Part shown: positions 1-63,569 of the stretch, piece by piece
Layout: each line of letters starts with the position of its first letter
How positions within the stretch are numbered: the stretch's first letter is position 1
From: Candidatus Omnitrophota bacterium
GTDB taxonomy: Bacteria; Omnitrophota; Gorgyraeia; Gygaellales; Profunditerraquicolaceae
Assembly: GCA_026387435.1 (NCBI GenBank)
Contig: JAPLLS010000085.1
Location: forward strand, 1-63,569
DNA length: 63,569 nucleotides
Direction of reading: 5' to 3'
Program-made: the position numbers and the translations under genes
The notes under the pieces: generated by a model
What the model was told of the DNA's origin: nothing
Database searches by the model: none
What the model saw: the letters and a program-made list of their open reading frames with translations, nothing else

Positions 1-822
1 TTCCTCGATGCCCAGAAACAAGTGATAAAGTGCTTCTTTATTCGGAGGCAATCGCCTGGGATGAAACCGCAGCGCAGCGCAAGCTTCTTTTCCGTCGAAT
101 TCTTTTTTCTTTTTATTAATTGGAAGAGCACCTTTGAATATCGCGTCCGGGCTGTAAATATCCCCAACTCCAAAGAAACTATCCAGGGTAGGATACTGGC
201 CGAGTGGCGCGATATTCCCCCCCTCGAACCCGCGGCAGTAGTAAATCGCGGAGTTGAGCTTATGGCCTTTTTCGTCAAAAACCATCGAAGGTTTTAAAGA
301 GATCCCGAACTTGTCCAGGCTTACCCGGTTTAAAAGAGAGCTGACATGGCGATGGTCACGCAGATTCTTCTCGGACCGGCCGTATAAAGGGATAAATGAA
401 GTAGGAACGATCTCTAGTTTTTTACGGGAAATGTTTTTTACTTTTATTCGCATGATCTCGACCGGAAGATCAAAAGGGATAAAATTGAGGATCTCTATCT
501 CTAAACCTTTAATTTTTTTGGTGATCTTATGATAGAGAAAACCGGCTTCAAGCGTGTCTTGACCCGGGTGGGATAACCGAATAACTTTCCCTGCGCAGTT
601 TATGAAGAATTCCCGGCAGCACAAAGGGCTGCTTCTCAGATCTTCGACACTTGCGGGCTGGGTAAGGAAATGCTCGTTATCTTTTTTAATGTCACCGGAG
701 AGATTCGGCGCGATCGCGCTCAGGAGCCTACCGTTCGCATCAGCGAGAGGAAAATAGAGTTTATAGCGGTGGGGGTTTTTTATTAAAAAGGCGCCAAAAT
801 CGTCGATAAATCTGTAAAGCAT
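1..822 (-). CDS. Partial CDS (N-terminal 274 codons, runs off the left window edge); GH94-like glycoside phosphorylase (cellobiose-phosphorylase-like) N-terminal region
   Basis: Hand translation of the minus strand from ATG (revcomp of cat at 820-822) stays open to base 1: MLYRFIDDFGAFLIKNPHRYKLYFPLADANGRL...NLRDHRHVSSLLNRVSL... It is absent from the ORF track because it has no stop in the window. Family assignment rests on remembered resemblance only. Confidence 0.4.
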   Translation of the reverse strand, partial: MLYRFIDDFGAFLIKNPHRYKLYFPLADANGRLLSAIAPNLSGDIKKDNEHFLTQPASVEDLRSSPLCCREFFINCAGKVIRLSHPGQDTLEAGFLYHKITKKIKGLEIEILNFIPFDLPVEIMRIKVKNISRKKLEIVPTSFIPLYGRSEKNLRDHRHVSSLLNRVSLDKFGISLKPSMVFDEKGHKLNSAIYYCRGFEGGNIAPLGQYPTLDSFFGVGDIYSPDAIFKGALPINKKKKEFDGKEACAALRFHPRRLPPNKEALYHLFLGIEE

Positions 823-843
823 CTTAAAAATTTGGTTGCGAAG

Positions 844-884
844 ATTAACCCCTCACCTTCTCTTTAAGAAGATGAGGGGTTAAT
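844..884 (-). terminator. Long hairpin downstream of the 909-1589 gene (terminator-like)
   Basis: attaacccctca (844-855) pairs perfectly with tgaggggttaat (873-884). The loop itself pairs cttct/agaag. On the minus strand a U-rich stretch follows only after a short spacer. Confidence 0.45.
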
Positions 885-908
885 GAAATAAAATTTTCCC
901 GGCAATCC

Positions 909-1589
909 CTATTTCTTAGATTTAAGCTTTTCGATCGTCTCGTTCAAGAATTTCTTGGCAATATCCTGGCAGCCAAATCCGAAAGCCAGAGCAAAAGCCA
1001 GGCCGAACGAAGCCAGAATAATGCTGACGATCAATTCGATAAGCCGGGGAGCAATGCCTAACTGCTCGAAACTGATCAAGACTGCAAAAACTACCACCGC
1101 TACTTCCACCAGCTTAGCCAGCAATTTGGCCTGGGAAAGACCGGCATTTGTAGCCGCGGTCAAAACAATGTTTTTTAACATGGTGGCCGCGAACATTCCC
1201 AGAATAAGGATGAATACTCCGGCGACGATAACAGGAATATAGAGAACCACTCGGTTAAGCAGATCGTTGGCAAATGTCAAACCCAAGGCATTGATCGCCA
1301 TTACGAAGGTAATTAAAAGAGTCAGCCAGTAAAAAACTATCCCGATCAATTCCGCCAAAGTGTAGGGGATCCCGCCTTTAGATAAGAGATCGTCCAGTTC
1401 GATGCGCTCGGAGAGATCATCGACTTTGATGGATTTAAGCAGCTTAGTGACTAAGAACTTGACAAGCTTTCCTATAAGCCAACCAATCAGAAGAATGAAC
1501 AAAACCAGCAGTATGTTGCCCAAGAATTGGCCTATCTGAGCGATGACGATCTTAGCAGGTTCGACTAAAAGCAACTTTAATTCCGTCAT
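909..1589 (-). CDS. Multi-pass membrane protein, 'conserved TM helix' repeat / small mechanosensitive-channel-like (CmpX-like)
   Basis: 226 aa with repeated hydrophobic helices (LLVLFILLIGWLIGKLV, IVFYWLTLLITFVMAI, IVAGVFILILGMFAA and others). GGGAGG Shine-Dalgarno upstream of ATG. Confidence 0.45.
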   Translation of the reverse strand: MTELKLLLVEPAKIVIAQIGQFLGNILLVLFILLIGWLIGKLVKFLVTKLLKSIKVDDLSERIELDDLLSKGGIPYTLAELIGIVFYWLTLLITFVMAINALGLTFANDLLNRVVLYIPVIVAGVFILILGMFAATMLKNIVLTAATNAGLSQAKLLAKLVEVAVVVFAVLISFEQLGIAPRLIELIVSIILASFGLAFALAFGFGCQDIAKKFLNETIEKLKSKK

Positions 1590-1627
1590 ATCACACCTCC
1601 CTCAATTTTTTCCAACCATTACTATAG

Positions 1628-1730
1628 AAGAAAAAATTGACCCCGAGCCGGGATACGGCGAGGGGGAGAAATTTTTTCCTCGACCATCACTCAGAAAGAA
1701 AATTGACCCCGAGCCGGGATACGGCGAGGG
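1628..1730. repeat. Tandem direct repeat, two copies with 66-nt period, core AAAATTGACCCCGAGCCGGGATACGGCGAGGG
   Basis: TTGACC at 1637-1642 and 1703-1708; the 32-nt core is identical in both copies. On the minus strand each copy reads CCC-TC-GCCG-tatcc-CGGC-TC-GGG followed by GTCAATTTT (imperfect hairpin plus U-rich tail). Confidence 0.8.
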
Positions 1731-1782
1731 ACCACTTCATTTGCTTAACTCTATCATAACATTCAGGATATGTCAAGAATCT

Positions 1783-2445
1783 TTAGTCAAAAATCGCCGT
1801 CTTCTGCTTTTTCCCGTAAATGTAGACAGTGATGTCCTGACCCGAAACATGGCAAAAATAACTCCTGCGGTATTGATTGATAAGGCTAAAACCCTGTTTG
1901 CGAAAAAAATCTCCCGCAGCCGAAGACATAGTCGCCAGATACACGCCTTTGACTCTTTTTCCCTTGAGGTATTCTTCGAAAGCCGAGATCAATTGCGCTC
2001 CGGCCCCTTTGCCACGAAAATTCTTCCTCAGGTTGATATGCACGGTCGCGGGATAATCTTTATTAACTTCTTTCATGTTGAACTCGCCTTTTAAAAAACT
2101 CAGGAAAAAAGCAAAGATCATCTTCAGATTTTTGCGCCTGAAAATCCCCCCCGAGAAAATAAATTTAATCAATAATCCGAACAGAATCTTATCCTTAAAA
2201 GTCAAACCCAATGTCCGACAATCTATGCTGCCGAGAAGGTAACCTTGCACCCGGTTTTCGGAAACTGCTACAAAACAGGAACCTGGTTCATAATCCGTAA
2301 AATACAGCGTAAGAAAATCCGCCAATATTTCCTTACCGGAAAAGAATGCTTCGCCGGATTCACCCATAAAAGCGGTTTCCCAGGCGATATCCCGGACAGA
2401 GTCCCGGTCTTCGGGTTTGAATTTACGAATAATCATTTCTTCCAT
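1783..2445 (-). CDS. GNAT-family N-acetyltransferase
   Basis: 220 aa; acetyl-CoA binding segment NLRKNFRGKGAGAQLISAFEEYLKGKRVKGVYLAT is typical of the GNAT motif A (R/Q-x-x-G-x-G/A). Confidence 0.7.
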   Translation of the reverse strand: MEEMIIRKFKPEDRDSVRDIAWETAFMGESGEAFFSGKEILADFLTLYFTDYEPGSCFVAVSENRVQGYLLGSIDCRTLGLTFKDKILFGLLIKFIFSGGIFRRKNLKMIFAFFLSFLKGEFNMKEVNKDYPATVHINLRKNFRGKGAGAQLISAFEEYLKGKRVKGVYLATMSSAAGDFFRKQGFSLINQYRRSYFCHVSGQDITVYIYGKKQKTAIFD

Positions 2446-2448
2446 CGT

Positions 2449-3816
2449 TTATTTTATGGTTAAAATCCGCCAGGCAGAAGCTTCCAAGGGGAAATTGGGG
2501 GCCCGCGTCTTTACCCGGGTCAAGATCTTCTCAGGCTCTCCCAGAGTTGCAAGAGGCAGGTTGACAATCAAAGACCGGCCTTCAAATTTAAGTTTGGCGC
2601 CGTTAGCGGCGGCAATTCCGGCCTTATTCCTGATGCGCATTCCCAGCAAACCTATAGTTACGCTGATCTTGGGCATGGCCGCAAAATCCGAATTCTTCTT
2701 GTATCCTAAAAGATTGATCGTAATTCCCAGGTTCTTATCCAACTTTCTGCGCAGGTCGAGTTTGATCATCAGATCCTTGCCCCGGATCGCGTAAAATAAC
2801 CCCGTTAAATTCTGTTTGCCTTTCCCCTTTAAGCTCCTATCCTCGGGGGGCTCCTGATATACTACCACTGATTGCCAGGCAAGAGAACCGGCGCTGTTAT
2901 CTTTCAGGTTGATCGCCGGAAAATCCCCAAAAATCTCGTTCTTACGCGCATAACTATAAAGATACGGCGGGTTGCATTCGATCTCGCTTTTGTAAAAATC
3001 AACCAAGCCTTGTTTTACTTTAGCCTCCTTATCGGTAAGGATCAATTGCTTCCAGGATATTCCGCCTAACTGGGCTGGCGGCTTCAAAAGCAGATCCAGA
3101 TGATGGCCGCGCGGCTTAGGCCAACCGATCACATGGATAAGGTACGGGTAGATCTCCGGCTGGATAATTTTGCCTTCCAGCTCCCACAAAGCGATCCGGG
3201 TAAAAAGATATAATGACTGATGGTCGCGGTTAGTATCTGCCGGATGGGAAACGAAGATCTTGGTAGGTTGAAAATTATTGATCGTCGTTTTCAGGTCTTT
3301 AAGGATGCTTTCTCCGATATACGGCGCTCCCGGTGAGAGAGTGTCAGAGTAAGCGACCTTGGAAATCCGGGTCATCAGGCTGCGGTACGACTTAGCAGAA
3401 TTCCAGTAAAGGGTTAGAATAGCCATAGTCCCGAAATCAGGATAACCCAGAAAAATCATATCCTGGGCAGGCAGGCCAAGAGAGCTCATCGCCTTGATGG
3501 TCTCGCTTCTGCGCACTTCCCCCATATAGAGGAATTCTCCGGTCCGGAAGGTAAAACGCTTCTCATAGACGATAAAAGCCAGCTCGTTATGGTCGCCGTT
3601 AGTGTAACAGACCACCTGCACCCTTGCCCCGGCATCCCTGGCCCGCTGGATCACTCCCCCGGAACCCAGAGTCTCGTCATCAGGATGAGGAGCCAGGATC
3701 AGCACCCGGTCTTCTTTGGTGAACTCCGGGAGAGCGGGAATATCCGCGGCGAAAGCCCCAAAGGGCATAAACAAAAGTATAACTGCGGACGCTAATAAAA
3801 AATGTTTTTTTCTCAT
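2449..3816 (-). CDS. Secreted PIG-L/LmbE-family deacetylase with a C-terminal extension
   Basis: LILAPHPDDETLGSGG and NGDHNE motifs. The signal-peptide-like MRKKHFLLASAVILLFMPFGAFA begins at the internal ATG (3816), which I prefer over the ORF-track start at 3897 that overlaps dinB. Confidence 0.7.
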   Translation of the reverse strand: MRKKHFLLASAVILLFMPFGAFAADIPALPEFTKEDRVLILAPHPDDETLGSGGVIQRARDAGARVQVVCYTNGDHNELAFIVYEKRFTFRTGEFLYMGEVRRSETIKAMSSLGLPAQDMIFLGYPDFGTMAILTLYWNSAKSYRSLMTRISKVAYSDTLSPGAPYIGESILKDLKTTINNFQPTKIFVSHPADTNRDHQSLYLFTRIALWELEGKIIQPEIYPYLIHVIGWPKPRGHHLDLLLKPPAQLGGISWKQLILTDKEAKVKQGLVDFYKSEIECNPPYLYSYARKNEIFGDFPAINLKDNSAGSLAWQSVVVYQEPPEDRSLKGKGKQNLTGLFYAIRGKDLMIKLDLRRKLDKNLGITINLLGYKKNSDFAAMPKISVTIGLLGMRIRNKAGIAAANGAKLKFEGRSLIVNLPLATLGEPEKILTRVKTRAPNFPLEASAWRILTIK

Positions 3817-3854
3817 GGCGCTTATTATACTATCAAATCTTTGCTTATAACACT

Positions 3855-5021
3855 TTAATTTTTTACCCGGCTTATTGCCGCCGGATAAATCGACCAATCG
3901 CCCAGCCGCTGGTTAATGCTATCCACCGCGTCAAGCAGGCTTCTCCTTTTCTGGTCAGCCGGAAACAGATAAAATCCCTGGGCCGGGGCCAGAGCGGATG
4001 CGCATACGCCTAAAGCCCGGACCGGAAAATTCTTTAACCGGAAACTTTCCAGGATCAAAAGATTCCTTTCGTATATCCGGGCCGGGTCAGCGGTAAGAGA
4101 TTGAAAATTCTTCTCCCGGGAAAAAGCCGTTTCGCTTCCCCGCAGGTAAAGACTGGATACCCGTGATTCCAAACCCTGTTTGCGCAAGCGAAAAGCCACC
4201 ATCTCCGAAAGCATCAAGATCCAGGCTTCCAAATCTTGCCCGCGAAAGATCGCTTTTGCCAGGGTATAAGAATGGCTGACAGACTTAGGCGGCAAATCTT
4301 CATCCTGCCAGTAACCCACTTCTTCGTCGTCCTGGCCGCTGCTGACTTGAACCATCCACAATCCGACTTTCCCAAAACGCCTGATCAGTTCTAAAGAATC
4401 GACGCGCCTTAATTGCCCGCAGGTAAAAACCGATATATTATTAAGGTAACCCTTAAGGTGAGCTCCTATCCCCGGAACTTTCTCTATTGGCAGGTTTTCC
4501 AGGAACGGCAAAACATCTTTTTCTTCCAGAACAAGTAGACCGTCGGGTTTGCCGGCCTTAGCCGCCATTTTGGCAATGATCTTGGAAGGCGCGATCCCGG
4601 CTGAAGCGGTAATGAAAAAGGTATTCTTGATCCGGCTCTTGATCTCTTGGGCTATGTTGATCGCCGTTTTCAGATCCCGCGGGCTTAGATCCAGGTAAAA
4701 CTCGTCTATAGAGGCCCTTTCCATCCGGTCGGAGTAAACCTTGAGAATCTCTTCTATCCTGTCGGAAGTGTAAACGTACTTTGATGAATCTGCCGGGACA
4801 AACTCCGCCCAGGGGCACAGCCGCAAAGCTTCCTTGGTGGCCATACCCGAGTGTATCCCGAAAGCCTTGGCTTCATAGGAACAGGCAGCGACAACCGTAT
4901 GGAATTTCCTCCCCCGTGAACCGACCAGAAACGGCTTCCCTTTGTATACAGGATTAGCCGCCTGCTCAACCGAAGCGAAAAAAGCATCCATGTCAATATG
5001 TAGAATGATTTTGTTGTTCAT
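3855..5021 (-). CDS. dinB: DNA polymerase IV (Y-family translesion polymerase)
   Basis: ILHIDMDAFFASVEQ N-terminus, SIDEFYLD, and typical Y-family palm/finger motifs. Third gene of the lexA operon. Confidence 0.9.
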   Translation of the reverse strand: MNNKIILHIDMDAFFASVEQAANPVYKGKPFLVGSRGRKFHTVVAACSYEAKAFGIHSGMATKEALRLCPWAEFVPADSSKYVYTSDRIEEILKVYSDRMERASIDEFYLDLSPRDLKTAINIAQEIKSRIKNTFFITASAGIAPSKIIAKMAAKAGKPDGLLVLEEKDVLPFLENLPIEKVPGIGAHLKGYLNNISVFTCGQLRRVDSLELIRRFGKVGLWMVQVSSGQDDEEVGYWQDEDLPPKSVSHSYTLAKAIFRGQDLEAWILMLSEMVAFRLRKQGLESRVSSLYLRGSETAFSREKNFQSLTADPARIYERNLLILESFRLKNFPVRALGVCASALAPAQGFYLFPADQKRRSLLDAVDSINQRLGDWSIYPAAISRVKN

Positions 5022-5026
5022 GTTCG

Positions 5027-5305
5027 TTATTCGGTCAGGAGGCGCCAGGACATAGCTTCGGCGTCCAGAAAAATGCGGTAATCATCGCTTTTATCGGAGA
5101 CGCTGAAATAATAAATCAATCCTCTGCCTTTTCTTGCCGTCCAGGAGTAATTGATGCGGGAGATATTACAGCGGTTTTCTTTTAGAATAAAACACAGAGG
5201 GATAATCTTGCCTTTAATGAATCGGGCGGTCACTTCCACGGCCTCGCTTTTATCGCCGGCGTCTGCGGGGAGGTTTCTGTCCCAGCGCGCCTGCGGATTA
5301 AACAT
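5027..5305 (-). CDS. Hypothetical 92-aa protein embedded in the lexA-dinB operon
   Basis: Its ATG overlaps the lexA stop (AAATATGTTTAA) and its stop lies 5 nt before the dinB ATG. I recognise no family. Confidence 0.5.
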   Translation of the reverse strand: MFNPQARWDRNLPADAGDKSEAVEVTARFIKGKIIPLCFILKENRCNISRINYSWTARKGRGLIYYFSVSDKSDDYRIFLDAEAMSWRLLTE

Positions 5306-5912
5306 ATTTTCTTATAACCGAGATCACCCGGCCGATAACGGAAGTCGCTTCAGTGACAGGAATGTCGGAGTATTTTTTATTCGCGGCCTCAAGGAAATAT
5401 TTAGGATCCCTCCCCTGCTTGCCGTCTTTGTGGCGACGCAGAAATTTTACCGTAGCTTCGTCGCCGATAAGGGCTACTACGATCTCGTTGTTTTGAGCCT
5501 GAGACTGCCGGCGCACCACCAAAAGATCTCCCTCCATGATCCCTGCCCCAGCCATACTATCGCCTTTCGCTTTCAGGCAAAATAAATCATCGCTGGCTTT
5601 GAACCATTCTTCGGGCTGTAAGTAGCCTTCAATATCTTCCTGGGCAAACTGGGGTTTCCCGCAAGCGACCATTCCCACGATAGCTAAACCCTGCTCTTGG
5701 TTAATCAGCTCCAGCGAGCGAGCCTTGTTCTTGTTAAGTTTAAGATATCCTTTCCGGCTTAAAACCTGCAAATAGTCCCGCACCGTACCCGTGGAAGAAA
5801 AACCGAAAAATCCGGCCACTTCCCTTATGGTAGGAGAAATCCGGTCGTGATTGATCCTGTCCCGGATAAAATTTAAAACCTGTTTTTGACGAACGGTAAG
5901 ATCGGGCTTCAT
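5298..5912 (-). CDS. lexA: LexA repressor (SOS regulator, S24 peptidase)
   Basis: Winged-HTH N-terminus (TVRQKQVLNFIRDRI...PTIREVA), catalytic Ser in GDSMAGAGI and Lys in EATVKFL. I prefer the ATG at 5912 (MKPDL...) to the ORF-track GTG at 5930, which lies inside the promoter. Confidence 0.9.
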   Translation of the reverse strand: MKPDLTVRQKQVLNFIRDRINHDRISPTIREVAGFFGFSSTGTVRDYLQVLSRKGYLKLNKNKARSLELINQEQGLAIVGMVACGKPQFAQEDIEGYLQPEEWFKASDDLFCLKAKGDSMAGAGIMEGDLLVVRRQSQAQNNEIVVALIGDEATVKFLRRHKDGKQGRDPKYFLEAANKKYSDIPVTEATSVIGRVISVIRKYV

Positions 5913-5918
5913 AGTTTG

Positions 5919-5947
5919 AATATACCACACATTTGTGTGGTAGTCAA
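5919..5947 (-). promoter_or_regulatory. lexA promoter (TTGACT-17-TATATT) with a perfect 9-2-9 palindromic operator candidate
   Basis: Minus strand: TTGACT (5947-5942), 17-nt spacer, TATATT (5924-5919). Palindrome TACCACACA-nn-TGTGTGGTA at 5923-5942 spans the spacer and overlaps both hexamers. The -10 ends 6 nt before the ATG. Confidence 0.6.
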
Positions 5948-5989
5948 GATTTTAATTGTGGGCTTGGTGTTCGGCTATCGGAAGGATTA

Positions 5990-6487
5990 CTACCCAGCTC
6001 TTTTCTTTTCTTCCAGGAGCTGTTTTACCAGAACATCGATCTCAGCCTGGGATAATTTTCTTCCCGTGGCGTACTCTTTTTCTGAAGTGGCCTCTTTTGC
6101 GGAAGACGAAACGCGCTCTAAAGCCACCGATACTTTTATTTTTTCCCCGGGCAAAATCAACTTAAACTTATCCCGCGGAGCAATGACCCGGCCGATGACC
6201 ACCACCGGATTTTCCGGGACCGGATTTTCCATAACGCTCGCCGGAGTGGGGCCCAAAAAAACACAAAGGCAACTGCCCTCCGGGCAAAAAGCCACATCTC
6301 CGACATTCACCTGTTTGGTGAGGTCTTCGGAAACAGCCTGGACGTTTTTAATATTAAAGAATATTTCCTCGCCCCATTTAGCGACCACGGATTCTATCGG
6401 CAGAAGTTTGACGATATTCAAAGCGGTCAGGGAATTATCCAGCTCCACGACAAAATAATGATTTTCCAGCTTAAATATTATTTCGAT
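5990..6487 (-). CDS. Cyclophilin-like (TM1367-type) domain protein with a conserved C-terminal tail, paralogue 1; probable non-AUG (AUC) start
   Basis: WGEEIFF...VGDVAFCPEGSCLCVFLGPTP...NPVVVIGRV resembles TM1367-type cyclophilin-like proteins. The frame stays open upstream of the ORF-track GTG (6448) back to ATC at 6487-6485, directly after an in-frame TGA. The extension IEIIFKLENHYFVVELDNS aligns with MLIVFKAKNIGFYVKLNDS of the paralogue. AGGAG lies 7 nt upstream of the ATC. Confidence 0.65.
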   Translation of the reverse strand: MEIIFKLENHYFVVELDNSLTALNIVKLLPIESVVAKWGEEIFFNIKNVQAVSEDLTKQVNVGDVAFCPEGSCLCVFLGPTPASVMENPVPENPVVVIGRVIAPRDKFKLILPGEKIKVSVALERVSSSAKEATSEKEYATGRKLSQAEIDVLVKQLLEEKKRAG

Positions 6488-6504
6488 TCAGCCGCTCCTG
6501 TATA

Positions 6505-6732
6505 TTAGAAAACTCCCAAACCGCGAAGCTTGTCCTTAAGTTGCTGGATCTGGCTGTCTTTTTCCTGGATTTGAGCTTCCCGCTGGGCTAAAAGAACTTC
6601 CAGTTCTTGAATTCGGTTCTCTTTTTGCTTAAGATCAGTTTGGACTCGGAACAATTCATTTTTACCGGCGGAAGGAAAATGCGCACAACCGCAAAACAGC
6701 CCTAAAATTAACACGCAAGCGATAATCTTCAT
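6505..6732 (-). CDS. Small lipoprotein with a coiled-coil segment
   Basis: Lipobox LFCGC after a hydrophobic N-terminus; QELEVLLAQREAQIQEKDSQIQQLKDKL heptad-like region. Confidence 0.55.
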   Translation of the reverse strand: MKIIACVLILGLFCGCAHFPSAGKNELFRVQTDLKQKENRIQELEVLLAQREAQIQEKDSQIQQLKDKLRGLGVF

Positions 6733-7233
6733 TTAAAATCTTTCCCAGTGCAAAACCTCCTGCAAACTTCTTTTATCTGCGGCCCGGAAGACCTTATCGG
6801 TAACAGGATAGCCCAGGGCAATGATGCTGACCAACTTGTGGCTAATAGGGACACCGAACAAAAGATTTAATTCTCCGGCATAGGACTTTTTATCCCCGGC
6901 CACCCAGCATGATCCTATTCCCAGGGCCAAGGCCGCGAGCATCGCGTTCTGGGTGGCGGCAGAGCAATCCTCCAGAAAATACTTGGTGTCCTGCGAGAAG
7001 ACGAGGATCGATGCTGCGGCGCTGGAAATAAACTTTCCGTGCTCGGAAATCTCAGCAATATGCTTCAAAGCTTCTTTTTCGGTCACCACTACGAATTCCC
7101 ACGGCTGGACATTGCGGGCGGTAGGCGCGAACCGGGCCGCGTCCACGATATCCTCCAGGCAGTCCCGGGAAATCGGCTTATTCAAAAACTCTCTCACACT
7201 TCTGCGTTTCTTGATCAACTCTATTAAATCCAT
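6733..7233 (-). CDS. Nitroreductase-family oxidoreductase
   Basis: KKRRSVREF...APTARNVQPWEFVVV N-terminal signature of the FMN nitroreductase fold. Confidence 0.8.
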   Translation of the reverse strand: MDLIELIKKRRSVREFLNKPISRDCLEDIVDAARFAPTARNVQPWEFVVVTEKEALKHIAEISEHGKFISSAAASILVFSQDTKYFLEDCSAATQNAMLAALALGIGSCWVAGDKKSYAGELNLLFGVPISHKLVSIIALGYPVTDKVFRAADKRSLQEVLHWERF

Positions 7234-7246
7234 AATTTACCTTTTT

Positions 7247-9526
7247 TTAAATTGACCTTCTGTATCTTTTCATGGAAAGAGAATTGCTCACAACCGATAC
7301 CGAGCTGAAAGCCATGGCCGCTCCGGCGACCATCGGGTTTAAAAGAAATCCGGTAAGAGGATAAAGTATTCCCGCGGCGATAGGGATGCCGATCAGATTA
7401 TAGAAAAAAGCCCAGAAAAGATTCTGCCTGATCTTTTTCATGGCAAAGCGGGACAGATCCAAAGCCATGACCACATCCCTGAGATCATCCTTGATCAGGA
7501 CTATGTCGCCCGACTCAATAGCGATATCCGTTCCGCTGCCGAGGGCGATTCCGATATCCGCCTGGGCCAATGCCGGAGCGTCATTAATCCCGTCTCCGAC
7601 CATGGCCACCTTTAACCCCAGCGATTGCAATTTTTTGATCTGTTCTTCTTTATCTTGCGGCAATACCTCGGAAAAAACATCGTCCAACCCCAGATACCGG
7701 GCAATCGATTCCGCGGTCCGGTGATTGTCCCCGGTGACCATCAAAACCTGCTTCTTAAGCTTTTTAAGAGCCGCTATTGCTTCCATGGCAAAATCTTTAA
7801 GGGTATCTCCGACCGCGACAAGCCCGATGATCTTGGAGCCGGAAACCAAAAACATTACCGTCTTACCCTGGTTTTCCATGAGTTCGGAATCAGCTTTGAC
7901 TTGATCCGCGATCTCGATCTTTTTCTTCTCCATCAATTTACGGTTACCAAAAAAGATCTGCTCGTTATTGAACCTGGCCATGACCCCTTTTCCGGGAAGA
8001 GCGACAAAATCCTGAACCTCATTAAGCTGAATATTCCTTTCCCTGGCTCCGGAGACTATAGCTTCAGCGACCGGATGTTCGGATTTTCTTTCTATGGAAG
8101 CGGCGAGGGCCAAGATCTCTTCCCGGTTGCGCGAGTGATAGGAAAGATAGTCGGTAAGCACCGGTTTCCCCCGGGTGAGTGTTCCGGTTTTATCAAAAAC
8201 CACCACATCGATCTTGTAAGCGGTCTCCAGGCTCGCCGGATTGCGGATCAGGATCCCGTTCTGGGCGGCGATCCCCGTGCCGACCATAACCGCGGTCGGA
8301 GTCGCCAGCCCTAAAGCGCAGGGGCAGGCGATGATCAATACCGAGATAAAAATATTCAAAGCGAAAATAAACTCCACTCCGGCCAAAAGCCAAGCCGCAA
8401 AAACGATGATCGCGATAATGAATACCGTAGGCACGAACGCAGCGGAGATCCGGTCAGCCAGTTCCTGGACCGGAGCCTTCTTGCCCTGAGCCTCCTCAAC
8501 CAGCTTAATGATCTGAGAGAGCATCGTATCAGAGCCGACATTGATCGCCTCTAATTTAAATGCCCCGGTCTTGTTGATCGTTCCGCAAACCGCCTCTTTT
8601 CCCGGAGATTTATCGACCGGCATGGATTCTCCGGTGATCATCGACTCATCAACGCTGGAATGGCCTTCAATAACTATGCCGTCAACAGCGATCCGTTCTC
8701 CGGGCTTGACTATAACTATATCTCCGATAATGATGTCTTCGACCGGGATCTCTTTTTCTTCAAACCCGCGGACAACCAGAGCGGTTTTGGGGGCCAAAGC
8801 CAGGAGTTTCTTAATGGCCTCGGAAGTTTTCCTTTTAGCGCTGGCTTCCAGGTATTTTCCCAAAAGAATAAACGTAACCAGGATCCCCGCGGTCTCGAAA
8901 TAAACCCCGTGCACAGGTAACTTTCCGACCACTTTCCAGGAAGCTACGGTGATAAAAAGACTGTAAAGATACGCGGCGCCGACTCCCAGCGAAACCAAAG
9001 TGTTCATATTGGCTCTTTTGGTCCGGATCAAAGAAAGTATCCCTTGATTGAAGAATTCCGAGCCGCAGAAGATTATCGGCGTGGCAAGCATTAGCTGAAC
9101 CAGCCAGCTATGCTCTGCGACGAACCCGGGGAGATACAGCTCGAATCCCGGGGCCATAGAGATATAGGCAATCGGCAGGGATAGAATAAACGAGATCCAG
9201 AACCTGATCCTGAGCTCCAATATCTCGCTGGACCTGAGCCTTTTTTCCTCTTCCTGATCAGATTCCTTATGCCCTTCTAAAGTCCGGTATCCGGCTTTCT
9301 CAATGGCCTTACGGATCCGTGAAACATCGGTCTTTCCGGGATCATAGCGGACAAAAGCCTGCTCAGTCCCCAGATTCACCCGGGCTTGGTTGATCCCCTC
9401 GGTTTTTTTAAGCACCCCCTCGATGGCAACAACACAGCTCGCGCAATGCATACCCAGGACATTGACGATCACTTCTTTATCGCCTTCAATATTTCCCGAA
9501 TCATTTCCCGCCGGATTAATCGCCAT
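7247..9526 (-). CDS. copA: Copper-translocating P1B-type ATPase
   Basis: N-terminal HMA domain GMHCASCV, transmembrane CPC, DKTGT phosphorylation site, GDGINDAP hinge. Confidence 0.9.
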   Translation of the reverse strand: MAINPAGNDSGNIEGDKEVIVNVLGMHCASCVVAIEGVLKKTEGINQARVNLGTEQAFVRYDPGKTDVSRIRKAIEKAGYRTLEGHKESDQEEEKRLRSSEILELRIRFWISFILSLPIAYISMAPGFELYLPGFVAEHSWLVQLMLATPIIFCGSEFFNQGILSLIRTKRANMNTLVSLGVGAAYLYSLFITVASWKVVGKLPVHGVYFETAGILVTFILLGKYLEASAKRKTSEAIKKLLALAPKTALVVRGFEEKEIPVEDIIIGDIVIVKPGERIAVDGIVIEGHSSVDESMITGESMPVDKSPGKEAVCGTINKTGAFKLEAINVGSDTMLSQIIKLVEEAQGKKAPVQELADRISAAFVPTVFIIAIIVFAAWLLAGVEFIFALNIFISVLIIACPCALGLATPTAVMVGTGIAAQNGILIRNPASLETAYKIDVVVFDKTGTLTRGKPVLTDYLSYHSRNREEILALAASIERKSEHPVAEAIVSGARERNIQLNEVQDFVALPGKGVMARFNNEQIFFGNRKLMEKKKIEIADQVKADSELMENQGKTVMFLVSGSKIIGLVAVGDTLKDFAMEAIAALKKLKKQVLMVTGDNHRTAESIARYLGLDDVFSEVLPQDKEEQIKKLQSLGLKVAMVGDGINDAPALAQADIGIALGSGTDIAIESGDIVLIKDDLRDVVMALDLSRFAMKKIRQNLFWAFFYNLIGIPIAAGILYPLTGFLLNPMVAGAAMAFSSVSVVSNSLSMKRYRRSI

Positions 9527-9555
9527 CTTTACCTCATCTTGAGCTAAGTTCGGTT

Positions 9556-10422
9556 TTAGTCTTTCTTGTGAATAGGAACAATACCGGCCATCTCCCCGAT
9601 GACATTGATCAATTCGGTCTGCGCCGGGATCACGATCTTGGCGTTATTAGCCAGGGCTTTTTCCACCGCCTCGAGCTTGCGCAAGATCTGGGCATTACCC
9701 ACAAAATACTGGTTAGCCGCTTCGTTAACCAACTTAATGGCCTGGGCTTCTCCGTCCGCCACTAGAACCCTGGCCTGCTTGACACCGTCGGCCTTCTTGA
9801 TCTCGGCGCGGCGGGCGCCGTCAGCCATGGTTTCGGTCGCGGTCGCGAAATCAATGGCGGCGATCTTTTCGTTCTCAGCCTTGACCACTTTGTTCATGGT
9901 CTCCTGGACGTCTTTGGGCGGGTCGATCTCCTTGAGTTCGGTGCGCACGATCTCCAGCCCCCATTCCGCGGTTTCTTTCATTAATGTCTTCTGTAATTCC
10001 TCATTGATCCGGCCTCTTTCGGAATTAGCCGATTTTAAGGTTAAAGTTCCTATAATGTTACGCAGAGTAGTGCGGGCAAGATTGACGATCTGATATTGGT
10101 AAGCGTTGACACTATACTGGCAGGCTTTAACGCTGTCTTCATCCTCTTTGACCTTGAAATAAACCTGGGCGTCAACCCGGGCGTTCAAATTGTCGTTGGT
10201 GATGATTTCCTGCGGTTCGGCGTCAACCATGACTTCGGTAACATTAACCAGATACAATTCATCTATAAAAGGTATGATCCAATTAAAACCCTTACTGGCA
10301 AAACGGTTATACTTACCTAAACGTTCGATAAGCCCGCGATGAGTAGGCCTTACGATTCTGACCCCCAGGAAAAAAAATACTACTACACCAAAACCAATGA
10401 TCCAACCCCAGAATCCCTGCAT
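9556..10422 (-). CDS. SPFH/Band-7 (stomatin/prohibitin-like) membrane protein
   Basis: N-terminal TM helix followed by an SPFH core (RGLIERLGKYNR...EIITNDNL...YQIVNLARTTLRNIIG) and an Ala/Glu-rich coiled tail. Confidence 0.85.
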   Translation of the reverse strand: MQGFWGWIIGFGVVVFFFLGVRIVRPTHRGLIERLGKYNRFASKGFNWIIPFIDELYLVNVTEVMVDAEPQEIITNDNLNARVDAQVYFKVKEDEDSVKACQYSVNAYQYQIVNLARTTLRNIIGTLTLKSANSERGRINEELQKTLMKETAEWGLEIVRTELKEIDPPKDVQETMNKVVKAENEKIAAIDFATATETMADGARRAEIKKADGVKQARVLVADGEAQAIKLVNEAANQYFVGNAQILRKLEAVEKALANNAKIVIPAQTELINVIGEMAGIVPIHKKD

Positions 10423-10526
10423 TTTCCCCTCCTTGTTATGTTTTGATTTTAAAAACTATTTTATCTTGAAAACCCGGCTTGTTCAATTCAAATTTGAAAA
10501 AACCTTTTCGTTTACAAATATCGAAG

Positions 10527-10856
10527 TTACGGCGCGGAAAATTCTTTTTCCAGGCCGCCGTAAATCGAACATTCGGCCTCAATTTTTATTTTATCGCCTT
10601 TTTTAAGTCCGGGTAGAGAAAAAGTTGCTCTTTGTCCGTCTTTATCTTGACCGGAGAAGCCTTGATTAACGACTTCTTCTTCATTAAGGGATATTTTTAT
10701 CGTTTTGATAAAATGCTTTGACGTGTTTTGGGAAGGATGCACCACGAAGACCCCGAGTTCGGAGCCGGAAATACTGATACCTATGTCTTCAGGAGGATTA
10801 GGGAAAGCGGGAACAAAAAAACTCAGGAGAAAGAAAGCGACAAGGAATATTTTCAT
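10527..10856 (-). CDS. Small secreted hypothetical protein (beta-rich)
   Basis: Signal-peptide-like MKIFLVAFFLLSFFVPAFP. No confidently recognised family; the resemblance to SoxZ-type Ig folds is weak. Confidence 0.45.
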   Translation of the reverse strand: MKIFLVAFFLLSFFVPAFPNPPEDIGISISGSELGVFVVHPSQNTSKHFIKTIKISLNEEEVVNQGFSGQDKDGQRATFSLPGLKKGDKIKIEAECSIYGGLEKEFSAP

Positions 10857-10869
10857 GGTTCCTCCAATT

Positions 10870-11559
10870 TTAAAGGTTAAGCCTTTTTCTTTTTAGAACA
10901 CAGGATTTATCTACTGCAGCGGTGATCTCGTCCAAGCGGTCAGCCAAGGCATCCGCCCGGGAAAGGTACTGCCTGGGCAGGCTGGTAGTCAAAGCGATAC
11001 AAAACATGCCCGCTCTTTTTGCGGATTCTATTCCCAGGGGAGCGTTTTCCACTACCGCGCAAAGGCCGGCCTTGGTTTTAAGAGCTTTGGCTGCGCGCAG
11101 GTAAGGTTCGGGGTCTGGTTTTCCTTTTTTTACTTTATCCCCGGCAATAATACAATCGAACAACACTTTTATTGAAGAGGGAAGGATCTTTTTGATCTCC
11201 GCTTCCGGCGTGCCGGTAACCAGCCCCAAAAGATACCCCTTATTCTTCAGGCAGACCAGAAATTCCTGGGCCCCCGGGAAGATGAAACGCTTGAAATATT
11301 TCCGGAAAATTTTTTTGCGGCTTAAGAATATCTTTTTAAAAAGTTTATCGCTGACTTTTATTCCCGAGCGCAAAAACAGTTCCCTCAATGTCTTCTCCCA
11401 GCGTTCACCTTCTTTGGAATAAACGTCGAAACAGCTGACCCTGATCCCGTAAGGCATTAAAGCCTCGTACCAGGCAAGATAATGATAAGGCATGGAATCG
11501 ACAATAACTCCGTCCATATCAAAAATTATCGCTCTAAAGCGGGATTTAACTTTTAACAT
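10870..11559 (-). CDS. HAD-superfamily hydrolase (beta-phosphoglucomutase-like subfamily IA)
   Basis: Motif I IFDMDGVIVDS, motif II LVTGT, motif III/IV K...GDKVKKGKPDPEPY...ENAPLGIESAKRAG. Confidence 0.8.
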   Translation of the reverse strand: MLKVKSRFRAIIFDMDGVIVDSMPYHYLAWYEALMPYGIRVSCFDVYSKEGERWEKTLRELFLRSGIKVSDKLFKKIFLSRKKIFRKYFKRFIFPGAQEFLVCLKNKGYLLGLVTGTPEAEIKKILPSSIKVLFDCIIAGDKVKKGKPDPEPYLRAAKALKTKAGLCAVVENAPLGIESAKRAGMFCIALTTSLPRQYLSRADALADRLDEITAAVDKSCVLKRKRLNL

Positions 11560-11569
11560 CTTGGGCTTG

Positions 11570-12301
11570 TTAACACTCGCTCGTGTTATCCAGAGACATG
11601 TTTCTCTCCACGAATTCCACGATCTTCTCCTGGGTCGAAGTATCCAGGTGGTAGAATTCCAATCCCATGGCCGGATAAAGCTGCGGCTGGATGTTTTTTT
11701 CGACCAGCCACACTACCACAGCTTCGATCTCCAGAAGCCCGGGAGCGGGCCTGAGCGTAAGTTTAATATCCAGGATCTCGCCTAATTTATAAATTTCCTT
11801 TTCCGCAAAAACCAACATCCCCACGCCGCTGATATTCAAAACCTTGCCCTGGTGGAATTTACTTTCTTTTTTGGACTTAAACTCGATTACTATATCCAGA
11901 GGCAGGCGTTTAAACCTGCGGCGCAACTTTTTTTTCTGGATGAGCGAAATAGTCTTGTCTTCCTCGAAGCTGCGCAGCGCAGTATCCAGGTCATCATAAA
12001 TCTCGAAGACCTTGTCCAGGCAAACCAGGTTAAATACTTTGCGGATATGCAAAGCGACCGATGCGAACTTCATCCTGCCGCCATGGTTGGCCACGTTCTT
12101 GTAAGCCAGGGCCAGGGCGGACATCCCGGCGTAATCGATCAAATCTACCTCTTGAAAATCACAAACCAGATCCTCATACCCGTTTTCCAGGGCCCAGCCG
12201 ACTTTTTCCACCAGGTTCGATGAATTAATGTCCACGTTTCCCGACAAATTCAGAACGCCTACCTGTTTTACTTTCTTAAAGTTGACTTCCAGCATGCCCA
12301 T
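11570..12301 (-). CDS. STAS (anti-sigma-factor-antagonist-like) domain fused to a PilZ c-di-GMP-binding domain
   Basis: N-terminal STAS-like LNLSGNVDINSSNLVE...CDFQEVDLIDYAGMSALALAY. C-terminal PilZ motifs RRRFKR (RxxxR) and NISGVG (D/NxSxxG). Confidence 0.7.
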   Translation of the reverse strand: MGMLEVNFKKVKQVGVLNLSGNVDINSSNLVEKVGWALENGYEDLVCDFQEVDLIDYAGMSALALAYKNVANHGGRMKFASVALHIRKVFNLVCLDKVFEIYDDLDTALRSFEEDKTISLIQKKKLRRRFKRLPLDIVIEFKSKKESKFHQGKVLNISGVGMLVFAEKEIYKLGEILDIKLTLRPAPGLLEIEAVVVWLVEKNIQPQLYPAMGLEFYHLDTSTQEKIVEFVERNMSLDNTSEC

Positions 12302-12315
12302 ATTTTACCACACTT

Positions 12316-13605
12316 TCAGGTTTTCCATAAAGCTGTTATCGCTTCGGCGTTTTTGACGGTGGCCCCCTGATTTTCCAGGATAACCTTGCGGCTGGCATTG
12401 CCCAACTCAAGAATTCTATGTTTATCTTCCAGTAACTTTTTTAATTCGATTTCCAGCTCCCCCGCGTCATTAACCATGATCCCGGCATTATTCTTGAGAA
12501 AGATCTCGGCAATATCGCGAAAATTGAACATGTATTTGCCGAACAGGATCGGTTTGCCCAAAGACGCGGGTTCCAGGATATTATGGCCGCCGCTTTTTGT
12601 CAGGCTTCCTCCCACAAAGACTATATCCGCGATGGCATAGAAATACATTAACTGGCCGATGGTGTCCAGGATAAAAACCTGTTTGCGGCCGGAAGACCCG
12701 TTCCCCCCGTTCAAGCGGGGCAGCTGGGAAATCCTGCGGGCCACAAGACGCGGATACTTATTGATAAGCTTGACCAGGGATTCGCTTCTTTCCGGATGGC
12801 GGGGCACGACCAAAAGCTTTAAATCGGGAAAGCTGCTTAGCAGATCAAGATAAACCTTCAAGATCTCTTCTTCCTCGCCCGGGTGAGTGCTGGCCGCGAC
12901 AATAAGTTTTTCCTTGATCCTCACCCCCAGCTTAACCCGGTAATCCGCGTAATCTTTTCTTAGATCCTCGTAATCCCGGATTTTGATGTCGAATTTCATA
13001 TTCCCGGTGAGTTTGATCTTTTTTGTTGCTACCCCCAGTTGTTCCAACCGCCGGGCATCAACTTGAGTTTGCACGCAGAAAACGCTGACTTTGTTCAGGA
13101 GAGGCTTGATCAAAAATCTGACCAGAAGGTATTTCTTGAAAGACCGGTCAGAAATCCGGGTATTAACTACGGCGATCGGGATATTTTTTTTATAAAGACA
13201 GCTGATGAGATTCGGCCAGATCTCGGTCTCGGCGATCACAAATAGCGTTGGGCGGATCCTATCGATGACTTTCCGCACGATCCAGCTAAAATCCAGGGGA
13301 AGATAGATCACCGCGTCGTTTTTACCGGCAATGGATCTCGCGATCTTGTTGCCGGTAGGAGTGACTGTAGAAATGATAAAATCTTTTTGGGGAAATTTTT
13401 CTTTTAAATTCTCCACCAGGTGCCTGATCGACATTGCCTCGCCCACGCTGACCGCGTGAATCCAGATGGGGCCGTCGAGCTCGGGGATCCGGAGAAACAA
13501 GCCCAGGCGCATGGCAAAACCGGCGTGAAACTTTCTTTTGAATAAAAAAACCGGCAAATAAAAAACGGCGAATATAAAAAATATCAGATCGTAAAGAAAG
13601 TTCAT
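12316..13605 (-). CDS. waaA: 3-deoxy-D-manno-octulosonic acid (Kdo) transferase
   Basis: IWIHAVSVGE motif, an N-terminal membrane anchor, and a GT30-like C-terminal half (GGSLTKSGGHNILEP). Confidence 0.85.
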   Translation of the reverse strand: MNFLYDLIFFIFAVFYLPVFLFKRKFHAGFAMRLGLFLRIPELDGPIWIHAVSVGEAMSIRHLVENLKEKFPQKDFIISTVTPTGNKIARSIAGKNDAVIYLPLDFSWIVRKVIDRIRPTLFVIAETEIWPNLISCLYKKNIPIAVVNTRISDRSFKKYLLVRFLIKPLLNKVSVFCVQTQVDARRLEQLGVATKKIKLTGNMKFDIKIRDYEDLRKDYADYRVKLGVRIKEKLIVAASTHPGEEEEILKVYLDLLSSFPDLKLLVVPRHPERSESLVKLINKYPRLVARRISQLPRLNGGNGSSGRKQVFILDTIGQLMYFYAIADIVFVGGSLTKSGGHNILEPASLGKPILFGKYMFNFRDIAEIFLKNNAGIMVNDAGELEIELKKLLEDKHRILELGNASRKVILENQGATVKNAEAITALWKT

Positions 13606-13614
13606 ATTCTGTTT

Positions 13615-14475
13615 TTATGCCCTCGGATGCGCTTTGTCGTAGACGCTTTTTAATTTCTCGGTGGTCAAGTGAGTATAAATCTGGGTCGAGGAAAGATTCG
13701 CGTGGCCCAAAAGTTCCTGGACGGTCCTTAAATCAGCTCCGCGATTCAATAAATGCGTGGCAAAAGAGTGCCTTAAGGTATGCGGAGATACCCCTTGTTT
13801 CATCCCGGAAAGTTTCAGGTATTTGCCGACGATATTCCGGACCCCCCTGTCGGTGATCCTGGTTCCCCGTTTATTAAGAAAAACAGCACTGGTTTGTTTT
13901 TTTCTTTTTTCCAGATAATCCCTTAAGCTGGAGATCGCCTTATCTCCTATGGGAGCGATGCGTTCTTTCTTGCCTTTGCCCTTGAGTTTAACTACTCCTC
14001 CGATAAAATCCAGGTCCTCCTGGCTAAGGCTAACGAGTTCGCTGATACGCATTCCCGTGCTGTAAAAAGTCTCCAATATCGCCCGGTCGCGCAGCCCCAT
14101 CTCGTCCTTGGCTAGGCTCGATTCGATCAGCCGGGTAACTTCTTCTTCGGTCAGAAACTGAGGCAGATGCTTGTCCAGCTTGGGGCTGGATACGCTTAAG
14201 ATCGGATTAGTTTTGAGAAAACCTTCGCGGGTCAGGAATTTAAAAAATGACCGCAAAGCCGAGAGATGTCTGGCCATGCTCCTTGAACCCAGCTTCTTCT
14301 CTTTGAGGACAGCCAGGTATTTTCTCAAAAGCAGATAATCCACGGATTCGACCGGAGTTTCACCCAGAAACTTGAGAAAGTCGTTAAGGTCAAGGCGGTA
14401 ATTAAGGATCGTATGGGTTGAATAGTTCTTCTCGATCTCGAGGTACCGGACAAATTTTTCAATAAGCCTGTCCAT
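13615..14475 (-). CDS. xerC: Tyrosine recombinase, XerC/XerD family
   Basis: SAM-like N-domain (YLEIEKNYSTHTILNYRLDL), catalytic R (GMRISEL), HTLRHSFATHLL, and LLGHANLSSTQIYTH carrying the nucleophile Tyr. Confidence 0.8.
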   Translation of the reverse strand: MDRLIEKFVRYLEIEKNYSTHTILNYRLDLNDFLKFLGETPVESVDYLLLRKYLAVLKEKKLGSRSMARHLSALRSFFKFLTREGFLKTNPILSVSSPKLDKHLPQFLTEEEVTRLIESSLAKDEMGLRDRAILETFYSTGMRISELVSLSQEDLDFIGGVVKLKGKGKKERIAPIGDKAISSLRDYLEKRKKQTSAVFLNKRGTRITDRGVRNIVGKYLKLSGMKQGVSPHTLRHSFATHLLNRGADLRTVQELLGHANLSSTQIYTHLTTEKLKSVYDKAHPRA

Positions 14476-14476
14476 A

Positions 14477-16444
14477 TTACTCCTGGCCTTCCTCGCTGTC
14501 CTGAGGCAGGTTCTTGGATATATAAGTGCACTTGGGATAATTCGAGCAGCCGTAGAAAAACCCGCGTTTGGAACGGCGCTGGATCAACTCTCCGCTGCAG
14601 CCGGGCTGAGGGCATTTCACCCCGGAAGTGATGGACTTGGAATTCTTGCAGGCCGGAAAATCCGAGCAGCTTAAAAACTTGCCTTTTCTTCCCCACTTGA
14701 TGATCATCGGCTTGCCGCATTTTTCGCAGATATCGTCTGTAGTGATCACTTCTTTTTTGATGTTCAAAGAAGCAAAATCAAAACTCATCTTGAACGGGCC
14801 GTAAAAATCGGTAAGCACCTTTTGGCGGCCGATTTTTCCCTCTTCCACGCCATCGAGCTCCCCCTCCATAAAAGCGGTAAATTTAACATCGATTATTTCC
14901 GGAAAATATTCAATAAGCATGTCGCAAACCTTAAAACCCAGTTCAGTAGGATTAAGATAACCTTTGATCCGGTGCACGTATCCGCGCTGGATAAGCGTGG
15001 AAATGATCGGCGCGTAAGTCGAAGGCCGGCCGATCCCCTCTTCTTCGAGGATCTTGACCAGCGAGCTGTCCGAGAATCTCGGGGGGGGCTTGGTAAAATG
15101 CTGCGAAGGTAAAAGTTTCACCAATTCCAGGATCTCGTCTTTCTCCAATACAGGGATCTCGTTTTTTTCCTTTTCCTCATCGGGCTTTTCATAGATCGCG
15201 CTGAAACCTTTAAAGATCAACTTGCTGCCGGAGGAAGAGAATATATAATCCCCGGCCTGGATACTTACCGAAGTCTGCAAGTAACGCGCAGGGGACATTT
15301 GACTGGCAATGAAACGGTTATAGATCAATTCAAATAGTTTATATTGATCATCGGTAAGGTATTTCTTAAGGCTTGCCGGAGAATGAGAGATTAAAGTAGG
15401 ACGGATAGCCTCATGGGCCTGCTGGGCGAATTTTTTAGTTTTGTAGACCGGAGGCTTCTCAGGAAGATATTCCTTGCCGAAATTTTTCAGGATCAGCTCC
15501 CTGGCCTGGCTGACCGCTTCCACGGCGATATTGGTGGAATCGGTACGCATGTAGGTAATAAGGCCCACCGGGGTTTCTTCGCCGATATCAATGCCTTCGT
15601 AAAGTTGCTGAGCCAAGATCATGGTTTTGGCGGCGTTAAACCTTAATTTATTAAACGATTCCTGCTGCAGGCTGCTGGTGATAAACGGCGGGTCGGAAGA
15701 ACGTTTTTTTTCGGTTTTCTTGACTTCTAACACCTTGAATTCCCGGCCGGCAAGTTCATTGACGATTTGATCGGCTTCCTGCTGATTTTTTATTTCTATT
15801 TTCCGGGAATCTTTTTTGTCGAGTTTAGCGGTAAATATCGAGTTTTCTTTACGCAGCTGGGCCTCGATCTCCCAGTATTCGTGGGGTTTAAAATCCAGGA
15901 TCTGCCTTTCCCGTTCAATGATCAGCCGCAAAGCCACAGACTGGACCCTGCCTGCGCTTAAACCCCGGGCGATCTTCTTCCAGAGTAAAGGGCTGAGCAA
16001 ATATCCGACTATCCGGTCCAGGATCCGGCGGGCAATCTGAGCTTCGACCATGTTCTGGTCGAATTCCCGCGGAGACTCAAAAGCATGGCGTATGGCCTCG
16101 GCGGTGATCTCATGGAAATTGACCCGCTTTACCGCTTTATCCTTAAAGATCGCTTCCTTGATATGCCAGCCGATAGCTTCGCCTTCCCGGTCAGGGTCGG
16201 TTGCCATATAGATATTAGACACGCCTTTAGCGTCTTTTTTCAGTTGAGCCAGAAGCTTCTTGCGCCCGGCAAGGATCTTATAAGTCGGGACAAACCCCGC
16301 CTCAATATCGACTCCCATTTTCTTCTCGGGCAGATCGATCACATGGCCCATGGAAGGCACAACCGTAAAATTGCTGCCCAGTATCTTGCTAATTGTCCTG
16401 GCCTTGGTCGGAGACTCGACGATAACCAGATTTTTATCTGCCAT
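14477..16444 (-). CDS. topA: DNA topoisomerase I (type IA) with two C-terminal zinc ribbons
   Basis: Toprim LVIVESPTKA, ATDPDREGEAI, active-site region GLITYMRTDS. CEKCGKPM...CSDFPAC and CPQPGCSGEL...CSNYPKC zinc ribbons. Start moved to ATG 16444 (MADKNLVIVESP). Confidence 0.9.
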   Translation of the reverse strand: MADKNLVIVESPTKARTISKILGSNFTVVPSMGHVIDLPEKKMGVDIEAGFVPTYKILAGRKKLLAQLKKDAKGVSNIYMATDPDREGEAIGWHIKEAIFKDKAVKRVNFHEITAEAIRHAFESPREFDQNMVEAQIARRILDRIVGYLLSPLLWKKIARGLSAGRVQSVALRLIIERERQILDFKPHEYWEIEAQLRKENSIFTAKLDKKDSRKIEIKNQQEADQIVNELAGREFKVLEVKKTEKKRSSDPPFITSSLQQESFNKLRFNAAKTMILAQQLYEGIDIGEETPVGLITYMRTDSTNIAVEAVSQARELILKNFGKEYLPEKPPVYKTKKFAQQAHEAIRPTLISHSPASLKKYLTDDQYKLFELIYNRFIASQMSPARYLQTSVSIQAGDYIFSSSGSKLIFKGFSAIYEKPDEEKEKNEIPVLEKDEILELVKLLPSQHFTKPPPRFSDSSLVKILEEEGIGRPSTYAPIISTLIQRGYVHRIKGYLNPTELGFKVCDMLIEYFPEIIDVKFTAFMEGELDGVEEGKIGRQKVLTDFYGPFKMSFDFASLNIKKEVITTDDICEKCGKPMIIKWGRKGKFLSCSDFPACKNSKSITSGVKCPQPGCSGELIQRRSKRGFFYGCSNYPKCTYISKNLPQDSEEGQE

Positions 16445-17567
16445 TCTTAACCCTTTCAAAAAGTTTTCCCGCGAGAACGCGGATCTTCTTCTTTAATTGC
16501 AAACTTAAGAGATTTAAAGATATTTCACCTATTGCCAGCCCGGTTTTTTGCACAACTTCATCAACCGAAGAGGCTTGAGTAGATATTATATTATACAAAA
16601 GCTCCTCTGTGCAAGATAAACCTTGTTGGGGGGAAAGAGATCTTTTGCCCTCTTCCAAAGACTCCCGGTGATTTTGAACCGCAAAAAAGGGGAATTCTTC
16701 CAGGATATCCTCGATGCCGGAGACCAATTTTGCGCCTTGCTGGATCAAAGAGTTAGTGCCGAAAGAACTTACGGAATCGACTTTTCCGGGAATGGCAAAA
16801 ACTTCCCTGCCCTGCTCCAAGGCGAAATGCGAGGTAATCAAAGCTCCGCTGTTACGGCAAGCCTCAACCACTAACACCCCTAAAGAGAGGCCGCTGATCA
16901 AGCGGTTCCTGCGAGGAAAATTCTGCTTCAGCGGTTGGGCCTCTACAGGGAACTCTGAAACTACTGCGCCGTTAGAAGCGATCTGTTCAGCTAACTTTTG
17001 GTTTTCCTGCGGATAGATGTTAAGTATTCCGCTGCCAATAACCGCGATAGTTCGGCCCCTGGCTTTTATCGCCCCCTTATGAGCCGCGGTATCTATGCCC
17101 CGGGCCATCCCGGAAATCACCGTAAAACCGTTAGCAACCAGATCTCCGGAGAATTTCTCGGCGCAGCTTAATCCGTAAAAAGAAGCCCGGCGTGAGCCCA
17201 CTATGGCCAGCCCAAGATTATCCCTGGGCAAAAGCTGTCCTTTTAGATAAATTACGATCGGTGGATCGTAAATAAATTTGAGATTTCGCGGATAATCAAG
17301 ATCGTTCCAGAAGAGGATCCTGACATTATTCTTCCTGGCCAAAGATAATTCCCGGTCTATAGCCTTTTTATCCAGAGATACGATCCGGGAAGCAATGATC
17401 TCTCCTATGCCGTCTACCCCCATCAGCTTATCCCTGGAAGCCGAGAGGATATTCTGCGGAGTACCAAAAGCCTCAAGCAGCCGCTTCAGCCGAATGCTAC
17501 CAATATCCATTACCAGATTCAATCCTACTAATGCTTCGATTTCTGTCACAGCCACCTCCACATACAA
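16434..17567 (-). CDS. dprA: DNA-processing protein DprA (Smf)
   Basis: Rossmann-like core AIVGSRRASFYG...VISGMARGIDTAAHKGA...TIAVIGSGILNIYPQEN and a C-terminal winged-helix region. Confidence 0.85.
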   Translation of the reverse strand: MYVEVAVTEIEALVGLNLVMDIGSIRLKRLLEAFGTPQNILSASRDKLMGVDGIGEIIASRIVSLDKKAIDRELSLARKNNVRILFWNDLDYPRNLKFIYDPPIVIYLKGQLLPRDNLGLAIVGSRRASFYGLSCAEKFSGDLVANGFTVISGMARGIDTAAHKGAIKARGRTIAVIGSGILNIYPQENQKLAEQIASNGAVVSEFPVEAQPLKQNFPRRNRLISGLSLGVLVVEACRNSGALITSHFALEQGREVFAIPGKVDSVSSFGTNSLIQQGAKLVSGIEDILEEFPFFAVQNHRESLEEGKRSLSPQQGLSCTEELLYNIISTQASSVDEVVQKTGLAIGEISLNLLSLQLKKKIRVLAGKLFERVKNGR

Positions 17568-17766
17568 TAGACGCGGCGCCAGGACAAATCTAACATTTTT
17601 TTAATTGCTAAAATCACTTATTTATTAATGGAGGGAATTAAAGGACGGTTTACTTCGCGGCGTAAAGAGAAAATACGAAAAGATTTATCTTGCAACCACT
17701 TGTCTCTTAGGTAATTATGTAAAGCGTCTATAATGAATTGGGCAAGGAATTGAATGCTTTTGAGTT

Positions 17767-18462
17767 TTAGTAACAGCCGATTTGGATGATAGGCGTGGTA
17801 ACAGTTACTCTCGTATCATCTGAGCGACAGGCACGGTCGTATCCGCAACACGGAACAGTGGAACAATAACCCCCGCAACTATCGCAACCCGATCCCCAAG
17901 GAGCCCGGGTACAGTGCACCGACTGGGTGCAAGTGCACGAGAGAGAACCCGGCAAATCCATCCAAGCTCTCGGGCCCACCGTGCAACTGTTCCCGCAACA
18001 TGACTGCGCACAGGCGTTGCAGGTGGCCGAACCAAGAGCAGAGTACGCCCCATACCTCGTCCACCCGACCGGACAAGCAGGCAAATCAAACCGGCATTGC
18101 GATAATCCCGTACCAGTAGGAACGACCTCTCCCCTTGGAACATGATTAGTGCAATCTGACTGGGTATGTGCTGCATTGACAAGAGCGTCGCCGGATGATG
18201 CTGCACCGCCTAACGGCACCCATTTCGCAGTAGCATTTTTGTAAATAAGAATCTCTTCTCTTGACTTATTAAAATACATGACTCCCGGCTGCACCGCTGA
18301 TCCTTGTGGCTCCTCACTGGGATTTAATCGCAAATTCCTATACACTCCGTACGGCGCAGGATAATAAGTAGTAATGGTCAGGGATTCAGTCTGGTTGGAT
18401 TGGGCAAAGCAGATCGTATTTACAAATAAAAACAGAAAATAAAAAAGTAACGTTTTTTTCAT
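17767..18462 (-). CDS. Secreted cysteine-rich protein of unknown function
   Basis: Signal peptide MKKTLLFYFLFLFVNTICFA. N-terminal segment ITTYYPAPYGVYRNLRL. The C-terminal ~130 aa contain 18 Cys (CNACAQSCCGNSC, CTCTQSVHC, CDSCGGYCSTVPCCGYDRAC). The gene is locally G+C-rich (38 of 60 bases in 17881-17940). Confidence 0.6.
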   Translation of the reverse strand: MKKTLLFYFLFLFVNTICFAQSNQTESLTITTYYPAPYGVYRNLRLNPSEEPQGSAVQPGVMYFNKSREEILIYKNATAKWVPLGGAASSGDALVNAAHTQSDCTNHVPRGEVVPTGTGLSQCRFDLPACPVGWTRYGAYSALGSATCNACAQSCCGNSCTVGPRAWMDLPGSLSCTCTQSVHCTRAPWGSGCDSCGGYCSTVPCCGYDRACRSDDTRVTVTTPIIQIGCY

Positions 18463-18543
18463 GATCCACTCTTTCTTATTTTATCAAATATCTTACTTTC
18501 TAACATATTATAACAACTAGATTTAGATTACGCAAGTCTAAAA

Positions 18544-19050
18544 TTAATCTTTTGGCAGGGAATTCAGAACACGGGTGGCTACTTCTTTAATCGAGATTTC
18601 CGAGGTATCGATAGTAATATCCGCCTGGGAGTAGAATTTCTGGCGGTCAGCCAGCAACGCCCTAATGGCTTCCTGAGGATCAGGAACATTCAACAGCGGC
18701 CGGTGATTGGACTTGCGGGTCCTTTCCATGATCACATCCGGTGAAGCAGTTAGGCAAACCATAGTTCCATTGCTTTTCATTAACTTGATATTATCCGGAT
18801 CGATGACGATCCCCCCGCCGCAGGCAATGATCTGGTTTTTCTTAACCGCAACATCTTTGAGGAAATTTTTTTCTAAACCGCGAAAATAAGGCTCTCCTTT
18901 TTCCTTGAAAATATCCGAAATGGTTTTATTTTCCTGCTCCTCGATAAACTTATCCAAATCGATAAAATCACCTTTTATTTCCCGGGATATACGCAACCCT
19001 ACCGAAGATTTACCGGTACCCATGAATCCGACTAGGTAGATATTATTCAT
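18544..19050 (-). CDS. aroK: Shikimate kinase
   Basis: Walker A IYLVGFMGTGKSSVG, substrate motifs DLD...GEPYFR, and ACGGG. Confidence 0.85.
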   Translation of the reverse strand: MNNIYLVGFMGTGKSSVGLRISREIKGDFIDLDKFIEEQENKTISDIFKEKGEPYFRGLEKNFLKDVAVKKNQIIACGGGIVIDPDNIKLMKSNGTMVCLTASPDVIMERTRKSNHRPLLNVPDPQEAIRALLADRQKFYSQADITIDTSEISIKEVATRVLNSLPKD

Positions 19051-19124
19051 TCTTTTTTTTGAAGGTTCCAGGCTGCAGGCAGGGTTATTCGCCTTTTGCC
19101 TGCAACCTGAAACCTTTACCTAAA

Positions 19125-19391
19125 TTACTGCTGATATGCCTCTAGCACCAATTCAGTCAGGCTTTTCCTGGCCTCTTTGGTTACGGGAAAAACCGTATCG
19201 TACCATTTGCCGTCTTTGGATTTCTCCTGCGGCATGGAAAGGAACAAGCCGTTTTTCCCATCCAGGACTTTCAAGCCTTTGATGATGAAATTACCGATAG
19301 AAACATCGGCGAAGGCTTTGATTTTCGACTCACCGTCCAAGCGGTAAAGCCGGACCACCTGCACATCCTGATTCTCTGCCATCGCGATCAC
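19125..19391 (-). CDS. spoVG: SpoVG-family regulatory/nucleic-acid-binding protein
   Basis: KAFADVSIGNFIIKGLKVLDGKNGLFLSMPQEKSKDGKWYDTVFPVTKEARKSL is the canonical SpoVG core. Confidence 0.85.
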   Translation of the reverse strand: MIAMAENQDVQVVRLYRLDGESKIKAFADVSIGNFIIKGLKVLDGKNGLFLSMPQEKSKDGKWYDTVFPVTKEARKSLTELVLEAYQQ

Positions 19392-19438
19392 CCCCCTTCT
19401 ACCTTAATAGACGTAAGGAGGGCGATTTTCTAACTTAA

Positions 19439-20482
19439 TTATTTCTTTATTCTTTTCAAATAATGCTGATACGCGGCTCTAATATCCGCGAGGCTATCCC
19501 CGCCGAATTTCTCAAGTAAAGCATCCGCAAGCACATAAGCACAAACCGCCTCGGCGACCACTCCCGCGGACTCGACCACGCAGATATCCGAGCGCTCGGT
19601 CGCGGCCTTGGAAGAACGCTTGGTCTTGATATTCACCGAATCCAGCGGCTTCATCAACGTAGAAATCGGCTTCATACAGCCCGACAAGACTCTGTCTTCC
19701 CCGTTGGAAATGCCGCCTTCGATCCCCCCGGCATTATTAGTAGAGCGCGAATAACCTTTAGAGTTGGAATAATAGATGGCATCATGAACTTCCGAGCCGA
19801 ATTTGTCCGCGTAACCAAAGCCCAGGCCGATCTCCACCCCTTTGATCCCGGGAATGGACATTATCCCCGCGGCCAGCCGCGAATCCAGCCTGCGGTCCGG
19901 CTGGACATAACTACCCAGACCGATGGGAACGTTCTTGGCGATCACGTCAAAATCACCGCCCAGAGTATCTTTATTGGCCATAGCCAGCTTGATTTTCTCG
20001 ACCCTTTCTTCGTGCGCCACCGCGCCGCCGATGGAAACCACGTTGCTGGTGACGCTGATCCTGAATTCTTTCAAGAAAAGCTTACAGACCGCGCCGATAC
20101 CCACGGTCGCGGCGGTAGAGCGGGCGGAAGCCCGCTCCAGGCATTCCCGGATATCGGAAAAACCGTATTTAAGGAATCCGGCCAAATCAGCGTGGCCGGG
20201 ACGGGGACAAAGGACCGGATGAAGTTTATCAATGCTGAAATCCTTGTTCTTGATCAATATCGCCAGAGGGCTGCCCAGGGTTTTACTGCTTTTAAGCCCC
20301 GAGACCAGAAGCGCAGTGTCATGCTCGATCTGCATGCGTTTGCCCCGGCCAAAACCCATCTGCCGGCGCTTTAATTCGGCGTTGATGAACTTTTCCTCTA
20401 CTTTGATCCCTGCCGGCAGCCCTTCTAAAATCGCCACCAGACCCCTGCCGTGTGATTCTCCTGCAGTCAAATATCTCAACAT
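19439..20482 (-). CDS. aroC: Chorismate synthase
   Basis: MLRYLTAGESHG N-terminus, RPGHAD, and SARSTAATV motifs. Confidence 0.9.
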   Translation of the reverse strand: MLRYLTAGESHGRGLVAILEGLPAGIKVEEKFINAELKRRQMGFGRGKRMQIEHDTALLVSGLKSSKTLGSPLAILIKNKDFSIDKLHPVLCPRPGHADLAGFLKYGFSDIRECLERASARSTAATVGIGAVCKLFLKEFRISVTSNVVSIGGAVAHEERVEKIKLAMANKDTLGGDFDVIAKNVPIGLGSYVQPDRRLDSRLAAGIMSIPGIKGVEIGLGFGYADKFGSEVHDAIYYSNSKGYSRSTNNAGGIEGGISNGEDRVLSGCMKPISTLMKPLDSVNIKTKRSSKAATERSDICVVESAGVVAEAVCAYVLADALLEKFGGDSLADIRAAYQHYLKRIKK

Positions 20483-20494
20483 AATTACCTCCTA

Positions 20495-21064
20495 TTATTC
20501 TTTCCAGAGACCACGGTTATTTTCCCGCGCTTGCTTATACAACTCTTTAAAAGTATCTACATGCTTGACGTTAGGCGGATAAGTCATTAAAGAAGCATAG
20601 CCCTGCTTAACGATCTCGGCGTTAACGAAAGTTCCGTCTTTTAAATAAACATAAGCCAAAAGCCTCTTGTATCTGTCGCGCTTTTCCACGTCGAACTCCA
20701 GGCGCACGCGTTTGCCCTCAACTAAATCCCGGGTAAAGCTATAGGCGCGCTTACCCAGAGCCTGAATGACTTTGACATCCTGGCCGCTTTTCTTGCTGTC
20801 CCGGTATAATTTATTTGATTCGTGCATCTCCGGAGTATCTATACCGATAAGCCTGACCCGTTCTCCGTTTTCCAGCTTCAAAGTATCGCCGTCAACTGCC
20901 CGCTCCACCAGGACATCGTCGTAATTATTAGACCTGCCAAAAGGCAAACTGACCTTAGCCTCTCCGCTAAGATCAGCCCGGGAACCGGCGAACCATCTGC
21001 CCAGCAAGATCACGGCCGTCGCCGCCAGAAATAAAAAACTTTTAGTTACTCTTCTTTTAGACAT
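20495..21064 (-). CDS. Secreted thermonuclease (staphylococcal nuclease/SNase fold)
   Basis: VDGDTLKL...RVRLIGIDTPE...GKRVRLEFD...DRYKRLLAYVYL...NAEIVKQGYA. ATG at 21064 follows the TTG used by the ORF track. Confidence 0.8.
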   Translation of the reverse strand: MSKRRVTKSFLFLAATAVILLGRWFAGSRADLSGEAKVSLPFGRSNNYDDVLVERAVDGDTLKLENGERVRLIGIDTPEMHESNKLYRDSKKSGQDVKVIQALGKRAYSFTRDLVEGKRVRLEFDVEKRDRYKRLLAYVYLKDGTFVNAEIVKQGYASLMTYPPNVKHVDTFKELYKQARENNRGLWKE

Positions 21065-21596
21065 ATTTAGCCACAAACCCGCTTAAAACCGCTACATCCT
21101 CGGTGCAAAAGATCTTAGCAATGCTCCGGTCAAAAAGTATATTCGCTTCCGCCTTGAACTCGTCATCGCCTTTCCAGATCTCGACCATAACCGGCACTCC
21201 GGTAAAGGCATCTTTAACTATCGCCGCATCCGCATTGCCGATCTTAGGGTTTGATTCCTTGATAATAGCTTCGGGATTAGACCCGTATTTGCGTAAAATC
21301 GGCTCGATCGCTCTTTTTCTAAAAGCCGGATAATACGCTTCCCCGCTTTCCAGCTCCTTAAAAGAGATCCATTCTTTGCTTAAAGCCGGCAGCCCCTTTA
21401 ATTTTTGCTCCAGGTAATGCAAAAGCAAAATGGAGACGAAATCTTTAGCCAAGACATTACAGGACAAAGACATGATCTTGCGGGAAACCGCGTCCACGCT
21501 GTACTCTTCGCTAAAAAATTTGATCGCGAAACTTTTCTCCGCGCTAAGCCGCTCTATCTCTGTCCAGGCCTTCCCCAATGCCGCTTCATAACTCAT
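21057..21596 (-). CDS. DUF3786-like protein
   Basis: 179 aa; overall pattern (LSCNVLAKDFVSILLLHYL...WISFKELESGEAYYPAFRKR) recalled as DUF3786. Its stop overlaps the nuclease ATG (TATGTCTAA). Confidence 0.5.
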   Translation of the reverse strand: MSYEAALGKAWTEIERLSAEKSFAIKFFSEEYSVDAVSRKIMSLSCNVLAKDFVSILLLHYLEQKLKGLPALSKEWISFKELESGEAYYPAFRKRAIEPILRKYGSNPEAIIKESNPKIGNADAAIVKDAFTGVPVMVEIWKGDDEFKAEANILFDRSIAKIFCTEDVAVLSGFVAKYV

Positions 21597-21653
21597 GCTT
21601 CATTCTACTATTTATTATTAGATAAATCAACGAAATTAGCTTATAATATTGGC

Positions 21654-23531
21654 ATGATCTACGACCGTTTTCAACAAGAGTCTATCGCCCATATCAATAA
21701 TGGCCATTCCGTAATCGTTTCCGCTCCGACCGGAGCAGGAAAAACCGCTATCGCCGAACATGTCATCCAGACCTGCCTGGACCAGAACGTAGGCGTGATC
21801 TATACCGCTCCCATCAAAGCCTTGTCCAACCAGAAATTCCGCGATTTCCAGGGCAATTATTCGGAGAAGATCGGGATCCTTACCGGAGACGTTTCCATTA
21901 ACGCCGACGCCCCGGTCCTGATCATGACCACCGAGATCTTCCGCAATAAAGTTTTGGATGAGCCGGAATCTTTGAAAAAATACTCCTGGATCATTTACGA
22001 CGAGATCCACTATATCGATAATTACGAGCGCGGCACGGTCTGGGAGGAATCCCTGGTATTTTTACCCAAGCATATGAACCTCTTAGGCCTCTCGGCGACT
22101 ATTCCTAACATCAAACAACTGGCTAACTGGATCTCGACCATCCACAATAAGCCGGTCCAGGTGGTCCTGGAGGAAAAACGGCCGGTGCCTTTGCATTTCT
22201 TTTTCCAGTGCAATAACCAGGTGGTGGACAAAATTACCCATTTAAGAAGAAGCCGGGAAGCTAAAGCCAATAAACTCCACGGCCTGATCGATTACATCCG
22301 CGAACGGGAAGGGCTGCCCTGCATTTATTTTGTTTTTGGAAGAAAAAGGACTGAGGACCTGGCTTTTGAGCTGTCCACCTATAATTTCCTGAATAAAGAC
22401 GAACAGCAGCAGATCGAAAAAATGTTCGATGACCTCTGCCGCCGATTTGAATTGACGAACGAGTCCAGCGCGAGCCTGATCTATCCCCTAATCAAACGCG
22501 GCATCGCCTATCACCACGCCGGGATGCTCCCGACGCTCAAAGAAGTTATCGAGCGGCTTTTTACCAGCCGGCTGATCAAAGTGATCTTCACTACCGAAAC
22601 CTTCGCTTTGGGGATCAACATGCCCAGCCGCACCGTGGTCTTCGACGAGCTGCGCAAATATTACGGCCGCTTTATCCGGCCCTTGAAAACCCGGGATTTT
22701 TACCAGATGGCCGGCCGGGCCGGGCGCAGGGGCATAGATGATGAAGGATTTGTCTATTGCCGGGTCAATCTTAACCGGATCAAGCCGGAAGAAGTAAAAG
22801 AGGTCATCTACAACATGCCGGAAAAAGTAAAAAGCCAGTTCAATACTTCTTATGCCACGGTTTTAAACCTCTACGAAAAATACAAAGACGATCTTTTTAA
22901 TATCTACCCGCTAACCTTGCATTATTTCCAAACCAAGAAGAAGGAGCAGGACGAAGCTCTGAGGCTGATGAACGCGAAATTAAAACTACTCAAAGACTCA
23001 GGCCATATCCAGAATAACAGCCTGACCCCCAAAGGCAGATTCGCCAAAGCGGTCTACGGTTATGAGCTGATCTTGGCCGAACTTTACGAGCAGAATATTT
23101 TCGAGCAGTTGGACGAATTCGGGCTGGGGGTGATCGCGGTTTCCGCGGTGTTCGAACCGAGAAAAAACCAGGAACTGATCAACGTTTCCAAAAAAAGCCG
23201 ACGGCTCAAGCAGCTCTGCGAGGAAATGCACGAGAAGATCAAAGGCCAGGAAGCGCGGCTGCGGATCTATCCTTTCAGCAAAGCCCCTTACTTTAACCTT
23301 TCCCTGGCCATGGAATATTGGCTGCAGGGAACGGCATTCTCCAAAATTTTGCAGTTTACCGATACTGATGAAGGGGAAGTAGTGCGCTATTTCAGGATGG
23401 CAATTCAGATATTGAGGGAAATCCGCGACAACCCGGTTTCTTCAAGCTTCCTTAAAGACCGGATCAAAGAAACAATCCGCATGATCAACCGCGACGTGGT
23501 CGACGCCGAAAAACAACTCCGCGAAAGCTGA
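21654..23531 (+). CDS. Ski2/HelY-like DExH-box RNA helicase with a DSHCT-like C-terminus
   Basis: Motif I SAPTGAGKT, motif II DEIH, SAT, and motif VI QMAGRAGRRG. C-terminal AMEYWLQGTAFSKILQFTDTDEGEVVRYFRMAIQILREI. Start set at ATG 21654 because upstream codons of the tracked ORF are antisense to the DUF3786 gene. Confidence 0.85.
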   Translation: MIYDRFQQESIAHINNGHSVIVSAPTGAGKTAIAEHVIQTCLDQNVGVIYTAPIKALSNQKFRDFQGNYSEKIGILTGDVSINADAPVLIMTTEIFRNKVLDEPESLKKYSWIIYDEIHYIDNYERGTVWEESLVFLPKHMNLLGLSATIPNIKQLANWISTIHNKPVQVVLEEKRPVPLHFFFQCNNQVVDKITHLRRSREAKANKLHGLIDYIREREGLPCIYFVFGRKRTEDLAFELSTYNFLNKDEQQQIEKMFDDLCRRFELTNESSASLIYPLIKRGIAYHHAGMLPTLKEVIERLFTSRLIKVIFTTETFALGINMPSRTVVFDELRKYYGRFIRPLKTRDFYQMAGRAGRRGIDDEGFVYCRVNLNRIKPEEVKEVIYNMPEKVKSQFNTSYATVLNLYEKYKDDLFNIYPLTLHYFQTKKKEQDEALRLMNAKLKLLKDSGHIQNNSLTPKGRFAKAVYGYELILAELYEQNIFEQLDEFGLGVIAVSAVFEPRKNQELINVSKKSRRLKQLCEEMHEKIKGQEARLRIYPFSKAPYFNLSLAMEYWLQGTAFSKILQFTDTDEGEVVRYFRMAIQILREIRDNPVSSSFLKDRIKETIRMINRDVVDAEKQLRES

Positions 23532-23557
23532 TTTACATTAGCACAGAATACCCTGCG

Positions 23558-24454
23558 TTACCGGAAACGATTATTGCTAAAAAAAGACTTAGGAAGTGGG
23601 TCAGTTGCAGCCGGAATTCTCGTGCCAGCGCTAACATTCCTTGGAGACGAGTTCATAGCTCCTTTTAGCTGATCAACGGACCGAAGCAGAGCCACAGGCA
23701 TGTAAATATTTGCACCTATATCAGCCTTCCCCCCCCTTACCGGGTAGTTATTCTTTCCTATAGTAACCGTATTTGTATTTGTAGCAACATTAAAGATAAC
23801 TGGGTTTTTATAACCTGCGGCAGGCGGCGTATTCACTTTGTTCGTGGCCGTCGGACCCATAAAAGGCACTGATCCTTCATCAATAACGTCATAACCTCCT
23901 ACCTTATATTGACCGGGGCCGGTTTTGTAACTATTCGTCTTGCCCATAAAACCCGCGCCTTCATCAATAACGTCATAACCTCCTACCTTATACTGGCCGG
24001 GGCCTGTCTGCCTGTTGCCGGAGTATTTAGCTCGAAGCTGGCCGACAGCAGAGCCCAGGGCGTCACTGTGCCCTCTTCTACCACCAAAGTAGGAATCTTT
24101 TGAAGTATGATCCGTACGTGCCTGAGCTGCAGTAGCCCGCATGGCCTGGCCTGCGGCGGTATTACGGAAGCTGTCGCCGATATCTTTTCTAAGTTGATGG
24201 GCCGTGCGATCAACATTTACAGTCTGTCCGTTTTCATTGGTAGTGGTAAATCTCGCCAAGGGAGCGGCGTGGTTTGAGTTGCTTTGGGAAGGAGCAAATG
24301 TTCCTCCGGCCCTAGTTACCGCATGCATTTCCCCGGAGGTAAACAATCCTTGAGCGCCGAGCGATTCATTTTCATGGTTTCCGGCAAAAGCCGGATTGGA
24401 ATACAATAATATCAATGCTAAAATAACCCCTAAACAAATGTTTACGTTTCTCAT
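23558..24454 (-). CDS. Secreted Gly/Asn/Thr-rich protein with an internal tandem duplication
   Basis: Signal peptide MRNVNICLGVILALILLYSNPAFA. Duplicated TGPGQYKVGGYDVIDEG segment. Confidence 0.55.
   Translation of the reverse strand: MRNVNICLGVILALILLYSNPAFAGNHENESLGAQGLFTSGEMHAVTRAGGTFAPSQSNSNHAAPLARFTTTNENGQTVNVDRTAHQLRKDIGDSFRNTAAGQAMRATAAQARTDHTSKDSYFGGRRGHSDALGSAVGQLRAKYSGNRQTGPGQYKVGGYDVIDEGAGFMGKTNSYKTGPGQYKVGGYDVIDEGSVPFMGPTATNKVNTPPAAGYKNPVIFNVATNTNTVTIGKNNYPVRGGKADIGANIYMPVALLRSVDQLKGAMNSSPRNVSAGTRIPAATDPLPKSFFSNNRFR
23877..24008. repeat. In-frame 84-bp tandem duplication inside the 23558-24454 CDS
   Basis: tcatcaataacgtcataacctcctaccttata... occurs at 23877 and again at 23961 (period 84 nt, 28 codons) with a few substitutions. 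Confidence 0.8.
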
Positions 24455-24583
24455 CGTTTCCTCCGTGGCTTTGAAGTTTTAGATTCTTCAGGAAACTATC
24501 CTTCCTTTGATATAAGTATGCCTTACAAATAACAAGCTTTCAAGGCATAAAAAAAAGATATTGTAAGCGCTTTCTTTTGAAAA

Positions 24584-25402
24584 TTATTTATTCTTCAGGC
24601 TGGCAAGATAGTCCCTAAGGATCAAGCGGTGGTCAAACGCGAACTCCAACCCCTTGATTTCGGCTGGAGAGACCACCTTGGCTTCAGCGGCGTCATCCCC
24701 GGCCCGGGGTTCGCCTTTAGCTTGGCAAACAAAAACCGTGCCCACGGTGTGAAAACGAGGATCGCGCCGAGGATCGGAATAAGTGTGGAATTGCTTCAAA
24801 TCCGTGATCTCTAAACCGGTCTCTTCCTTGGCTTCCCTGGTTACTGCCTGTTCCAAGGATTCTCCGTAATCCACAAAACCTCCGGGAAGCGCAAAGCCAA
24901 AAGGAGGATTGCTGCGTTTAATGATCACGATCCCTCCTTCTACCTCGATGATCGCATCCACGGTTAAAAACGGGGTTTTGAGCTTATTAACGATATAATC
25001 CAGGTACCCCAGGGAATTTTTCTCGAATACCTCATAATCTGCGCGGTTATCCAGGCAAAAAATAATTTCTTTGAGGCTGGTCTCGGTTTCCCGGATATGC
25101 CTCAACACTTCCTGGGCCATGATCTTGGCTGAAGCGACAGCCGAGAATGCCCCTGTCCCGCAACCTAAGGCAGGCAAAGCTATGGAACTGATCTTCTTGT
25201 CACTGGCCTCTTCCAGGACTTTGCGGCAGTTGGAACGGATCTGGCCCTCATCAAGCGGGCAAAACTTCTTTTCTCTTTCCCAGACAGCTTGCAGATCTTC
25301 AGACATGACTAATTCGCCGTCAGCGGGATTGACTAAGGCCTGCGCCCGGACTTCAAAAATTGGACCCTGGATGATCTTTATTTCGGTTTCATTAATGCGC
25401 AT
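24584..25402 (-). CDS. Macro-domain-like / NUDIX hydrolase fusion protein (ADP-ribose processing)
   Basis: N-terminal macro-like ALVNPADGEL...ISSIALPALGCGTGAFS. C-terminal Nudix box GGFVDYGESLEQAVTREAKEETGL (GX5EX7REUXEEXGU). Confidence 0.75.
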   Translation of the reverse strand: MRINETEIKIIQGPIFEVRAQALVNPADGELVMSEDLQAVWEREKKFCPLDEGQIRSNCRKVLEEASDKKISSIALPALGCGTGAFSAVASAKIMAQEVLRHIRETETSLKEIIFCLDNRADYEVFEKNSLGYLDYIVNKLKTPFLTVDAIIEVEGGIVIIKRSNPPFGFALPGGFVDYGESLEQAVTREAKEETGLEITDLKQFHTYSDPRRDPRFHTVGTVFVCQAKGEPRAGDDAAEAKVVSPAEIKGLEFAFDHRLILRDYLASLKNK

Positions 25403-25412
25403 ACTTAACCTT

Positions 25413-25979
25413 CTACGAGGAAAGCATTCCCTTGTCTTTGAGCGTTTTTCTCAACCTGTCGAATGCAGCGGCCAGCTCCTTGAATTCATCGTAAGAACGG
25501 AAGTGGAAAGGAGGAATATCTTTGCCCTGGCTGAGCATATCCAGCGATTTAGTCAGCCTTAAAAGAGGGCCGGCAACCCGGTGCGAAAAAAGGAGCGCTA
25601 TTGTCCCGGCCAGAACCAGGATCACCGAAAGCAGGAAGATAATCGACATTTTGGTTTTGGCCCATTTTTCCATGGTCTTGAAATATTCGATCTTCAGGTT
25701 CTCGCCGAGTATGGACAGCCTTTTTTGCAATACTTCCACTTTGTTGATCGCTTCAGGAGGATAATTAGCGCTCTTAAGCTGCCGTACGGTGGCGTCAATC
25801 GAAGAAACCTCAATATTGACCTGGTTTTTCTCCCGGGCCAGAAATATCTCTCCGCTATAAATCAAAAAATAGGTGCAGAAAACACTCATCAACAGCGCCG
25901 GCAGAATAGTCATCCCGATATATTTAAACTGGCTGGACGGGTGAATTAAATACTTCTTTCTATGGGTTAATTTATTCAT
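25413..25979 (-). CDS. Membrane protein with two TM helices and a HAMP domain
   Basis: TM1 ILPALLMSVFCTYFLIY, TM2 IIFLLSVILVLAGTIALLF, then a HAMP-like SHRVAGPLLRLTKSLDMLSQGKD...EFKELAAAFDRL. No output domain. Confidence 0.6.
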   Translation of the reverse strand: MNKLTHRKKYLIHPSSQFKYIGMTILPALLMSVFCTYFLIYSGEIFLAREKNQVNIEVSSIDATVRQLKSANYPPEAINKVEVLQKRLSILGENLKIEYFKTMEKWAKTKMSIIFLLSVILVLAGTIALLFSHRVAGPLLRLTKSLDMLSQGKDIPPFHFRSYDEFKELAAAFDRLRKTLKDKGMLSS

Positions 25980-25992
25980 CCTTGCCTCCTCC

Positions 25993-26961
25993 TTAATAGG
26001 ATAAGGTTATAACCATATCCTGGTAATCCTTGTCACCGCCGCCATAGGTGTCTTCCAAGGCGAAAGTAATCTTACTAAGAGCTGTATTTTCGTAAACTTT
26101 GAAGTGCGGAATTCCGTCGGCATTCGACGAATTCTGGGAATAATAAGTGTGTCCGCTGCCCTGAGGGGTAGTGAAATAAAAACCCACCACCGAGCCGGAA
26201 CCCATGCTTAAATCAGCGCTGGCACCGGTAGTGTCAGCACCCTTGAATATCTGGTGCAATACTTTATTTCCGGAGGCGTCGAGAGTGTAATAACCGAAAG
26301 TTATCTGCGCGGCCCAGCCCGCGTTCTCACTGGTTATCTGGGCATTGACTGTTCCGCTGAGAGGGAAAGTCTGCTGTTTGGTATCAACTCCGGTCACGCT
26401 CGGCTCACCGCCGGACTTCGGGGTCAATACGGCGCTGCCTCCGATAAGCTGCTGGCCGTTGGCGAAAGTTATGATATTTTGAGAAATAAGCTTGTTGATC
26501 AAGTCTATAGTAATATCATCGGCGCTCAAATGGAGCAGGCTGAGAAGCTCTGAACTGATGATCTCTTTTTCTTCAAACGAACCGGTTGCCGGGTTGTAAA
26601 AATAAAAAAGCCCGCTGGAGCCCTGATAAACCGCGGAAGACAATTTGCGCCAGCGCGGCTTGCTGACCCCGGGGCTGTTTACAACCAAACCAAAAAAAGG
26701 ATTCTGGTCTGAAGAATAAGTATTGCTTGCCTGATCTAAAGTGGCGGGATACTGAGGCACCCGGCCGCTGGTAACCGACTGGATATAATAAGAATTGACC
26801 CCGACCATGACGCTGGCGGCCTGTTGCTTTTCAACCGCCAGTTCCGCTTCCTTACGAAAGCTGATAAACTTAGGGACAGCTATGGCTGCCAAAATACCGG
26901 AAATAAGGATTATTATAACTAATTCTAAAAATGTAAATCCTTTTATTCTATCCTCAGCCAT
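25993..26961 (-). CDS. Type IV pilin-like protein (prepilin N-terminus) with a DUF4114-like C-terminus
   Basis: Prepilin cleavage/methylation motif KG-FTFLELVIIILISGILAAIAVPKF. C-terminal ...YGGGDKDYQDMVITLSY resembles the D-x-D-[FY]-x-D motif of DUF4114. Confidence 0.65.
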   Translation of the reverse strand: MAEDRIKGFTFLELVIIILISGILAAIAVPKFISFRKEAELAVEKQQAASVMVGVNSYYIQSVTSGRVPQYPATLDQASNTYSSDQNPFFGLVVNSPGVSKPRWRKLSSAVYQGSSGLFYFYNPATGSFEEKEIISSELLSLLHLSADDITIDLINKLISQNIITFANGQQLIGGSAVLTPKSGGEPSVTGVDTKQQTFPLSGTVNAQITSENAGWAAQITFGYYTLDASGNKVLHQIFKGADTTGASADLSMGSGSVVGFYFTTPQGSGHTYYSQNSSNADGIPHFKVYENTALSKITFALEDTYGGGDKDYQDMVITLSY

Positions 26962-26999
26962 AACTAATAATATAGCACAATTTGAATTATTGGGAAATA

Positions 27000-27416
27000 T
27001 TATTCACCTAATATCTTTATCAGGACCCTTTTCTTGCGCCGGCCGTCGAACTCACCGTAAAATATCTGCTCCCACGGCCCGAAATCAAGCTTACCCTTGG
27101 TTATCGCCGCTACCACTTCCCTGCCCATGATCGTTCTTTTTAGATGGGCGTCGGCATTATCTTCTCCGGTTAAATTATGCTGGTACTTATCCTTGCCGAA
27201 TGGCGCAAGTTTCTCCAGCCAAGCCGCGAAATCACGGTGTAGCCCGCCTTCATCGTCGTTGATAAAAACACTGGAGGTAATGTGCATGGCATTGACCAGG
27301 CACAAACCTTCTTTTATACCGCTTTCCTGGACCGCGCTTTCCACCTGCCCGGTTATATTGAGGAATACCTGCCGTTCTGGTGTATTAAACCACAAATAAG
27401 AGGTATATGATCTCAT
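27000..27416 (-). CDS. YjbQ/UPF0047-family protein (secondary thiamine-phosphate synthase type)
   Basis: [19 protein letters not shown]...[15 protein letters not shown]...[18 protein letters not shown] is the UPF0047 signature. Confidence 0.85.
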
Positions 27417-28139
27417 CTAGAATTTCTCCAAAGTCAGCTTTTTATTCCTTTGGTCGATCTTGAAACTAAAATTCTTCAGGTAAGCCATCCCCAAGAGTCC
27501 GTCTTTTAAAGAGGGATCCTGGACGTCCGCGGCTAATATGGCCGCATCGACGTTTTGCGCTTCCACTCCCTGCACGCTAACGCTGGCCAGGACTGCGTGT
27601 TTGGCAATAGACTCCCGGCCATCGGCAAGTTTGATCTTTAAATCCTGTTTTATATCCGCCGCTTCTAATCCCAGCTGTTTGGCTATACTATCTTTGATCA
27701 CCACCAATGACGCTCCGGTATCCAGGATAAAGGTAGCTTTTACTTTTTGGTTTAAAAGAGCCTCCACCACCAGCTGGCCCCGGTCATCAGTAATAGTCGC
27801 ATGTTTAGGAGCGAGTTCTTCTTTAAGTTTTTCCTCTTTTGCCCGTTCTTCGCTCGCAGTTTTCTGTCTGGACCATTTATCGCGCAACCGCACAGCTTCA
27901 TTATCATCGGAGCGGGAAACACTCTCTATTTCGCTGCGTTTAAGGCCGACCTTTCCGAAACCAACATCCACCAGGATGCTTTCCGGCTTCTCCTCAGTTA
28001 TAAACCCTTCGATAGTCCGGCCGTTCTTGAGATAAATCGTATCCGCCTGCAGGGGAAAAACAGCAAAAATTATCCCCAGGAATGTAAATAAGCTGCTCTT
28101 TAAAAACATTTTGCCCTTTCTTGAATTTTTTAAAATCAA
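27417..28139 (-). CDS. Secreted retropepsin-like (clan AA) aspartic protease
   Basis: Signal peptide; catalytic FILDTGASLVVI; C-terminal GLLGMAYLKNF, typical of TIGR02281-like proteins. Confidence 0.6.
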   Translation of the reverse strand: MILKNSRKGKMFLKSSLFTFLGIIFAVFPLQADTIYLKNGRTIEGFITEEKPESILVDVGFGKVGLKRSEIESVSRSDDNEAVRLRDKWSRQKTASEERAKEEKLKEELAPKHATITDDRGQLVVEALLNQKVKATFILDTGASLVVIKDSIAKQLGLEAADIKQDLKIKLADGRESIAKHAVLASVSVQGVEAQNVDAAILAADVQDPSLKDGLLGMAYLKNFSFKIDQRNKKLTLEKF

Positions 28140-28651
28140 GTCTTATTCTGGTAGATCCCGTTATATCCACTTTCGGTTTCGGTTATTTTGGTAAAAAGCA
28201 ATTGCGCAACTCTGGCATTTTGTTTAAGTTTCATTCCCAAAGGATTAGTCACAACTATAACAAATTCGCTGATCCCTTCGAATCCGGCATCCCAGACCCC
28301 GGTTTGGGTAAACGCGCCCATGCGCAGCAGCGAACTCCGGGGAAAAGCCACTGCGATCAGGTCCAAAGGCAACTTCACCTTTTCATTGGTGACCACTTTG
28401 TAAATTCCCGGGCCAAGCGGCCACCAGCCGAATTTATCTTGCGGCTTTTCCTTTTTAACCGCCAGTTCACGGGACTCCGGAATTTTTCTTTCTTTATTGG
28501 AAAAATCCAGTGTTCCCGCCTGGCTGAACTGGAAAATTTTGGCCGCGGTGAGATCAAAGCCATTGGGAGTAAGCTGGGTATCCAGATCGCAGTAATTGCT
28601 GACCAGATCGTTTTTTTCGATCAATCTTTTGATCTCTTCACGGTTAAGCAT
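28136..28651 (-). CDS. dCTP deaminase/dUTPase-family protein
   Basis: FPRSSLLRMGAF...GVWDAGFEGISEFVIVVTN...ARVAQLLF matches the trimeric dUTPase/Dcd fold motifs. Confidence 0.65.
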   Translation of the reverse strand: MLNREEIKRLIEKNDLVSNYCDLDTQLTPNGFDLTAAKIFQFSQAGTLDFSNKERKIPESRELAVKKEKPQDKFGWWPLGPGIYKVVTNEKVKLPLDLIAVAFPRSSLLRMGAFTQTGVWDAGFEGISEFVIVVTNPLGMKLKQNARVAQLLFTKITETESGYNGIYQNKT

Positions 28652-28656
28652 GAGTT

Positions 28657-29040
28657 TTAAGCTTTCTCGATCCTTTCGCGCATTTCCTTCGGAATCGGTT
28701 TAGGCCGGAAATCCCGGTTGACAAAAGCCAGGGTGGTCTTGGCCTGGGCAACTAAAATCCCGTCTGTTTTTTTTATTTTATGCTCCAGGTTGATCCGCAC
28801 TCCGGAGACTTCCTTGACCTGAGTAGTAATATCCAGAATATCACCGTAGGCTGCAGGAGCTTTATAATCAAGCTCCTGATGGCTGACCACGAAGAATGCA
28901 CCCTGGGCGATAAGCTCTTTAATATTGACCCCGCGAACAGCCAGAAATTCAGTGCGCGCCTCTTCTAAAAAATGCAGGTAATTGGCGTAATAGACCACTC
29001 CACCGCAATCAGTATGATGATAATAAATTTTTACTTTCAT
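28657..29040 (-). CDS. Acyl-CoA thioesterase, 4HBT/YbgC hot-dog family
   Basis: KIYYHHTDCGGVVYYANYLHFLEEARTEFL is the canonical YbgC-type N-terminus with the catalytic Asp. Confidence 0.8.
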   Translation of the reverse strand: MKVKIYYHHTDCGGVVYYANYLHFLEEARTEFLAVRGVNIKELIAQGAFFVVSHQELDYKAPAAYGDILDITTQVKEVSGVRINLEHKIKKTDGILVAQAKTTLAFVNRDFRPKPIPKEMRERIEKA

Positions 29041-29045
29041 CTTTT

Positions 29046-30194
29046 TTACTTCGATAGTTTCGCCAGGATGTTTCTTTTTTCGTAAAAAGGCAATTTAGTT
29101 TTCTGCACAATCCGGCTGAAGAACTCTATTGAGGCGTCATAAGTTTGCCGGTCGACCGGATAAGGGGTGGCGTCTTTGCCTCCATGGGCAAAAGAATACC
29201 GAGCCGGGTCCTCGTAAGAAGGCTTGGCTCCGTAGACCACTTCCGACACCAGGCTCAAGGCCCGCATGGTCTTGGGGCCGACGCCTTCCAGGGAAAGAAG
29301 CTTTTCGTAATTCTTGGGCTTTTGATCACAGACTTTAACCAGGATCCTTTCCAGATACTTGCTCTTTGAAAAATCTTCTCCTAGAACTGGATGAGTTTTG
29401 AATTCCCTGTTTTCCAGATGCAAAAAAGTAGCTTCGGCATCTCCGGATTTCAAAGAAACCATCCGGGAAAGCGGGGATGAATGCTTGCGGATAATCTGAA
29501 TATCTTTCATCAGGCTTACATAACTGCCCTGGACCAGTTCCGTGCTGACCTTGCGGGTATTATCGCTGGTTTTGGCGGTAAGGTTTAAAGCCGGCACCCG
29601 CACTTGGCTGATGATCCCCGAATGCGGCTCGCAGACCAAATCGGTAATTTTCTGAGAATACCAGTGATACCTGCGTGCGGTAAGATTTTCGGTATTCATC
29701 CCCTGCTGGACCACCGCCCAGCTGCCGGTCTTGGAAAACATAAAACTGTGGTGGTAGATTTGAAATCCATCCTGGACCAGCGCGCTGTCGACTTTGGCCG
29801 CCATTTTGGAATTATAAACTAAATTTTCAACTTTTTGTCCGGGTAAAGCCAGCGCTGTGCCCCAATCTTTAATCTCGTCGGGAGTCTTACGGGAAGTCTT
29901 ACCTTTTCCGCCGCAGATGAATATACCCAATTGCTTCTCCCGGCCGCGGATCGCTTCTTTGAGGGCAGCGGTGAGAATAGTTGTAAGCCCCGAGGCGTTC
30001 CAATCAAAAGCCAAAACCGTGCCTAATGACTGAAACCAAACCGGATCGGCGATCCTCTTGACGAATTCATCCGGGCCGTATTCATCGATAATGACATAAA
30101 CCATTTCCCGGCCCAGGCGAACCATCCGCTCGTATAGCCACCTGGGGCATTTCCCGGAATCCAAGGTAAATGTGGCGACACCTTTTTGGATCAT
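29046..30194 (-). CDS. DUF763-family protein containing a helix-hairpin-helix motif
   Basis: N-terminus ATFTLDSGKCPRWLYERMVRLG...DPVWFQSLGTVLAFDWNASGLTT recalled as DUF763. LEGVGPKTMRALSLVSEVVYG is an HhH-type motif. Confidence 0.65.
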   Translation of the reverse strand: MIQKGVATFTLDSGKCPRWLYERMVRLGREMVYVIIDEYGPDEFVKRIADPVWFQSLGTVLAFDWNASGLTTILTAALKEAIRGREKQLGIFICGGKGKTSRKTPDEIKDWGTALALPGQKVENLVYNSKMAAKVDSALVQDGFQIYHHSFMFSKTGSWAVVQQGMNTENLTARRYHWYSQKITDLVCEPHSGIISQVRVPALNLTAKTSDNTRKVSTELVQGSYVSLMKDIQIIRKHSSPLSRMVSLKSGDAEATFLHLENREFKTHPVLGEDFSKSKYLERILVKVCDQKPKNYEKLLSLEGVGPKTMRALSLVSEVVYGAKPSYEDPARYSFAHGGKDATPYPVDRQTYDASIEFFSRIVQKTKLPFYEKRNILAKLSK

Positions 30195-30260
30195 GGTTTT
30201 ATGTTAACACAAGAGCCTGAACCAGGCAATAAATTTTGCAGCCTTTAATCCCGGCGATAA

Positions 30261-31154
30261 TCAAAACGGCTTCTTATTAGCTCTTTTTTCCAAAATTGGA
30301 ATGGCCTGTTCGGAAAGCAACAATTCAATGATCCTTTGTTTTCTATTCATCAGTGGAGGCGTATCGATCATCTTTTCCTGTAACTTTCGGCCTAATTCCT
30401 CTTTTTTTAGTTCAAATAATACCTTATCCATCTTGCGGACCTCTTCAGCCGCCCTCAATATATCTTTTTTACTGCCGCGCGAATTATAATGTTGGCAATT
30501 ATAATTTCTGTAACCGGCTTTTATCCTGTCCAGCTCTTGTTGAGCGAAGCGTTTTTTCTCAGCGGCATATACCGATTCAGGCATAGCCTTAATGTTTTCC
30601 AGAATATACTCAAAAGAAGAACTTTTTGGGGATTGACCGATAAAACCTTCATTGTAACTAGGCATAATACAATCGGAAAATCCGTCCAAGGCCTGGAGCT
30701 GGAAATCTTCGAGCTGGCTTTCAACTTTTTTGACAGACTCTTCAATCGCATCTTGCATCAAAGCAGAAAGATCATCTATTTTCCCGGTATAATGGTCCCA
30801 TTGAAAATGTAACGGCGTGTTCCATACCAACTTGCCCACTTCCAACTGCTCTTTGATTTTGGCGTAAACAACCAGCAAGTCCTGCTTAACCTCCAGACTT
30901 TTAATATAACACTGCCCGTAAAGCGCCTTAAGATTCTTCGCCTCCTCCAGAATGAATGCTGCCTGTTGCGGCTTCAAACTCAAGCTATTAACCAGATTGA
31001 TCGAAAGAATCTCGCTCTCGATGTTTTTTATCTGATTATCCTTGATCTCGATATTCTCGCTCAGTTTCAGAAAAGAATTCTCCTGGCTGAACACACGGGT
31101 TAGATTACATCCTAAAAATATAGAAAACAAAATTATTATCCTTAAAAAATTCAT
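30261..31154 (-). CDS. Secreted hypothetical protein (helical, A+T-rich gene)
   Basis: Signal-peptide-like MNFLRIIILFSIFLGCNLTRVFS. No recognised domain. Confidence 0.45.
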   Translation of the reverse strand: MNFLRIIILFSIFLGCNLTRVFSQENSFLKLSENIEIKDNQIKNIESEILSINLVNSLSLKPQQAAFILEEAKNLKALYGQCYIKSLEVKQDLLVVYAKIKEQLEVGKLVWNTPLHFQWDHYTGKIDDLSALMQDAIEESVKKVESQLEDFQLQALDGFSDCIMPSYNEGFIGQSPKSSSFEYILENIKAMPESVYAAEKKRFAQQELDRIKAGYRNYNCQHYNSRGSKKDILRAAEEVRKMDKVLFELKKEELGRKLQEKMIDTPPLMNRKQRIIELLLSEQAIPILEKRANKKPF

Positions 31155-31197
31155 CTTGGTCCTCCAATCTTAGGATTTAATTCTTTATACCTGCTTA

Positions 31198-31590
31198 TCA
31201 CCTGTGCCGCGCGACACCTATTTTTTTGCAATAGTCTCCTATATGGCATTTGCCGCAATACGGGGAAACCGGCAGGCAGATATTTTGGCCGAAAGTAACT
31301 AAAGCTGTGTTAAGTTCTATCCAATAATCTTTAGGGATTATTTTTCCCAATTCGATCTCGGTCTGCTCGGGATTTTTAGTCTTGACCCAACCCAGCCGGT
31401 TGGAAGCTTCCACTGTGGTCTTGTCTTTTGTCCGCAGGCTTAAGAGGCAGGAAATGAGCACCAGGTAGGGGTTTTGGGACCGCGCGAATACCGTAACTAC
31501 CGGAACCACAAAATCCTTGATCTGTTTTTGAATCTTGTTTATTACCCGGGTTTTTTCATTCACGGTTTGATAGCTTGTTTGTAAGCGCAA
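31198..31590 (-). CDS. Endonuclease III-like mini-protein: in-frame loss of the HhH-GPD catalytic core, [4Fe-4S] loop retained (possible remnant)
   Basis: NPYLVLISCLLSLRTKDKTTVEASNRL aligns with Nth helices 1-2. It continues directly into the C-terminal part (KNPEQTEIELGKIIPKDYWIELNTALVTFGQNIC) with an intact C-x6-C-x2-C-x5-C (CLPVSPYCGKCHIGDYC). About 85-90 aa, including the HhH motif and the catalytic Lys/Asp, are absent. Confidence 0.6.
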   Translation of the reverse strand: MRLQTSYQTVNEKTRVINKIQKQIKDFVVPVVTVFARSQNPYLVLISCLLSLRTKDKTTVEASNRLGWVKTKNPEQTEIELGKIIPKDYWIELNTALVTFGQNICLPVSPYCGKCHIGDYCKKIGVARHR

Positions 31591-31877
31591 AACTGGTCGT
31601 GATCCCAGCTCATATGGATGATATCCCTGATCGGCATGCAGCGGAATTTTTTTCCGCCTACGGTTTCATGAGCCCCGTATCTGCGGAAATAAACCCCGCA
31701 GGAATATTTCCCGTCCGGGCCTTTTTTAAGGTCCCGGCACGGGTCCTCATAGGCCCCGCAGCAGGCGCCGCAGCGCAGGCATTGATTTTCCCATTCCCGC
31801 TCTTTGTCGGCCAAATGATTCTGGTAAACCTCCTGTTGGCGGTCATTTTCCATATTTTCCTCGATTAAAAAAGGCAA
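31560..31877 (-). CDS. YkgJ-family (UPF0153) Cys-rich zinc/iron-chelating domain protein
   Basis: CLRCGACCGAYEDPC matches the CxxCGxCC signature; further Cys at CGVYF and RCMP. Confidence 0.65.
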   Translation of the reverse strand: MPFLIEENMENDRQQEVYQNHLADKEREWENQCLRCGACCGAYEDPCRDLKKGPDGKYSCGVYFRRYGAHETVGGKKFRCMPIRDIIHMSWDHDQFCAYKQAIKP

Positions 31878-31928
31878 CCTTCAATTATTTTAAAGATTGC
31901 CTCAAAAAGAATTTATTTCACAAATTAA

Positions 31929-32411
31929 CTACCTGGCGCTTCCTTTTTCTTCCAGAAGCTGTTTAACCAAGATATCGATCTCTTGCTGGCTCAATTTCCT
32001 GCTGTCTTCATAAGGATTAAGGCCTTGAGAATAGTTCTGGGATTTGCCCATCACAAAAACCCGGATAGCCTCGCCGGCATTTATTTCTCTCAACTCACCC
32101 GGAGTAGCCAGGGTATGGCCGATGACTACAACCGGGCTAGCCGGGACGGGCTTGTCCGTCTTGCTGGCTTCAGTCCGGCCAAAAAAAACGCAAATACACT
32201 TACCTTGCGGCCAATAAGCCACATCCCCGACCTGGACATCCATGGTTTGTCCATCTGCAGGCGCGGAAATATCGGTTTCAAAATAGATCTCATCTCCCCA
32301 TCTACTGGCCGCTCCTTCCACCGGCAAGCGACAAGAAATTTCCGCAGCGGCAGGGCTATCGTTTAATTTGACGTAGAACCCGATGTTTTTGGCTTTGAAA
32401 ACTATTAACAT
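31929..32411 (-). CDS. Cyclophilin-like (TM1367-type) domain protein with a conserved C-terminal tail, paralogue 2
   Basis: RWGDEIYFETDI...VGDVAYWPQGKCICVFFGRT...SPVVVIGHT. The tail SRKLSQQEIDILVKQLLEEK is nearly identical to the tail of the 5990-6487 product. Confidence 0.75.
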   Translation of the reverse strand: MLIVFKAKNIGFYVKLNDSPAAAEISCRLPVEGAASRWGDEIYFETDISAPADGQTMDVQVGDVAYWPQGKCICVFFGRTEASKTDKPVPASPVVVIGHTLATPGELREINAGEAIRVFVMGKSQNYSQGLNPYEDSRKLSQQEIDILVKQLLEEKGSAR

Positions 32412-32429
32412 AAAATATTCCTCTTCTTC

Positions 32430-32470
32430 AAAAAAAAGGCAACGCTTCCTGTATTCTTAAGCGCTGCCTT
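32430..32470 (-). terminator. Intrinsic-terminator-like hairpin plus U8 inside the leader of the 31929-32411 gene (attenuator candidate)
   Basis: Minus strand: AAGGCAGCGCTT-aagaatacagg-AAGCGTTGCCTT followed by TTTTTTTT. It ends 18 nt before the ATG at 32411. Confidence 0.55.
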
Positions 32471-32597
32471 AATATCTTTAATGTCTATGTTGCCTCATTT
32501 TTTTATCTTTTAATTATTTGTTAATATTTTACTACTACCCCCGAATAAATCAATACAATTCTTTCTAAATCTTATCAATTTAACACTATCATAGAAC

Positions 32598-32615
32598 CGA
32601 AAATTGACCCCGAGG
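32598..32615. repeat. Third copy of the AAAATTGACCCCGAG motif
   Basis: cgaaaattgaccccgagg. Same 15-16 nt as in the tandem copies at 1631-1647 and 1697-1713. Lies 12 nt downstream (minus sense) of the HD-GYP gene stop. Confidence 0.7.
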
Positions 32616-32626
32616 CCAAGCCGCTT

Positions 32627-34219
32627 CTATATTCCGGCCTGCGCTTTTAAAGTCTCCAACCCCTTATCTTTGATGACGTTAATAAAAACGTCCACGATCT
32701 TGGGATCGAGCTGTTCTCCGCTTATCTGGCGCAGAACTTTGATCGCTTCGCTGATCGGAAAAGCCTTGCGGTAGGGCCGGTCAGCGGTAAGAGCCTCAAA
32801 GGTATCTGCCACCGATAAAATCCTGGCGCCCAAAGGAATCTCTTCGCCTTTAATCCCCTTTGGATATCCGCCTCCGGAGTATTTCTCATGGTGATGATAG
32901 ATCATCAGCTTTACTTCCGAAGAAAGATCAGCGCCCTCAAAAAGATTCAGGGTCAGCTCGGGCGGAGCCTCGGGAAGATGTTCTTCGGTGGCGAAATGAG
33001 GAAATTCCACCGGCCCCAAGATCTTCAAGGCGATATCCGGATGAGTCTTGACTATCCCGTATTCGTTATCGGTTAACTTGCCTTTTTTAACCAGAATATC
33101 TTCCGGAACCCCGATCTTTCCCAGGTCATGCAGGATCCCGGCGATCTGAATGGACTCGATTATGGAAGCTGACAGTCCCATTTCCGCGGCAATCGAAGCT
33201 GAATACTTTGAAACCAGCACCGAATGGCCCTGGGTATACTCGTCTTTGGCTTCGATCGCCGAAGTGAGCGCTCTGATAATGCTGAAATACGTCCGGCGCA
33301 GGTCTTGATAAAGCATTGCGTTCTCAAAAGCCACGGCCCCATGGGAAACCAGGCTGGAGATATTCTGCGCGTCGCGGGCGGAAAAGTTTTCTTTATCAAA
33401 ACTACAAAGGTTCAACACCCCCACGAATTTCCCCTTAGTGATCAGCGGCGCATCCAGATGCGAGTTTATCTTACGGACGGACGCTTTCCCCTTGGGGACG
33501 TCCATTATTTGGTTTATCTTATTCTTGTCCAGGGTTTTCTTGGTCAGGTTCTCGGTCAACTTCAGCAAATTAGTCTTGACCCCGTCGGCAACACTCCCGG
33601 ATATAGCCACACGGGACTTAATAAATAATTTCCGGGACTGCTTGCCCAGAACCAGGAGCCCGGCGATATCGAAATTTATGATCCCGGCTAGCCCCTCCAG
33701 AAGGATCTTAACGATCTCTTCTTCGCGGATAGTGGGGTTTAAAGCCCGGCTTAAAACATTAAACCGGAACATATCCTGGGTGCGGATCTCAGATTCCATA
33801 AAAAGCCGGGTATTGGCCAGGGCCACCGCCATAAATCCGGCCAGTTCCAACACTTTTTCTTTATGAGCAAGAAACACCTTTTTTCCCGAAAGTTCCAAAA
33901 GGCCGGCCGACTCTTCTTGCCGCCGTAAAGGGATAAGCACTCTTGATTTCACGAATAACGGCTCCTTGGACGCGATGGCCTGCAGCATTTCCTTGCCGGC
34001 CGAGAAATTCCGCGCAGACTGAGATTTTTCGCTGGAAGCCGCCAGGATCAGCCGGCGCTTAGCCTTGTCCCAAAGAAAAAGCCTGATCTTCTTGGCCGGG
34101 ATCTCTTTCTTGAACCGCCTGACGATCTCCGCACTCACATTTCCTAAATCCAGATGTGCCCCCATTGTCCGGGAGGCCCAATCAAGACTTAAAATATCCA
34201 AATCGGGCTTCGTAATCAT
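32627..34219 (-). CDS. GAF-domain-containing HD-GYP c-di-GMP phosphodiesterase
   Basis: Two GAF-like regions followed by HSVLVSKYS...ILHDLGKIGVPEDIL...HHEKYSGGGYPKG...SVADTFEALTADRPYRKA. Confidence 0.85.
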   Translation of the reverse strand: MITKPDLDILSLDWASRTMGAHLDLGNVSAEIVRRFKKEIPAKKIRLFLWDKAKRRLILAASSEKSQSARNFSAGKEMLQAIASKEPLFVKSRVLIPLRRQEESAGLLELSGKKVFLAHKEKVLELAGFMAVALANTRLFMESEIRTQDMFRFNVLSRALNPTIREEEIVKILLEGLAGIINFDIAGLLVLGKQSRKLFIKSRVAISGSVADGVKTNLLKLTENLTKKTLDKNKINQIMDVPKGKASVRKINSHLDAPLITKGKFVGVLNLCSFDKENFSARDAQNISSLVSHGAVAFENAMLYQDLRRTYFSIIRALTSAIEAKDEYTQGHSVLVSKYSASIAAEMGLSASIIESIQIAGILHDLGKIGVPEDILVKKGKLTDNEYGIVKTHPDIALKILGPVEFPHFATEEHLPEAPPELTLNLFEGADLSSEVKLMIYHHHEKYSGGGYPKGIKGEEIPLGARILSVADTFEALTADRPYRKAFPISEAIKVLRQISGEQLDPKIVDVFINVIKDKGLETLKAQAGI

Positions 34220-34221
34220 GC

Positions 34222-34866
34222 TCAGCTCCCCTTTTCATTAACCATACTTTTGGCCTTTTTTAAGATATCTGCGATCGATTCCGCGTCGAAAATAATGAAA
34301 AATTTCCCCTTTAAATCCCTTTTTCTTTCGCTAAAACAGGCTTCGACCAGAATTATTTGCTGGCACTCTTCTTTTCTTAAGCCCGAAAAAGCCAGATTGA
34401 CCAAAGATTTAGCTGATCCGCTGGTCAAGGTCACCGTCGAAGGAAATGCCGAAATTCCGGTAAAAGCGCTTAAGGCCGAAAGATAAGAACTTACTACGAT
34501 ATTGCCGACTTCTTTTAAAGCGGAGATCCCGATCTCGGTAAGGGTGCTGGCTCTTTCTTCATGCGCTCCGATCAAAAGGTCGATCAGCAGGTGCGAATCG
34601 CTGGTGGGAAAAACCATCAGGGCATTGCCGTGAGCTCCTCCCCAAATCTGCAGGTGTATGCCGATAACCGACTCTTCCGGATCAACCTTGAGGTAATAGG
34701 GCAATTTCTGGGGATCGACTACATGGACCGCAGGAAGCTCTAATTCAATCCTCTTACCCAGGATCTGGGCCAGGGCCGTAGTGGCGTTCCCGGCGCACAT
34801 ATTTCCTATTTCACAAAGGATGTCTTTTTCAGCTGCAGTAAACTTGACCTTGCTGGCCTTACCCAT
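34222..34866 (-). CDS. CheC/CheX-family chemotaxis phosphatase-like protein
   Basis: Duplicated CheC-type helices EKDILCEIGNMCAGNATTALAQILG and ISALKEVGNIVVSSYLSALSAF. Confidence 0.65.
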   Translation of the reverse strand: MGKASKVKFTAAEKDILCEIGNMCAGNATTALAQILGKRIELELPAVHVVDPQKLPYYLKVDPEESVIGIHLQIWGGAHGNALMVFPTSDSHLLIDLLIGAHEERASTLTEIGISALKEVGNIVVSSYLSALSAFTGISAFPSTVTLTSGSAKSLVNLAFSGLRKEECQQIILVEACFSERKRDLKGKFFIIFDAESIADILKKAKSMVNEKGS

Positions 34867-34923
34867 AGATTACCTCCCTGTTGGCTTCTTTTTAGAATAT
34901 TATATTATTTTTGCCGTAAAATA

Positions 34924-36326
34924 CTAAGTATTTTTTATAATTACTTTGGCGGCGTTGTAAGCTTGTTCTTTAGTCTTAATCTTCTTGATCGCCCGCAATT
35001 CTTCCAATTCCCTTAAAACTTTTCCGATCAAAGGCGAAGGAGGCAGCTTAAAACGCTTCATGATATCATTACCGTCCACCAGGCGCGCTTGTGGAATGTT
35101 TTTTTGTTTATTAAAATATTCTTTTAAAAGGCGCGGGATCAGTTTTTCGTAAATCTTGCGGGACTTATCCAGAAGCAAATATCCTTTAGTCGAACGTTCG
35201 TCAGCCAAAGCCAAAATCAAAACTGCTCCGGCCTCCTCTCCAGCATCGCGGAAAAACCTGAATTTGGCTTTTGCGGTCAGCACGGGATTAGTCACCAGAT
35301 ATCCCGGCCGCAAATGCATAAATACTATCCTTTTAAGCAATCTCAATTCCTCGTTGGAAGGCCGTGGAATTGCACTTTGCCTTTTTCGATCCTAAAAGTC
35401 GCAGGCTTTCCCACATCATGCAAAAGTGCGGCCAGCTTCAATAATTGAGCCCTGCTTCTTCCCGAAGAAATTTCCTTGTTCAGATAATCCCATATCTGCG
35501 GATCACGCTTAAAACTTTTAATCAATGCCTCAACATTCTTAAAAGTAAGCAGAGTGTGACCCCAGACATTTAAACGGCCAAGTGTGCGCTTTTTATTTTC
35601 TTTCATTTTCTTGATCTCGGGAAAAATCAGTTCCAGGATCTTGTAATTGTCCAATCCCTCAACGATCTCAAGGCTTTTGGGGCTGGAAAGAATCTTGAAC
35701 AATTCATCCCGGATACGCTCGCAAGAAACCGTGCTCAACTTTTTCTTTTTCAGAAATATCTGACGGTAAGTCGCGGAATCTATTTTAAATCCGAATATCG
35801 CCGCCAGGCTGAATGCCCGCATGATCCGCAAAGGGTCATCATCAAAACTTTTAGCGTAAACCCGCCTGATCAAGCCCTTAACCAGATCTTTGCGGCCGCC
35901 GTAAAGATCGATAAGCGTTTCATCAAAACTCTTTTGGCTTAAAATATCCTCTAAAGAAGCGGCCATACTGTTAATGGTAAAATCCCGGTAGAGAAGGTCA
36001 AGCTCGAGGGTCTTGCCGCGGAAATCCGAGAAATCCAGGGTGATAAGCTTGCCGCGTGACTTTTTGACCACCCGGGCGCAACCGTGGACGCAGTCCAAGA
36101 CCACAAAACCGGCTTTCATTTCCGCGGCGAGCCGGCGGGCAAAATCTATGGCTTTCGACTTAAGGCAAAAATCAAAATCCGGGTTATCTTTATCTCTGCC
36201 TAAAATTATGTCGCGCAGCGCACCCCCGACCAGATAAACTCTCGTTCTTCTCTTGGCCGAGAGATCTTGGACCGGCTTCAGCAATTCCCGGTTAATTTTG
36301 CTCCAGCGCAGGTAAAATTGATCCAT
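34924..36326 (-). pseudogene. cca: CCA-adding enzyme / poly(A) polymerase-family tRNA nucleotidyltransferase with HD domain, split into two frames (frameshift with apparent loss of ~17-20 codons)
   Basis: Head domain VYLVGGALRDIILGR...DFDF. HD motif LLHDVGKPATF...VQFHG, then a stop after 5 more codons. The -1 frame continues SNEELRLLKRIVFMHLRPGYL (ORF 34924-35346). The segment normally found between FxGH and the HxRP helix is missing. Confidence 0.6.
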
Positions 36327-36329
36327 GGT

Positions 36330-36803
36330 TTATACTTTATATATTTTGGCTTCCAGGGTTTGCAGATCAACCACAGCAACGCTCGCGTTTCCCGAAAGCC
36401 ACCCCGAACACTCTCCGGGGTTAAGAATAAGCCTGCCTTTAAGCCGGAATATCTCAACTTTGTGAGAATGGCCGAATATGATCAAATCCGCTTTTTCTTT
36501 TTCGAAATCCAGGGTAAGACGGTCATGGACAACAGTGATCTTCCTGCCGTCCAGCCGGATGCGCAGAGGCGCCTTCCTGATCCGGCTTTCTGACTTCTCG
36601 GCCAAGCCCTTCTTTTCTCCGTCGTTATTCCCAAAAACTCCCAGCCATTCGCAGGAGAGTTTTCTCAATTTGTCTATCGTAAAAGGAGCGACAAAATCAC
36701 CGGCATGCAAAACAAAACCGGCTTTTTTCTGATTGAATAACTTTACTGCTTTTTCGATCCTGGGAAGGTTATCGTGGGTATCGGAAAGTACACCTATTCT
36801 CAT
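36330..36803 (-). CDS. YfcE/MJ0936-family metallophosphoesterase
   Basis: MRIGVLSDTHDN, HAGDF, GNND, and FGHSH motifs. Confidence 0.8.
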   Translation of the reverse strand: MRIGVLSDTHDNLPRIEKAVKLFNQKKAGFVLHAGDFVAPFTIDKLRKLSCEWLGVFGNNDGEKKGLAEKSESRIRKAPLRIRLDGRKITVVHDRLTLDFEKEKADLIIFGHSHKVEIFRLKGRLILNPGECSGWLSGNASVAVVDLQTLEAKIYKV

Positions 36804-37210
36804 TTTCCTTTATTGAAGGCTTCCATCTGTTTCAAAACATCTTCTTCGACGAATATGGGCGCCTTAGCCCGGACACAAAGAGCGATGCTGTCCGATGGCC
36901 TGGCGTCGGCGATCTTTGTTTCCCCGGATTTTGTTTTAAAGACGACTTTAGCGTAAAAAATATTGTTCTCGAGTTTATCGATAATGATCTTTTCGACCCG
37001 GGCTTCGAGGACATTGATAACGGAAAATAAAAGGTCGTGAGTTATCGGCCGCGGCGGATTGACGCCGGAAATTTTGGATTTGATGGCGGCGATCTCGTTC
37101 AAGCCTATCACGATAGGCATAACCCTTTCCCCGTCTTTCTCTTTCAAAACTATCAGCTGCTCATGCCTGTTTTCGTCTATGACGATCTTGTTCAACTCCA
37201 TCTCGACCAT
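36800..37210 (-). CDS. Bifunctional nuclease (BFN/DUF151) domain protein
   Basis: PIVIGLNEIAAI...PRPITHDLL...ADARPSDSIALCVRAKAPIFV matches the DUF151 core. Confidence 0.8.
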   Translation of the reverse strand: MVEMELNKIVIDENRHEQLIVLKEKDGERVMPIVIGLNEIAAIKSKISGVNPPRPITHDLLFSVINVLEARVEKIIIDKLENNIFYAKVVFKTKSGETKIADARPSDSIALCVRAKAPIFVEEDVLKQMEAFNKGK

Positions 37211-37222
37211 AGCCAGCGCTCC

Positions 37223-37705
37223 TTATTTTTTTCTTTGCCGGGCTTTGCGTTTTTCTTTATTCAGCATGTCTTTTAATTCCACCATGAACTGCTCAACGTC
37301 CCGGAACTGCCGGTACACCGAGGCAAAACGCACATAGGCGACGTCGTCAAGCCCTTTAAGCCTCTCCATGACCAGCTCGCCGATGCGTGTCGATGCCACC
37401 TCGCGCGCCGGCTTTTTCTGGAGCACGCGTTCCACCTGAATGACGATCTCCTCCATCTTATCCATGCTCACCGGCCTTTTTTCGCAGGCTTTGATGATCC
37501 CGGAAAGGATCTTCTTGCGGTCAAAAGGCTGCCTGCGCCCGTCTTTTTTGATCACCATTAAAGACGGCTCTTCGATATATTCGTAGGTGGTAAAACGCTT
37601 GCCGCATTTAAGACACTCCCGCCTGCGCCGGATCGCCCGTTCTTCCTGAATGGAGCGGGAATCAACCACTTTATCTTCCTTATAGCCGCAGAATGAGCAT
37701 CTCAT
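37223..37705 (-). CDS. nrdR: Transcriptional repressor NrdR (zinc ribbon plus ATP-cone)
   Basis: [17 protein letters not shown]...[17 protein letters not shown] and a C-terminal ATP-cone ([12 protein letters not shown]). Confidence 0.9.
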
Positions 37706-37721
37706 CTGTTTATCCCCCCAG

Positions 37722-38228
37722 CTAAATTTTTCTCAATTCCAATTTTCTGACTTTTATTTTTGCTTCCTTGAGCATTTTCCCGGACATTTCATCCGGATAT
37801 CCTTCGGCGATTACGATCTCGGTAACTCCGGCATTGATCAGCATTTTTGCGCAGATAATACAGGGCTGATTAGTAATATAGATAGTACTGTCCTTAACGC
37901 TTATCCCGTAGAGCGATGCCTGGATGATCGCATTCTGCTCCCCATGCAGGCCGCGGCATAATTCATGGCGCTGGCCGGAAGGAATCTTGAGCTTGTCGCG
38001 CACGCAGCCGGTTTCCAGACAATGTTTAAGCCCCCGGGGCGCGCCGTTATAGCCGGTAGCGAGCATGCGTTTATCTTTAACGATCACCGCGCCCACGTTG
38101 CGGCGGATGCAAGTCGAGCGCTGGGAAACCAAATGCGCGATCTGCATGAAATATTCGTCCCAGCTTATTCTCTTATGTTTTTTATTTTTTTCAACCTGTG
38201 ACTTTGTGACCCTGTGACCTTGTGACAT
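37722..38228 (-). CDS. dCMP deaminase (ComEB/CDA family)
   Basis: Zinc motifs HGEQNAI and [14 protein letters not shown]-terminal extension [20 protein letters not shown] is encoded by the octamer-repeat element. Confidence 0.85.
38195..38226 (-). repeat. Octamer-periodic element, copy a (4 x GTCACARR) forming the first codons of the dCMP deaminase gene
   Basis: Minus strand: AT-GTCACAAG-GTCACAGG-GTCACAAA-GTCACAGG-TT. Confidence 0.85.
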
Positions 38229-38239
38229 GTATGACCTTT

Positions 38240-39496
38240 CTACTCGATCATCCCTTTCAACTCCGGATACAACGGGAATTTCTCGGTTAATTCCAATACC
38301 CCTGCCTTTATCTCCTTCAATTTCTTGGGATCACTGCGGAATTTTATTGCCTCGTCTATAAAGCCGGCGATCAACTCGATCTGCGGCTCTTTGATCCCGC
38401 GGGTAGTGATTGCCGGAGTCCCGATGCGCACTCCGCTGGCCTGCTGCGGCGGCATAGGATCATAGGGGATCAGATTCTTGTTTAAAGTAATATTGACGCT
38501 CTCCAGCAAAACCTGGGCATCGCGGCCGGAGATCATCTTTCCGGTAAGATCCACCAGGAACATGTGATTGTCCGTTCCGCCGGAGACAATGCGGAATCCT
38601 TTTTGCTCTAAGGCCTGGGCGAACTTGCGGCTGTTTTTGACGATCTGTTTCTGGTACTCTTTGAATTTATCCGACTTGGCTTCCAGGAAGGCCACGGCTT
38701 TTGCGGCGATGACATGCATTAGCGGCCCTCCCTGCATGCCGGGAAAAACGTAGGAATCCAAAGCTTTGGCGTATTTTTCTTTAGCCAGGATAAAACCTCC
38801 GCGCGGGCCGCGCAAAGTCTTGTGGGTAGTGGAACTGACGAAATCCGCATAAGGGACCGGCGAAGGATGGACTCCTGCGGCGACAAGCCCGGCGATATGG
38901 GCCATATCCACGAACATCAAAGCCTCGACCTTATCACAGATGCTCTTTAGCTTCTTGAAATCTATTTCCCGCGAGTAAGCCGAAGCCCCGGCCAGGATCA
39001 TTTTCGGCTTGACTTTCAGCGCCGAAACTTCTAGCGCGTCGTAATCTATGCATTCGGTCTTTTTATCCACTCCGTAAGGCACTGCTTTATAGAACATCCC
39101 GGAAAAATTATGCGGATGGCCATGAGAAAGATGTCCTCCGCAGGCCAGATCCATGGCCATATAGGTATCCCCAGGTTTTAAAGCCGCCAGGAAAACAGCC
39201 AGGTTGGCTTGAGTCCCGGAATGCGGCTGGACATTAGCGCATTCGGCGCCGAAAAGTTCTTTGGCGCGCTGGATCGCCAGATCCTCCACCACATCCACAT
39301 ACTCGCATCCTCCGTACCAGCGGCGGCCGGGGTAACCTTCGGCGTACTTGTTGGTCAAAACCGATCCCTGGGCTTCCAACACCGCTAGAGAAGTAAAATT
39401 CTCCGAGGCGATCAGTTCCAGGTTATCCTGCTGCCTTTTGATCTCATTCTTGATTGCTTTGTAAATTTCCGGGTCAATATTCTTTAAATGTTTCAT
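38240..39496 (-). CDS. glyA: Serine hydroxymethyltransferase
   Basis: [24 protein letters not shown]-type motif, and [12 protein letters not shown] with the PLP lysine. Confidence 0.95.
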
Positions 39497-39511
39497 GTTT
39501 ACCGCCTTATT

Positions 39512-39970
39512 TTACCTTTCTTTGGCGATCTCGATCTCTATCTTCCGGATCTGGTTTATCCTTCTTTTGTGCCTTCCTCCGGCGAACGGCTCGACCAGCC
39601 AGACGCTGGTAATTTTGCGGGCGAGTTTTTCATCCACGAAACTCGCGCCCATTACCAGCATGTTGCTGTCGTTGTGCTGCCGGGACAACTTGGCAGCCTT
39701 AACATTATAGCACAGCGCCGCGCGCACTCGAGGCAGTTTATTGGCGACGATCGAATTGCCTATGCCGGTTTTACAGATCAAAATCCCTCTTTTGAATTTT
39801 CCGATGGAAACTTCTTTGGCTGCCGCGTAAGCGAATTCGGGGTAATCGCAGCGCTGGGCGGAATACGGACCGACATCCTTGACCTTCAGACCTTTTTTCT
39901 CGAGGAAGATCTTTAATTTTTCCTTGAGGGCGAATCCGCCGTGATCGGAACCTATTATTATTTTTTCCAT
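39512..39970 (-). CDS. rpiB: Ribose-5-phosphate isomerase B
   Basis: IIIGSDHGGFALKE...ILICKTGIGNSIVANK...RQHNDSNML. Confidence 0.9.
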   Translation of the reverse strand: MEKIIIGSDHGGFALKEKLKIFLEKKGLKVKDVGPYSAQRCDYPEFAYAAAKEVSIGKFKRGILICKTGIGNSIVANKLPRVRAALCYNVKAAKLSRQHNDSNMLVMGASFVDEKLARKITSVWLVEPFAGGRHKRRINQIRKIEIEIAKER

Positions 39971-39997
39971 TTCCTTAAATCCTTTCCGTTCTATTTA

Positions 39998-41059
39998 TTA
40001 TATCAACAGGCTGACTTTGTCTACCGCATCCCTGATAATCCCCAGGGTTACAGAATAAAATTCCGCCGACTTTCCGATGGGGTCGGGAATATTAAGATTA
40101 TTGTCGTTGACCCCGGCAAATTCCTTTAAAAGAAAAAGACGCTTGACCACCCAGGGAGCCATCTGAATGATCCTGTCCTCGTGGACCTTCTCCATCACCA
40201 AGATCAGGTCCGCTTTATTAAGCTTATCCATGGTCAACCTCCGGGAAACATGCCCGGTTACGTCCATGCCTTCGCGCCTTAAAAGTTCGATAGTTTCATA
40301 ACTGGCGCCTAATCCGTCGGCCATCATGATCCCCGCCGACGATACTTCGATACCCCGGCGGTTTGTGTCCTTTAATTTTTTCTTTAAAAGTGCCTCAGCC
40401 ATGACCGAGCGGCAGGAATTGCCCGTGCAAACAAAAAGCACGATCTTGGTTTTAGCGACACTTAAGACCCCTTCTTTTTTTAATGCTCCTTCCCGCAGCA
40501 CTTGCGGCGGATCGACGGTAAGGTCGACTACGGTAGATTCTACGCCCAGATGAGTATCTCCGGCATCGATCGCCAGATCCACCAGGCCGTTTAAGTCTTT
40601 GAGCGCCGCAGCAAAAGTAGTCGGCGCCGGTTTTCCCGAGATATTCGCAGACGGGCAAACAATCGGCACATCCGCCAGAGTTATTATCCGGCGCAGTATC
40701 TGGCTATCCGCAAGCCTTATGCGTATAGTAGTATTATCTACAGCCCGAAAGATCATCGTCAACGGCCCCGGCCAAAATTTATCCATGAGCTTAAAAGCGG
40801 CTATGGGAATGTCCTTGGCGACCTCCACAACTTTCTCCTGCTCTCCGATATGCAGGGAATAAGGTTTGTTCGCAGGCCGGCCCTTTATCTTTGACAATCT
40901 CTCCAGCGTCTTTTGATTAAGATTATTGGCGGCGATCCCGTAAACCGTCTCCGTGGGCACGATAACCAAGCCGCCATCCTTGATCACATCCGCAGCCTGC
41001 AAAAGCATTTTTTCTTCGGGCTTTTCAGGATTTATTTTTATAACTCTGGTTGAACTCAT
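39998..41059 (-). CDS. Fusion: L-threonylcarbamoyladenylate synthase (Sua5/YwlC/TsaC, YrdC domain) plus a low-molecular-weight protein phosphatase (YwlE-like)
   Basis: N-terminal YrdC domain GGLVIVPTETVYGIAAN...PSANISGKP. C-terminal LMW-PTP P-loop VLFVCTGNSCRSVMAE (CX5R-S) and DP motif IPDPIG. Confidence 0.8.
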   Translation of the reverse strand: MSSTRVIKINPEKPEEKMLLQAADVIKDGGLVIVPTETVYGIAANNLNQKTLERLSKIKGRPANKPYSLHIGEQEKVVEVAKDIPIAAFKLMDKFWPGPLTMIFRAVDNTTIRIRLADSQILRRIITLADVPIVCPSANISGKPAPTTFAAALKDLNGLVDLAIDAGDTHLGVESTVVDLTVDPPQVLREGALKKEGVLSVAKTKIVLFVCTGNSCRSVMAEALLKKKLKDTNRRGIEVSSAGIMMADGLGASYETIELLRREGMDVTGHVSRRLTMDKLNKADLILVMEKVHEDRIIQMAPWVVKRLFLLKEFAGVNDNNLNIPDPIGKSAEFYSVTLGIIRDAVDKVSLLI

Positions 41060-41541
41060 AACTTGATCCTTATCTTGGTGACCTTGGCTTTCATATCCTG
41101 ACGGTAACGGCCGAGCTGTGAACCGATCTTTTTATCGTTTGAACCCAGGATCTCCAGGGCGAAAATGGCCGCGTTCTTAGCTCCGGCGCTGCCGATAGCC
41201 ATGGAAGCCACCGGGATGCCTGCAGGCATTTGCACGGTAGATAATAACGAATCCAGCCCTTTAAGGCTGGAGCTTTCAATAGGGATCCCGATAACCGGAA
41301 AGGTGGTATGGGCGGCGATCACTCCGGCCAAAGCCGCTGCTCCGCCGGCCGCGGCAATAAAAACCTTGGCTCCGTTCTTAGAGCAAGCTTCAACGTATTT
41401 AGTCAGTTCTTTGGGGGTCCGGTGAGCCGACAAAACTCTTACCTCAAATTCAGCTTTAAATTCTTTTAAGATATCGATCCCGCCCCTGACAGCCTCTAGA
41501 TCCGACTTGCTGCCCATGACGACGCAAATTTTCTTGCTCAT
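41056..41541 (-). CDS. purE: N5-carboxyaminoimidazole ribonucleotide mutase
   Basis: VVMGSKSDL...SAHRTP...AAGGAAALAGVIAAHTTFPVIGIP. Start set at ATG 41541 (GGAGG 7 nt upstream), which removes the overlap with purD. Confidence 0.9.
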   Translation of the reverse strand: MSKKICVVMGSKSDLEAVRGGIDILKEFKAEFEVRVLSAHRTPKELTKYVEACSKNGAKVFIAAAGGAAALAGVIAAHTTFPVIGIPIESSSLKGLDSLLSTVQMPAGIPVASMAIGSAGAKNAAIFALEILGSNDKKIGSQLGRYRQDMKAKVTKIRIKL

Positions 41542-41566
41542 AGATCCTCCGGATTTTTTTGATTCA

Positions 41567-42847
41567 TTATTTGATCGCTTTCGCCCCGATATCTTTGCGA
41601 AAGTGCATGCCTTCAAAATGAATTTTATCTACCGCGAGGTATGCCTTATTGACCGCATCCTTAATGGTCCGGCCCAAACCGGTAACCCCGAGCACCCTGC
41701 CTCCCGCGGTCAAGAATTTGCCGGCCACCAGCCTGGTCCCGGCGTGAAAAACCATCGTATCATTGATCTTAGCCGCATCCTCAAGCCCCGAAATTTCCTT
41801 ATCCTTCTGGTAATCTCCGGGGTACCCGCCGGAAGCGCAGACCACGCAGGCACAAGCCCGGTTATCCCATTTTAGCCCGCCGGACTTGACAATCTGACTC
41901 AGGTTTTGGTTGGAGGTAGCCATCATCACTTCCAAAAGGTCCGATTTCAAACGCGGCAGGATAGCCTGGGTTTCCGGGTCGCCGAAACGAACGTTAAACT
42001 CCAAAGCTTTAGGCCCTTGCGGAGTAAGCATCACTCCGGCATATAAAACTCCTTTATAGGTTATTCCTTCTTTCATTAAACCTTCAATAGTCCGGTAAAC
42101 TATTTTCTCCAGAATTTCCTGGAATATCGGCCGGGTCACTATTGGTGCCGGAGAATAAGCGCCCATCCCGCCGGTATTCGGGCCACGGTCATTGTCAAAA
42201 ACCCTTTTATGATCCTGGCTGGAAGCCAAGGGAATGACTTCCCGGGAATCAGTAAAAACCAGGATCGACGCTTCCTGGCCTTGCAAACAATCTTCAATAA
42301 TTATTCTGTCTCCTGCTGCTCCGAATATCCGCTCTTCCATCATCGCCACCACTGCTTGCTTGGCTTCATCGGGATTCTGGGCGACTACCACCCCTTTGCC
42401 CGCAGCCAGGCCGTCGGCTTTGACTACGCAGGGGGCATTGATCCTATCAATATACTTCTTGGCTTTGTCGGGATCGTCAAAGATCTCAAAAGCGGCTGTC
42501 GGAACTTTATACTTGGCCATGATCTGCTTGGAGAAAACCTTGCTGCCTTCCATCTGGGCCGCGGCTTTATTCGGGCCAAAAACATCCAGGCCGCATTTGG
42601 AAAGCTCATCAACAATACCCGCACATAACGGGACCTCCGGGCCGACAACTGTAAAGTCGATTCTTTCTTTAATGCAAAATTCCGCCAGAGCCGGGATATC
42701 GTCAGCCTTAAAAGGAATGCATTCCGCCAATTTAGAGATCCCGCCGTTACCCGGAGCGCAAAAGATCTTCTTGACATTCTGGGATTGGCTCAATTTCCAG
42801 ACCAGCGCGTGTTCCCTTCCTCCTGAACCGATAACTAATATTTTCAT
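41567..42847 (-). CDS. purD: Phosphoribosylamine-glycine ligase
   Basis: MKILVIGSGGREHALVWKL, ATP-grasp core, PNTGGMGAYSP. Confidence 0.95.
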   Translation of the reverse strand: MKILVIGSGGREHALVWKLSQSQNVKKIFCAPGNGGISKLAECIPFKADDIPALAEFCIKERIDFTVVGPEVPLCAGIVDELSKCGLDVFGPNKAAAQMEGSKVFSKQIMAKYKVPTAAFEIFDDPDKAKKYIDRINAPCVVKADGLAAGKGVVVAQNPDEAKQAVVAMMEERIFGAAGDRIIIEDCLQGQEASILVFTDSREVIPLASSQDHKRVFDNDRGPNTGGMGAYSPAPIVTRPIFQEILEKIVYRTIEGLMKEGITYKGVLYAGVMLTPQGPKALEFNVRFGDPETQAILPRLKSDLLEVMMATSNQNLSQIVKSGGLKWDNRACACVVCASGGYPGDYQKDKEISGLEDAAKINDTMVFHAGTRLVAGKFLTAGGRVLGVTGLGRTIKDAVNKAYLAVDKIHFEGMHFRKDIGAKAIK

Positions 42848-42886
42848 AGTATCTTCTTTATCAACGACCCGGCGAGTGCCGCTAGA

Positions 42887-43537
42887 TCAAGGATTAAATT
42901 CATCTGCACCACTCTTAAACGGATGCTCTTTTAAAACGTTGTCAAAGGTAGCTGTATCGGAAAATCTGATACACAATTCCCTGGCTTGCTTTTTTATATT
43001 ATTTTTAGTTGTTTTTGCGTTTTCTATAAATTTTAAATATTTTTCGTGCTCATCTTTAAGCCAATCCACAGTTTCAAATTTTTCCTCTTTCGCAGATAGC
43101 AATAAGCCCTTGATCTGCCCATCCATCTTTTTAATATACTCATCCACTGATTCCAGGCACGTGTTTACTCTATCGATATGAGTGATTAAATGGTCTTCGC
43201 TACGCAAAGCTCCGCGCTTATTAAAATCTATAGTTAACCTTCCCTTTTCCCTGCTGTTGGATATTATACGTTCTTGTAACCAGGCATTGGCATCTTCTAA
43301 AATTTTATTAACTTCAACTTTAATAACTTCTCCGCTCTTCTGATTAACCTCTTTAATTGGGGTTGCTTTATCCTCTTTAATCGGCGCTACATTATTTTCT
43401 CTTTTACTAAACTTGGCCGAATAACCGGAAAATATATTAAACTTTAAGCAAAATATCAAAATAATCCCGGCAAATAAAACAAACCCAAGCAAAAAGTACT
43501 TTCTGAGAAAAGCGGTAACTGCCGATAAAAAATTCAT
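42887..43537 (-). CDS. Membrane-anchored hypothetical protein (A+T-rich ORFan inside the pur operon)
   Basis: One N-terminal TM helix (YFLLGFVLFAGIILIFCL), then a Lys/Glu-rich helical region. Composition differs sharply from its neighbours (15 of 60 bases G/C in 43021-43080). Confidence 0.5.
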   Translation of the reverse strand: MNFLSAVTAFLRKYFLLGFVLFAGIILIFCLKFNIFSGYSAKFSKRENNVAPIKEDKATPIKEVNQKSGEVIKVEVNKILEDANAWLQERIISNSREKGRLTIDFNKRGALRSEDHLITHIDRVNTCLESVDEYIKKMDGQIKGLLLSAKEEKFETVDWLKDEHEKYLKFIENAKTTKNNIKKQARELCIRFSDTATFDNVLKEHPFKSGADEFNP

Positions 43538-43570
43538 GTCTTCCTCTGGCTGTTTTAAAAAGCAGATTTG

Positions 43571-44587
43571 TTAAACTATTTGAACCTGCTTCTTGCCTTT
43601 GCAGCAGGCTCCGATGATCCAGGATTTCAGTTTCATCTTCGCCAGTTCATTCTGGATCTCTACGGCGTCCGAAACCTCGACGATCAAAACCATACCTATG
43701 CCCATATTCAAGGTATGGTAAATTTCTTTATCCGGGATGTTGCCCTTGTTCTGGATCAATTTAAAGATCGTCTGGAACGGCCAGGAACCTTTATTAATCC
43801 TGGCATCCACATTCTTGGGAAGAATACGGACGATCTTATCGTAAAACGCACCGCCGGTAATATGCGAGATCCCCCGGATCGGCTGTTTTCCTGCGCGATT
43901 GAATTTTTCCAAAAGAGCCATAACCGGCTTAACATAGATCCGGGTCGGCCGAAGAAGTTCCTTGCTCATCCTCTTCTGCTCGGACTCGGAGAAAACTTTT
44001 CGCACCAGCGAATACCCGTTGGAATGGATGCCATTCGACTCTATCCCAATGACCAAATTCCCTGATTCGATCTTTGAACCATCCAGGATTTGTTTCTTCT
44101 CTACGATCCCTACGCAAAATCCGGCCAAATCATATTCCCCGGGTTTATACATATCCGGCATCTGGGCGGTCTCGCCTCCGATCAAGGCACATCCGGCTTG
44201 CAGGCAGCCGTCATTCAAACCTTTGACGATATCCAGCAAAGTTGCTTCCGGCAATTTACTGTAAGCGATATAATCCAGAAAAAATAGAGTTCTCGCTCCC
44301 ACGCAGAGGATATCATTGACATTCATAGCCACCGCGTCAATACCCACGGTATCATGCTTGCCGGCCAGGGCCGCGATCTTAAGCTTGGTCCCTACCCCGT
44401 CCGAAGAAGCGACCAGTACCGGATCCCGGAACTTTTCCTTGGCCAGGCTGAAAAAACTTCCGAATCCGCCGATCCCTTTAAGGACTTGAGGGCCCTGCGA
44501 CTTTTTGACCAGCCCCTGGAGTTTGGCCTTGAATAAATTGGCGCTCTGAATATCCACGCCGGATCTTTTGTAAGTAATATTCTTCAT
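43571..44587 (-). CDS. purM: Phosphoribosylformylglycinamidine cyclo-ligase (AIR synthetase)
   Basis: YKRSGVDI...IGGFGSFF...SSDGVGTKLKIA...GGETAQMP. Confidence 0.95.
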   Translation of the reverse strand: MKNITYKRSGVDIQSANLFKAKLQGLVKKSQGPQVLKGIGGFGSFFSLAKEKFRDPVLVASSDGVGTKLKIAALAGKHDTVGIDAVAMNVNDILCVGARTLFFLDYIAYSKLPEATLLDIVKGLNDGCLQAGCALIGGETAQMPDMYKPGEYDLAGFCVGIVEKKQILDGSKIESGNLVIGIESNGIHSNGYSLVRKVFSESEQKRMSKELLRPTRIYVKPVMALLEKFNRAGKQPIRGISHITGGAFYDKIVRILPKNVDARINKGSWPFQTIFKLIQNKGNIPDKEIYHTLNMGIGMVLIVEVSDAVEIQNELAKMKLKSWIIGACCKGKKQVQIV

Positions 44588-44596
44588 CCCATTATC

Positions 44597-45902
44597 CTAT
44601 GGTTGTTTTCCTGTCCAGCAATACTGGCAAAGTTTTTCTTTTTGCAATCCTATGGCCTCGATCATATCGTCGAGCTTCTGATACTGCAGAGAATCCACGT
44701 CCAGGTCTTTTCTGATCCATTCTACCATTTTCTTGTGCTTGGAGGAATTTTCGTCGATATACTCACTGACGTCTTTGATGTCTTTACCTTCCAGGGCCTT
44801 GATCGCCTTGCGGGCTGCCAGCTCATGGATGCTCCGGGTAGAAAAATTGAATTTGCAAGGGAACATCAGCGGCGGGCAAGCGATACGCAGATGAATCCCC
44901 TTGACCCCGCATTCCTTGAGTTTCTTGATGGTGTAATTCTTGAATTGTGTTCCCCGGACAATGGAGTCATCGCAAATGACCACCCGCTTGCCTTTAATAA
45001 TTTCTTGAATGGGAATAAGTTTCATTTTCGCCACCAGGTCGCGGGTCTCCTGCGACGGAGGAGTATAGCTGCGGCCGTAGCCGGGAGTATATTTTACCAA
45101 AGCCCGGCGGTAAGGCAGGCCGGATTCCATGGCGTAACCGATGGCGTGGGCGATACCGGAATCGGGAATACCGCAGACCAAATCCGCGTTGACCTTGTCC
45201 CTTTTAGCTAAAGCCCGGCCGGAATTTTCCCGGACCACTTCAGTATTGACCCCTTCATAGGAAGACGCCGGAAAACCGGTGTAGATCCACAAGAAGCTAC
45301 AGGTCTGATTAATCCCGGAGCCTTTTTCCTTGATTGTAACCCCGGATTTATCGATAAAAATTTTCTCCCAGCACCAATGGGTAATAGCCGTAGCGGTCCG
45401 GAGCGGCATAGATCCCTTTTTCAGTAAGGATCAATAACGAACATGACCCCTGGATCTTCTCAAACATCTTCTTGATCCCGTCGGGAATATCTTTGCCCCG
45501 GATGATCAATTTTGCCGCCAGCTCGCTCATGTTTACGCTGCCGTCGGCTACTTCGCTGAAAGACTGTCCTTCCTTATACAGAAAATCCACCAGCTCATCG
45601 GTGTTCTCGATAAAACCGTTGGTAGCTATAGCGAACGGGCCAAAGCGGGATTTGATGTAAACCGGCTGTTCATCCTTGGCGCTGATGACCCCGATACCTT
45701 TATCCCCGGGCATATTTTTGTACTCGGCGAAAAACTTAGCCTTGAACTGGGTGCCGCTGATGTCGTGGATCTTCCGGATTAATTCCTTCCCCCAGACTGC
45801 CAGGCCGGCAAACTGGGTGCCCAGATGAGAATGATAATCCGTCCCGTAAAACAAATCCTGCATGCAGCTTTCTTTTGATACTACCCCGAAAATCCCGCTC
45901 AT
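44597..45902 (-). pseudogene. Amidophosphoribosyltransferase paralogue: nucleophile Cys replaced by Ser, split by a frameshift with apparent loss of ~28 codons
   Basis: N-terminal ORF 45348-45902 starts MSGIFGV (canonical MCGIFG) and ends ...YPLVLGENFYR*. The +1 frame continues EKIFIDKSGVTIKEK... into a PRTase domain (VVICDDSIVRGTQ). The junction lies in GAGAAAATTTTTATC. Compared with the adjacent purF, the ...GGAFCLASETCAFDLVGAKYIREIEPGE block is missing. Confidence 0.6.
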
Positions 45903-45922
45903 TTAGCAACCTCTTTCTGTGA

Positions 45923-47401
45923 TTATTTTTTAAGTTCACACTTTGGTTTTCCCGACTGTCCGCAGCAGCCCAGTTCTAAAGCGAATTTATCCACATCCTT
46001 GGCGTGCAGCGGGTATTTTCCGGTCCAGCAGGCCGCGCAGTAATTCTCATTCTCGTATTTCAGGCAGCCAAGCATCCCTTCCAGAGTTAAATACCCCAGA
46101 CTGTCCACTTCAAGGTACTGCTGAATTTTAACCAGCGATTCATATTTATTGGCGATGAGTTCCGTCGGTTTGTGAAAATCTATTCCGTAAAAACAGGGAA
46201 AACGGTGGGCCGGGCAGGAGATCCGCAAATGCACTTCTTTACACCCTGCTCTGCGCAGGTTGCGCACGCGGATCTTGGAAGTCGTGCCCCGGACAATGGA
46301 ATCGTCGACCACGATTATCCGTTTTCCTTTGATCACGTCTTTAAGCAAATTGAATTTAATCCGCACTCCCAGGTCGCGGGCATCCTGTGCCGGCTGGATA
46401 AATGTCCTGCCCACGTAATGGTTGCGGATGATCCCTAACTCCAACGGTATTCCCGACTCGTGGGAATAACCCATAGCTGCCGAAAATCCCGAATCCGGGA
46501 CCGGGATGACATAATCAGCTTTAACCGGGTGTTCTCTGGCTAATTGCGCGCCCAACTTGCGCCTGACCGTATGCACCGTCTCGCCGAATACCACTGAATC
46601 CGGGCGGGAAAAATAAACGTGTTCGAAGGTGCAGAAGGAATGCTTGCCCTTTAATTGCAGCGATTCCGGTTTAATGGATTTAATCCCGTTAACATCGATA
46701 AAAACTATTTCTCCCGGCTCGATCTCCCGGATGTATTTAGCGCCGACGAGATCAAAAGCGCAGGTCTCCGAGGCCAGGCAAAAAGCGCCGCCCAGTTTTC
46801 CCAGGACCAGCGGCCTGAACCCAAGGGGGTCGCGTACTCCGATCAAGTGTTTATTATCCATCATCACCAGCGAATAAGCACCCTTGACCCTTTCCAAGGC
46901 AAAAACCAGGCTCTCCAGAAGATCGCGGGATTTGGCCCGGGCCATCAAATGGATGATTATTTCCGAATCCGTGGTAGTCTGAAAGATCGAACCTCTTTCT
47001 TCAAGTTCCTGGCTGAGTTCCAGGGAATTGACCAGGTTGCCGTTATGAGCGATACAGATCGACCCCTTGGCGTAATCGATCAATAACGGCTGGGCGTTCT
47101 TTAAAACGCTCGAGCCGGTAGTAGAATAGCGCACGTGGCCCACCGCGGCCGTGCCTTTTAGCTTGTCTAAAACTTCCGGGGTAAAAACATCGCTGACCAG
47201 CCCCATGTGCTTATAGACCGAAAGATTCTCTTTTTTGTTAACCACGATCCCGCAGGCTTCCTGGCCGCGGTGCTGCTGGGCGAACAATCCCAGATAAGTC
47301 AGCCAGCTGGCCTGCTTATGGCCGAATATCCCGAAAAGGCCGCAGAATTCTTTTGGGGTATCGTTATCCTCGTAAATTATTTTTTGCATATTCCACACCA
47401 T
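45923..47401 (-). CDS. purF: Amidophosphoribosyltransferase (with propeptide and [4Fe-4S] ligands)
   Basis: Propeptide then CGLFGIFG. SETCAF, FCTFEHVYFSRPDS, VVDDSIVRGTT, and C-terminal NYCAACWTGKYP cluster cysteines. Confidence 0.9.
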   Translation of the reverse strand: MVWNMQKIIYEDNDTPKEFCGLFGIFGHKQASWLTYLGLFAQQHRGQEACGIVVNKKENLSVYKHMGLVSDVFTPEVLDKLKGTAAVGHVRYSTTGSSVLKNAQPLLIDYAKGSICIAHNGNLVNSLELSQELEERGSIFQTTTDSEIIIHLMARAKSRDLLESLVFALERVKGAYSLVMMDNKHLIGVRDPLGFRPLVLGKLGGAFCLASETCAFDLVGAKYIREIEPGEIVFIDVNGIKSIKPESLQLKGKHSFCTFEHVYFSRPDSVVFGETVHTVRRKLGAQLAREHPVKADYVIPVPDSGFSAAMGYSHESGIPLELGIIRNHYVGRTFIQPAQDARDLGVRIKFNLLKDVIKGKRIIVVDDSIVRGTTSKIRVRNLRRAGCKEVHLRISCPAHRFPCFYGIDFHKPTELIANKYESLVKIQQYLEVDSLGYLTLEGMLGCLKYENENYCAACWTGKYPLHAKDVDKFALELGCCGQSGKPKCELKK

Positions 47402-48140
47402 TCTTTATGATTAAAAACCCGTGCCCCAGGCTGGCGCCGCTGGTTTTCTCCCAGCGCGGGTGCTGTCGGATATCGATATGCCTTTCCGGATGAGGCATTA
47501 AACCCAGGATCCTTCCCGTATCGTCACAGATCCCGGCGATGTCTTCCAGCGAACCGTTAGGATTATCGCTGTATTTAAAAACTATCTGGTTATTCTTTTT
47601 CAAACGCGCCAGAACTTGCTTATCCCGGACCACGAATTTACCTTCGCCGTGGGCGATCGGCAAATAGATCTCTTCGGGCAGATCTTTTGCCCACACGCAT
47701 TTCACCTGCGACTTGTGACTTTGCGACCTTGTGACTTTAAGATAAACCCATTCATCGAGAAAAGATCCGCAGTCGTTAATGATCAGGCTGGTTTCCTGCT
47801 CCAAGGTATCATTGCCGGGCAGAAGCCCGCTTTTAACCAGGATCTGAAAACCGTTGCAGATGCCGATAATCAGTTTTCCCGCGGCGATAAATCTCTTGAG
47901 CCCCTGGTTTAATTTACAGCGCAGCTCGTTAGCCAGGATCTTGCCGGCGGCAATATCATCACCGTAAGAAAATCCTCCGGGCAATACCAGTATATGGTAA
48001 TTATCCAAAGATTTCTCTGAGGAAATAAGCCTGTTCACGTGCACCAATTCCGGATCGCCTCCGGCAGCCTCGAATGCAAAAGCAGTTTCCTTGTCGCAAT
48101 TAGTGCCTGCCGTCCTTAATATACAAACTCTGGGTTTCAT
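47364..48140 (-). CDS. purQ: Phosphoribosylformylglycinamidine synthase, glutaminase subunit
   Basis: LVLPGGFSYGDD, nucleophile GICNGFQIL, IAHGEGKF, MPHPER. Confidence 0.9.
   Translation of the reverse strand: MKPRVCILRTAGTNCDKETAFAFEAAGGDPELVHVNRLISSEKSLDNYHILVLPGGFSYGDDIAAGKILANELRCKLNQGLKRFIAAGKLIIGICNGFQILVKSGLLPGNDTLEQETSLIINDCGSFLDEWVYLKVTRSQSHKSQVKCVWAKDLPEEIYLPIAHGEGKFVVRDKQVLARLKKNNQIVFKYSDNPNGSLEDIAGICDDTGRILGLMPHPERHIDIRQHPRWEKTSGASLGHGFLIIKNGVEYAKNNLRG
47705..47735 (-). repeat. Octamer-periodic element, copy b, inside purQ
   Basis: Minus strand: AAA-GTCACAAG-GTCGCAAA-GTCACAA-GTCGCAGG-TG, encoding VTRSQSHKSQV in the variable loop before the conserved IAHGEG. Confidence 0.85.
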
Positions 48141-48147
48141 GTTTTCC

Positions 48148-48825
48148 CTAACACAATGATTTATGGCTCTTATAGAAGTCCTTGATTATTTTGACTACTT
48201 CTTTTGGTTTATCCACGGCCTTAAAAAGACAAAGGTCTTCTTCGCTGATACAGCCGGTTTTCAGGACGGTGTTTTTCAACCAGTCCATCAATCCTTTCCA
48301 GTATTCTTTTCCCACCACAATTACCGGGAATTTAGGGATCCTGTCGGTAGAGATCAAATTAATAGCCTCCATGAATTCATCCAGCGTTCCGTATCCTCCG
48401 GGCATGATCACGAAAGCCTTGGCGTATTTGACGAACATGACCTTGCGAATGAAAAAATAGCGGAAATCCAGGAGCGTATCCACATAAGGATTGGGATTCT
48501 GCTGAAGCGGAAGCTGGATATTCAATCCTACGGAATAACCTTTGGCCCGCTTGGCGCCCTTGTTCGCCGCTTCCATCAGGCTCGGCCCGGATCCGGTAAT
48601 GATCGCGTACTTTTCTTTAGCCAGAAGATAAGCCACCTCTTCGGCTAACTTGTAATATTTGTGCGAGGACGACAACCTGGCGGAACCGAAGATGGAAACC
48701 GCTTTTCCGATAGAAGAAAGTACTTCAAAACCTTCCACAAACTCGGACATGATCCGAAAAATACGCCAGGGGTCTTCAGTATCAAATTCGTGTTTGTCGA
48801 TAAAACTCTTTTTCTCCCGCACCAT
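48148..48825 (-). CDS. LOG-family (TIGR00730) nucleotide 5'-monophosphate phosphoribohydrolase
   Basis: FGSARL..., GSGPSLMEAANKGA, and the PGGYGTLDE signature. Confidence 0.8.
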   Translation of the reverse strand: MVREKKSFIDKHEFDTEDPWRIFRIMSEFVEGFEVLSSIGKAVSIFGSARLSSSHKYYKLAEEVAYLLAKEKYAIITGSGPSLMEAANKGAKRAKGYSVGLNIQLPLQQNPNPYVDTLLDFRYFFIRKVMFVKYAKAFVIMPGGYGTLDEFMEAINLISTDRIPKFPVIVVGKEYWKGLMDWLKNTVLKTGCISEEDLCLFKAVDKPKEVVKIIKDFYKSHKSLC

Positions 48826-48838
48826 TTTAACCTCTTTC

Positions 48839-51780
48839 TTACCAGCGCAAAGGCTTTTGCCATGATTCTTTCAGATCGTTGATGTTGGAGTCCACGCAAA
48901 TTTCCCCATCCAAGCCAAAAACCTTGAAATCTTTGCCCTGGGAAACGCAGCCGATCAATCCAAAAACTGTCCCTTTAAGCAATTTTTCGAACTTTTTCTG
49001 ATCTTTCTTTTCGATCTCGACTATAAAACGGGAATTAGATTCGGAGAACAAAACAAAATCATTTCGATCAATTTTCTTTTTTCCGCCGCAGCTCATCCCG
49101 GAATAAGGAACTTCCGCCAGAAACAGCTCCATTCCCAAGCCTCCGGCAAAAGCCATTTCGCTGGCAGCAACTCCCAGCCCGCCCTCGGAACAATCATGCA
49201 TCGCAGAGATCAATCCCTTCGACGATGCCCGGCTTAAGGCCTGGAAAGTTTTGTTGGCCTGAACCGGATATACCCGGGGAACGTTATTTCCCATCGCCTT
49301 GAACAAACCGTAATAATGCGAGCCGCCCAGCTCTTCCCGGGTGAGGCCTACGATATAGATCAAATTCCCAGGCTTTTTGGCATACATGGAAATCGCTTTA
49401 CCCGCGTCCTTCATCACCGCGATCGCCGAGATCAGGATCGTCCCGGGAATAGCCTGGGATTTACCGTGGACCGCATACTCGTTATACAAACTGTCTTTCC
49501 CGGAAATAAAAGGCACCCCAAAAGCTTTGGCAATATCATAGCATCCGTAGGACGTGCGCACTAAAGACCCCAGCCTGTCCGGTTTATCGGGATTTCCCCA
49601 GCAGAAATTATCCAGCAGCGCCACTTCTTCCAGCGAGCCGCCTACGGAAATGATCTGACGCAGGGCCTCGTCAATACAGGAAGCAGCCATCCAGTAAGGA
49701 TCGATAAAACCGTAGCGAAAATTGATGCCGTTAGAAACTATCACTGCCCGCTGGGAATCCAGCACAGGCTTGACGATCGCGGCGTCCGAAGGTCCGTCAT
49801 TGACGATCCCCACCAGCGGCTTAAGCACAGTTCCGCCCTGAACCTCATGGTCGTATTGCCTGACCACCCATTCCTTGGAACAAATATCGTAATCGCCCAG
49901 CAACCTGGACAGATACAAAGTAAGGTCTTTTTTAACAGCGATAGCCGGCTCTTTATGTTTGGGGCTTACGTAGCAGGCTTTCTTCTCGGTCCTGGGCAGC
50001 CCCTCGTGAAGAAATTGCATATCTAAGTCGCAGACCAGATGGTTATGATAAAAAAGCTGCAATCTTTTGGTATCAGTGAACTCTCCGATCACCGTGGCCT
50101 CGACGTTCTCCCCGGAAAATACTTCAAGAGCTGTTCTAACTTCTCTTTTTTCACCGAGATGGTCATCCTCTCCTGGGATTCGGAAATCCAAATCTCGGTG
50201 TAAGACAGCCCCCTGTATTTTAAAGGCACTTTTTCCAGATCGACCCGGCAGCCCAATTCCTGAGCCATCTCTCCTACGGCCGAAGACAAACCGCCGGCGC
50301 CGCAGTCGGTGATCGCGGTATAAAGGCCTCGGTCGCGGGCCACAAGCAAAGTATCGAGCATTTTCTTTTCCTGAATAGGATTACCAATCTGCACCGCGCC
50401 GCTGGAGATGGTTTCGGATTCGTGGGTCAATTCTCCGGAAGAAAAAGTCGCGCCGTGGATACCGTCCCTGCCGGTCCGGCCGCCAACCACTACCACCAAC
50501 TCGCCGGTTGAAGTCTTTTTAGAAGATTTGTCTTTAGGCATTATCCCGGCGGTTCCGCAGTAAACCAGGGGGTTGCCCACAAAGCCTTCGTGAAACAATA
50601 CCGAGCCGTTGACCGTGGGAATACCCATTTTGTTGCCGTAATCGCGCACTCCGGAAACTACGCCTTTGGCGATCCGTTTAGGGTGCAGTGTTCCCTTGGG
50701 AAGTTTGCTGAAAGGATAATCTGGAGGAGCAAAACAAAAGACGTCGGTATTTAAAAACGGTTTGGCTCCCAGTCCCGTGCCCATGGGGTCGCGGATAACT
50801 CCACCGATACCGGTATTAGCCCCGCCGAAAGGCTCTAAGGCCGAGGGATGATTGTGAGTTTCCACCTTAAAACAAACATTGTATTTATCGTCAAACTCGA
50901 TCACCCCGGAATTATCCTTGAATACCGAAACACACCAGGGCTTATTCAATTCCCTGGTGACCTTCATGATCGTCGACTTCAAAAGATTATTTATCTTTAA
51001 GGTTTTTCCCTGTGACTTTGCGACCTTGTGAACTTGTTGCCCTATAATTTCTTTATACTCGATCTTGCCGCGGAAAGTCTTGTGGCCGCAGTGCTCGGAC
51101 CAGGTCTGGGCAATAGTCTCCAGCTCGCAGTCAGTGGGATTGCGCCCCAATTTCTTGAAATAATCCCGGATCAGGCGCATCTCAATAAGATTAAGAAAAA
51201 GCTGGCCCTGGGAACTGATCTCCTGGAGCCTCTTATCCGTTGCTTGCAAAAGATCCACGATAACCAGGCCAAACTTGTACCCGGTTTCCCCGGCAACTAG
51301 TGGTTTATACCCGCAGGATTGATCCTTAACGACATGTTGAATCAGTTTATTGTAAAGAAGTTTTTCGGAAATAGTCTTTAATTGCGGCTCGGTAAGCTTG
51401 CCTGTAAGGAGGTATTTTCTGGCGGTCTTGATCGAAGTCACTCCTCCAATACCTAAGTCCCGGATACCTTTGAGAGTGGAATCCTCAACCGGATCCATAA
51501 CCCCCGGGTTATGAGCGACCTCGACGATATGAACATTCCCGCGGACAGATCGTTTTTGTCCTGCTACGATCCGGTAATCCTGAGAAACTTTATCCGCAAG
51601 TAACTCCGCGCAGATCCTCTCTAGCTCTTGACGGGAAATTAAGCCTTCAATGTTATAAACCTGGACGAACCTGACGTCTTTGACCGAATCGATCCCCAGG
51701 TCCAAAACATCTTTTTTGACGCCGACACCCACAGCGTCAAAAATTCCGGGTTTGTCAATTACTTCTATTTTCCAAAACAT
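48839..51780 (-). CDS. purL: Phosphoribosylformylglycinamidine synthase, PurS-PurL fusion, interrupted by an apparent single-base (-1) frameshift near 50120-50151
   Basis: N-terminal PurS-like ~80 aa, then PurL motifs ([43 protein letters not shown]). ORF 50089-51780 ends ...[23 protein letters not shown] 48839-50191 carries the continuation ...[18 protein letters not shown] in the -1 frame. Confidence 0.85.
51009..51039 (-). repeat. Octamer-periodic element, copy c, inside purL
   Basis: Minus strand: CAACAAGT-TCACAAGG-TCGCAAAG-TCACAGGG, encoding [11 protein letters not shown]. It shares a 21-nt identical core TCACAAGGTCGCAAAGTCACA with copy b. Confidence 0.85.
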
Positions 51781-51851
51781 GGAAACTCCGCTTTGGGCAG
51801 GAATAAGTGAGAATAAAAATTATTGTTAAGTTATTGAGTAGGCGTAAGAAA

Positions 51852-53150
51852 TTATTTACCCAGGCCTGCTTTTCTAAAGATCAAGTTCACGTGGCGAAGA
51901 TAAAAATTCAAGTCGAAAACCCGGTCCAGATCTTTAGCGCTCAGGTAATTCTTAACCTCCGGGTCTTCCAAAAGATTGGTCTTGAAATCCTTACAGCCTT
52001 TCCAAGTCAGCATTGCCGCCCGCTGCACCAGATCATAAGCTTTAGGCCGGCTTAAACCTTTGTCCATCAAAGCCAGAAGCGTGCGCTGGGAAAATATCAG
52101 CCCTTTTGTTTTTAAAAGGTTAACCATCATATTCTGCGGATAAACCAAAAGACCGTCTACGACCTTGATGAATTTATTGAGCATGTAATCCAGAAGTATG
52201 GTCGAATCGGGCAAGATCACCCTCTCCACCGACGAATGGCTGATGTCCCTTTCGTGCCAGAGGGCCACGTTCTCCATCCCGGCTAAAGAGTTCGCCCTTA
52301 ATACCCGGGCCAAACCGCAGATCCGCTCGCAGACTACGGGATTTCTCTTATGGGGCATAGCTGAAGAGCCCTTCTGGCCCTTTGCAAACGGTTCTTCGGC
52401 TTCCAGGACTTCTGTCCTCTGGAGATGCCTGATCTCTAAAGCGAATTTTTCCAGGGAAGCCGCGATTATGGCCAAGGTGGATAAATACTGAGCGTAAATA
52501 TCCCTCTGGATGACCTGGGTGGCCACATTGACCGGCTTAAGAGAAAGCTTTTTGCAAATATAATTCTCGACTTGAGGATCGATATTGGAATATGTTCCTA
52601 CCGCCCCGGAAAGTTTTCCGCAGGATATGGCTTCTTGGGCAGTACGCATCCGCTCAATATTCCTTCTGGTCTCGTCGAACCAAAGAGCGAGTTTCAGGCC
52701 GAAAGTCATGGGCTCGGCGTGCACGCCGTGGGTCCGGCCGATACAGACAGTGTCTTTATATTTTTTGGCCGCTACAGAGAGGGTTTTCTCCAGCTTAAGA
52801 AGGTCAGCTAACAAAATATCCGAAGCCTGCTTGAGCTGCACATCCAGGGTGGTATCCAGAAGATCGGACGAAGTCAGGCCGATATGCAGATATTGGGCGT
52901 CAGAGCCGATATACTGCGAGACATTAGTGACAAACGCCACTATGTCGTGCTGGGTCTTTTCTTCGATCTTTAAGATCTGCTTGACGTTGAATCTGGCTTT
53001 TTTACGGATCCTTGAGGCTGCGGCTTTGGGAATGCGGCCGAGCCGGGCATGCGCTTCGCAAGCCAGGATCTCGATCTCAAGCATGATACGGAATTTATTC
53101 TCATCCTGCCAGATGCCAGACATTTCGGGAAGGCTGTATCTATCTATCAT
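51852..53150 (-). CDS. purB: Adenylosuccinate lyase
   Basis: RYSLPEM...HIGLTSSD...signature GSSAMPHKRNP. Confidence 0.95.
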   Translation of the reverse strand: MIDRYSLPEMSGIWQDENKFRIMLEIEILACEAHARLGRIPKAAASRIRKKARFNVKQILKIEEKTQHDIVAFVTNVSQYIGSDAQYLHIGLTSSDLLDTTLDVQLKQASDILLADLLKLEKTLSVAAKKYKDTVCIGRTHGVHAEPMTFGLKLALWFDETRRNIERMRTAQEAISCGKLSGAVGTYSNIDPQVENYICKKLSLKPVNVATQVIQRDIYAQYLSTLAIIAASLEKFALEIRHLQRTEVLEAEEPFAKGQKGSSAMPHKRNPVVCERICGLARVLRANSLAGMENVALWHERDISHSSVERVILPDSTILLDYMLNKFIKVVDGLLVYPQNMMVNLLKTKGLIFSQRTLLALMDKGLSRPKAYDLVQRAAMLTWKGCKDFKTNLLEDPEVKNYLSAKDLDRVFDLNFYLRHVNLIFRKAGLGK

Positions 53151-53185
53151 TAGTTCCCCCTCTTTTTAGCTTTAGCAAAGGCTAT

Positions 53186-53214
53186 ATTATAACAAAAATA
53201 GCTATCCGCTGCAA
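53186..53214 (-). promoter_or_regulatory. Candidate sigma70-type promoter for purB
   Basis: Minus strand: TTGCAG (53214-53209), 17 nt, TATAAT (53191-53186). It lies about 35 nt upstream of the purB ATG, and GAGGGGG precedes the ATG. Confidence 0.45.
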
Positions 53215-53224
53215 ACAAAATAAG

Positions 53225-53347
53225 GTAAGTATCTCGTCCTCGGCTAACGCTCGTGGATTTCGTTAAAATCCACTCGCTGCCTCGGACTTAATTCGGCCCC
53301 ATAACTTATGTCGCACTGCGTGCTCCATAAGTTATGGCCTCATTAAA
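53225..53347 (+). repeat. ~120-nt structured intergenic repeat, copy 1
   Basis: About 88% identical, by hand alignment, to the reverse complement of 59214-59335. Contains hairpin GTGGATTT-cgtta-AAATCCAC and a long hairpin CCATAACTTATG-tc-GCAC-tgc-GTGC-tc-CATAAGTTATGG. Confidence 0.8.
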
Positions 53348-53353
53348 TAAATA

Positions 53354-53381
53354 TTGACAAAAAAGCCTAAAATGTTATACT
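53354..53381 (+). promoter_or_regulatory. Strong sigma70-type promoter candidate for the cold-shock gene
   Basis: TTGACA (53354-53359), 16 nt, TGtTATACT (extended -10; TATACT at 53376-53381). Predicts a 5' UTR of about 130 nt. Confidence 0.6.
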
Positions 53382-53448
53382 TAATGTGAAATTTGATAAT
53401 AATGGATTTGGGACTCAAGGAGTAAAGTAATTGATGTATTTATCACGA

Positions 53449-53494
53449 ACCGTAAAGCTTAGATGAAAATTTTAAAGCTTTGCGGTTTTTTTTT
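53449..53494 (+). terminator. Intrinsic-terminator-like hairpin plus U9 inside the csp 5' UTR (attenuator candidate)
   Basis: ACCGTAAAGCTT (53449-53460) pairs with AAAGCTTTGCGGT (53474-53486) over 12 bp including one G-U. It is followed by TTTTTTTTT and then the GGGAGG RBS. Confidence 0.5.
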
Positions 53495-53516
53495 GAAGGG
53501 AGGTGACAAGAAACAA

Positions 53517-53696
53517 ATGGCAAAAGGAAAAGTAAAATGGTTCAGCAATCAAAAAGGTTATGGCTTTATCACAGCTGAGGACGGTAAAGATGTTTTCGTT
53601 CACTATAGCGCCGTTAAAGGTGATGGCTATAAGACTATTAGCACAAATACGTCAAAAAGCAAGTTTTTCAACTTCCCTTATTCGCTTCCTCTATGA
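53517..53696 (+). CDS. Cold-shock domain protein with an aberrant C-terminus (possible 3'-truncated/frameshifted csp)
   Basis: [40 protein letters not shown] carries RNP1 (KGYGFI) and RNP2 (VFVHY). After GYKT the sequence ([19 protein letters not shown]) loses all CSD similarity and overlaps the 3' end of the convergent gene. The +1 frame reads [10 protein letters not shown], reminiscent of L-x-EGQKVSF. Confidence 0.65.
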
Positions 53697-54060
53697 TCTT
53701 GATAAACACTTCCTGGGCCAGGTCTATATTGGGCAGCTTGTATTTTCGCGCGGATACCCTGATCTTGGTCGCCGTGGTAGTGACCCGGACAAACTGGATC
53801 CAGATCTTGTTAGGCTTGGCGTTTACTTCAATATAGCCGCGGTTGAAATCTTCCTGTAGAACCGTACCCCTTATCCGGGCTACTTTCAAAGCTGAATCCC
53901 ATATCGCTTCGTAGGGAGTATCTGTATCTCCCTGGATCGTGTCTTTACTTACGGCGTAAACCCCGACCCCGCCCACCGCCATCAAGAACACAGGTATGCA
54001 GCCGGAAAGCCCGGTGACCAGAAAAGGTATAAGTACGAACAGCGTCAGCAACTTCTTCAT
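53668..54060 (-). CDS. Lipoprotein (DUF3568-like)
   Basis: Lipobox LSGC after [17 protein letters not shown]; small alpha/beta body. Confidence 0.55.
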
Positions 54061-54183
54061 TTCATCTCCTTTTTTGTTAACAATTCGAAAAACCGGAAAC
54101 CCGCTCTTGCCAATAATTAAACTTTGTTTATATTATATTAGCCCATCGCCATCTAGTCAATAGCTTCGCTCCGGCGTTTCCAT

Positions 54184-54591
54184 TTATTTTTCCAGGCCGG
54201 AAAAGATCTTCCCGGAGATAATCTCCTTGGCGAATTTACTGGGGGATGATATTGAAACTCGGGTCTTGTTATTATCTAACCCCTTGAAGAATATGCCTAC
54301 CGGAGTGGTATCTTCCTCGGTCACGTAGATAGCGATGAGATTCTTGGACTTATCAACCGCGTAAACATAAGCCCCGATTTCTTTGACGATCTTCTGGACC
54401 TGGGAATAAACGGCATCATAAGCCAGATCGAATTCTTTAGAGTCCGCGCCGGAAAGATTATCCTCAAGAACTTTAGTTGAAACCCCGGCAACTCCCCGCA
54501 AAGATTCTTTCATCCCCACCCCGCATCCCGAAACGAAAACCATGATGAGTCCCAAACCAATTAATTTACAGCGCCCCATCGTTCCTCCCAT
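54184..54591 (-). CDS. Lipoprotein, hypothetical
   Basis: Lipobox VSGC after LIGLGLIMVFV. Size and architecture resemble the neighbouring lipoprotein. Confidence 0.55.
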   Translation of the reverse strand: MGGTMGRCKLIGLGLIMVFVSGCGVGMKESLRGVAGVSTKVLEDNLSGADSKEFDLAYDAVYSQVQKIVKEIGAYVYAVDKSKNLIAIYVTEEDTTPVGIFFKGLDNNKTRVSISSPSKFAKEIISGKIFSGLEK

Positions 54592-56603
54592 TATTCCTCG
54601 ATAAGTTTTTTGATCTTATCCAGATTCTTCCTGGCTTCTTCCTCGCCTCTCTTGGCGAATTCTTCCGCCTTATAAAACTCCATCCAGTGCAGCCCCGAGG
54701 TGTCCGGGTGCAAAACTACGTCCGCCAGCTGCGCTTCCTTAAGCGCCACTTCCGACTGCATGATCTCGAAACTGCTGAAAATAAAATCCAGGATATTGAC
54801 TTTTAATTTTTTGCGCAGGTACTCCCTGAGATTGAACCAATCGTTTGTTTTTATCTGTTTTACCTCAACGGAAAGATCCTGTTTGATCCGGTCGTACTGC
54901 CTGATCAGGTCTTCGCGCGAAGGGGTAAGGTTGACGGCAATGATCTTTTTGGCGCCCATCTCCAACAACGGTTCGGTAGGCAAAGGATTGATCACCCCGC
55001 CGTCAAAAAACATCTGGCCTTTTTGGGTAAAAGGAGCGAATACCCCGGGCATGGCGCAGCTGGCCATAAGCGCGTCGATGATCAGCCCTTTTTCGAAAAC
55101 GATCGACTTCTTTCCCTTCAAATCGCTGGCAATGATCTTTAAAGGGACTTTTACGTCGTAGAAAGTCTTATCTCCCAGGTAAAGTTTAAACATATTGTAA
55201 AGTTTATTGCCCTTGATAAAACCCAGCAACGGGAAGGTAAAATCCAGGAGGTTCCAGATATGCTTTGGCTCTTTAAATTCCTTGGCTATGGACAGGATTT
55301 CCGAACTCGATTTTCCGATCGCCCAGAGGCTGGCGATAAACGCCCCCATGCTGGATCCGGAGATGACATCGATAGGGATTTTTTCTTCTTCAATCACTTT
55401 TAGGATCCCGATATGGCAAAAGCCGTAAGCCACCCCCACCCCCAGAGCCAGCCCCACCAAACAATTACCTTCATGGCGGGAAATTCTCCGGATTACCAGG
55501 GAATAATCCGCATCGGGTTTTTCGATCACCAGTCTTCCGGAAACCCTGGTGTCTATTTTAGGCAGACTCGCGAAAATCTCGCCTCCCAACAACTGCTGTT
55601 TTTCTTCAAAGCTCAGTTTGGAAGGTTTGCTTTCGTTGACGATCACTTTTACCTTGGATTCGGAAAAACCAAAATCCTTTTCCAGCTTTTTGATCAATCT
55701 CAGGGTACTTTTTAAATCCGAAGCCTTGGGGCTGGTCAGGATATGAATAAGATCCGACTGGTTTAGAATAGTCAGGATCGTCTTTTCCCGGCGACAGGGC
55801 AGATCCAGGACCACGAAATGATAATCATTGACGAGATTGCTCAATAATTCGGTGACTTTCTTCGGCCACAGCTCGTCTTGATTGGAATAACTCAAGTATA
55901 TGACATCTATGCCGTATCTGTCCTTTAAGATCTGAGATTTCAGCGAATCGATGCGAAAAGAACGGGAAGAAATATTAGTTACCCGGTAGTCTTTTCCGGT
56001 TTTCAACAACCTGGGCATGCGGTGGCATTTATCATGGCGGCAAATATCCACGATGATCGATTTTTTCCGCGCTTCTTTACTCAAGCTGAAAGCCAGGTTA
56101 GAGGCATAAACGGTTTTTCCGGCCTGGGGGTATGAACTTAAAACCGCGATGATCGTGCTTTCGAAGATAGTCTTAGGATGGATGTCTTTACGTTTAAGCC
56201 TGCGGGAAAGAGTTTTGCTCAGGTCGATAGCCAGCTGCGGGATCTTCTTTAAAAGCCCGTCGAAAGCGGGCTTGGGGATAACCAGAAGCAAGCAATCATT
56301 CAAAGCCTTGGCGGTCACCGAATGCGGCTCTCCGGTCAAGGCCGAGATTATCCCGAAGTACTGGCCGCGGTGCATGTATTCCAGGACCTGCTGCTTGCCG
56401 GCATGGTCCAACACGGAAAGCACCGCCCTGCCCCGGATTATGCAATAAAAGAAAGACGGCGCCGAACCTTCCTTGTAAATTACCTGGCCTTTTTTGAATT
56501 CAGTGAAGCTGGATTTCTTTTTGATATAATTCAATTCATCGGACGATAAGCCGGAAAAAAGAGGAATTTCTCTGAGAATGTAACTGTTATTATTGATTTT
56601 CAT
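54591..56603 (-). CDS. Three-domain protein: cyclic-nucleotide-binding domain, ParA/MinD-like domain with a degenerate Walker A, and a patatin-like phospholipase
   Basis: cNMP-binding: FKKGQVIYKEGSAPSFFYCIIRGRA. Middle: IIAVLSSYPQAGKTVYASNLAFSL...FVVLDLP. Patatin: GLALGVGVAYGFCHIG, GSSMGA (GxSxG), DGGVINPLP (DGG). Confidence 0.8.
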   Translation of the reverse strand: MKINNNSYILREIPLFSGLSSDELNYIKKKSSFTEFKKGQVIYKEGSAPSFFYCIIRGRAVLSVLDHAGKQQVLEYMHRGQYFGIISALTGEPHSVTAKALNDCLLLVIPKPAFDGLLKKIPQLAIDLSKTLSRRLKRKDIHPKTIFESTIIAVLSSYPQAGKTVYASNLAFSLSKEARKKSIIVDICRHDKCHRMPRLLKTGKDYRVTNISSRSFRIDSLKSQILKDRYGIDVIYLSYSNQDELWPKKVTELLSNLVNDYHFVVLDLPCRREKTILTILNQSDLIHILTSPKASDLKSTLRLIKKLEKDFGFSESKVKVIVNESKPSKLSFEEKQQLLGGEIFASLPKIDTRVSGRLVIEKPDADYSLVIRRISRHEGNCLVGLALGVGVAYGFCHIGILKVIEEEKIPIDVISGSSMGAFIASLWAIGKSSSEILSIAKEFKEPKHIWNLLDFTFPLLGFIKGNKLYNMFKLYLGDKTFYDVKVPLKIIASDLKGKKSIVFEKGLIIDALMASCAMPGVFAPFTQKGQMFFDGGVINPLPTEPLLEMGAKKIIAVNLTPSREDLIRQYDRIKQDLSVEVKQIKTNDWFNLREYLRKKLKVNILDFIFSSFEIMQSEVALKEAQLADVVLHPDTSGLHWMEFYKAEEFAKRGEEEARKNLDKIKKLIEE

Positions 56604-57823
56604 TCTTCCAGTAAACCGGTTGATGCGACTTGCGCCAGCTTCCTGGCGCTATCCCTGGGCGTTCTTTTATAATCCGAGTAATCGATTGCGCAGAGCCCGA
56701 AACGCGGGGCAAAACCCTTGTCCCATTCAAAATTATCCAGTAACGACCAGTATAAGTAGCCGATCACATTAACCCCGTTAGCCATGGCCGCATGGACCTT
56801 CTTAAGGTGCTCCCGGATATAATCCCATCTCTGATTGTCATCCTGGCAACAAATACCGTTTTCTAATATAAAAACCGGGAGACGATATTTCTTTAAACCC
56901 ATCAACAGGTAATAGAGCCCCTGGGGATAAATTTCCCAACCCAGCGAATTCTTAGGGAGCGTATCATGCTTTTTAGCGCAGGTGTTACCGAGCAATTCCC
57001 ATAAAGACCATCTCCGGGTATCAACCAAATGACGGGTATAATAGTTCATCCCGATGAAATCCAGGCATCTTTTCCTATATAATAGATTGATCAGCCTAAA
57101 ATTGAACAGCCTGTTCCTTAAATATACCGCGAGATTATTACGCAAGCTTTTCTGGCAAGCTATGAAAGCGATCATATTTTGGGCAATACTAACCATTGGC
57201 GGAGAAAGTTTATTCTCTTTATAAAATGAGTGGATCAGGCGGTAAGAGCGAATGTGCGCATCAACGAGGTTATTGGCCACTTTATTAGCCGTTACCGGGG
57301 ATTTTTTCTGGGGAGGCCACTCTCCAACCAGATAAGAATAATAGGTATAAACCATGGGCTCGTTGACAGTCACCCAGTATTTCACCCTGCCCGAAAATGA
57401 TTTGACAATTTTCCCGGCGTACTCCAAGAAATACTGTATCGCCTGGGGGTTCTCCCATCCGCCGATCTTGGATAACCAAAGCGGATTGGTAAAATGGTGC
57501 AAAGTCACTATCGGTTCGATCCCCAGGCTGCGCAGATGATCGATGACCTGGATATAATGGTCTATCTCTGACTGGGAAAACTTATCGGGTTCGGGCTGGA
57601 TACGGGCCCATTCCAAAGAAAGGCGATGAGAGTTATGGCCCAAACTCTTGGCCAGGTTAAAATCCTCCCGGAAAAGCTGATAATGACGGCAAGCCGCTCC
57701 CGAAGAGGCGATCCCTGGTTTTGTCTTTTCCCACTCCCACCAGTCGGAATTAGAATTATCCCCTTCCACCTGATAAGCGGCAGTGGTTGAGCCCCATAAG
57801 AAATCTTTAGGAAATTCGATCAT
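56600..57823 (-). CDS. GH1-family beta-glucosidase
   Basis: FPKDFLWGSTTAAYQVEG, TLHHFTNP, VNEP (acid/base Glu), ILENG (nucleophile Glu). Start set at the internal ATG 57823 (MIEFPKDFLWG); the ORF-track start at 57874 adds 17 non-homologous residues. Confidence 0.9.
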   Translation of the reverse strand: MIEFPKDFLWGSTTAAYQVEGDNSNSDWWEWEKTKPGIASSGAACRHYQLFREDFNLAKSLGHNSHRLSLEWARIQPEPDKFSQSEIDHYIQVIDHLRSLGIEPIVTLHHFTNPLWLSKIGGWENPQAIQYFLEYAGKIVKSFSGRVKYWVTVNEPMVYTYYSYLVGEWPPQKKSPVTANKVANNLVDAHIRSYRLIHSFYKENKLSPPMVSIAQNMIAFIACQKSLRNNLAVYLRNRLFNFRLINLLYRKRCLDFIGMNYYTRHLVDTRRWSLWELLGNTCAKKHDTLPKNSLGWEIYPQGLYYLLMGLKKYRLPVFILENGICCQDDNQRWDYIREHLKKVHAAMANGVNVIGYLYWSLLDNFEWDKGFAPRFGLCAIDYSDYKRTPRDSARKLAQVASTGLLEE

Positions 57824-57872
57824 GGGCTTTATTATAACACGTGACGCATTAATGGGCAAGGCTGCGGTAAAC

Positions 57873-57899
57873 AAAAAATCCCAACATTTCTGTTGGGAT
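57873..57899 (-). terminator. Rho-independent terminator (second terminator after the ncRNA candidate)
   Basis: Minus strand: ATCCCAACA-gaaa-TGTTGGGAT followed by TTTTTT. Confidence 0.65.
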
Positions 57900-57907
57900 T
57901 ATTGTGC

Positions 57908-58153
57908 AAAAAAAAGCCGATAAAGGCAAGTACTGCCTTTACTTTCGGTAACCCAGCCACCATATTAACCCGCTCTAAGACTATTCCGCACTCACTGGTA
58001 CGGAACTTTCGCTTCAGCGGATAACTTAGGTCTGTGGCTTTGCCCCGCGCGCAACATCCGCACCCGAACGCCGCGACGGGGTCCCGACAAAAAACTCACA
58101 GGAGTAGATCGCCGGAACGCCCCCCGATTTCTCGAGGTTTGCCTTTATCGGCC
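57908..58153 (-). ncRNA. Candidate ~246-nt structured RNA of unknown class
   Basis: Own promoter (58160-58187). The 5' GCCGATAAAGGCA (58152-58140) pairs perfectly with the 3' TGCCTTTATCGGC (57928-57916), followed by T8. Internal hairpins: CCUCGA-GAAA-UCGGGG, UUCCGUA-n8-UGCGGAA, and CCCCG-u-CGCG...CGCGCGGGG. No ORF. Confidence 0.55.
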
Positions 58154-58159
58154 GTAAAA

Positions 58160-58187
58160 AGTATAGCACATCCAGCCTATTTTGCAA
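58160..58187 (-). promoter_or_regulatory. Promoter candidate for the ncRNA
   Basis: Minus strand: TTGCAA (58187-58182), 16 nt, TGcTATACT (TATACT at 58165-58160). Confidence 0.5.
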
Positions 58188-58203
58188 GGCCGGGAGAACT
58201 TTT

Positions 58204-58662
58204 TTATTCGCCGGCTGCCGGTGCTGTTGCAGAAGCGTGAAAATACCTGCTTAATGCTGTCCAGGTCTTTGGGCCGACTTTGCCGTCAACCTTTAAACCG
58301 TTAGCTTTCTGAAAAGCTTCGATAGCACTCTCGCTTTTAGGGCCGAGTTTACCATCTATTGATCCAACATAGAAACCGGAGTTCTTTAAGGCTGTCTGGA
58401 TCTCTTTTGCGCTGGGTTGATACGGACCCGAAGGCGGCAAAGGTTCCAAATTAGCTTCTGTAGCAGATACAACTGTTGCCTGGCCGGAGACGCTTGCTGT
58501 TGCTTTCGCATCAGGAGCCACCTGAGTCTCGGTTTTTATCCTGTTCAGATCTTCCGGAGACATCGGCTGCTGCATCTCTTCCAGAGTTTCTTGTTTCTTG
58601 GAACAGCTGATCAAAGTTATACCTAAAACTAAAACGAGCACAAATAAGGAAACTCTTTTCAT
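58204..58662 (-). CDS. Lipoprotein with a peptidoglycan-binding (PG_binding_1) domain
   Basis: Lipobox LISC. C-terminal LKNSGFYVGSIDGKLGPKSESAIEAFQKANGLKVDGKVGPKTWTAL. Confidence 0.75.
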   Translation of the reverse strand: MKRVSLFVLVLVLGITLISCSKKQETLEEMQQPMSPEDLNRIKTETQVAPDAKATASVSGQATVVSATEANLEPLPPSGPYQPSAKEIQTALKNSGFYVGSIDGKLGPKSESAIEAFQKANGLKVDGKVGPKTWTALSRYFHASATAPAAGE

Positions 58663-58726
58663 TTTATTTTTATTCCTCCTTTCTGAATTTTTATTGTAAT
58701 ACTACACTAAAAAAAATCAAGATAAA

Positions 58727-59185
58727 TTACTCAGCTGCGGGAACAAGCCGCAGCTTTACCATTTCGCTGACCATTTTTCCGCCGGCAGACCCGCCGGCCT
58801 TAGCCATGACTTCTTTGATCACTTTCCCCATATCCCTCAATCCTGCGGCACCCGTGGAAGCTATTACTTCATCAACGATATCTTTGAGCGCTTCTTTGGA
58901 CATCTCCGGAGGAACATAGGACTTAAGGATCTCCAGTTCCTTGGCTTCCTTATCCGCCAGGTCCTGGCGGGATCCGGCTTTGAACTGCTCGATGGAATCC
59001 TGGTGCTGTTTGATCAATTTCTTGATCGCAAAAATGCAATCTGCATCATCAAGAGATTTCTTTTTTTTCTCCAGGCCAAGATAATTGAATTGCGCTCTTA
59101 AGAAACTTAAAGTAGAAACCTTGATCTGATCTTTAGCTTTCATCGCCTCTTTGAAATCATTGAGTATTTTTTCTTCAAGTGTCAT
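58727..59185 (-). CDS. GatB/YqeY-domain protein
   Basis: LNDFKEAMKAKD...TLSFLRAQ...DSIEQFKAGSRQDLADKEAKELEILKSYVP...DMGKVIKEVMAK is the YqeY pattern. Confidence 0.85.
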   Translation of the reverse strand: MTLEEKILNDFKEAMKAKDQIKVSTLSFLRAQFNYLGLEKKKKSLDDADCIFAIKKLIKQHQDSIEQFKAGSRQDLADKEAKELEILKSYVPPEMSKEALKDIVDEVIASTGAAGLRDMGKVIKEVMAKAGGSAGGKMVSEMVKLRLVPAAE

Positions 59186-59213
59186 AGCTTCTCCTCTCTA
59201 AAATAAAACGATC

Positions 59214-59335
59214 TTAAATGAGGCCATAACTTATGGAGCACGAAGTGCGACATAAGTTATTGGGCCGAATTTAGTCCGAGGCATGAGCGGATTTTAACGA
59301 AATCCGCGAATGTTTGCCGAGGACGAGATGCTCAC
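59214..59335 (-). repeat. ~120-nt structured intergenic repeat, copy 2 (inverted relative to copy 1)
   Basis: Its reverse complement aligns with 53225-53347. It abuts the stop codon of the pfkB-family gene (59336) and ends 29 nt upstream of the yqeY-like ATG. Confidence 0.8.
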
Positions 59336-60235
59336 TCAAAATAGAACTATTTTTTTGAACTCTTCCAGCCTTGCCCGCAGGTCTTTTAATGAAAGCTTAG
59401 AAGTCCTTTCCATACCGAACGCCTCTACATTGAACGATGCCGCTATAGTCCCTAAAACAACTGCTTTCTTGATAGCTTTTAAATCTAATTTCTTTTGCGT
59501 GCTCAAATAACCCATAAAACCGCCGGCGAAAGTATCTCCGGCTCCGGTGGGATCAATCACGGTATCCGTCGGGTAAGCGGGAAGGCAAAATTTAAATTTA
59601 TCGCAGTAAAAAATTACTCCATGCTCGCCTTTTTTTATTAAAACCATTTTTGGTCCGAGGCTGCGCAGAGTTTTTGCAGCTTTGATCAGGTTGTTCTCTC
59701 CGGAAAGATCCCGGGCTTCGCGGTCATTAGCCACAAAAATATCCACCTTTTTAAACACCTTGAGAAGAAATTTACGCTTATTGTGGATCCAGAAATTCAT
59801 GCTGTCTAATCCTACCAGCCTTGGCGCTTGCACGCACTCTAAAAGCTTCAACTGAAGTTCCGGGTCAACATTGGCCAAAAAGACATTTTTTATTTTTTGC
59901 TGGTGTTTGGCAACCCGGGGGCAGAACTCTAAAAGCACACCCAGCTCGGTCTTCTTAGTAAGGGCGGAGTTCAAATCCCCTTTATACTCGCCTTCCCACT
60001 TAAAAGTCTTTCCGTTGGTCTTAATCAGTGAATCCAGGACTACGCTTTTGTTCTTCAAAAAGTTTATATACTTGCGAGGAAAATCTTTTCCGACTATGGC
60101 CACCAGGTGCACGTCGGTAAATATCCGGGCGGACATGGAAAAATGCGCGGCTGATCCGCCGAGCATCTCAATTCTTTTTCCGTAAGGGGTTTTAACCGTA
60201 TCTAAAGCCACGGTACCCAGAACAATAATGCTCAT
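59336..60235 (-). CDS. PfkB/ribokinase-family carbohydrate kinase
   Basis: N-terminal LGGSAAHFS region and the C-terminal DPTGAGDTFAGGFMGYL ATP/anion-hole signature. Confidence 0.8.
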   Translation of the reverse strand: MSIIVLGTVALDTVKTPYGKRIEMLGGSAAHFSMSARIFTDVHLVAIVGKDFPRKYINFLKNKSVVLDSLIKTNGKTFKWEGEYKGDLNSALTKKTELGVLLEFCPRVAKHQQKIKNVFLANVDPELQLKLLECVQAPRLVGLDSMNFWIHNKRKFLLKVFKKVDIFVANDREARDLSGENNLIKAAKTLRSLGPKMVLIKKGEHGVIFYCDKFKFCLPAYPTDTVIDPTGAGDTFAGGFMGYLSTQKKLDLKAIKKAVVLGTIAASFNVEAFGMERTSKLSLKDLRARLEEFKKIVLF

Positions 60236-60250
60236 ATACTTTCCTCCGCT

Positions 60251-61027
60251 TTACTTGACGATAAGCCAGAACGCCAGGGCGACGATCATCCGGTATATTC
60301 CGAAAGAAATAAAATTATGCCGCTTGATAAAAGCGAGGAGGAACTTGATCGCAATAATAGCCACCGCGAACGAAACAAGAAACCCCTCCCCCAGCAAGAC
60401 GAACTGTTCAGGTTTAAAAACGTTGGCGCTTTTAAACAAGTCCAACGCGGTAGCGGCAAGCATGGTCGGGATCGCCAGAAGGAAGGAAAACTCGACAATA
60501 GTTTTCCTCTTAAGCCCGACTACAAGCCCTCCGATAATCGTTGCCGCGGCCCGGGAGACGCCCGGGATCATGGCCATAGACTGGAATAAACCGATAATTA
60601 ACGCCTGGGGATAGGAAATTCCCATGAGATCTTTGGCAGCTCCTTCTTTTTCGCGATAAATCAGCTCGAAGACGATCAAAAACAGCCCGCCGAGAAAAAG
60701 CGCCCAGAGCACCACGTTATTGCTGCCCATAAGATGCCTCTTGATCGTCTTATACAATACCGCGCCGATTACCGCCGCGGGGATAAAAGCGACAAAGAGG
60801 CGCTTCCAGATTTCATAACCCCTGACCAGCCTCTGCCAGTATAAAACTACCACCGAAAGAATAGCCCCCAGCTGAATCGCTATTTCAAAACTTTTAACAA
60901 ATTCAGACTGGCTTATTTGAAGGATCTTCGCGGTCAGCATCAGATGCCCGGTAGAAGAAATAGGAAGGAATTCGGTGATCCCCTCGACAATGCCGAATAT
61001 AAGGGCATGAAGCACATTCATCGCCAC
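60251..61027 (-). CDS. uppP: Undecaprenyl-diphosphate phosphatase
   Basis: GIVEGITEFLPISSTGHL and PGVSRAAATIIGG motifs; 8 TM helices. Confidence 0.9.
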   Translation of the reverse strand: MAMNVLHALIFGIVEGITEFLPISSTGHLMLTAKILQISQSEFVKSFEIAIQLGAILSVVVLYWQRLVRGYEIWKRLFVAFIPAAVIGAVLYKTIKRHLMGSNNVVLWALFLGGLFLIVFELIYREKEGAAKDLMGISYPQALIIGLFQSMAMIPGVSRAAATIIGGLVVGLKRKTIVEFSFLLAIPTMLAATALDLFKSANVFKPEQFVLLGEGFLVSFAVAIIAIKFLLAFIKRHNFISFGIYRMIVALAFWLIVK

Positions 61028-62835
61028 TCCTTTTTTATCGCCAGATCAACCAGAACATAGTCCCAACCGTATTTAATCAGCTGCTCTTTTAGTTCACGAT
61101 GATCCAGCCCTTGCGATTTCTTTTGGGATACAAAAGCACTCAATACTTCAAGATTATACTCCTGGATGCTGCTAAGGGACATTTTTATTTCTTTTTCCCT
61201 CTCCGTTAGGTTAAGGAAAAATACAAAAATGCCAAATCCCAGCGGCAGCACCATTATAGCCAGTGCGCTTATGAACAAATATGGAGTGCTTGTCCCGAGT
61301 ATATAGGCGGCTACACCCCAGAATACGTCAAAAAGATAGTGGGCCACGATCAAAGGAATAAGACCGTATCTGACAAAAATAAAACCCAGAAAAATGCCGA
61401 GCATTGTTACCTCAATGCCTCTGAACCAGATCGGAAATATCGCATACTCCGTGTGGCCGAATCCCCAGATCAAAGCGCTCAAGACGATCGCCAAGGCCGT
61501 ATTCTTCAAATATTTCCGGAACCAGCATATACTGAAAACCCGGAATACGACCTCTTCAGTGAGGCTCGCGGTAGCCCCAATCACAAAAGCGCTTAAAAAA
61601 GGAATATAGGCCGAGGAACATTGGGTAAGTTTAAACCATTGCTTCCAGACTCCCAGGTATTTTTGCCCGAGATAAAATATAACTGCCTGAAAGCCCAGCA
61701 TGATAAAGAATAAAATGTAACCTAAGAAAATCGACCTGGCCATATTTCGCCCCAGGAACGTGGATCTAAGAAATAGCGTAAAAGCCCTTGGCCAACGCTT
61801 AAAAGGAGCTTCTTCCAGAAGAGATTCTCCGGCGAGACCCGGCAGGGTAAAAGTCACGCTTATAAACAAAACGTACGTCAATGTACTCAAAACATATAGC
61901 CCGATATAGGAGTAAAGCGCTGCGCTGGTGAAATAATTATCCAGGACCTGCTGAAGGTCATTAAATACCACCAGCGTGTTCAATAAGCCTAAAAATACAG
62001 CCAGATACAAGTACCACTTTTTGGAGATCTGAAGTACTACCGACTGCCTGATCCTGATCACCAGGATAATCGAAAGAATTACCAGAATTATGAATAAAAT
62101 CCGGGAAAAATTAGCTACGAATTCTCCCAGGACAAATTGTTTTTCGATATATCTGCGGAAATGCTCGGGGATATCCAGCTCTCCTTGATAAAATTCCCGC
62201 ATCTCAGCCCCGGAAACAGTGACCCCGGAAAGAAGCTTGGCCCCGCCTAAGCCTTTTTTCCAGGGCACAAACACTCCCTTTTTCTCCCAGGAGAAATAGT
62301 AATCCGTCCTCCTGTCGTAACGTTTTACTTTTTCTTCATGGAAATCATAATCACCAAGGTTGATCCCGCAGGCTGCGGTCAAGAAATCCTCGGCTTTTTT
62401 CTTGGCAACATCCTTGGGAAAAGTCTCCCTGGCGGCTATATCCTCAATAAGGTGGCTAAAATACAGGATCTTGCCGGATTTAGGGCTTATCTCCAACAAA
62501 TACTCTTCTTTCTGAAATTCTTTGAAGAACCTTACCCGCCAGGAAAAAAATTCGTAATCCTGCTGTTTTATAAATCCCTCTTGCCCTTTTTGGCCAAGGG
62601 TCTTTTGAAGATAGGTATCCGCCAGGTTGTCCGACTTAAAAACTATGGACCTTAAATATCCTTCGGTCTTGACTCCGCAAGATTCCAAATATCCCTGGGC
62701 TTTTTCCAAGGCTTGCCCCTTATCCAGCCTAAATTCGACAAAGGAAAACTGCGGGTATCCGAATTTATACCATAGCCCCAATCCCAAAAGGGCTACGAGA
62801 ATAAAACTGATCCATTCTTTAAAAGATAGTTTCAT
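61018..62835 (-). CDS. Large membrane protein with a C-terminal CPBP (CAAX) intramembrane protease domain
   Basis: Motif 1 LTEEVVFRVF, motif 2 FGHTEY, and a later HYLFD. N-terminal periplasmic region plus many TM helices. Confidence 0.7.
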   Translation of the reverse strand: MKLSFKEWISFILVALLGLGLWYKFGYPQFSFVEFRLDKGQALEKAQGYLESCGVKTEGYLRSIVFKSDNLADTYLQKTLGQKGQEGFIKQQDYEFFSWRVRFFKEFQKEEYLLEISPKSGKILYFSHLIEDIAARETFPKDVAKKKAEDFLTAACGINLGDYDFHEEKVKRYDRRTDYYFSWEKKGVFVPWKKGLGGAKLLSGVTVSGAEMREFYQGELDIPEHFRRYIEKQFVLGEFVANFSRILFIILVILSIILVIRIRQSVVLQISKKWYLYLAVFLGLLNTLVVFNDLQQVLDNYFTSAALYSYIGLYVLSTLTYVLFISVTFTLPGLAGESLLEEAPFKRWPRAFTLFLRSTFLGRNMARSIFLGYILFFIMLGFQAVIFYLGQKYLGVWKQWFKLTQCSSAYIPFLSAFVIGATASLTEEVVFRVFSICWFRKYLKNTALAIVLSALIWGFGHTEYAIFPIWFRGIEVTMLGIFLGFIFVRYGLIPLIVAHYLFDVFWGVAAYILGTSTPYLFISALAIMVLPLGFGIFVFFLNLTEREKEIKMSLSSIQEYNLEVLSAFVSQKKSQGLDHRELKEQLIKYGWDYVLVDLAIKKEWR

Positions 62836-63479
62836 GTTTTAGAGGGATCCAAATGGTCTTCTAAGAACTTTTGCATATCCCTGGCCAAGGGAGATTCAAT
62901 CGCTACCACCTTTGAAGTCCAGGGGTGGATGAACTCCAGATGGGTAGCGTGCAAACAAACCCTTTTGGAGCGCAGAGCAAAATCCCTGCGGAAGGCAAAC
63001 TTGCTTTCTCCGACCAGCGGATGGCCGATGGCCTTAAAATGAATACGGATCTGATTGGTCCGGCCCGTTTCCGGGCTTAATTTGACCACGGAAAAATCCC
63101 GGCGGCGCTCGAGGACTTCAAAGCGGGTAGAAGCCGACTGCCCTTCGATCGGCCGATTGATCGAACCTTTATCCTGCCCAACTTGTCCGTGCACGAAAGC
63201 GATATAGGTCTTGGATATCTTGCGGCTCTTGAAAAGCTGCATCAACTGATCTTGAGCGGACTTGCCCTTGGCGTAGAGTATAAGCCCGGAAGTCTCTTTG
63301 TCCAGGCGGTGACAGGGATGCAGCCGAAAAGAAACGCCTTGTTTTTCCAGATCTTCATTGAGGATCTGGGTGAGGCTGCGGGATGTATTTCCCGGAGCCG
63401 GGACGGTCAAAAGCCCCGGAGGTTTATTAAAAATCGCCATCCACTCATCTTCGTAAAATGCCGGGATATTGCTTAACAT
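62832..63479 (-). CDS. RluA-family pseudouridine synthase
   Basis: Catalytic HRLDKETSGLILYAK; KTYIAFV; GRTNQIRIH. Confidence 0.85.
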   Translation of the reverse strand: MLSNIPAFYEDEWMAIFNKPPGLLTVPAPGNTSRSLTQILNEDLEKQGVSFRLHPCHRLDKETSGLILYAKGKSAQDQLMQLFKSRKISKTYIAFVHGQVGQDKGSINRPIEGQSASTRFEVLERRRDFSVVKLSPETGRTNQIRIHFKAIGHPLVGESKFAFRRDFALRSKRVCLHATHLEFIHPWTSKVVAIESPLARDMQKFLEDHLDPSKT

Positions 63480-63569
63480 TTAAATTATCTCCAGCATCCG
63501 GTTGATCGCCTTTTGGGCCCGGCAACGGATATCATCGGAAACCCGGACTTCCTCGCGCAGCTCCTGCAG
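63480..63569 (-). CDS. Partial CDS (C-terminal 29 codons only), unidentified
   Basis: The minus strand reads ...LQELREEVRVSDDIRCRAQKAINRMLEII* with TAA at 63482-63480, directly abutting the next ATG. The tail weakly recalls quinolinate synthase C-termini but is too short to call. Confidence 0.3.
   Translation of the reverse strand: MQELREEVRVSDDIRCRAQKAINRMLEII

Follow-up and report, generated by a model that had tools for sequence, protein, structure and literature searches.

Octamer arrays translated in frame within purQ and two other genes of an Omnitrophota bacterium: probable members of a dispersed, fast-changing repeat family

The octamer array located inside the purQ gene of the Omnitrophota DNA analysed here (63.5 kb in length, the whole of which is hereafter referred to as the window) probably belongs, together with two companion arrays in other genes, to a dispersed family of ~32-nt modules, each consisting of about four GTCRCARR octamers, which acts at the DNA level, changes fast and is tolerated in frame. 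The three arrays and their host genes are:

Copy a, 38195-38226, minus strand: GTCACAAG GTCACAGG GTCACAAA GTCACAGG, four perfect GTCACARR units at the N-terminus of dCMP deaminase
Copy b, 47705-47735, minus strand: GTCACAAG GTCGCAAA GTCACAA GTCGCAGG, four units, 31 nt, inside purQ
Copy c, 51009-51040, minus strand: GCAACAAG TTCACAAG GTCGCAAA GTCACAGG, in a variable loop of PurL, with two degenerate units
dCMP deaminase gene, 37722..38228, minus strand: host of copy a
purQ (glutaminase subunit of FGAM synthase), 47364..48140, minus strand: host of copy b
PurS-PurL fusion gene, 48839..51780, minus strand: host of copy c

All three arrays reported in the initial annotation of this DNA were found in place, their strings being the reverse complement of the plus strand, and the minus strand is the coding strand of all three hosts. 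For copy c the site was right and the end was not, since the array is better read as 51009-51040 than as ending at 51039. The identities proposed for the hosts (dCMP deaminase, PurQ and PurL) agree both with the names of homologues and with the Pfam annotation of syntenic relatives, and the closest homologues of the host proteins come from uncultivated Omnitrophota. Tandem Repeats Finder adds to copy a a degenerate fifth unit, GTCATACAT, which extends the array to 38235 and holds the ATG of the dCMP deaminase gene. Copies b and c have an identical 21-mer in common, TCACAAGGTCGCAAAGTCACA, which was located, as claimed earlier, at 47714-47734 and 51011-51031 and which is considered modest evidence for copying (about 1 in 10-20 by our own estimate). 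The string TCACAAGGTC starts in codon phase 1 in dcd, in phase 2 in purQ and in phase 3 in purL, just as the previously suggested decoding in three frames requires, and the three codon phases together with the identical 21-mer place the conservation at the DNA rather than the protein level.

When up to one mismatch is allowed, GTCRCARRGTCRCA has 8 matches in the window, 8/8 of them on the minus strand, against a mean expectation of 0.07 in dinucleotide-preserving shuffles of the window, 0/100 of which attain 8, so that this composition-matched comparison refutes a chance reading. The arrays being a product of chance convergence on Lys/Ser/Gln/His codons, or else of misassembly, is barely credible, as the A/C-rich composition of such loops is all that speaks for it, while the shuffles, the reading of TCACAAGGTC in three phases and the recurrence of the same arrays in independent JGI, ENA, NCBI and Logan assemblies all speak against it. 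No further GTCRCARR-type clusters were found in the 63.5-kb window beyond copies a, b and c, three arrays in all. A site at 44496-44509 (GTCAAAAAGTCGCA, 1 mismatch) was not counted as an array copy, having two units only.

No RNA structure was predicted for copies a, b and c (fold z = +0.67, -0.15 and -0.16, respectively), no self-complementarity was detected in the 31-32-nt module, the window copies being one-armed, and no Rfam covariance model matched the arrays at the gathering score. Rfam recognises a single element in the window, namely a c-di-GMP-I riboswitch (57944-58153). In the sense orientation the arrays are stop-free in all three frames, while in the antisense orientation stops occur in 3/3 frames for copy a, in 2/3 for copy b and in 2/3 for copy c. 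The complement of the array has a TGA each 8 nt, so every frame is met within three units, and the single orientation and one-armed form of the arrays inside ORFs are explained by the complement bringing TGA into every frame.

The three hosts were initially assigned to one nucleotide-metabolism supra-operon, which could not be established: nearly every gene of the 63.5-kb window lies on the minus strand, and for this reason a common strand, or membership of "one operon", carries no weight. The other window genes are those of an ordinary chromosome and include dinB, lexA, topA, dprA, an xerC-like gene and aro genes. No transposase, HUH or RT gene was found within the window, and none was seen adjoining arrays at the other loci examined; neither the window genes nor the neighbours of the arrays include a candidate for a generating or mobilising enzyme.

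Copy b encodes VTRSQSHKSQ, which corresponds to PurQ residues ~136-146 and appears as a lengthened loop. The loop following RWVYLK comprises 12 residues in the window PurQ versus ~5 in outgroups and solved structures, and the copy b residues fall in an alignment gap relative to the PurQ of T. maritima (3D54). The initial annotation had placed the array in a variable loop just before the conserved motif IPIAHGEG; the placement is right, and the motif in fact reads LPIAHGEG. In the AlphaFold model of PurQ, with a mean pLDDT of 84.9, the array peptide is predicted to be a coil after the strand 127-136, and the lowest pLDDT values, below 50, fall within it at residues 142-144.

The length of this loop is distributed bimodally among 119 homologues, 81 of which have 11-13 aa (7-8 residues longer, which equals three units) and 15 of which have 4-6 aa (a single unit kept), with few intermediate lengths. 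Periodicity at lag 7 or lag 8 was detected in 52/87 PurQ loops of 10-14 aa, with 7.8 expected from shuffling. The corresponding DNA contains perfect or near-perfect arrays of ~4.4 units at one spot across lineages, and the unit changes from genome to genome, being represented by AGTCGTC, AAAAATC, CGCACAA, AGAGAAC, ACGTCCC, GAACTCAC, AAAATCC and others. The longest purQ-loop array, found in one genome, consists of 22.6 heptamers (158 nt).

Close relatives were gathered by protein search and by exact-protein look-ups, and a scan of metagenome contigs for near relatives gave a best match of 69% identity. Two of the relatives, L283 and L201 (84-89% PurQ identity), carry one purQ unit and are 24 nt shorter than the window at this point. 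L285 (93% PurQ identity) has a purQ array 15 nt shorter than that of the window, the difference being a 7+8 combination, and L202 (92% PurQ identity) has a heptamer version, GTCACGC GTCGCAA GTCACAC GTCACAG. All the homologues compared keep the frame across the array, the length classes differing by 21, 24 or 15 nt, and three added units of any length keep the frame, which fits the bimodal loop lengths. The alignment of orthologues proposed in the initial annotation was carried out, and the array residues turned out to be extra relative to orthologues and solved PurQ structures and to be present or absent among close relatives. Given also their position in a low-confidence coil, the explanation first put forward that fits best is a mini-insertion that keeps the frame and is tolerated, comparable in principle with the Rickettsia palindromic elements.

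The same loop could be viewed as functional at the protein level, with the clade requiring PurQ to have an extended, flexible loop rich in Lys/Ser/Gln and tolerating the like in PurL and Dcd, and with the periodicity being only a trace of origin. The position of the loop is conserved across the clade, its 11-13 aa form is the one kept in most of the homologues with few intermediates, and the filled loop in ~70-85% of the clade's PurQ proteins may just as well reflect selection for greater loop length. We nevertheless consider this explanation unlikely. The arrays are near-perfect and are built of unrelated units in different lineages, which implies continual regeneration and not conservation; the extension is missing in the relatives at 84-89% identity and in ~13% of homologues; GTCRCARR is also found outside coding sequence, in spacers, and is read in three frames; and the model shows the loop as a coil of low confidence.

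It was also suggested earlier that the array might be a slippage-prone contingency repeat, in which the gain or loss of a single unit would frameshift purQ, purL or dcd and thereby switch it on or off. The unit length is no multiple of 3, the copy number evolves fast, and the window purL does carry a frameshift, a 1-nt deletion by comparison with relatives, which divides the gene into the overlapping ORFs 50089-51780 and 48839-50191. That frameshift, however, lies ~900 nt from copy c, the array leaves the frame intact in each of the homologues compared, the loop classes are 7-8 aa apart or are separated by compensated 15-nt steps, and the hosts are core biosynthetic enzymes. Since the variants keep the frame and the hosts are housekeeping enzymes, a contingency switch is not supported and seems very improbable, and what stands of the suggestion is the fast change in length and unit.

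Copy a with its fifth unit (38195..38235) is translated as an N-terminal extension of dCMP deaminase; an array-type extension is found in the nearest listed dCMP deaminase homologues only, most Omnitrophota proteins starting without it, and in L286 the degenerate remnants of units precede the ATG of dcd. The PurL loop at the copy c site is variable wherever it was compared. In L283 the purL site is occupied by a GTCACA-type array as in the window, with a 46-nt element nested in it, in L201 and L286 by a CAAATCC heptamer array, and in L009 by GCAGATG in 3.9 copies, with four different units being present within purL and purQ of the 6-kb L009 contig. GTCACA-type arrays are also found in L283 and L286 in the PurS-PurL linker and in the C-terminal loop of PurL, where they flank a GC palindrome.

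Further GTCACA-type sites were found in the syntenic relatives L201, L283 and L286. In L201 a lipoprotein has (AAAGTCAC) repeated 4.2 times at its N-terminus, within the signal-peptide n-region, a site that is empty in the window. The purD-purE spacer of L283 contains an insertion of ~80 nt organized as array, loop and inverted array, which is absent from the window and from L286 and is predicted to form a hairpin (16226-16301) with a folding energy of -38.8 kcal/mol and z = -6.4. At twelve other Omnitrophota loci GTCRCARR arrays are located for the most part in short spacers between genes and are frequently paired in inverted orientation; the adjoining genes include def, dtd/tatD, Memo/AMMECR1, DJ-1, a gene for an M20 peptidase and genes for AAA_14 ATPases. 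The search of relatives that the initial annotation had suggested thus brought to light GTCACA-type arrays at other genic and spacer sites, with no confinement to nucleotide-metabolism genes. L283 and L284 have the 46-nt double-hairpin element nested within GTCACA-type arrays, at three different sites, and the element is absent from the window; a genome-wide 17-mer scan for it gave four Omnitrophota loci, the remaining matches being at chance level. Neither terminal inverted repeats nor a target-site duplication was seen at the junctions of filled versus empty sites, unlike in MITEs.

These additional sites bear directly on the possibility of a cis-regulatory array, in which the GUCACAAG repeats would be read, and purine and pyrimidine genes co-regulated, by an antisense RNA or by an oligomeric protein that binds RNA or DNA. 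Such a regulator would fit the finding, within one window, of three nucleotide-metabolism genes that each have a copy of one unit on their sense strand, and the arrays are CA-rich and unstructured. Against this, the family is present at a lipoprotein gene and in the purD-purE spacer in relatives and next to unrelated genes in other Omnitrophota, the purQ array is missing from close relatives (84-89% identity), a different heptamer occupies the purL site of L201 and L286, four different units are found in purL and purQ of L009, and the common strand is uninformative in a window that is co-directional as a whole. Sites of TRAP, CsrA or PUF-like type have a conserved unit at linked targets, whereas here the units differ between genomes at one and the same site, and also within one contig, and the targets are unrelated. 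The earlier proposal of a periodic binding array co-ordinating purine and pyrimidine genes does not hold up against these observations and is regarded as quite improbable. In short, support was obtained for the mini-insertion reading but not for a regulatory or a contingency one.

The GTCRCARR pattern was also scanned for in 596 Gb of reference sequence, which returned at least 120 rows; no absolute enrichment can be claimed, because a reversed control octamer likewise returned at least 120 rows. Omnitrophota account for 13/80 of the matches listed for GTCRCARR versus 0/80 of those listed for the reversed control. Among the matches listed, 42, 56 and 6 GTCRCARR arrays have 3, 4 and 5 units, respectively (mode 4, n = 133 arrays), the corresponding numbers for the reversed control octamer being 35, 34 and 16. 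Separately, 35 arrays were found in viral contigs. In ~430-480 kb of Omnitrophota-like DNA, collected as loci around purQ, a period of 7 was found in 18/28 tandem arrays, while the other phyla in the tandem-array sample showed a flat distribution of periods from 6 to 9. Of the arrays with period 7 or 8 in this purQ-centred sample of Omnitrophota-like loci, 21/27 are inside long ORFs and 17/27 have 4.x copies; as either proximity to purQ or the GTCRCARR pattern itself decided which loci were taken, these are not genome-wide frequencies.

No bacterial paper was found in the literature on GTCRCARR repeat strings, and the family was compared with several known systems. Reports of dispersed heptamer and octamer repeats in bacteria go back to 1990; such repeats are statistically over-represented and have no established origin or function (PMC4692102, PMC4679880). 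The GGGAATC heptamers of Xanthomonas and the GGGGAYT heptamers of Nostoc are over-represented, form four-unit arrays and inverted pairs and keep a fixed position with variable sequence, and polymerase slippage has been put forward as a hypothesis for them (PMC4692102); the TAACTGA repeats of Beggiatoaceae, Cyanobacteria and Bacteroidetes show a patchy cross-phylum spread with "no mechanism evident" (PMC4679880). The arrays described here resemble the cyanobacterial STRR and the GGGAATC, GGGGAYT and TAACTGA families in being short arrays of 7-8-nt units, four of which is the commonest number, in probably having many dispersed copies with a lineage-typical unit, in forming inverted pairs able to fold into hairpins, in occupying spacer sites near start or stop codons, in keeping the site between relatives while length and sequence vary, and in their patchy cross-phylum distribution with no known mechanism. 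They differ in the octamer itself, GTCRCARR, in that the window copies are all translated inside ORFs, whereas the known families are essentially intergenic, and in that one protein loop is occupied throughout a clade by units particular to each lineage, its length changing in quanta of three units. What is new here is therefore the intragenic octamer and the one loop occupied clade-wide; what is known is the existence of unexplained short-tandem-repeat families in bacteria.

Rickettsia palindromic elements are in-frame repeat insertions in unrelated housekeeping genes that encode a fold-compatible peptide (PMC10969869), and the GTCRCARR module is likewise inserted in frame in unrelated ORFs and adds a peptide. 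The Rickettsia elements, however, are ~100-150 bp long, palindromic and MITE-like, with one frame and a conserved peptide, whereas the module is a one-armed tandem of ~32 nt that is read in any of three frames. A likeness to REP/REPIN elements, which are mobilised by RAYT transposases (PMC3116915), is seen in the intergenic form in L283, L089 and L094, an imperfect hairpin of 60-80 nt between genes. Its arms, however, are made of tandem octamers with no GTAG-type motif, the coding copies are single-armed, and no RAYT (Y1 HUH transposase) gene was seen in the window or beside the arrays. The small dispersed repeats (SDR) of Nostoc, which Elhai and co-workers are said to have described in 2008, are reportedly elements of tens of nt inserted within tandem short repeats. 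The 46-nt double-hairpin element and the GC palindrome nested inside the GTCACA arrays of relatives are similar to them in this respect, although nested elements are absent from the window and both the phylum and the sequences differ. Borg elements contain fast-evolving, independently arising tandem repeats inside ORFs that give rise to disordered protein regions (PMC9879509). The two cases are alike in that nucleotide tandem repeats inside ORFs add disordered segments. The units of Borg in-ORF repeats are reportedly divisible by three, whereas the 7-8-nt units considered here stay in frame via three-unit or mixed 7+8 steps.

If the GTCRCARR arrays are indeed such a dispersed family, the module would arise or land at permissive places, namely gene boundaries, N-termini and surface loops, after which its unit sequence and copy number would change quickly. 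Inside ORFs only the sense orientation survives, most of the surviving length states lie three units (21 or 24 nt) apart with the frame kept, and the array is simply translated into a hydrophilic, disordered stretch (V/T/R/K/S/Q/G/H). Such arrays would presumably have no regulatory role and be neutral or selfish. Their renewal may proceed by slipped-strand or reiterative replication, in cycles that reduce the array to a single unit and then expand it again to four, and GTCRCARR modules may also be copied between sites by gene conversion or a trans-acting activity.

The possible origin of the unit differs between sites. In L003 and L208 purQ the flanking Lys codons form part of the unit, and at purL site 1 of L009 the conserved P-A-I codons (GCCATA) supply the start of the unit GCCATAA, so for these three cases in-situ amplification from flanking codons appears plausible. 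No local precursor of the unit was found at the purD-purE site of L283 or at the lipoprotein site of L201. Neither in-situ amplification alone nor insertion alone explains all the sites, and plain slippage does not account for the jump from one unit to four, nor for a recurring unit without a local precursor. The presence of four different units in one contig (L009) versus one unit at three window sites, and of a local precursor only sometimes, leads us to propose that two layers may operate, a general propensity for arrays of ~four units and, in addition, the transfer of a favoured unit from one site to another by copying. A point that counts against the family reading is how strongly arrays of four units prevail (among the matches listed, 56 arrays with 4 versus 6 with 5, compared to 34 versus 16 for the control).

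A bolder and tentative idea, which may well be wrong, is that Omnitrophota, and probably Bacteroidota/Acidobacteriota, have an active form of repeat "writing", by which 7-8 nt would be turned into ~four copies in one step (a ~30-nt ruler) and GTCRCARR would be spread. If this were true, three-unit additions would always keep the frame and the surface loops of essential enzymes would be continually remodelled, the arrays would serve as landing pads for smaller nested hairpin elements, and a mechanistic handle would be gained on the excess of heptamer repeats in bacterial genomes.

The location of such repeats inside essential genes makes the reading frame a built-in recorder of repeat change. 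In more than 100 genomes the purQ loop exists in one of two states, "empty" with one unit or "filled" with four, its position being fixed while the unit sequences turn over, and close relatives display clean gains, losses, replacements and nested mini-elements. With this natural series of gains and losses, stepwise slippage, one-step amplification and site-to-site copying become testable with existing metagenomic reads. The arrays also illustrate a route by which the dynamics of non-coding repeats may yield disordered loops in bacterial proteins, and for annotators it is of practical use that the array inserts are real and are no frameshift artefacts.

Among the matches listed, the GTCRCARR arrays (L081-L200) showed a sharp mode at four units, with 56 arrays of four units versus six of five, and arrays of the reversed control octamer (L303-L422) displayed a smoother fall-off, being represented by 34 arrays of four units and 16 of five. 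The four-unit mode of the GTCRCARR arrays amounts to a length "ruler" of about 32 nt.

In relatives, GTCACA-type arrays enclose a 46-nt double-hairpin element in the loops of purL and purQ and at the N-terminus of dcd; the element is translated as ITHKRIPTHPIASGA and is absent from the 63.5-kb window. The following copies were located:

L283, 7090-7135 and 19634-19680: 46-nt double-hairpin element ATTACGCACAAGCGTATACCGRCGC..GCGYCGGGTGCA
L284, 2455-2500: the same element
L298, about 5600-5648, minus strand: the same element

A GC-rich palindrome flanked by GTCAC units is inserted in frame, codes for a CLPAGRQA-like peptide and was met repeatedly in loops of both PurL and PurQ across several genomes:

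L286, about 5240-5300 and about 7470-7545: GC-rich palindrome CTGCCTG(T)CGGCCGGCAGGCAG
P0007, P0014, P0026, P0082, P0101: PurQ homologues with the palindrome insert

Two other loci harbor heptamer arrays:

L458, 3632-3789: expanded PurQ-loop array of 22.6 heptamers (158 nt)
L009, 1-6117: four arrays of differing heptamer units (GCAGATG, GCCATAA, GTCGCTG, CGCACAA) in purL and purQ taken together

The former array, coding for about 50 aa and possessing a higher-order period of 42 nt, leaves the PurQ reading frame intact despite the expansion. In L009, a 6-kb contig containing masked bases and frame breaks, one array overwrites the L-A-E-V-P-Y motif of PurL, which is conserved elsewhere.

Two genes of the window are each split into two ORFs:

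48839-51780, minus strand: split purL (PurS-PurL fusion), break near 50110-50130
44597-45902, minus strand: split second purF-like (GATase_7) gene

The PurS-PurL fusion is 979-995 aa long in relatives and is represented in the window by two overlapping ORFs owing to a deletion of 1 nt in comparison with its counterparts in L201, L283 and L286; this is either an assembly error or the mark of a recent pseudogene. The second purF-like gene consists of ORFs of 270 aa and 184 aa, with about 78 nt absent between GGGAGAAA(A/T) direct repeats in comparison with L202 and L283.

Two further features were found in the window, where nearly all genes (1-63569) lie on the minus strand:

57944-58153, minus strand: c-di-GMP-I riboswitch match
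13540-13581: A-rich tandem repeat, unit 14-15 nt (AATAAAAAACGGC, 2.8 copies)

The riboswitch match, barely over its gathering threshold (35.9 versus 35 bits), is followed downstream by a gene of glycosyl hydrolase family 1 (56600-57874), and the A-rich repeat sits where a kdtA-like gene meets a xerC-like integrase gene.
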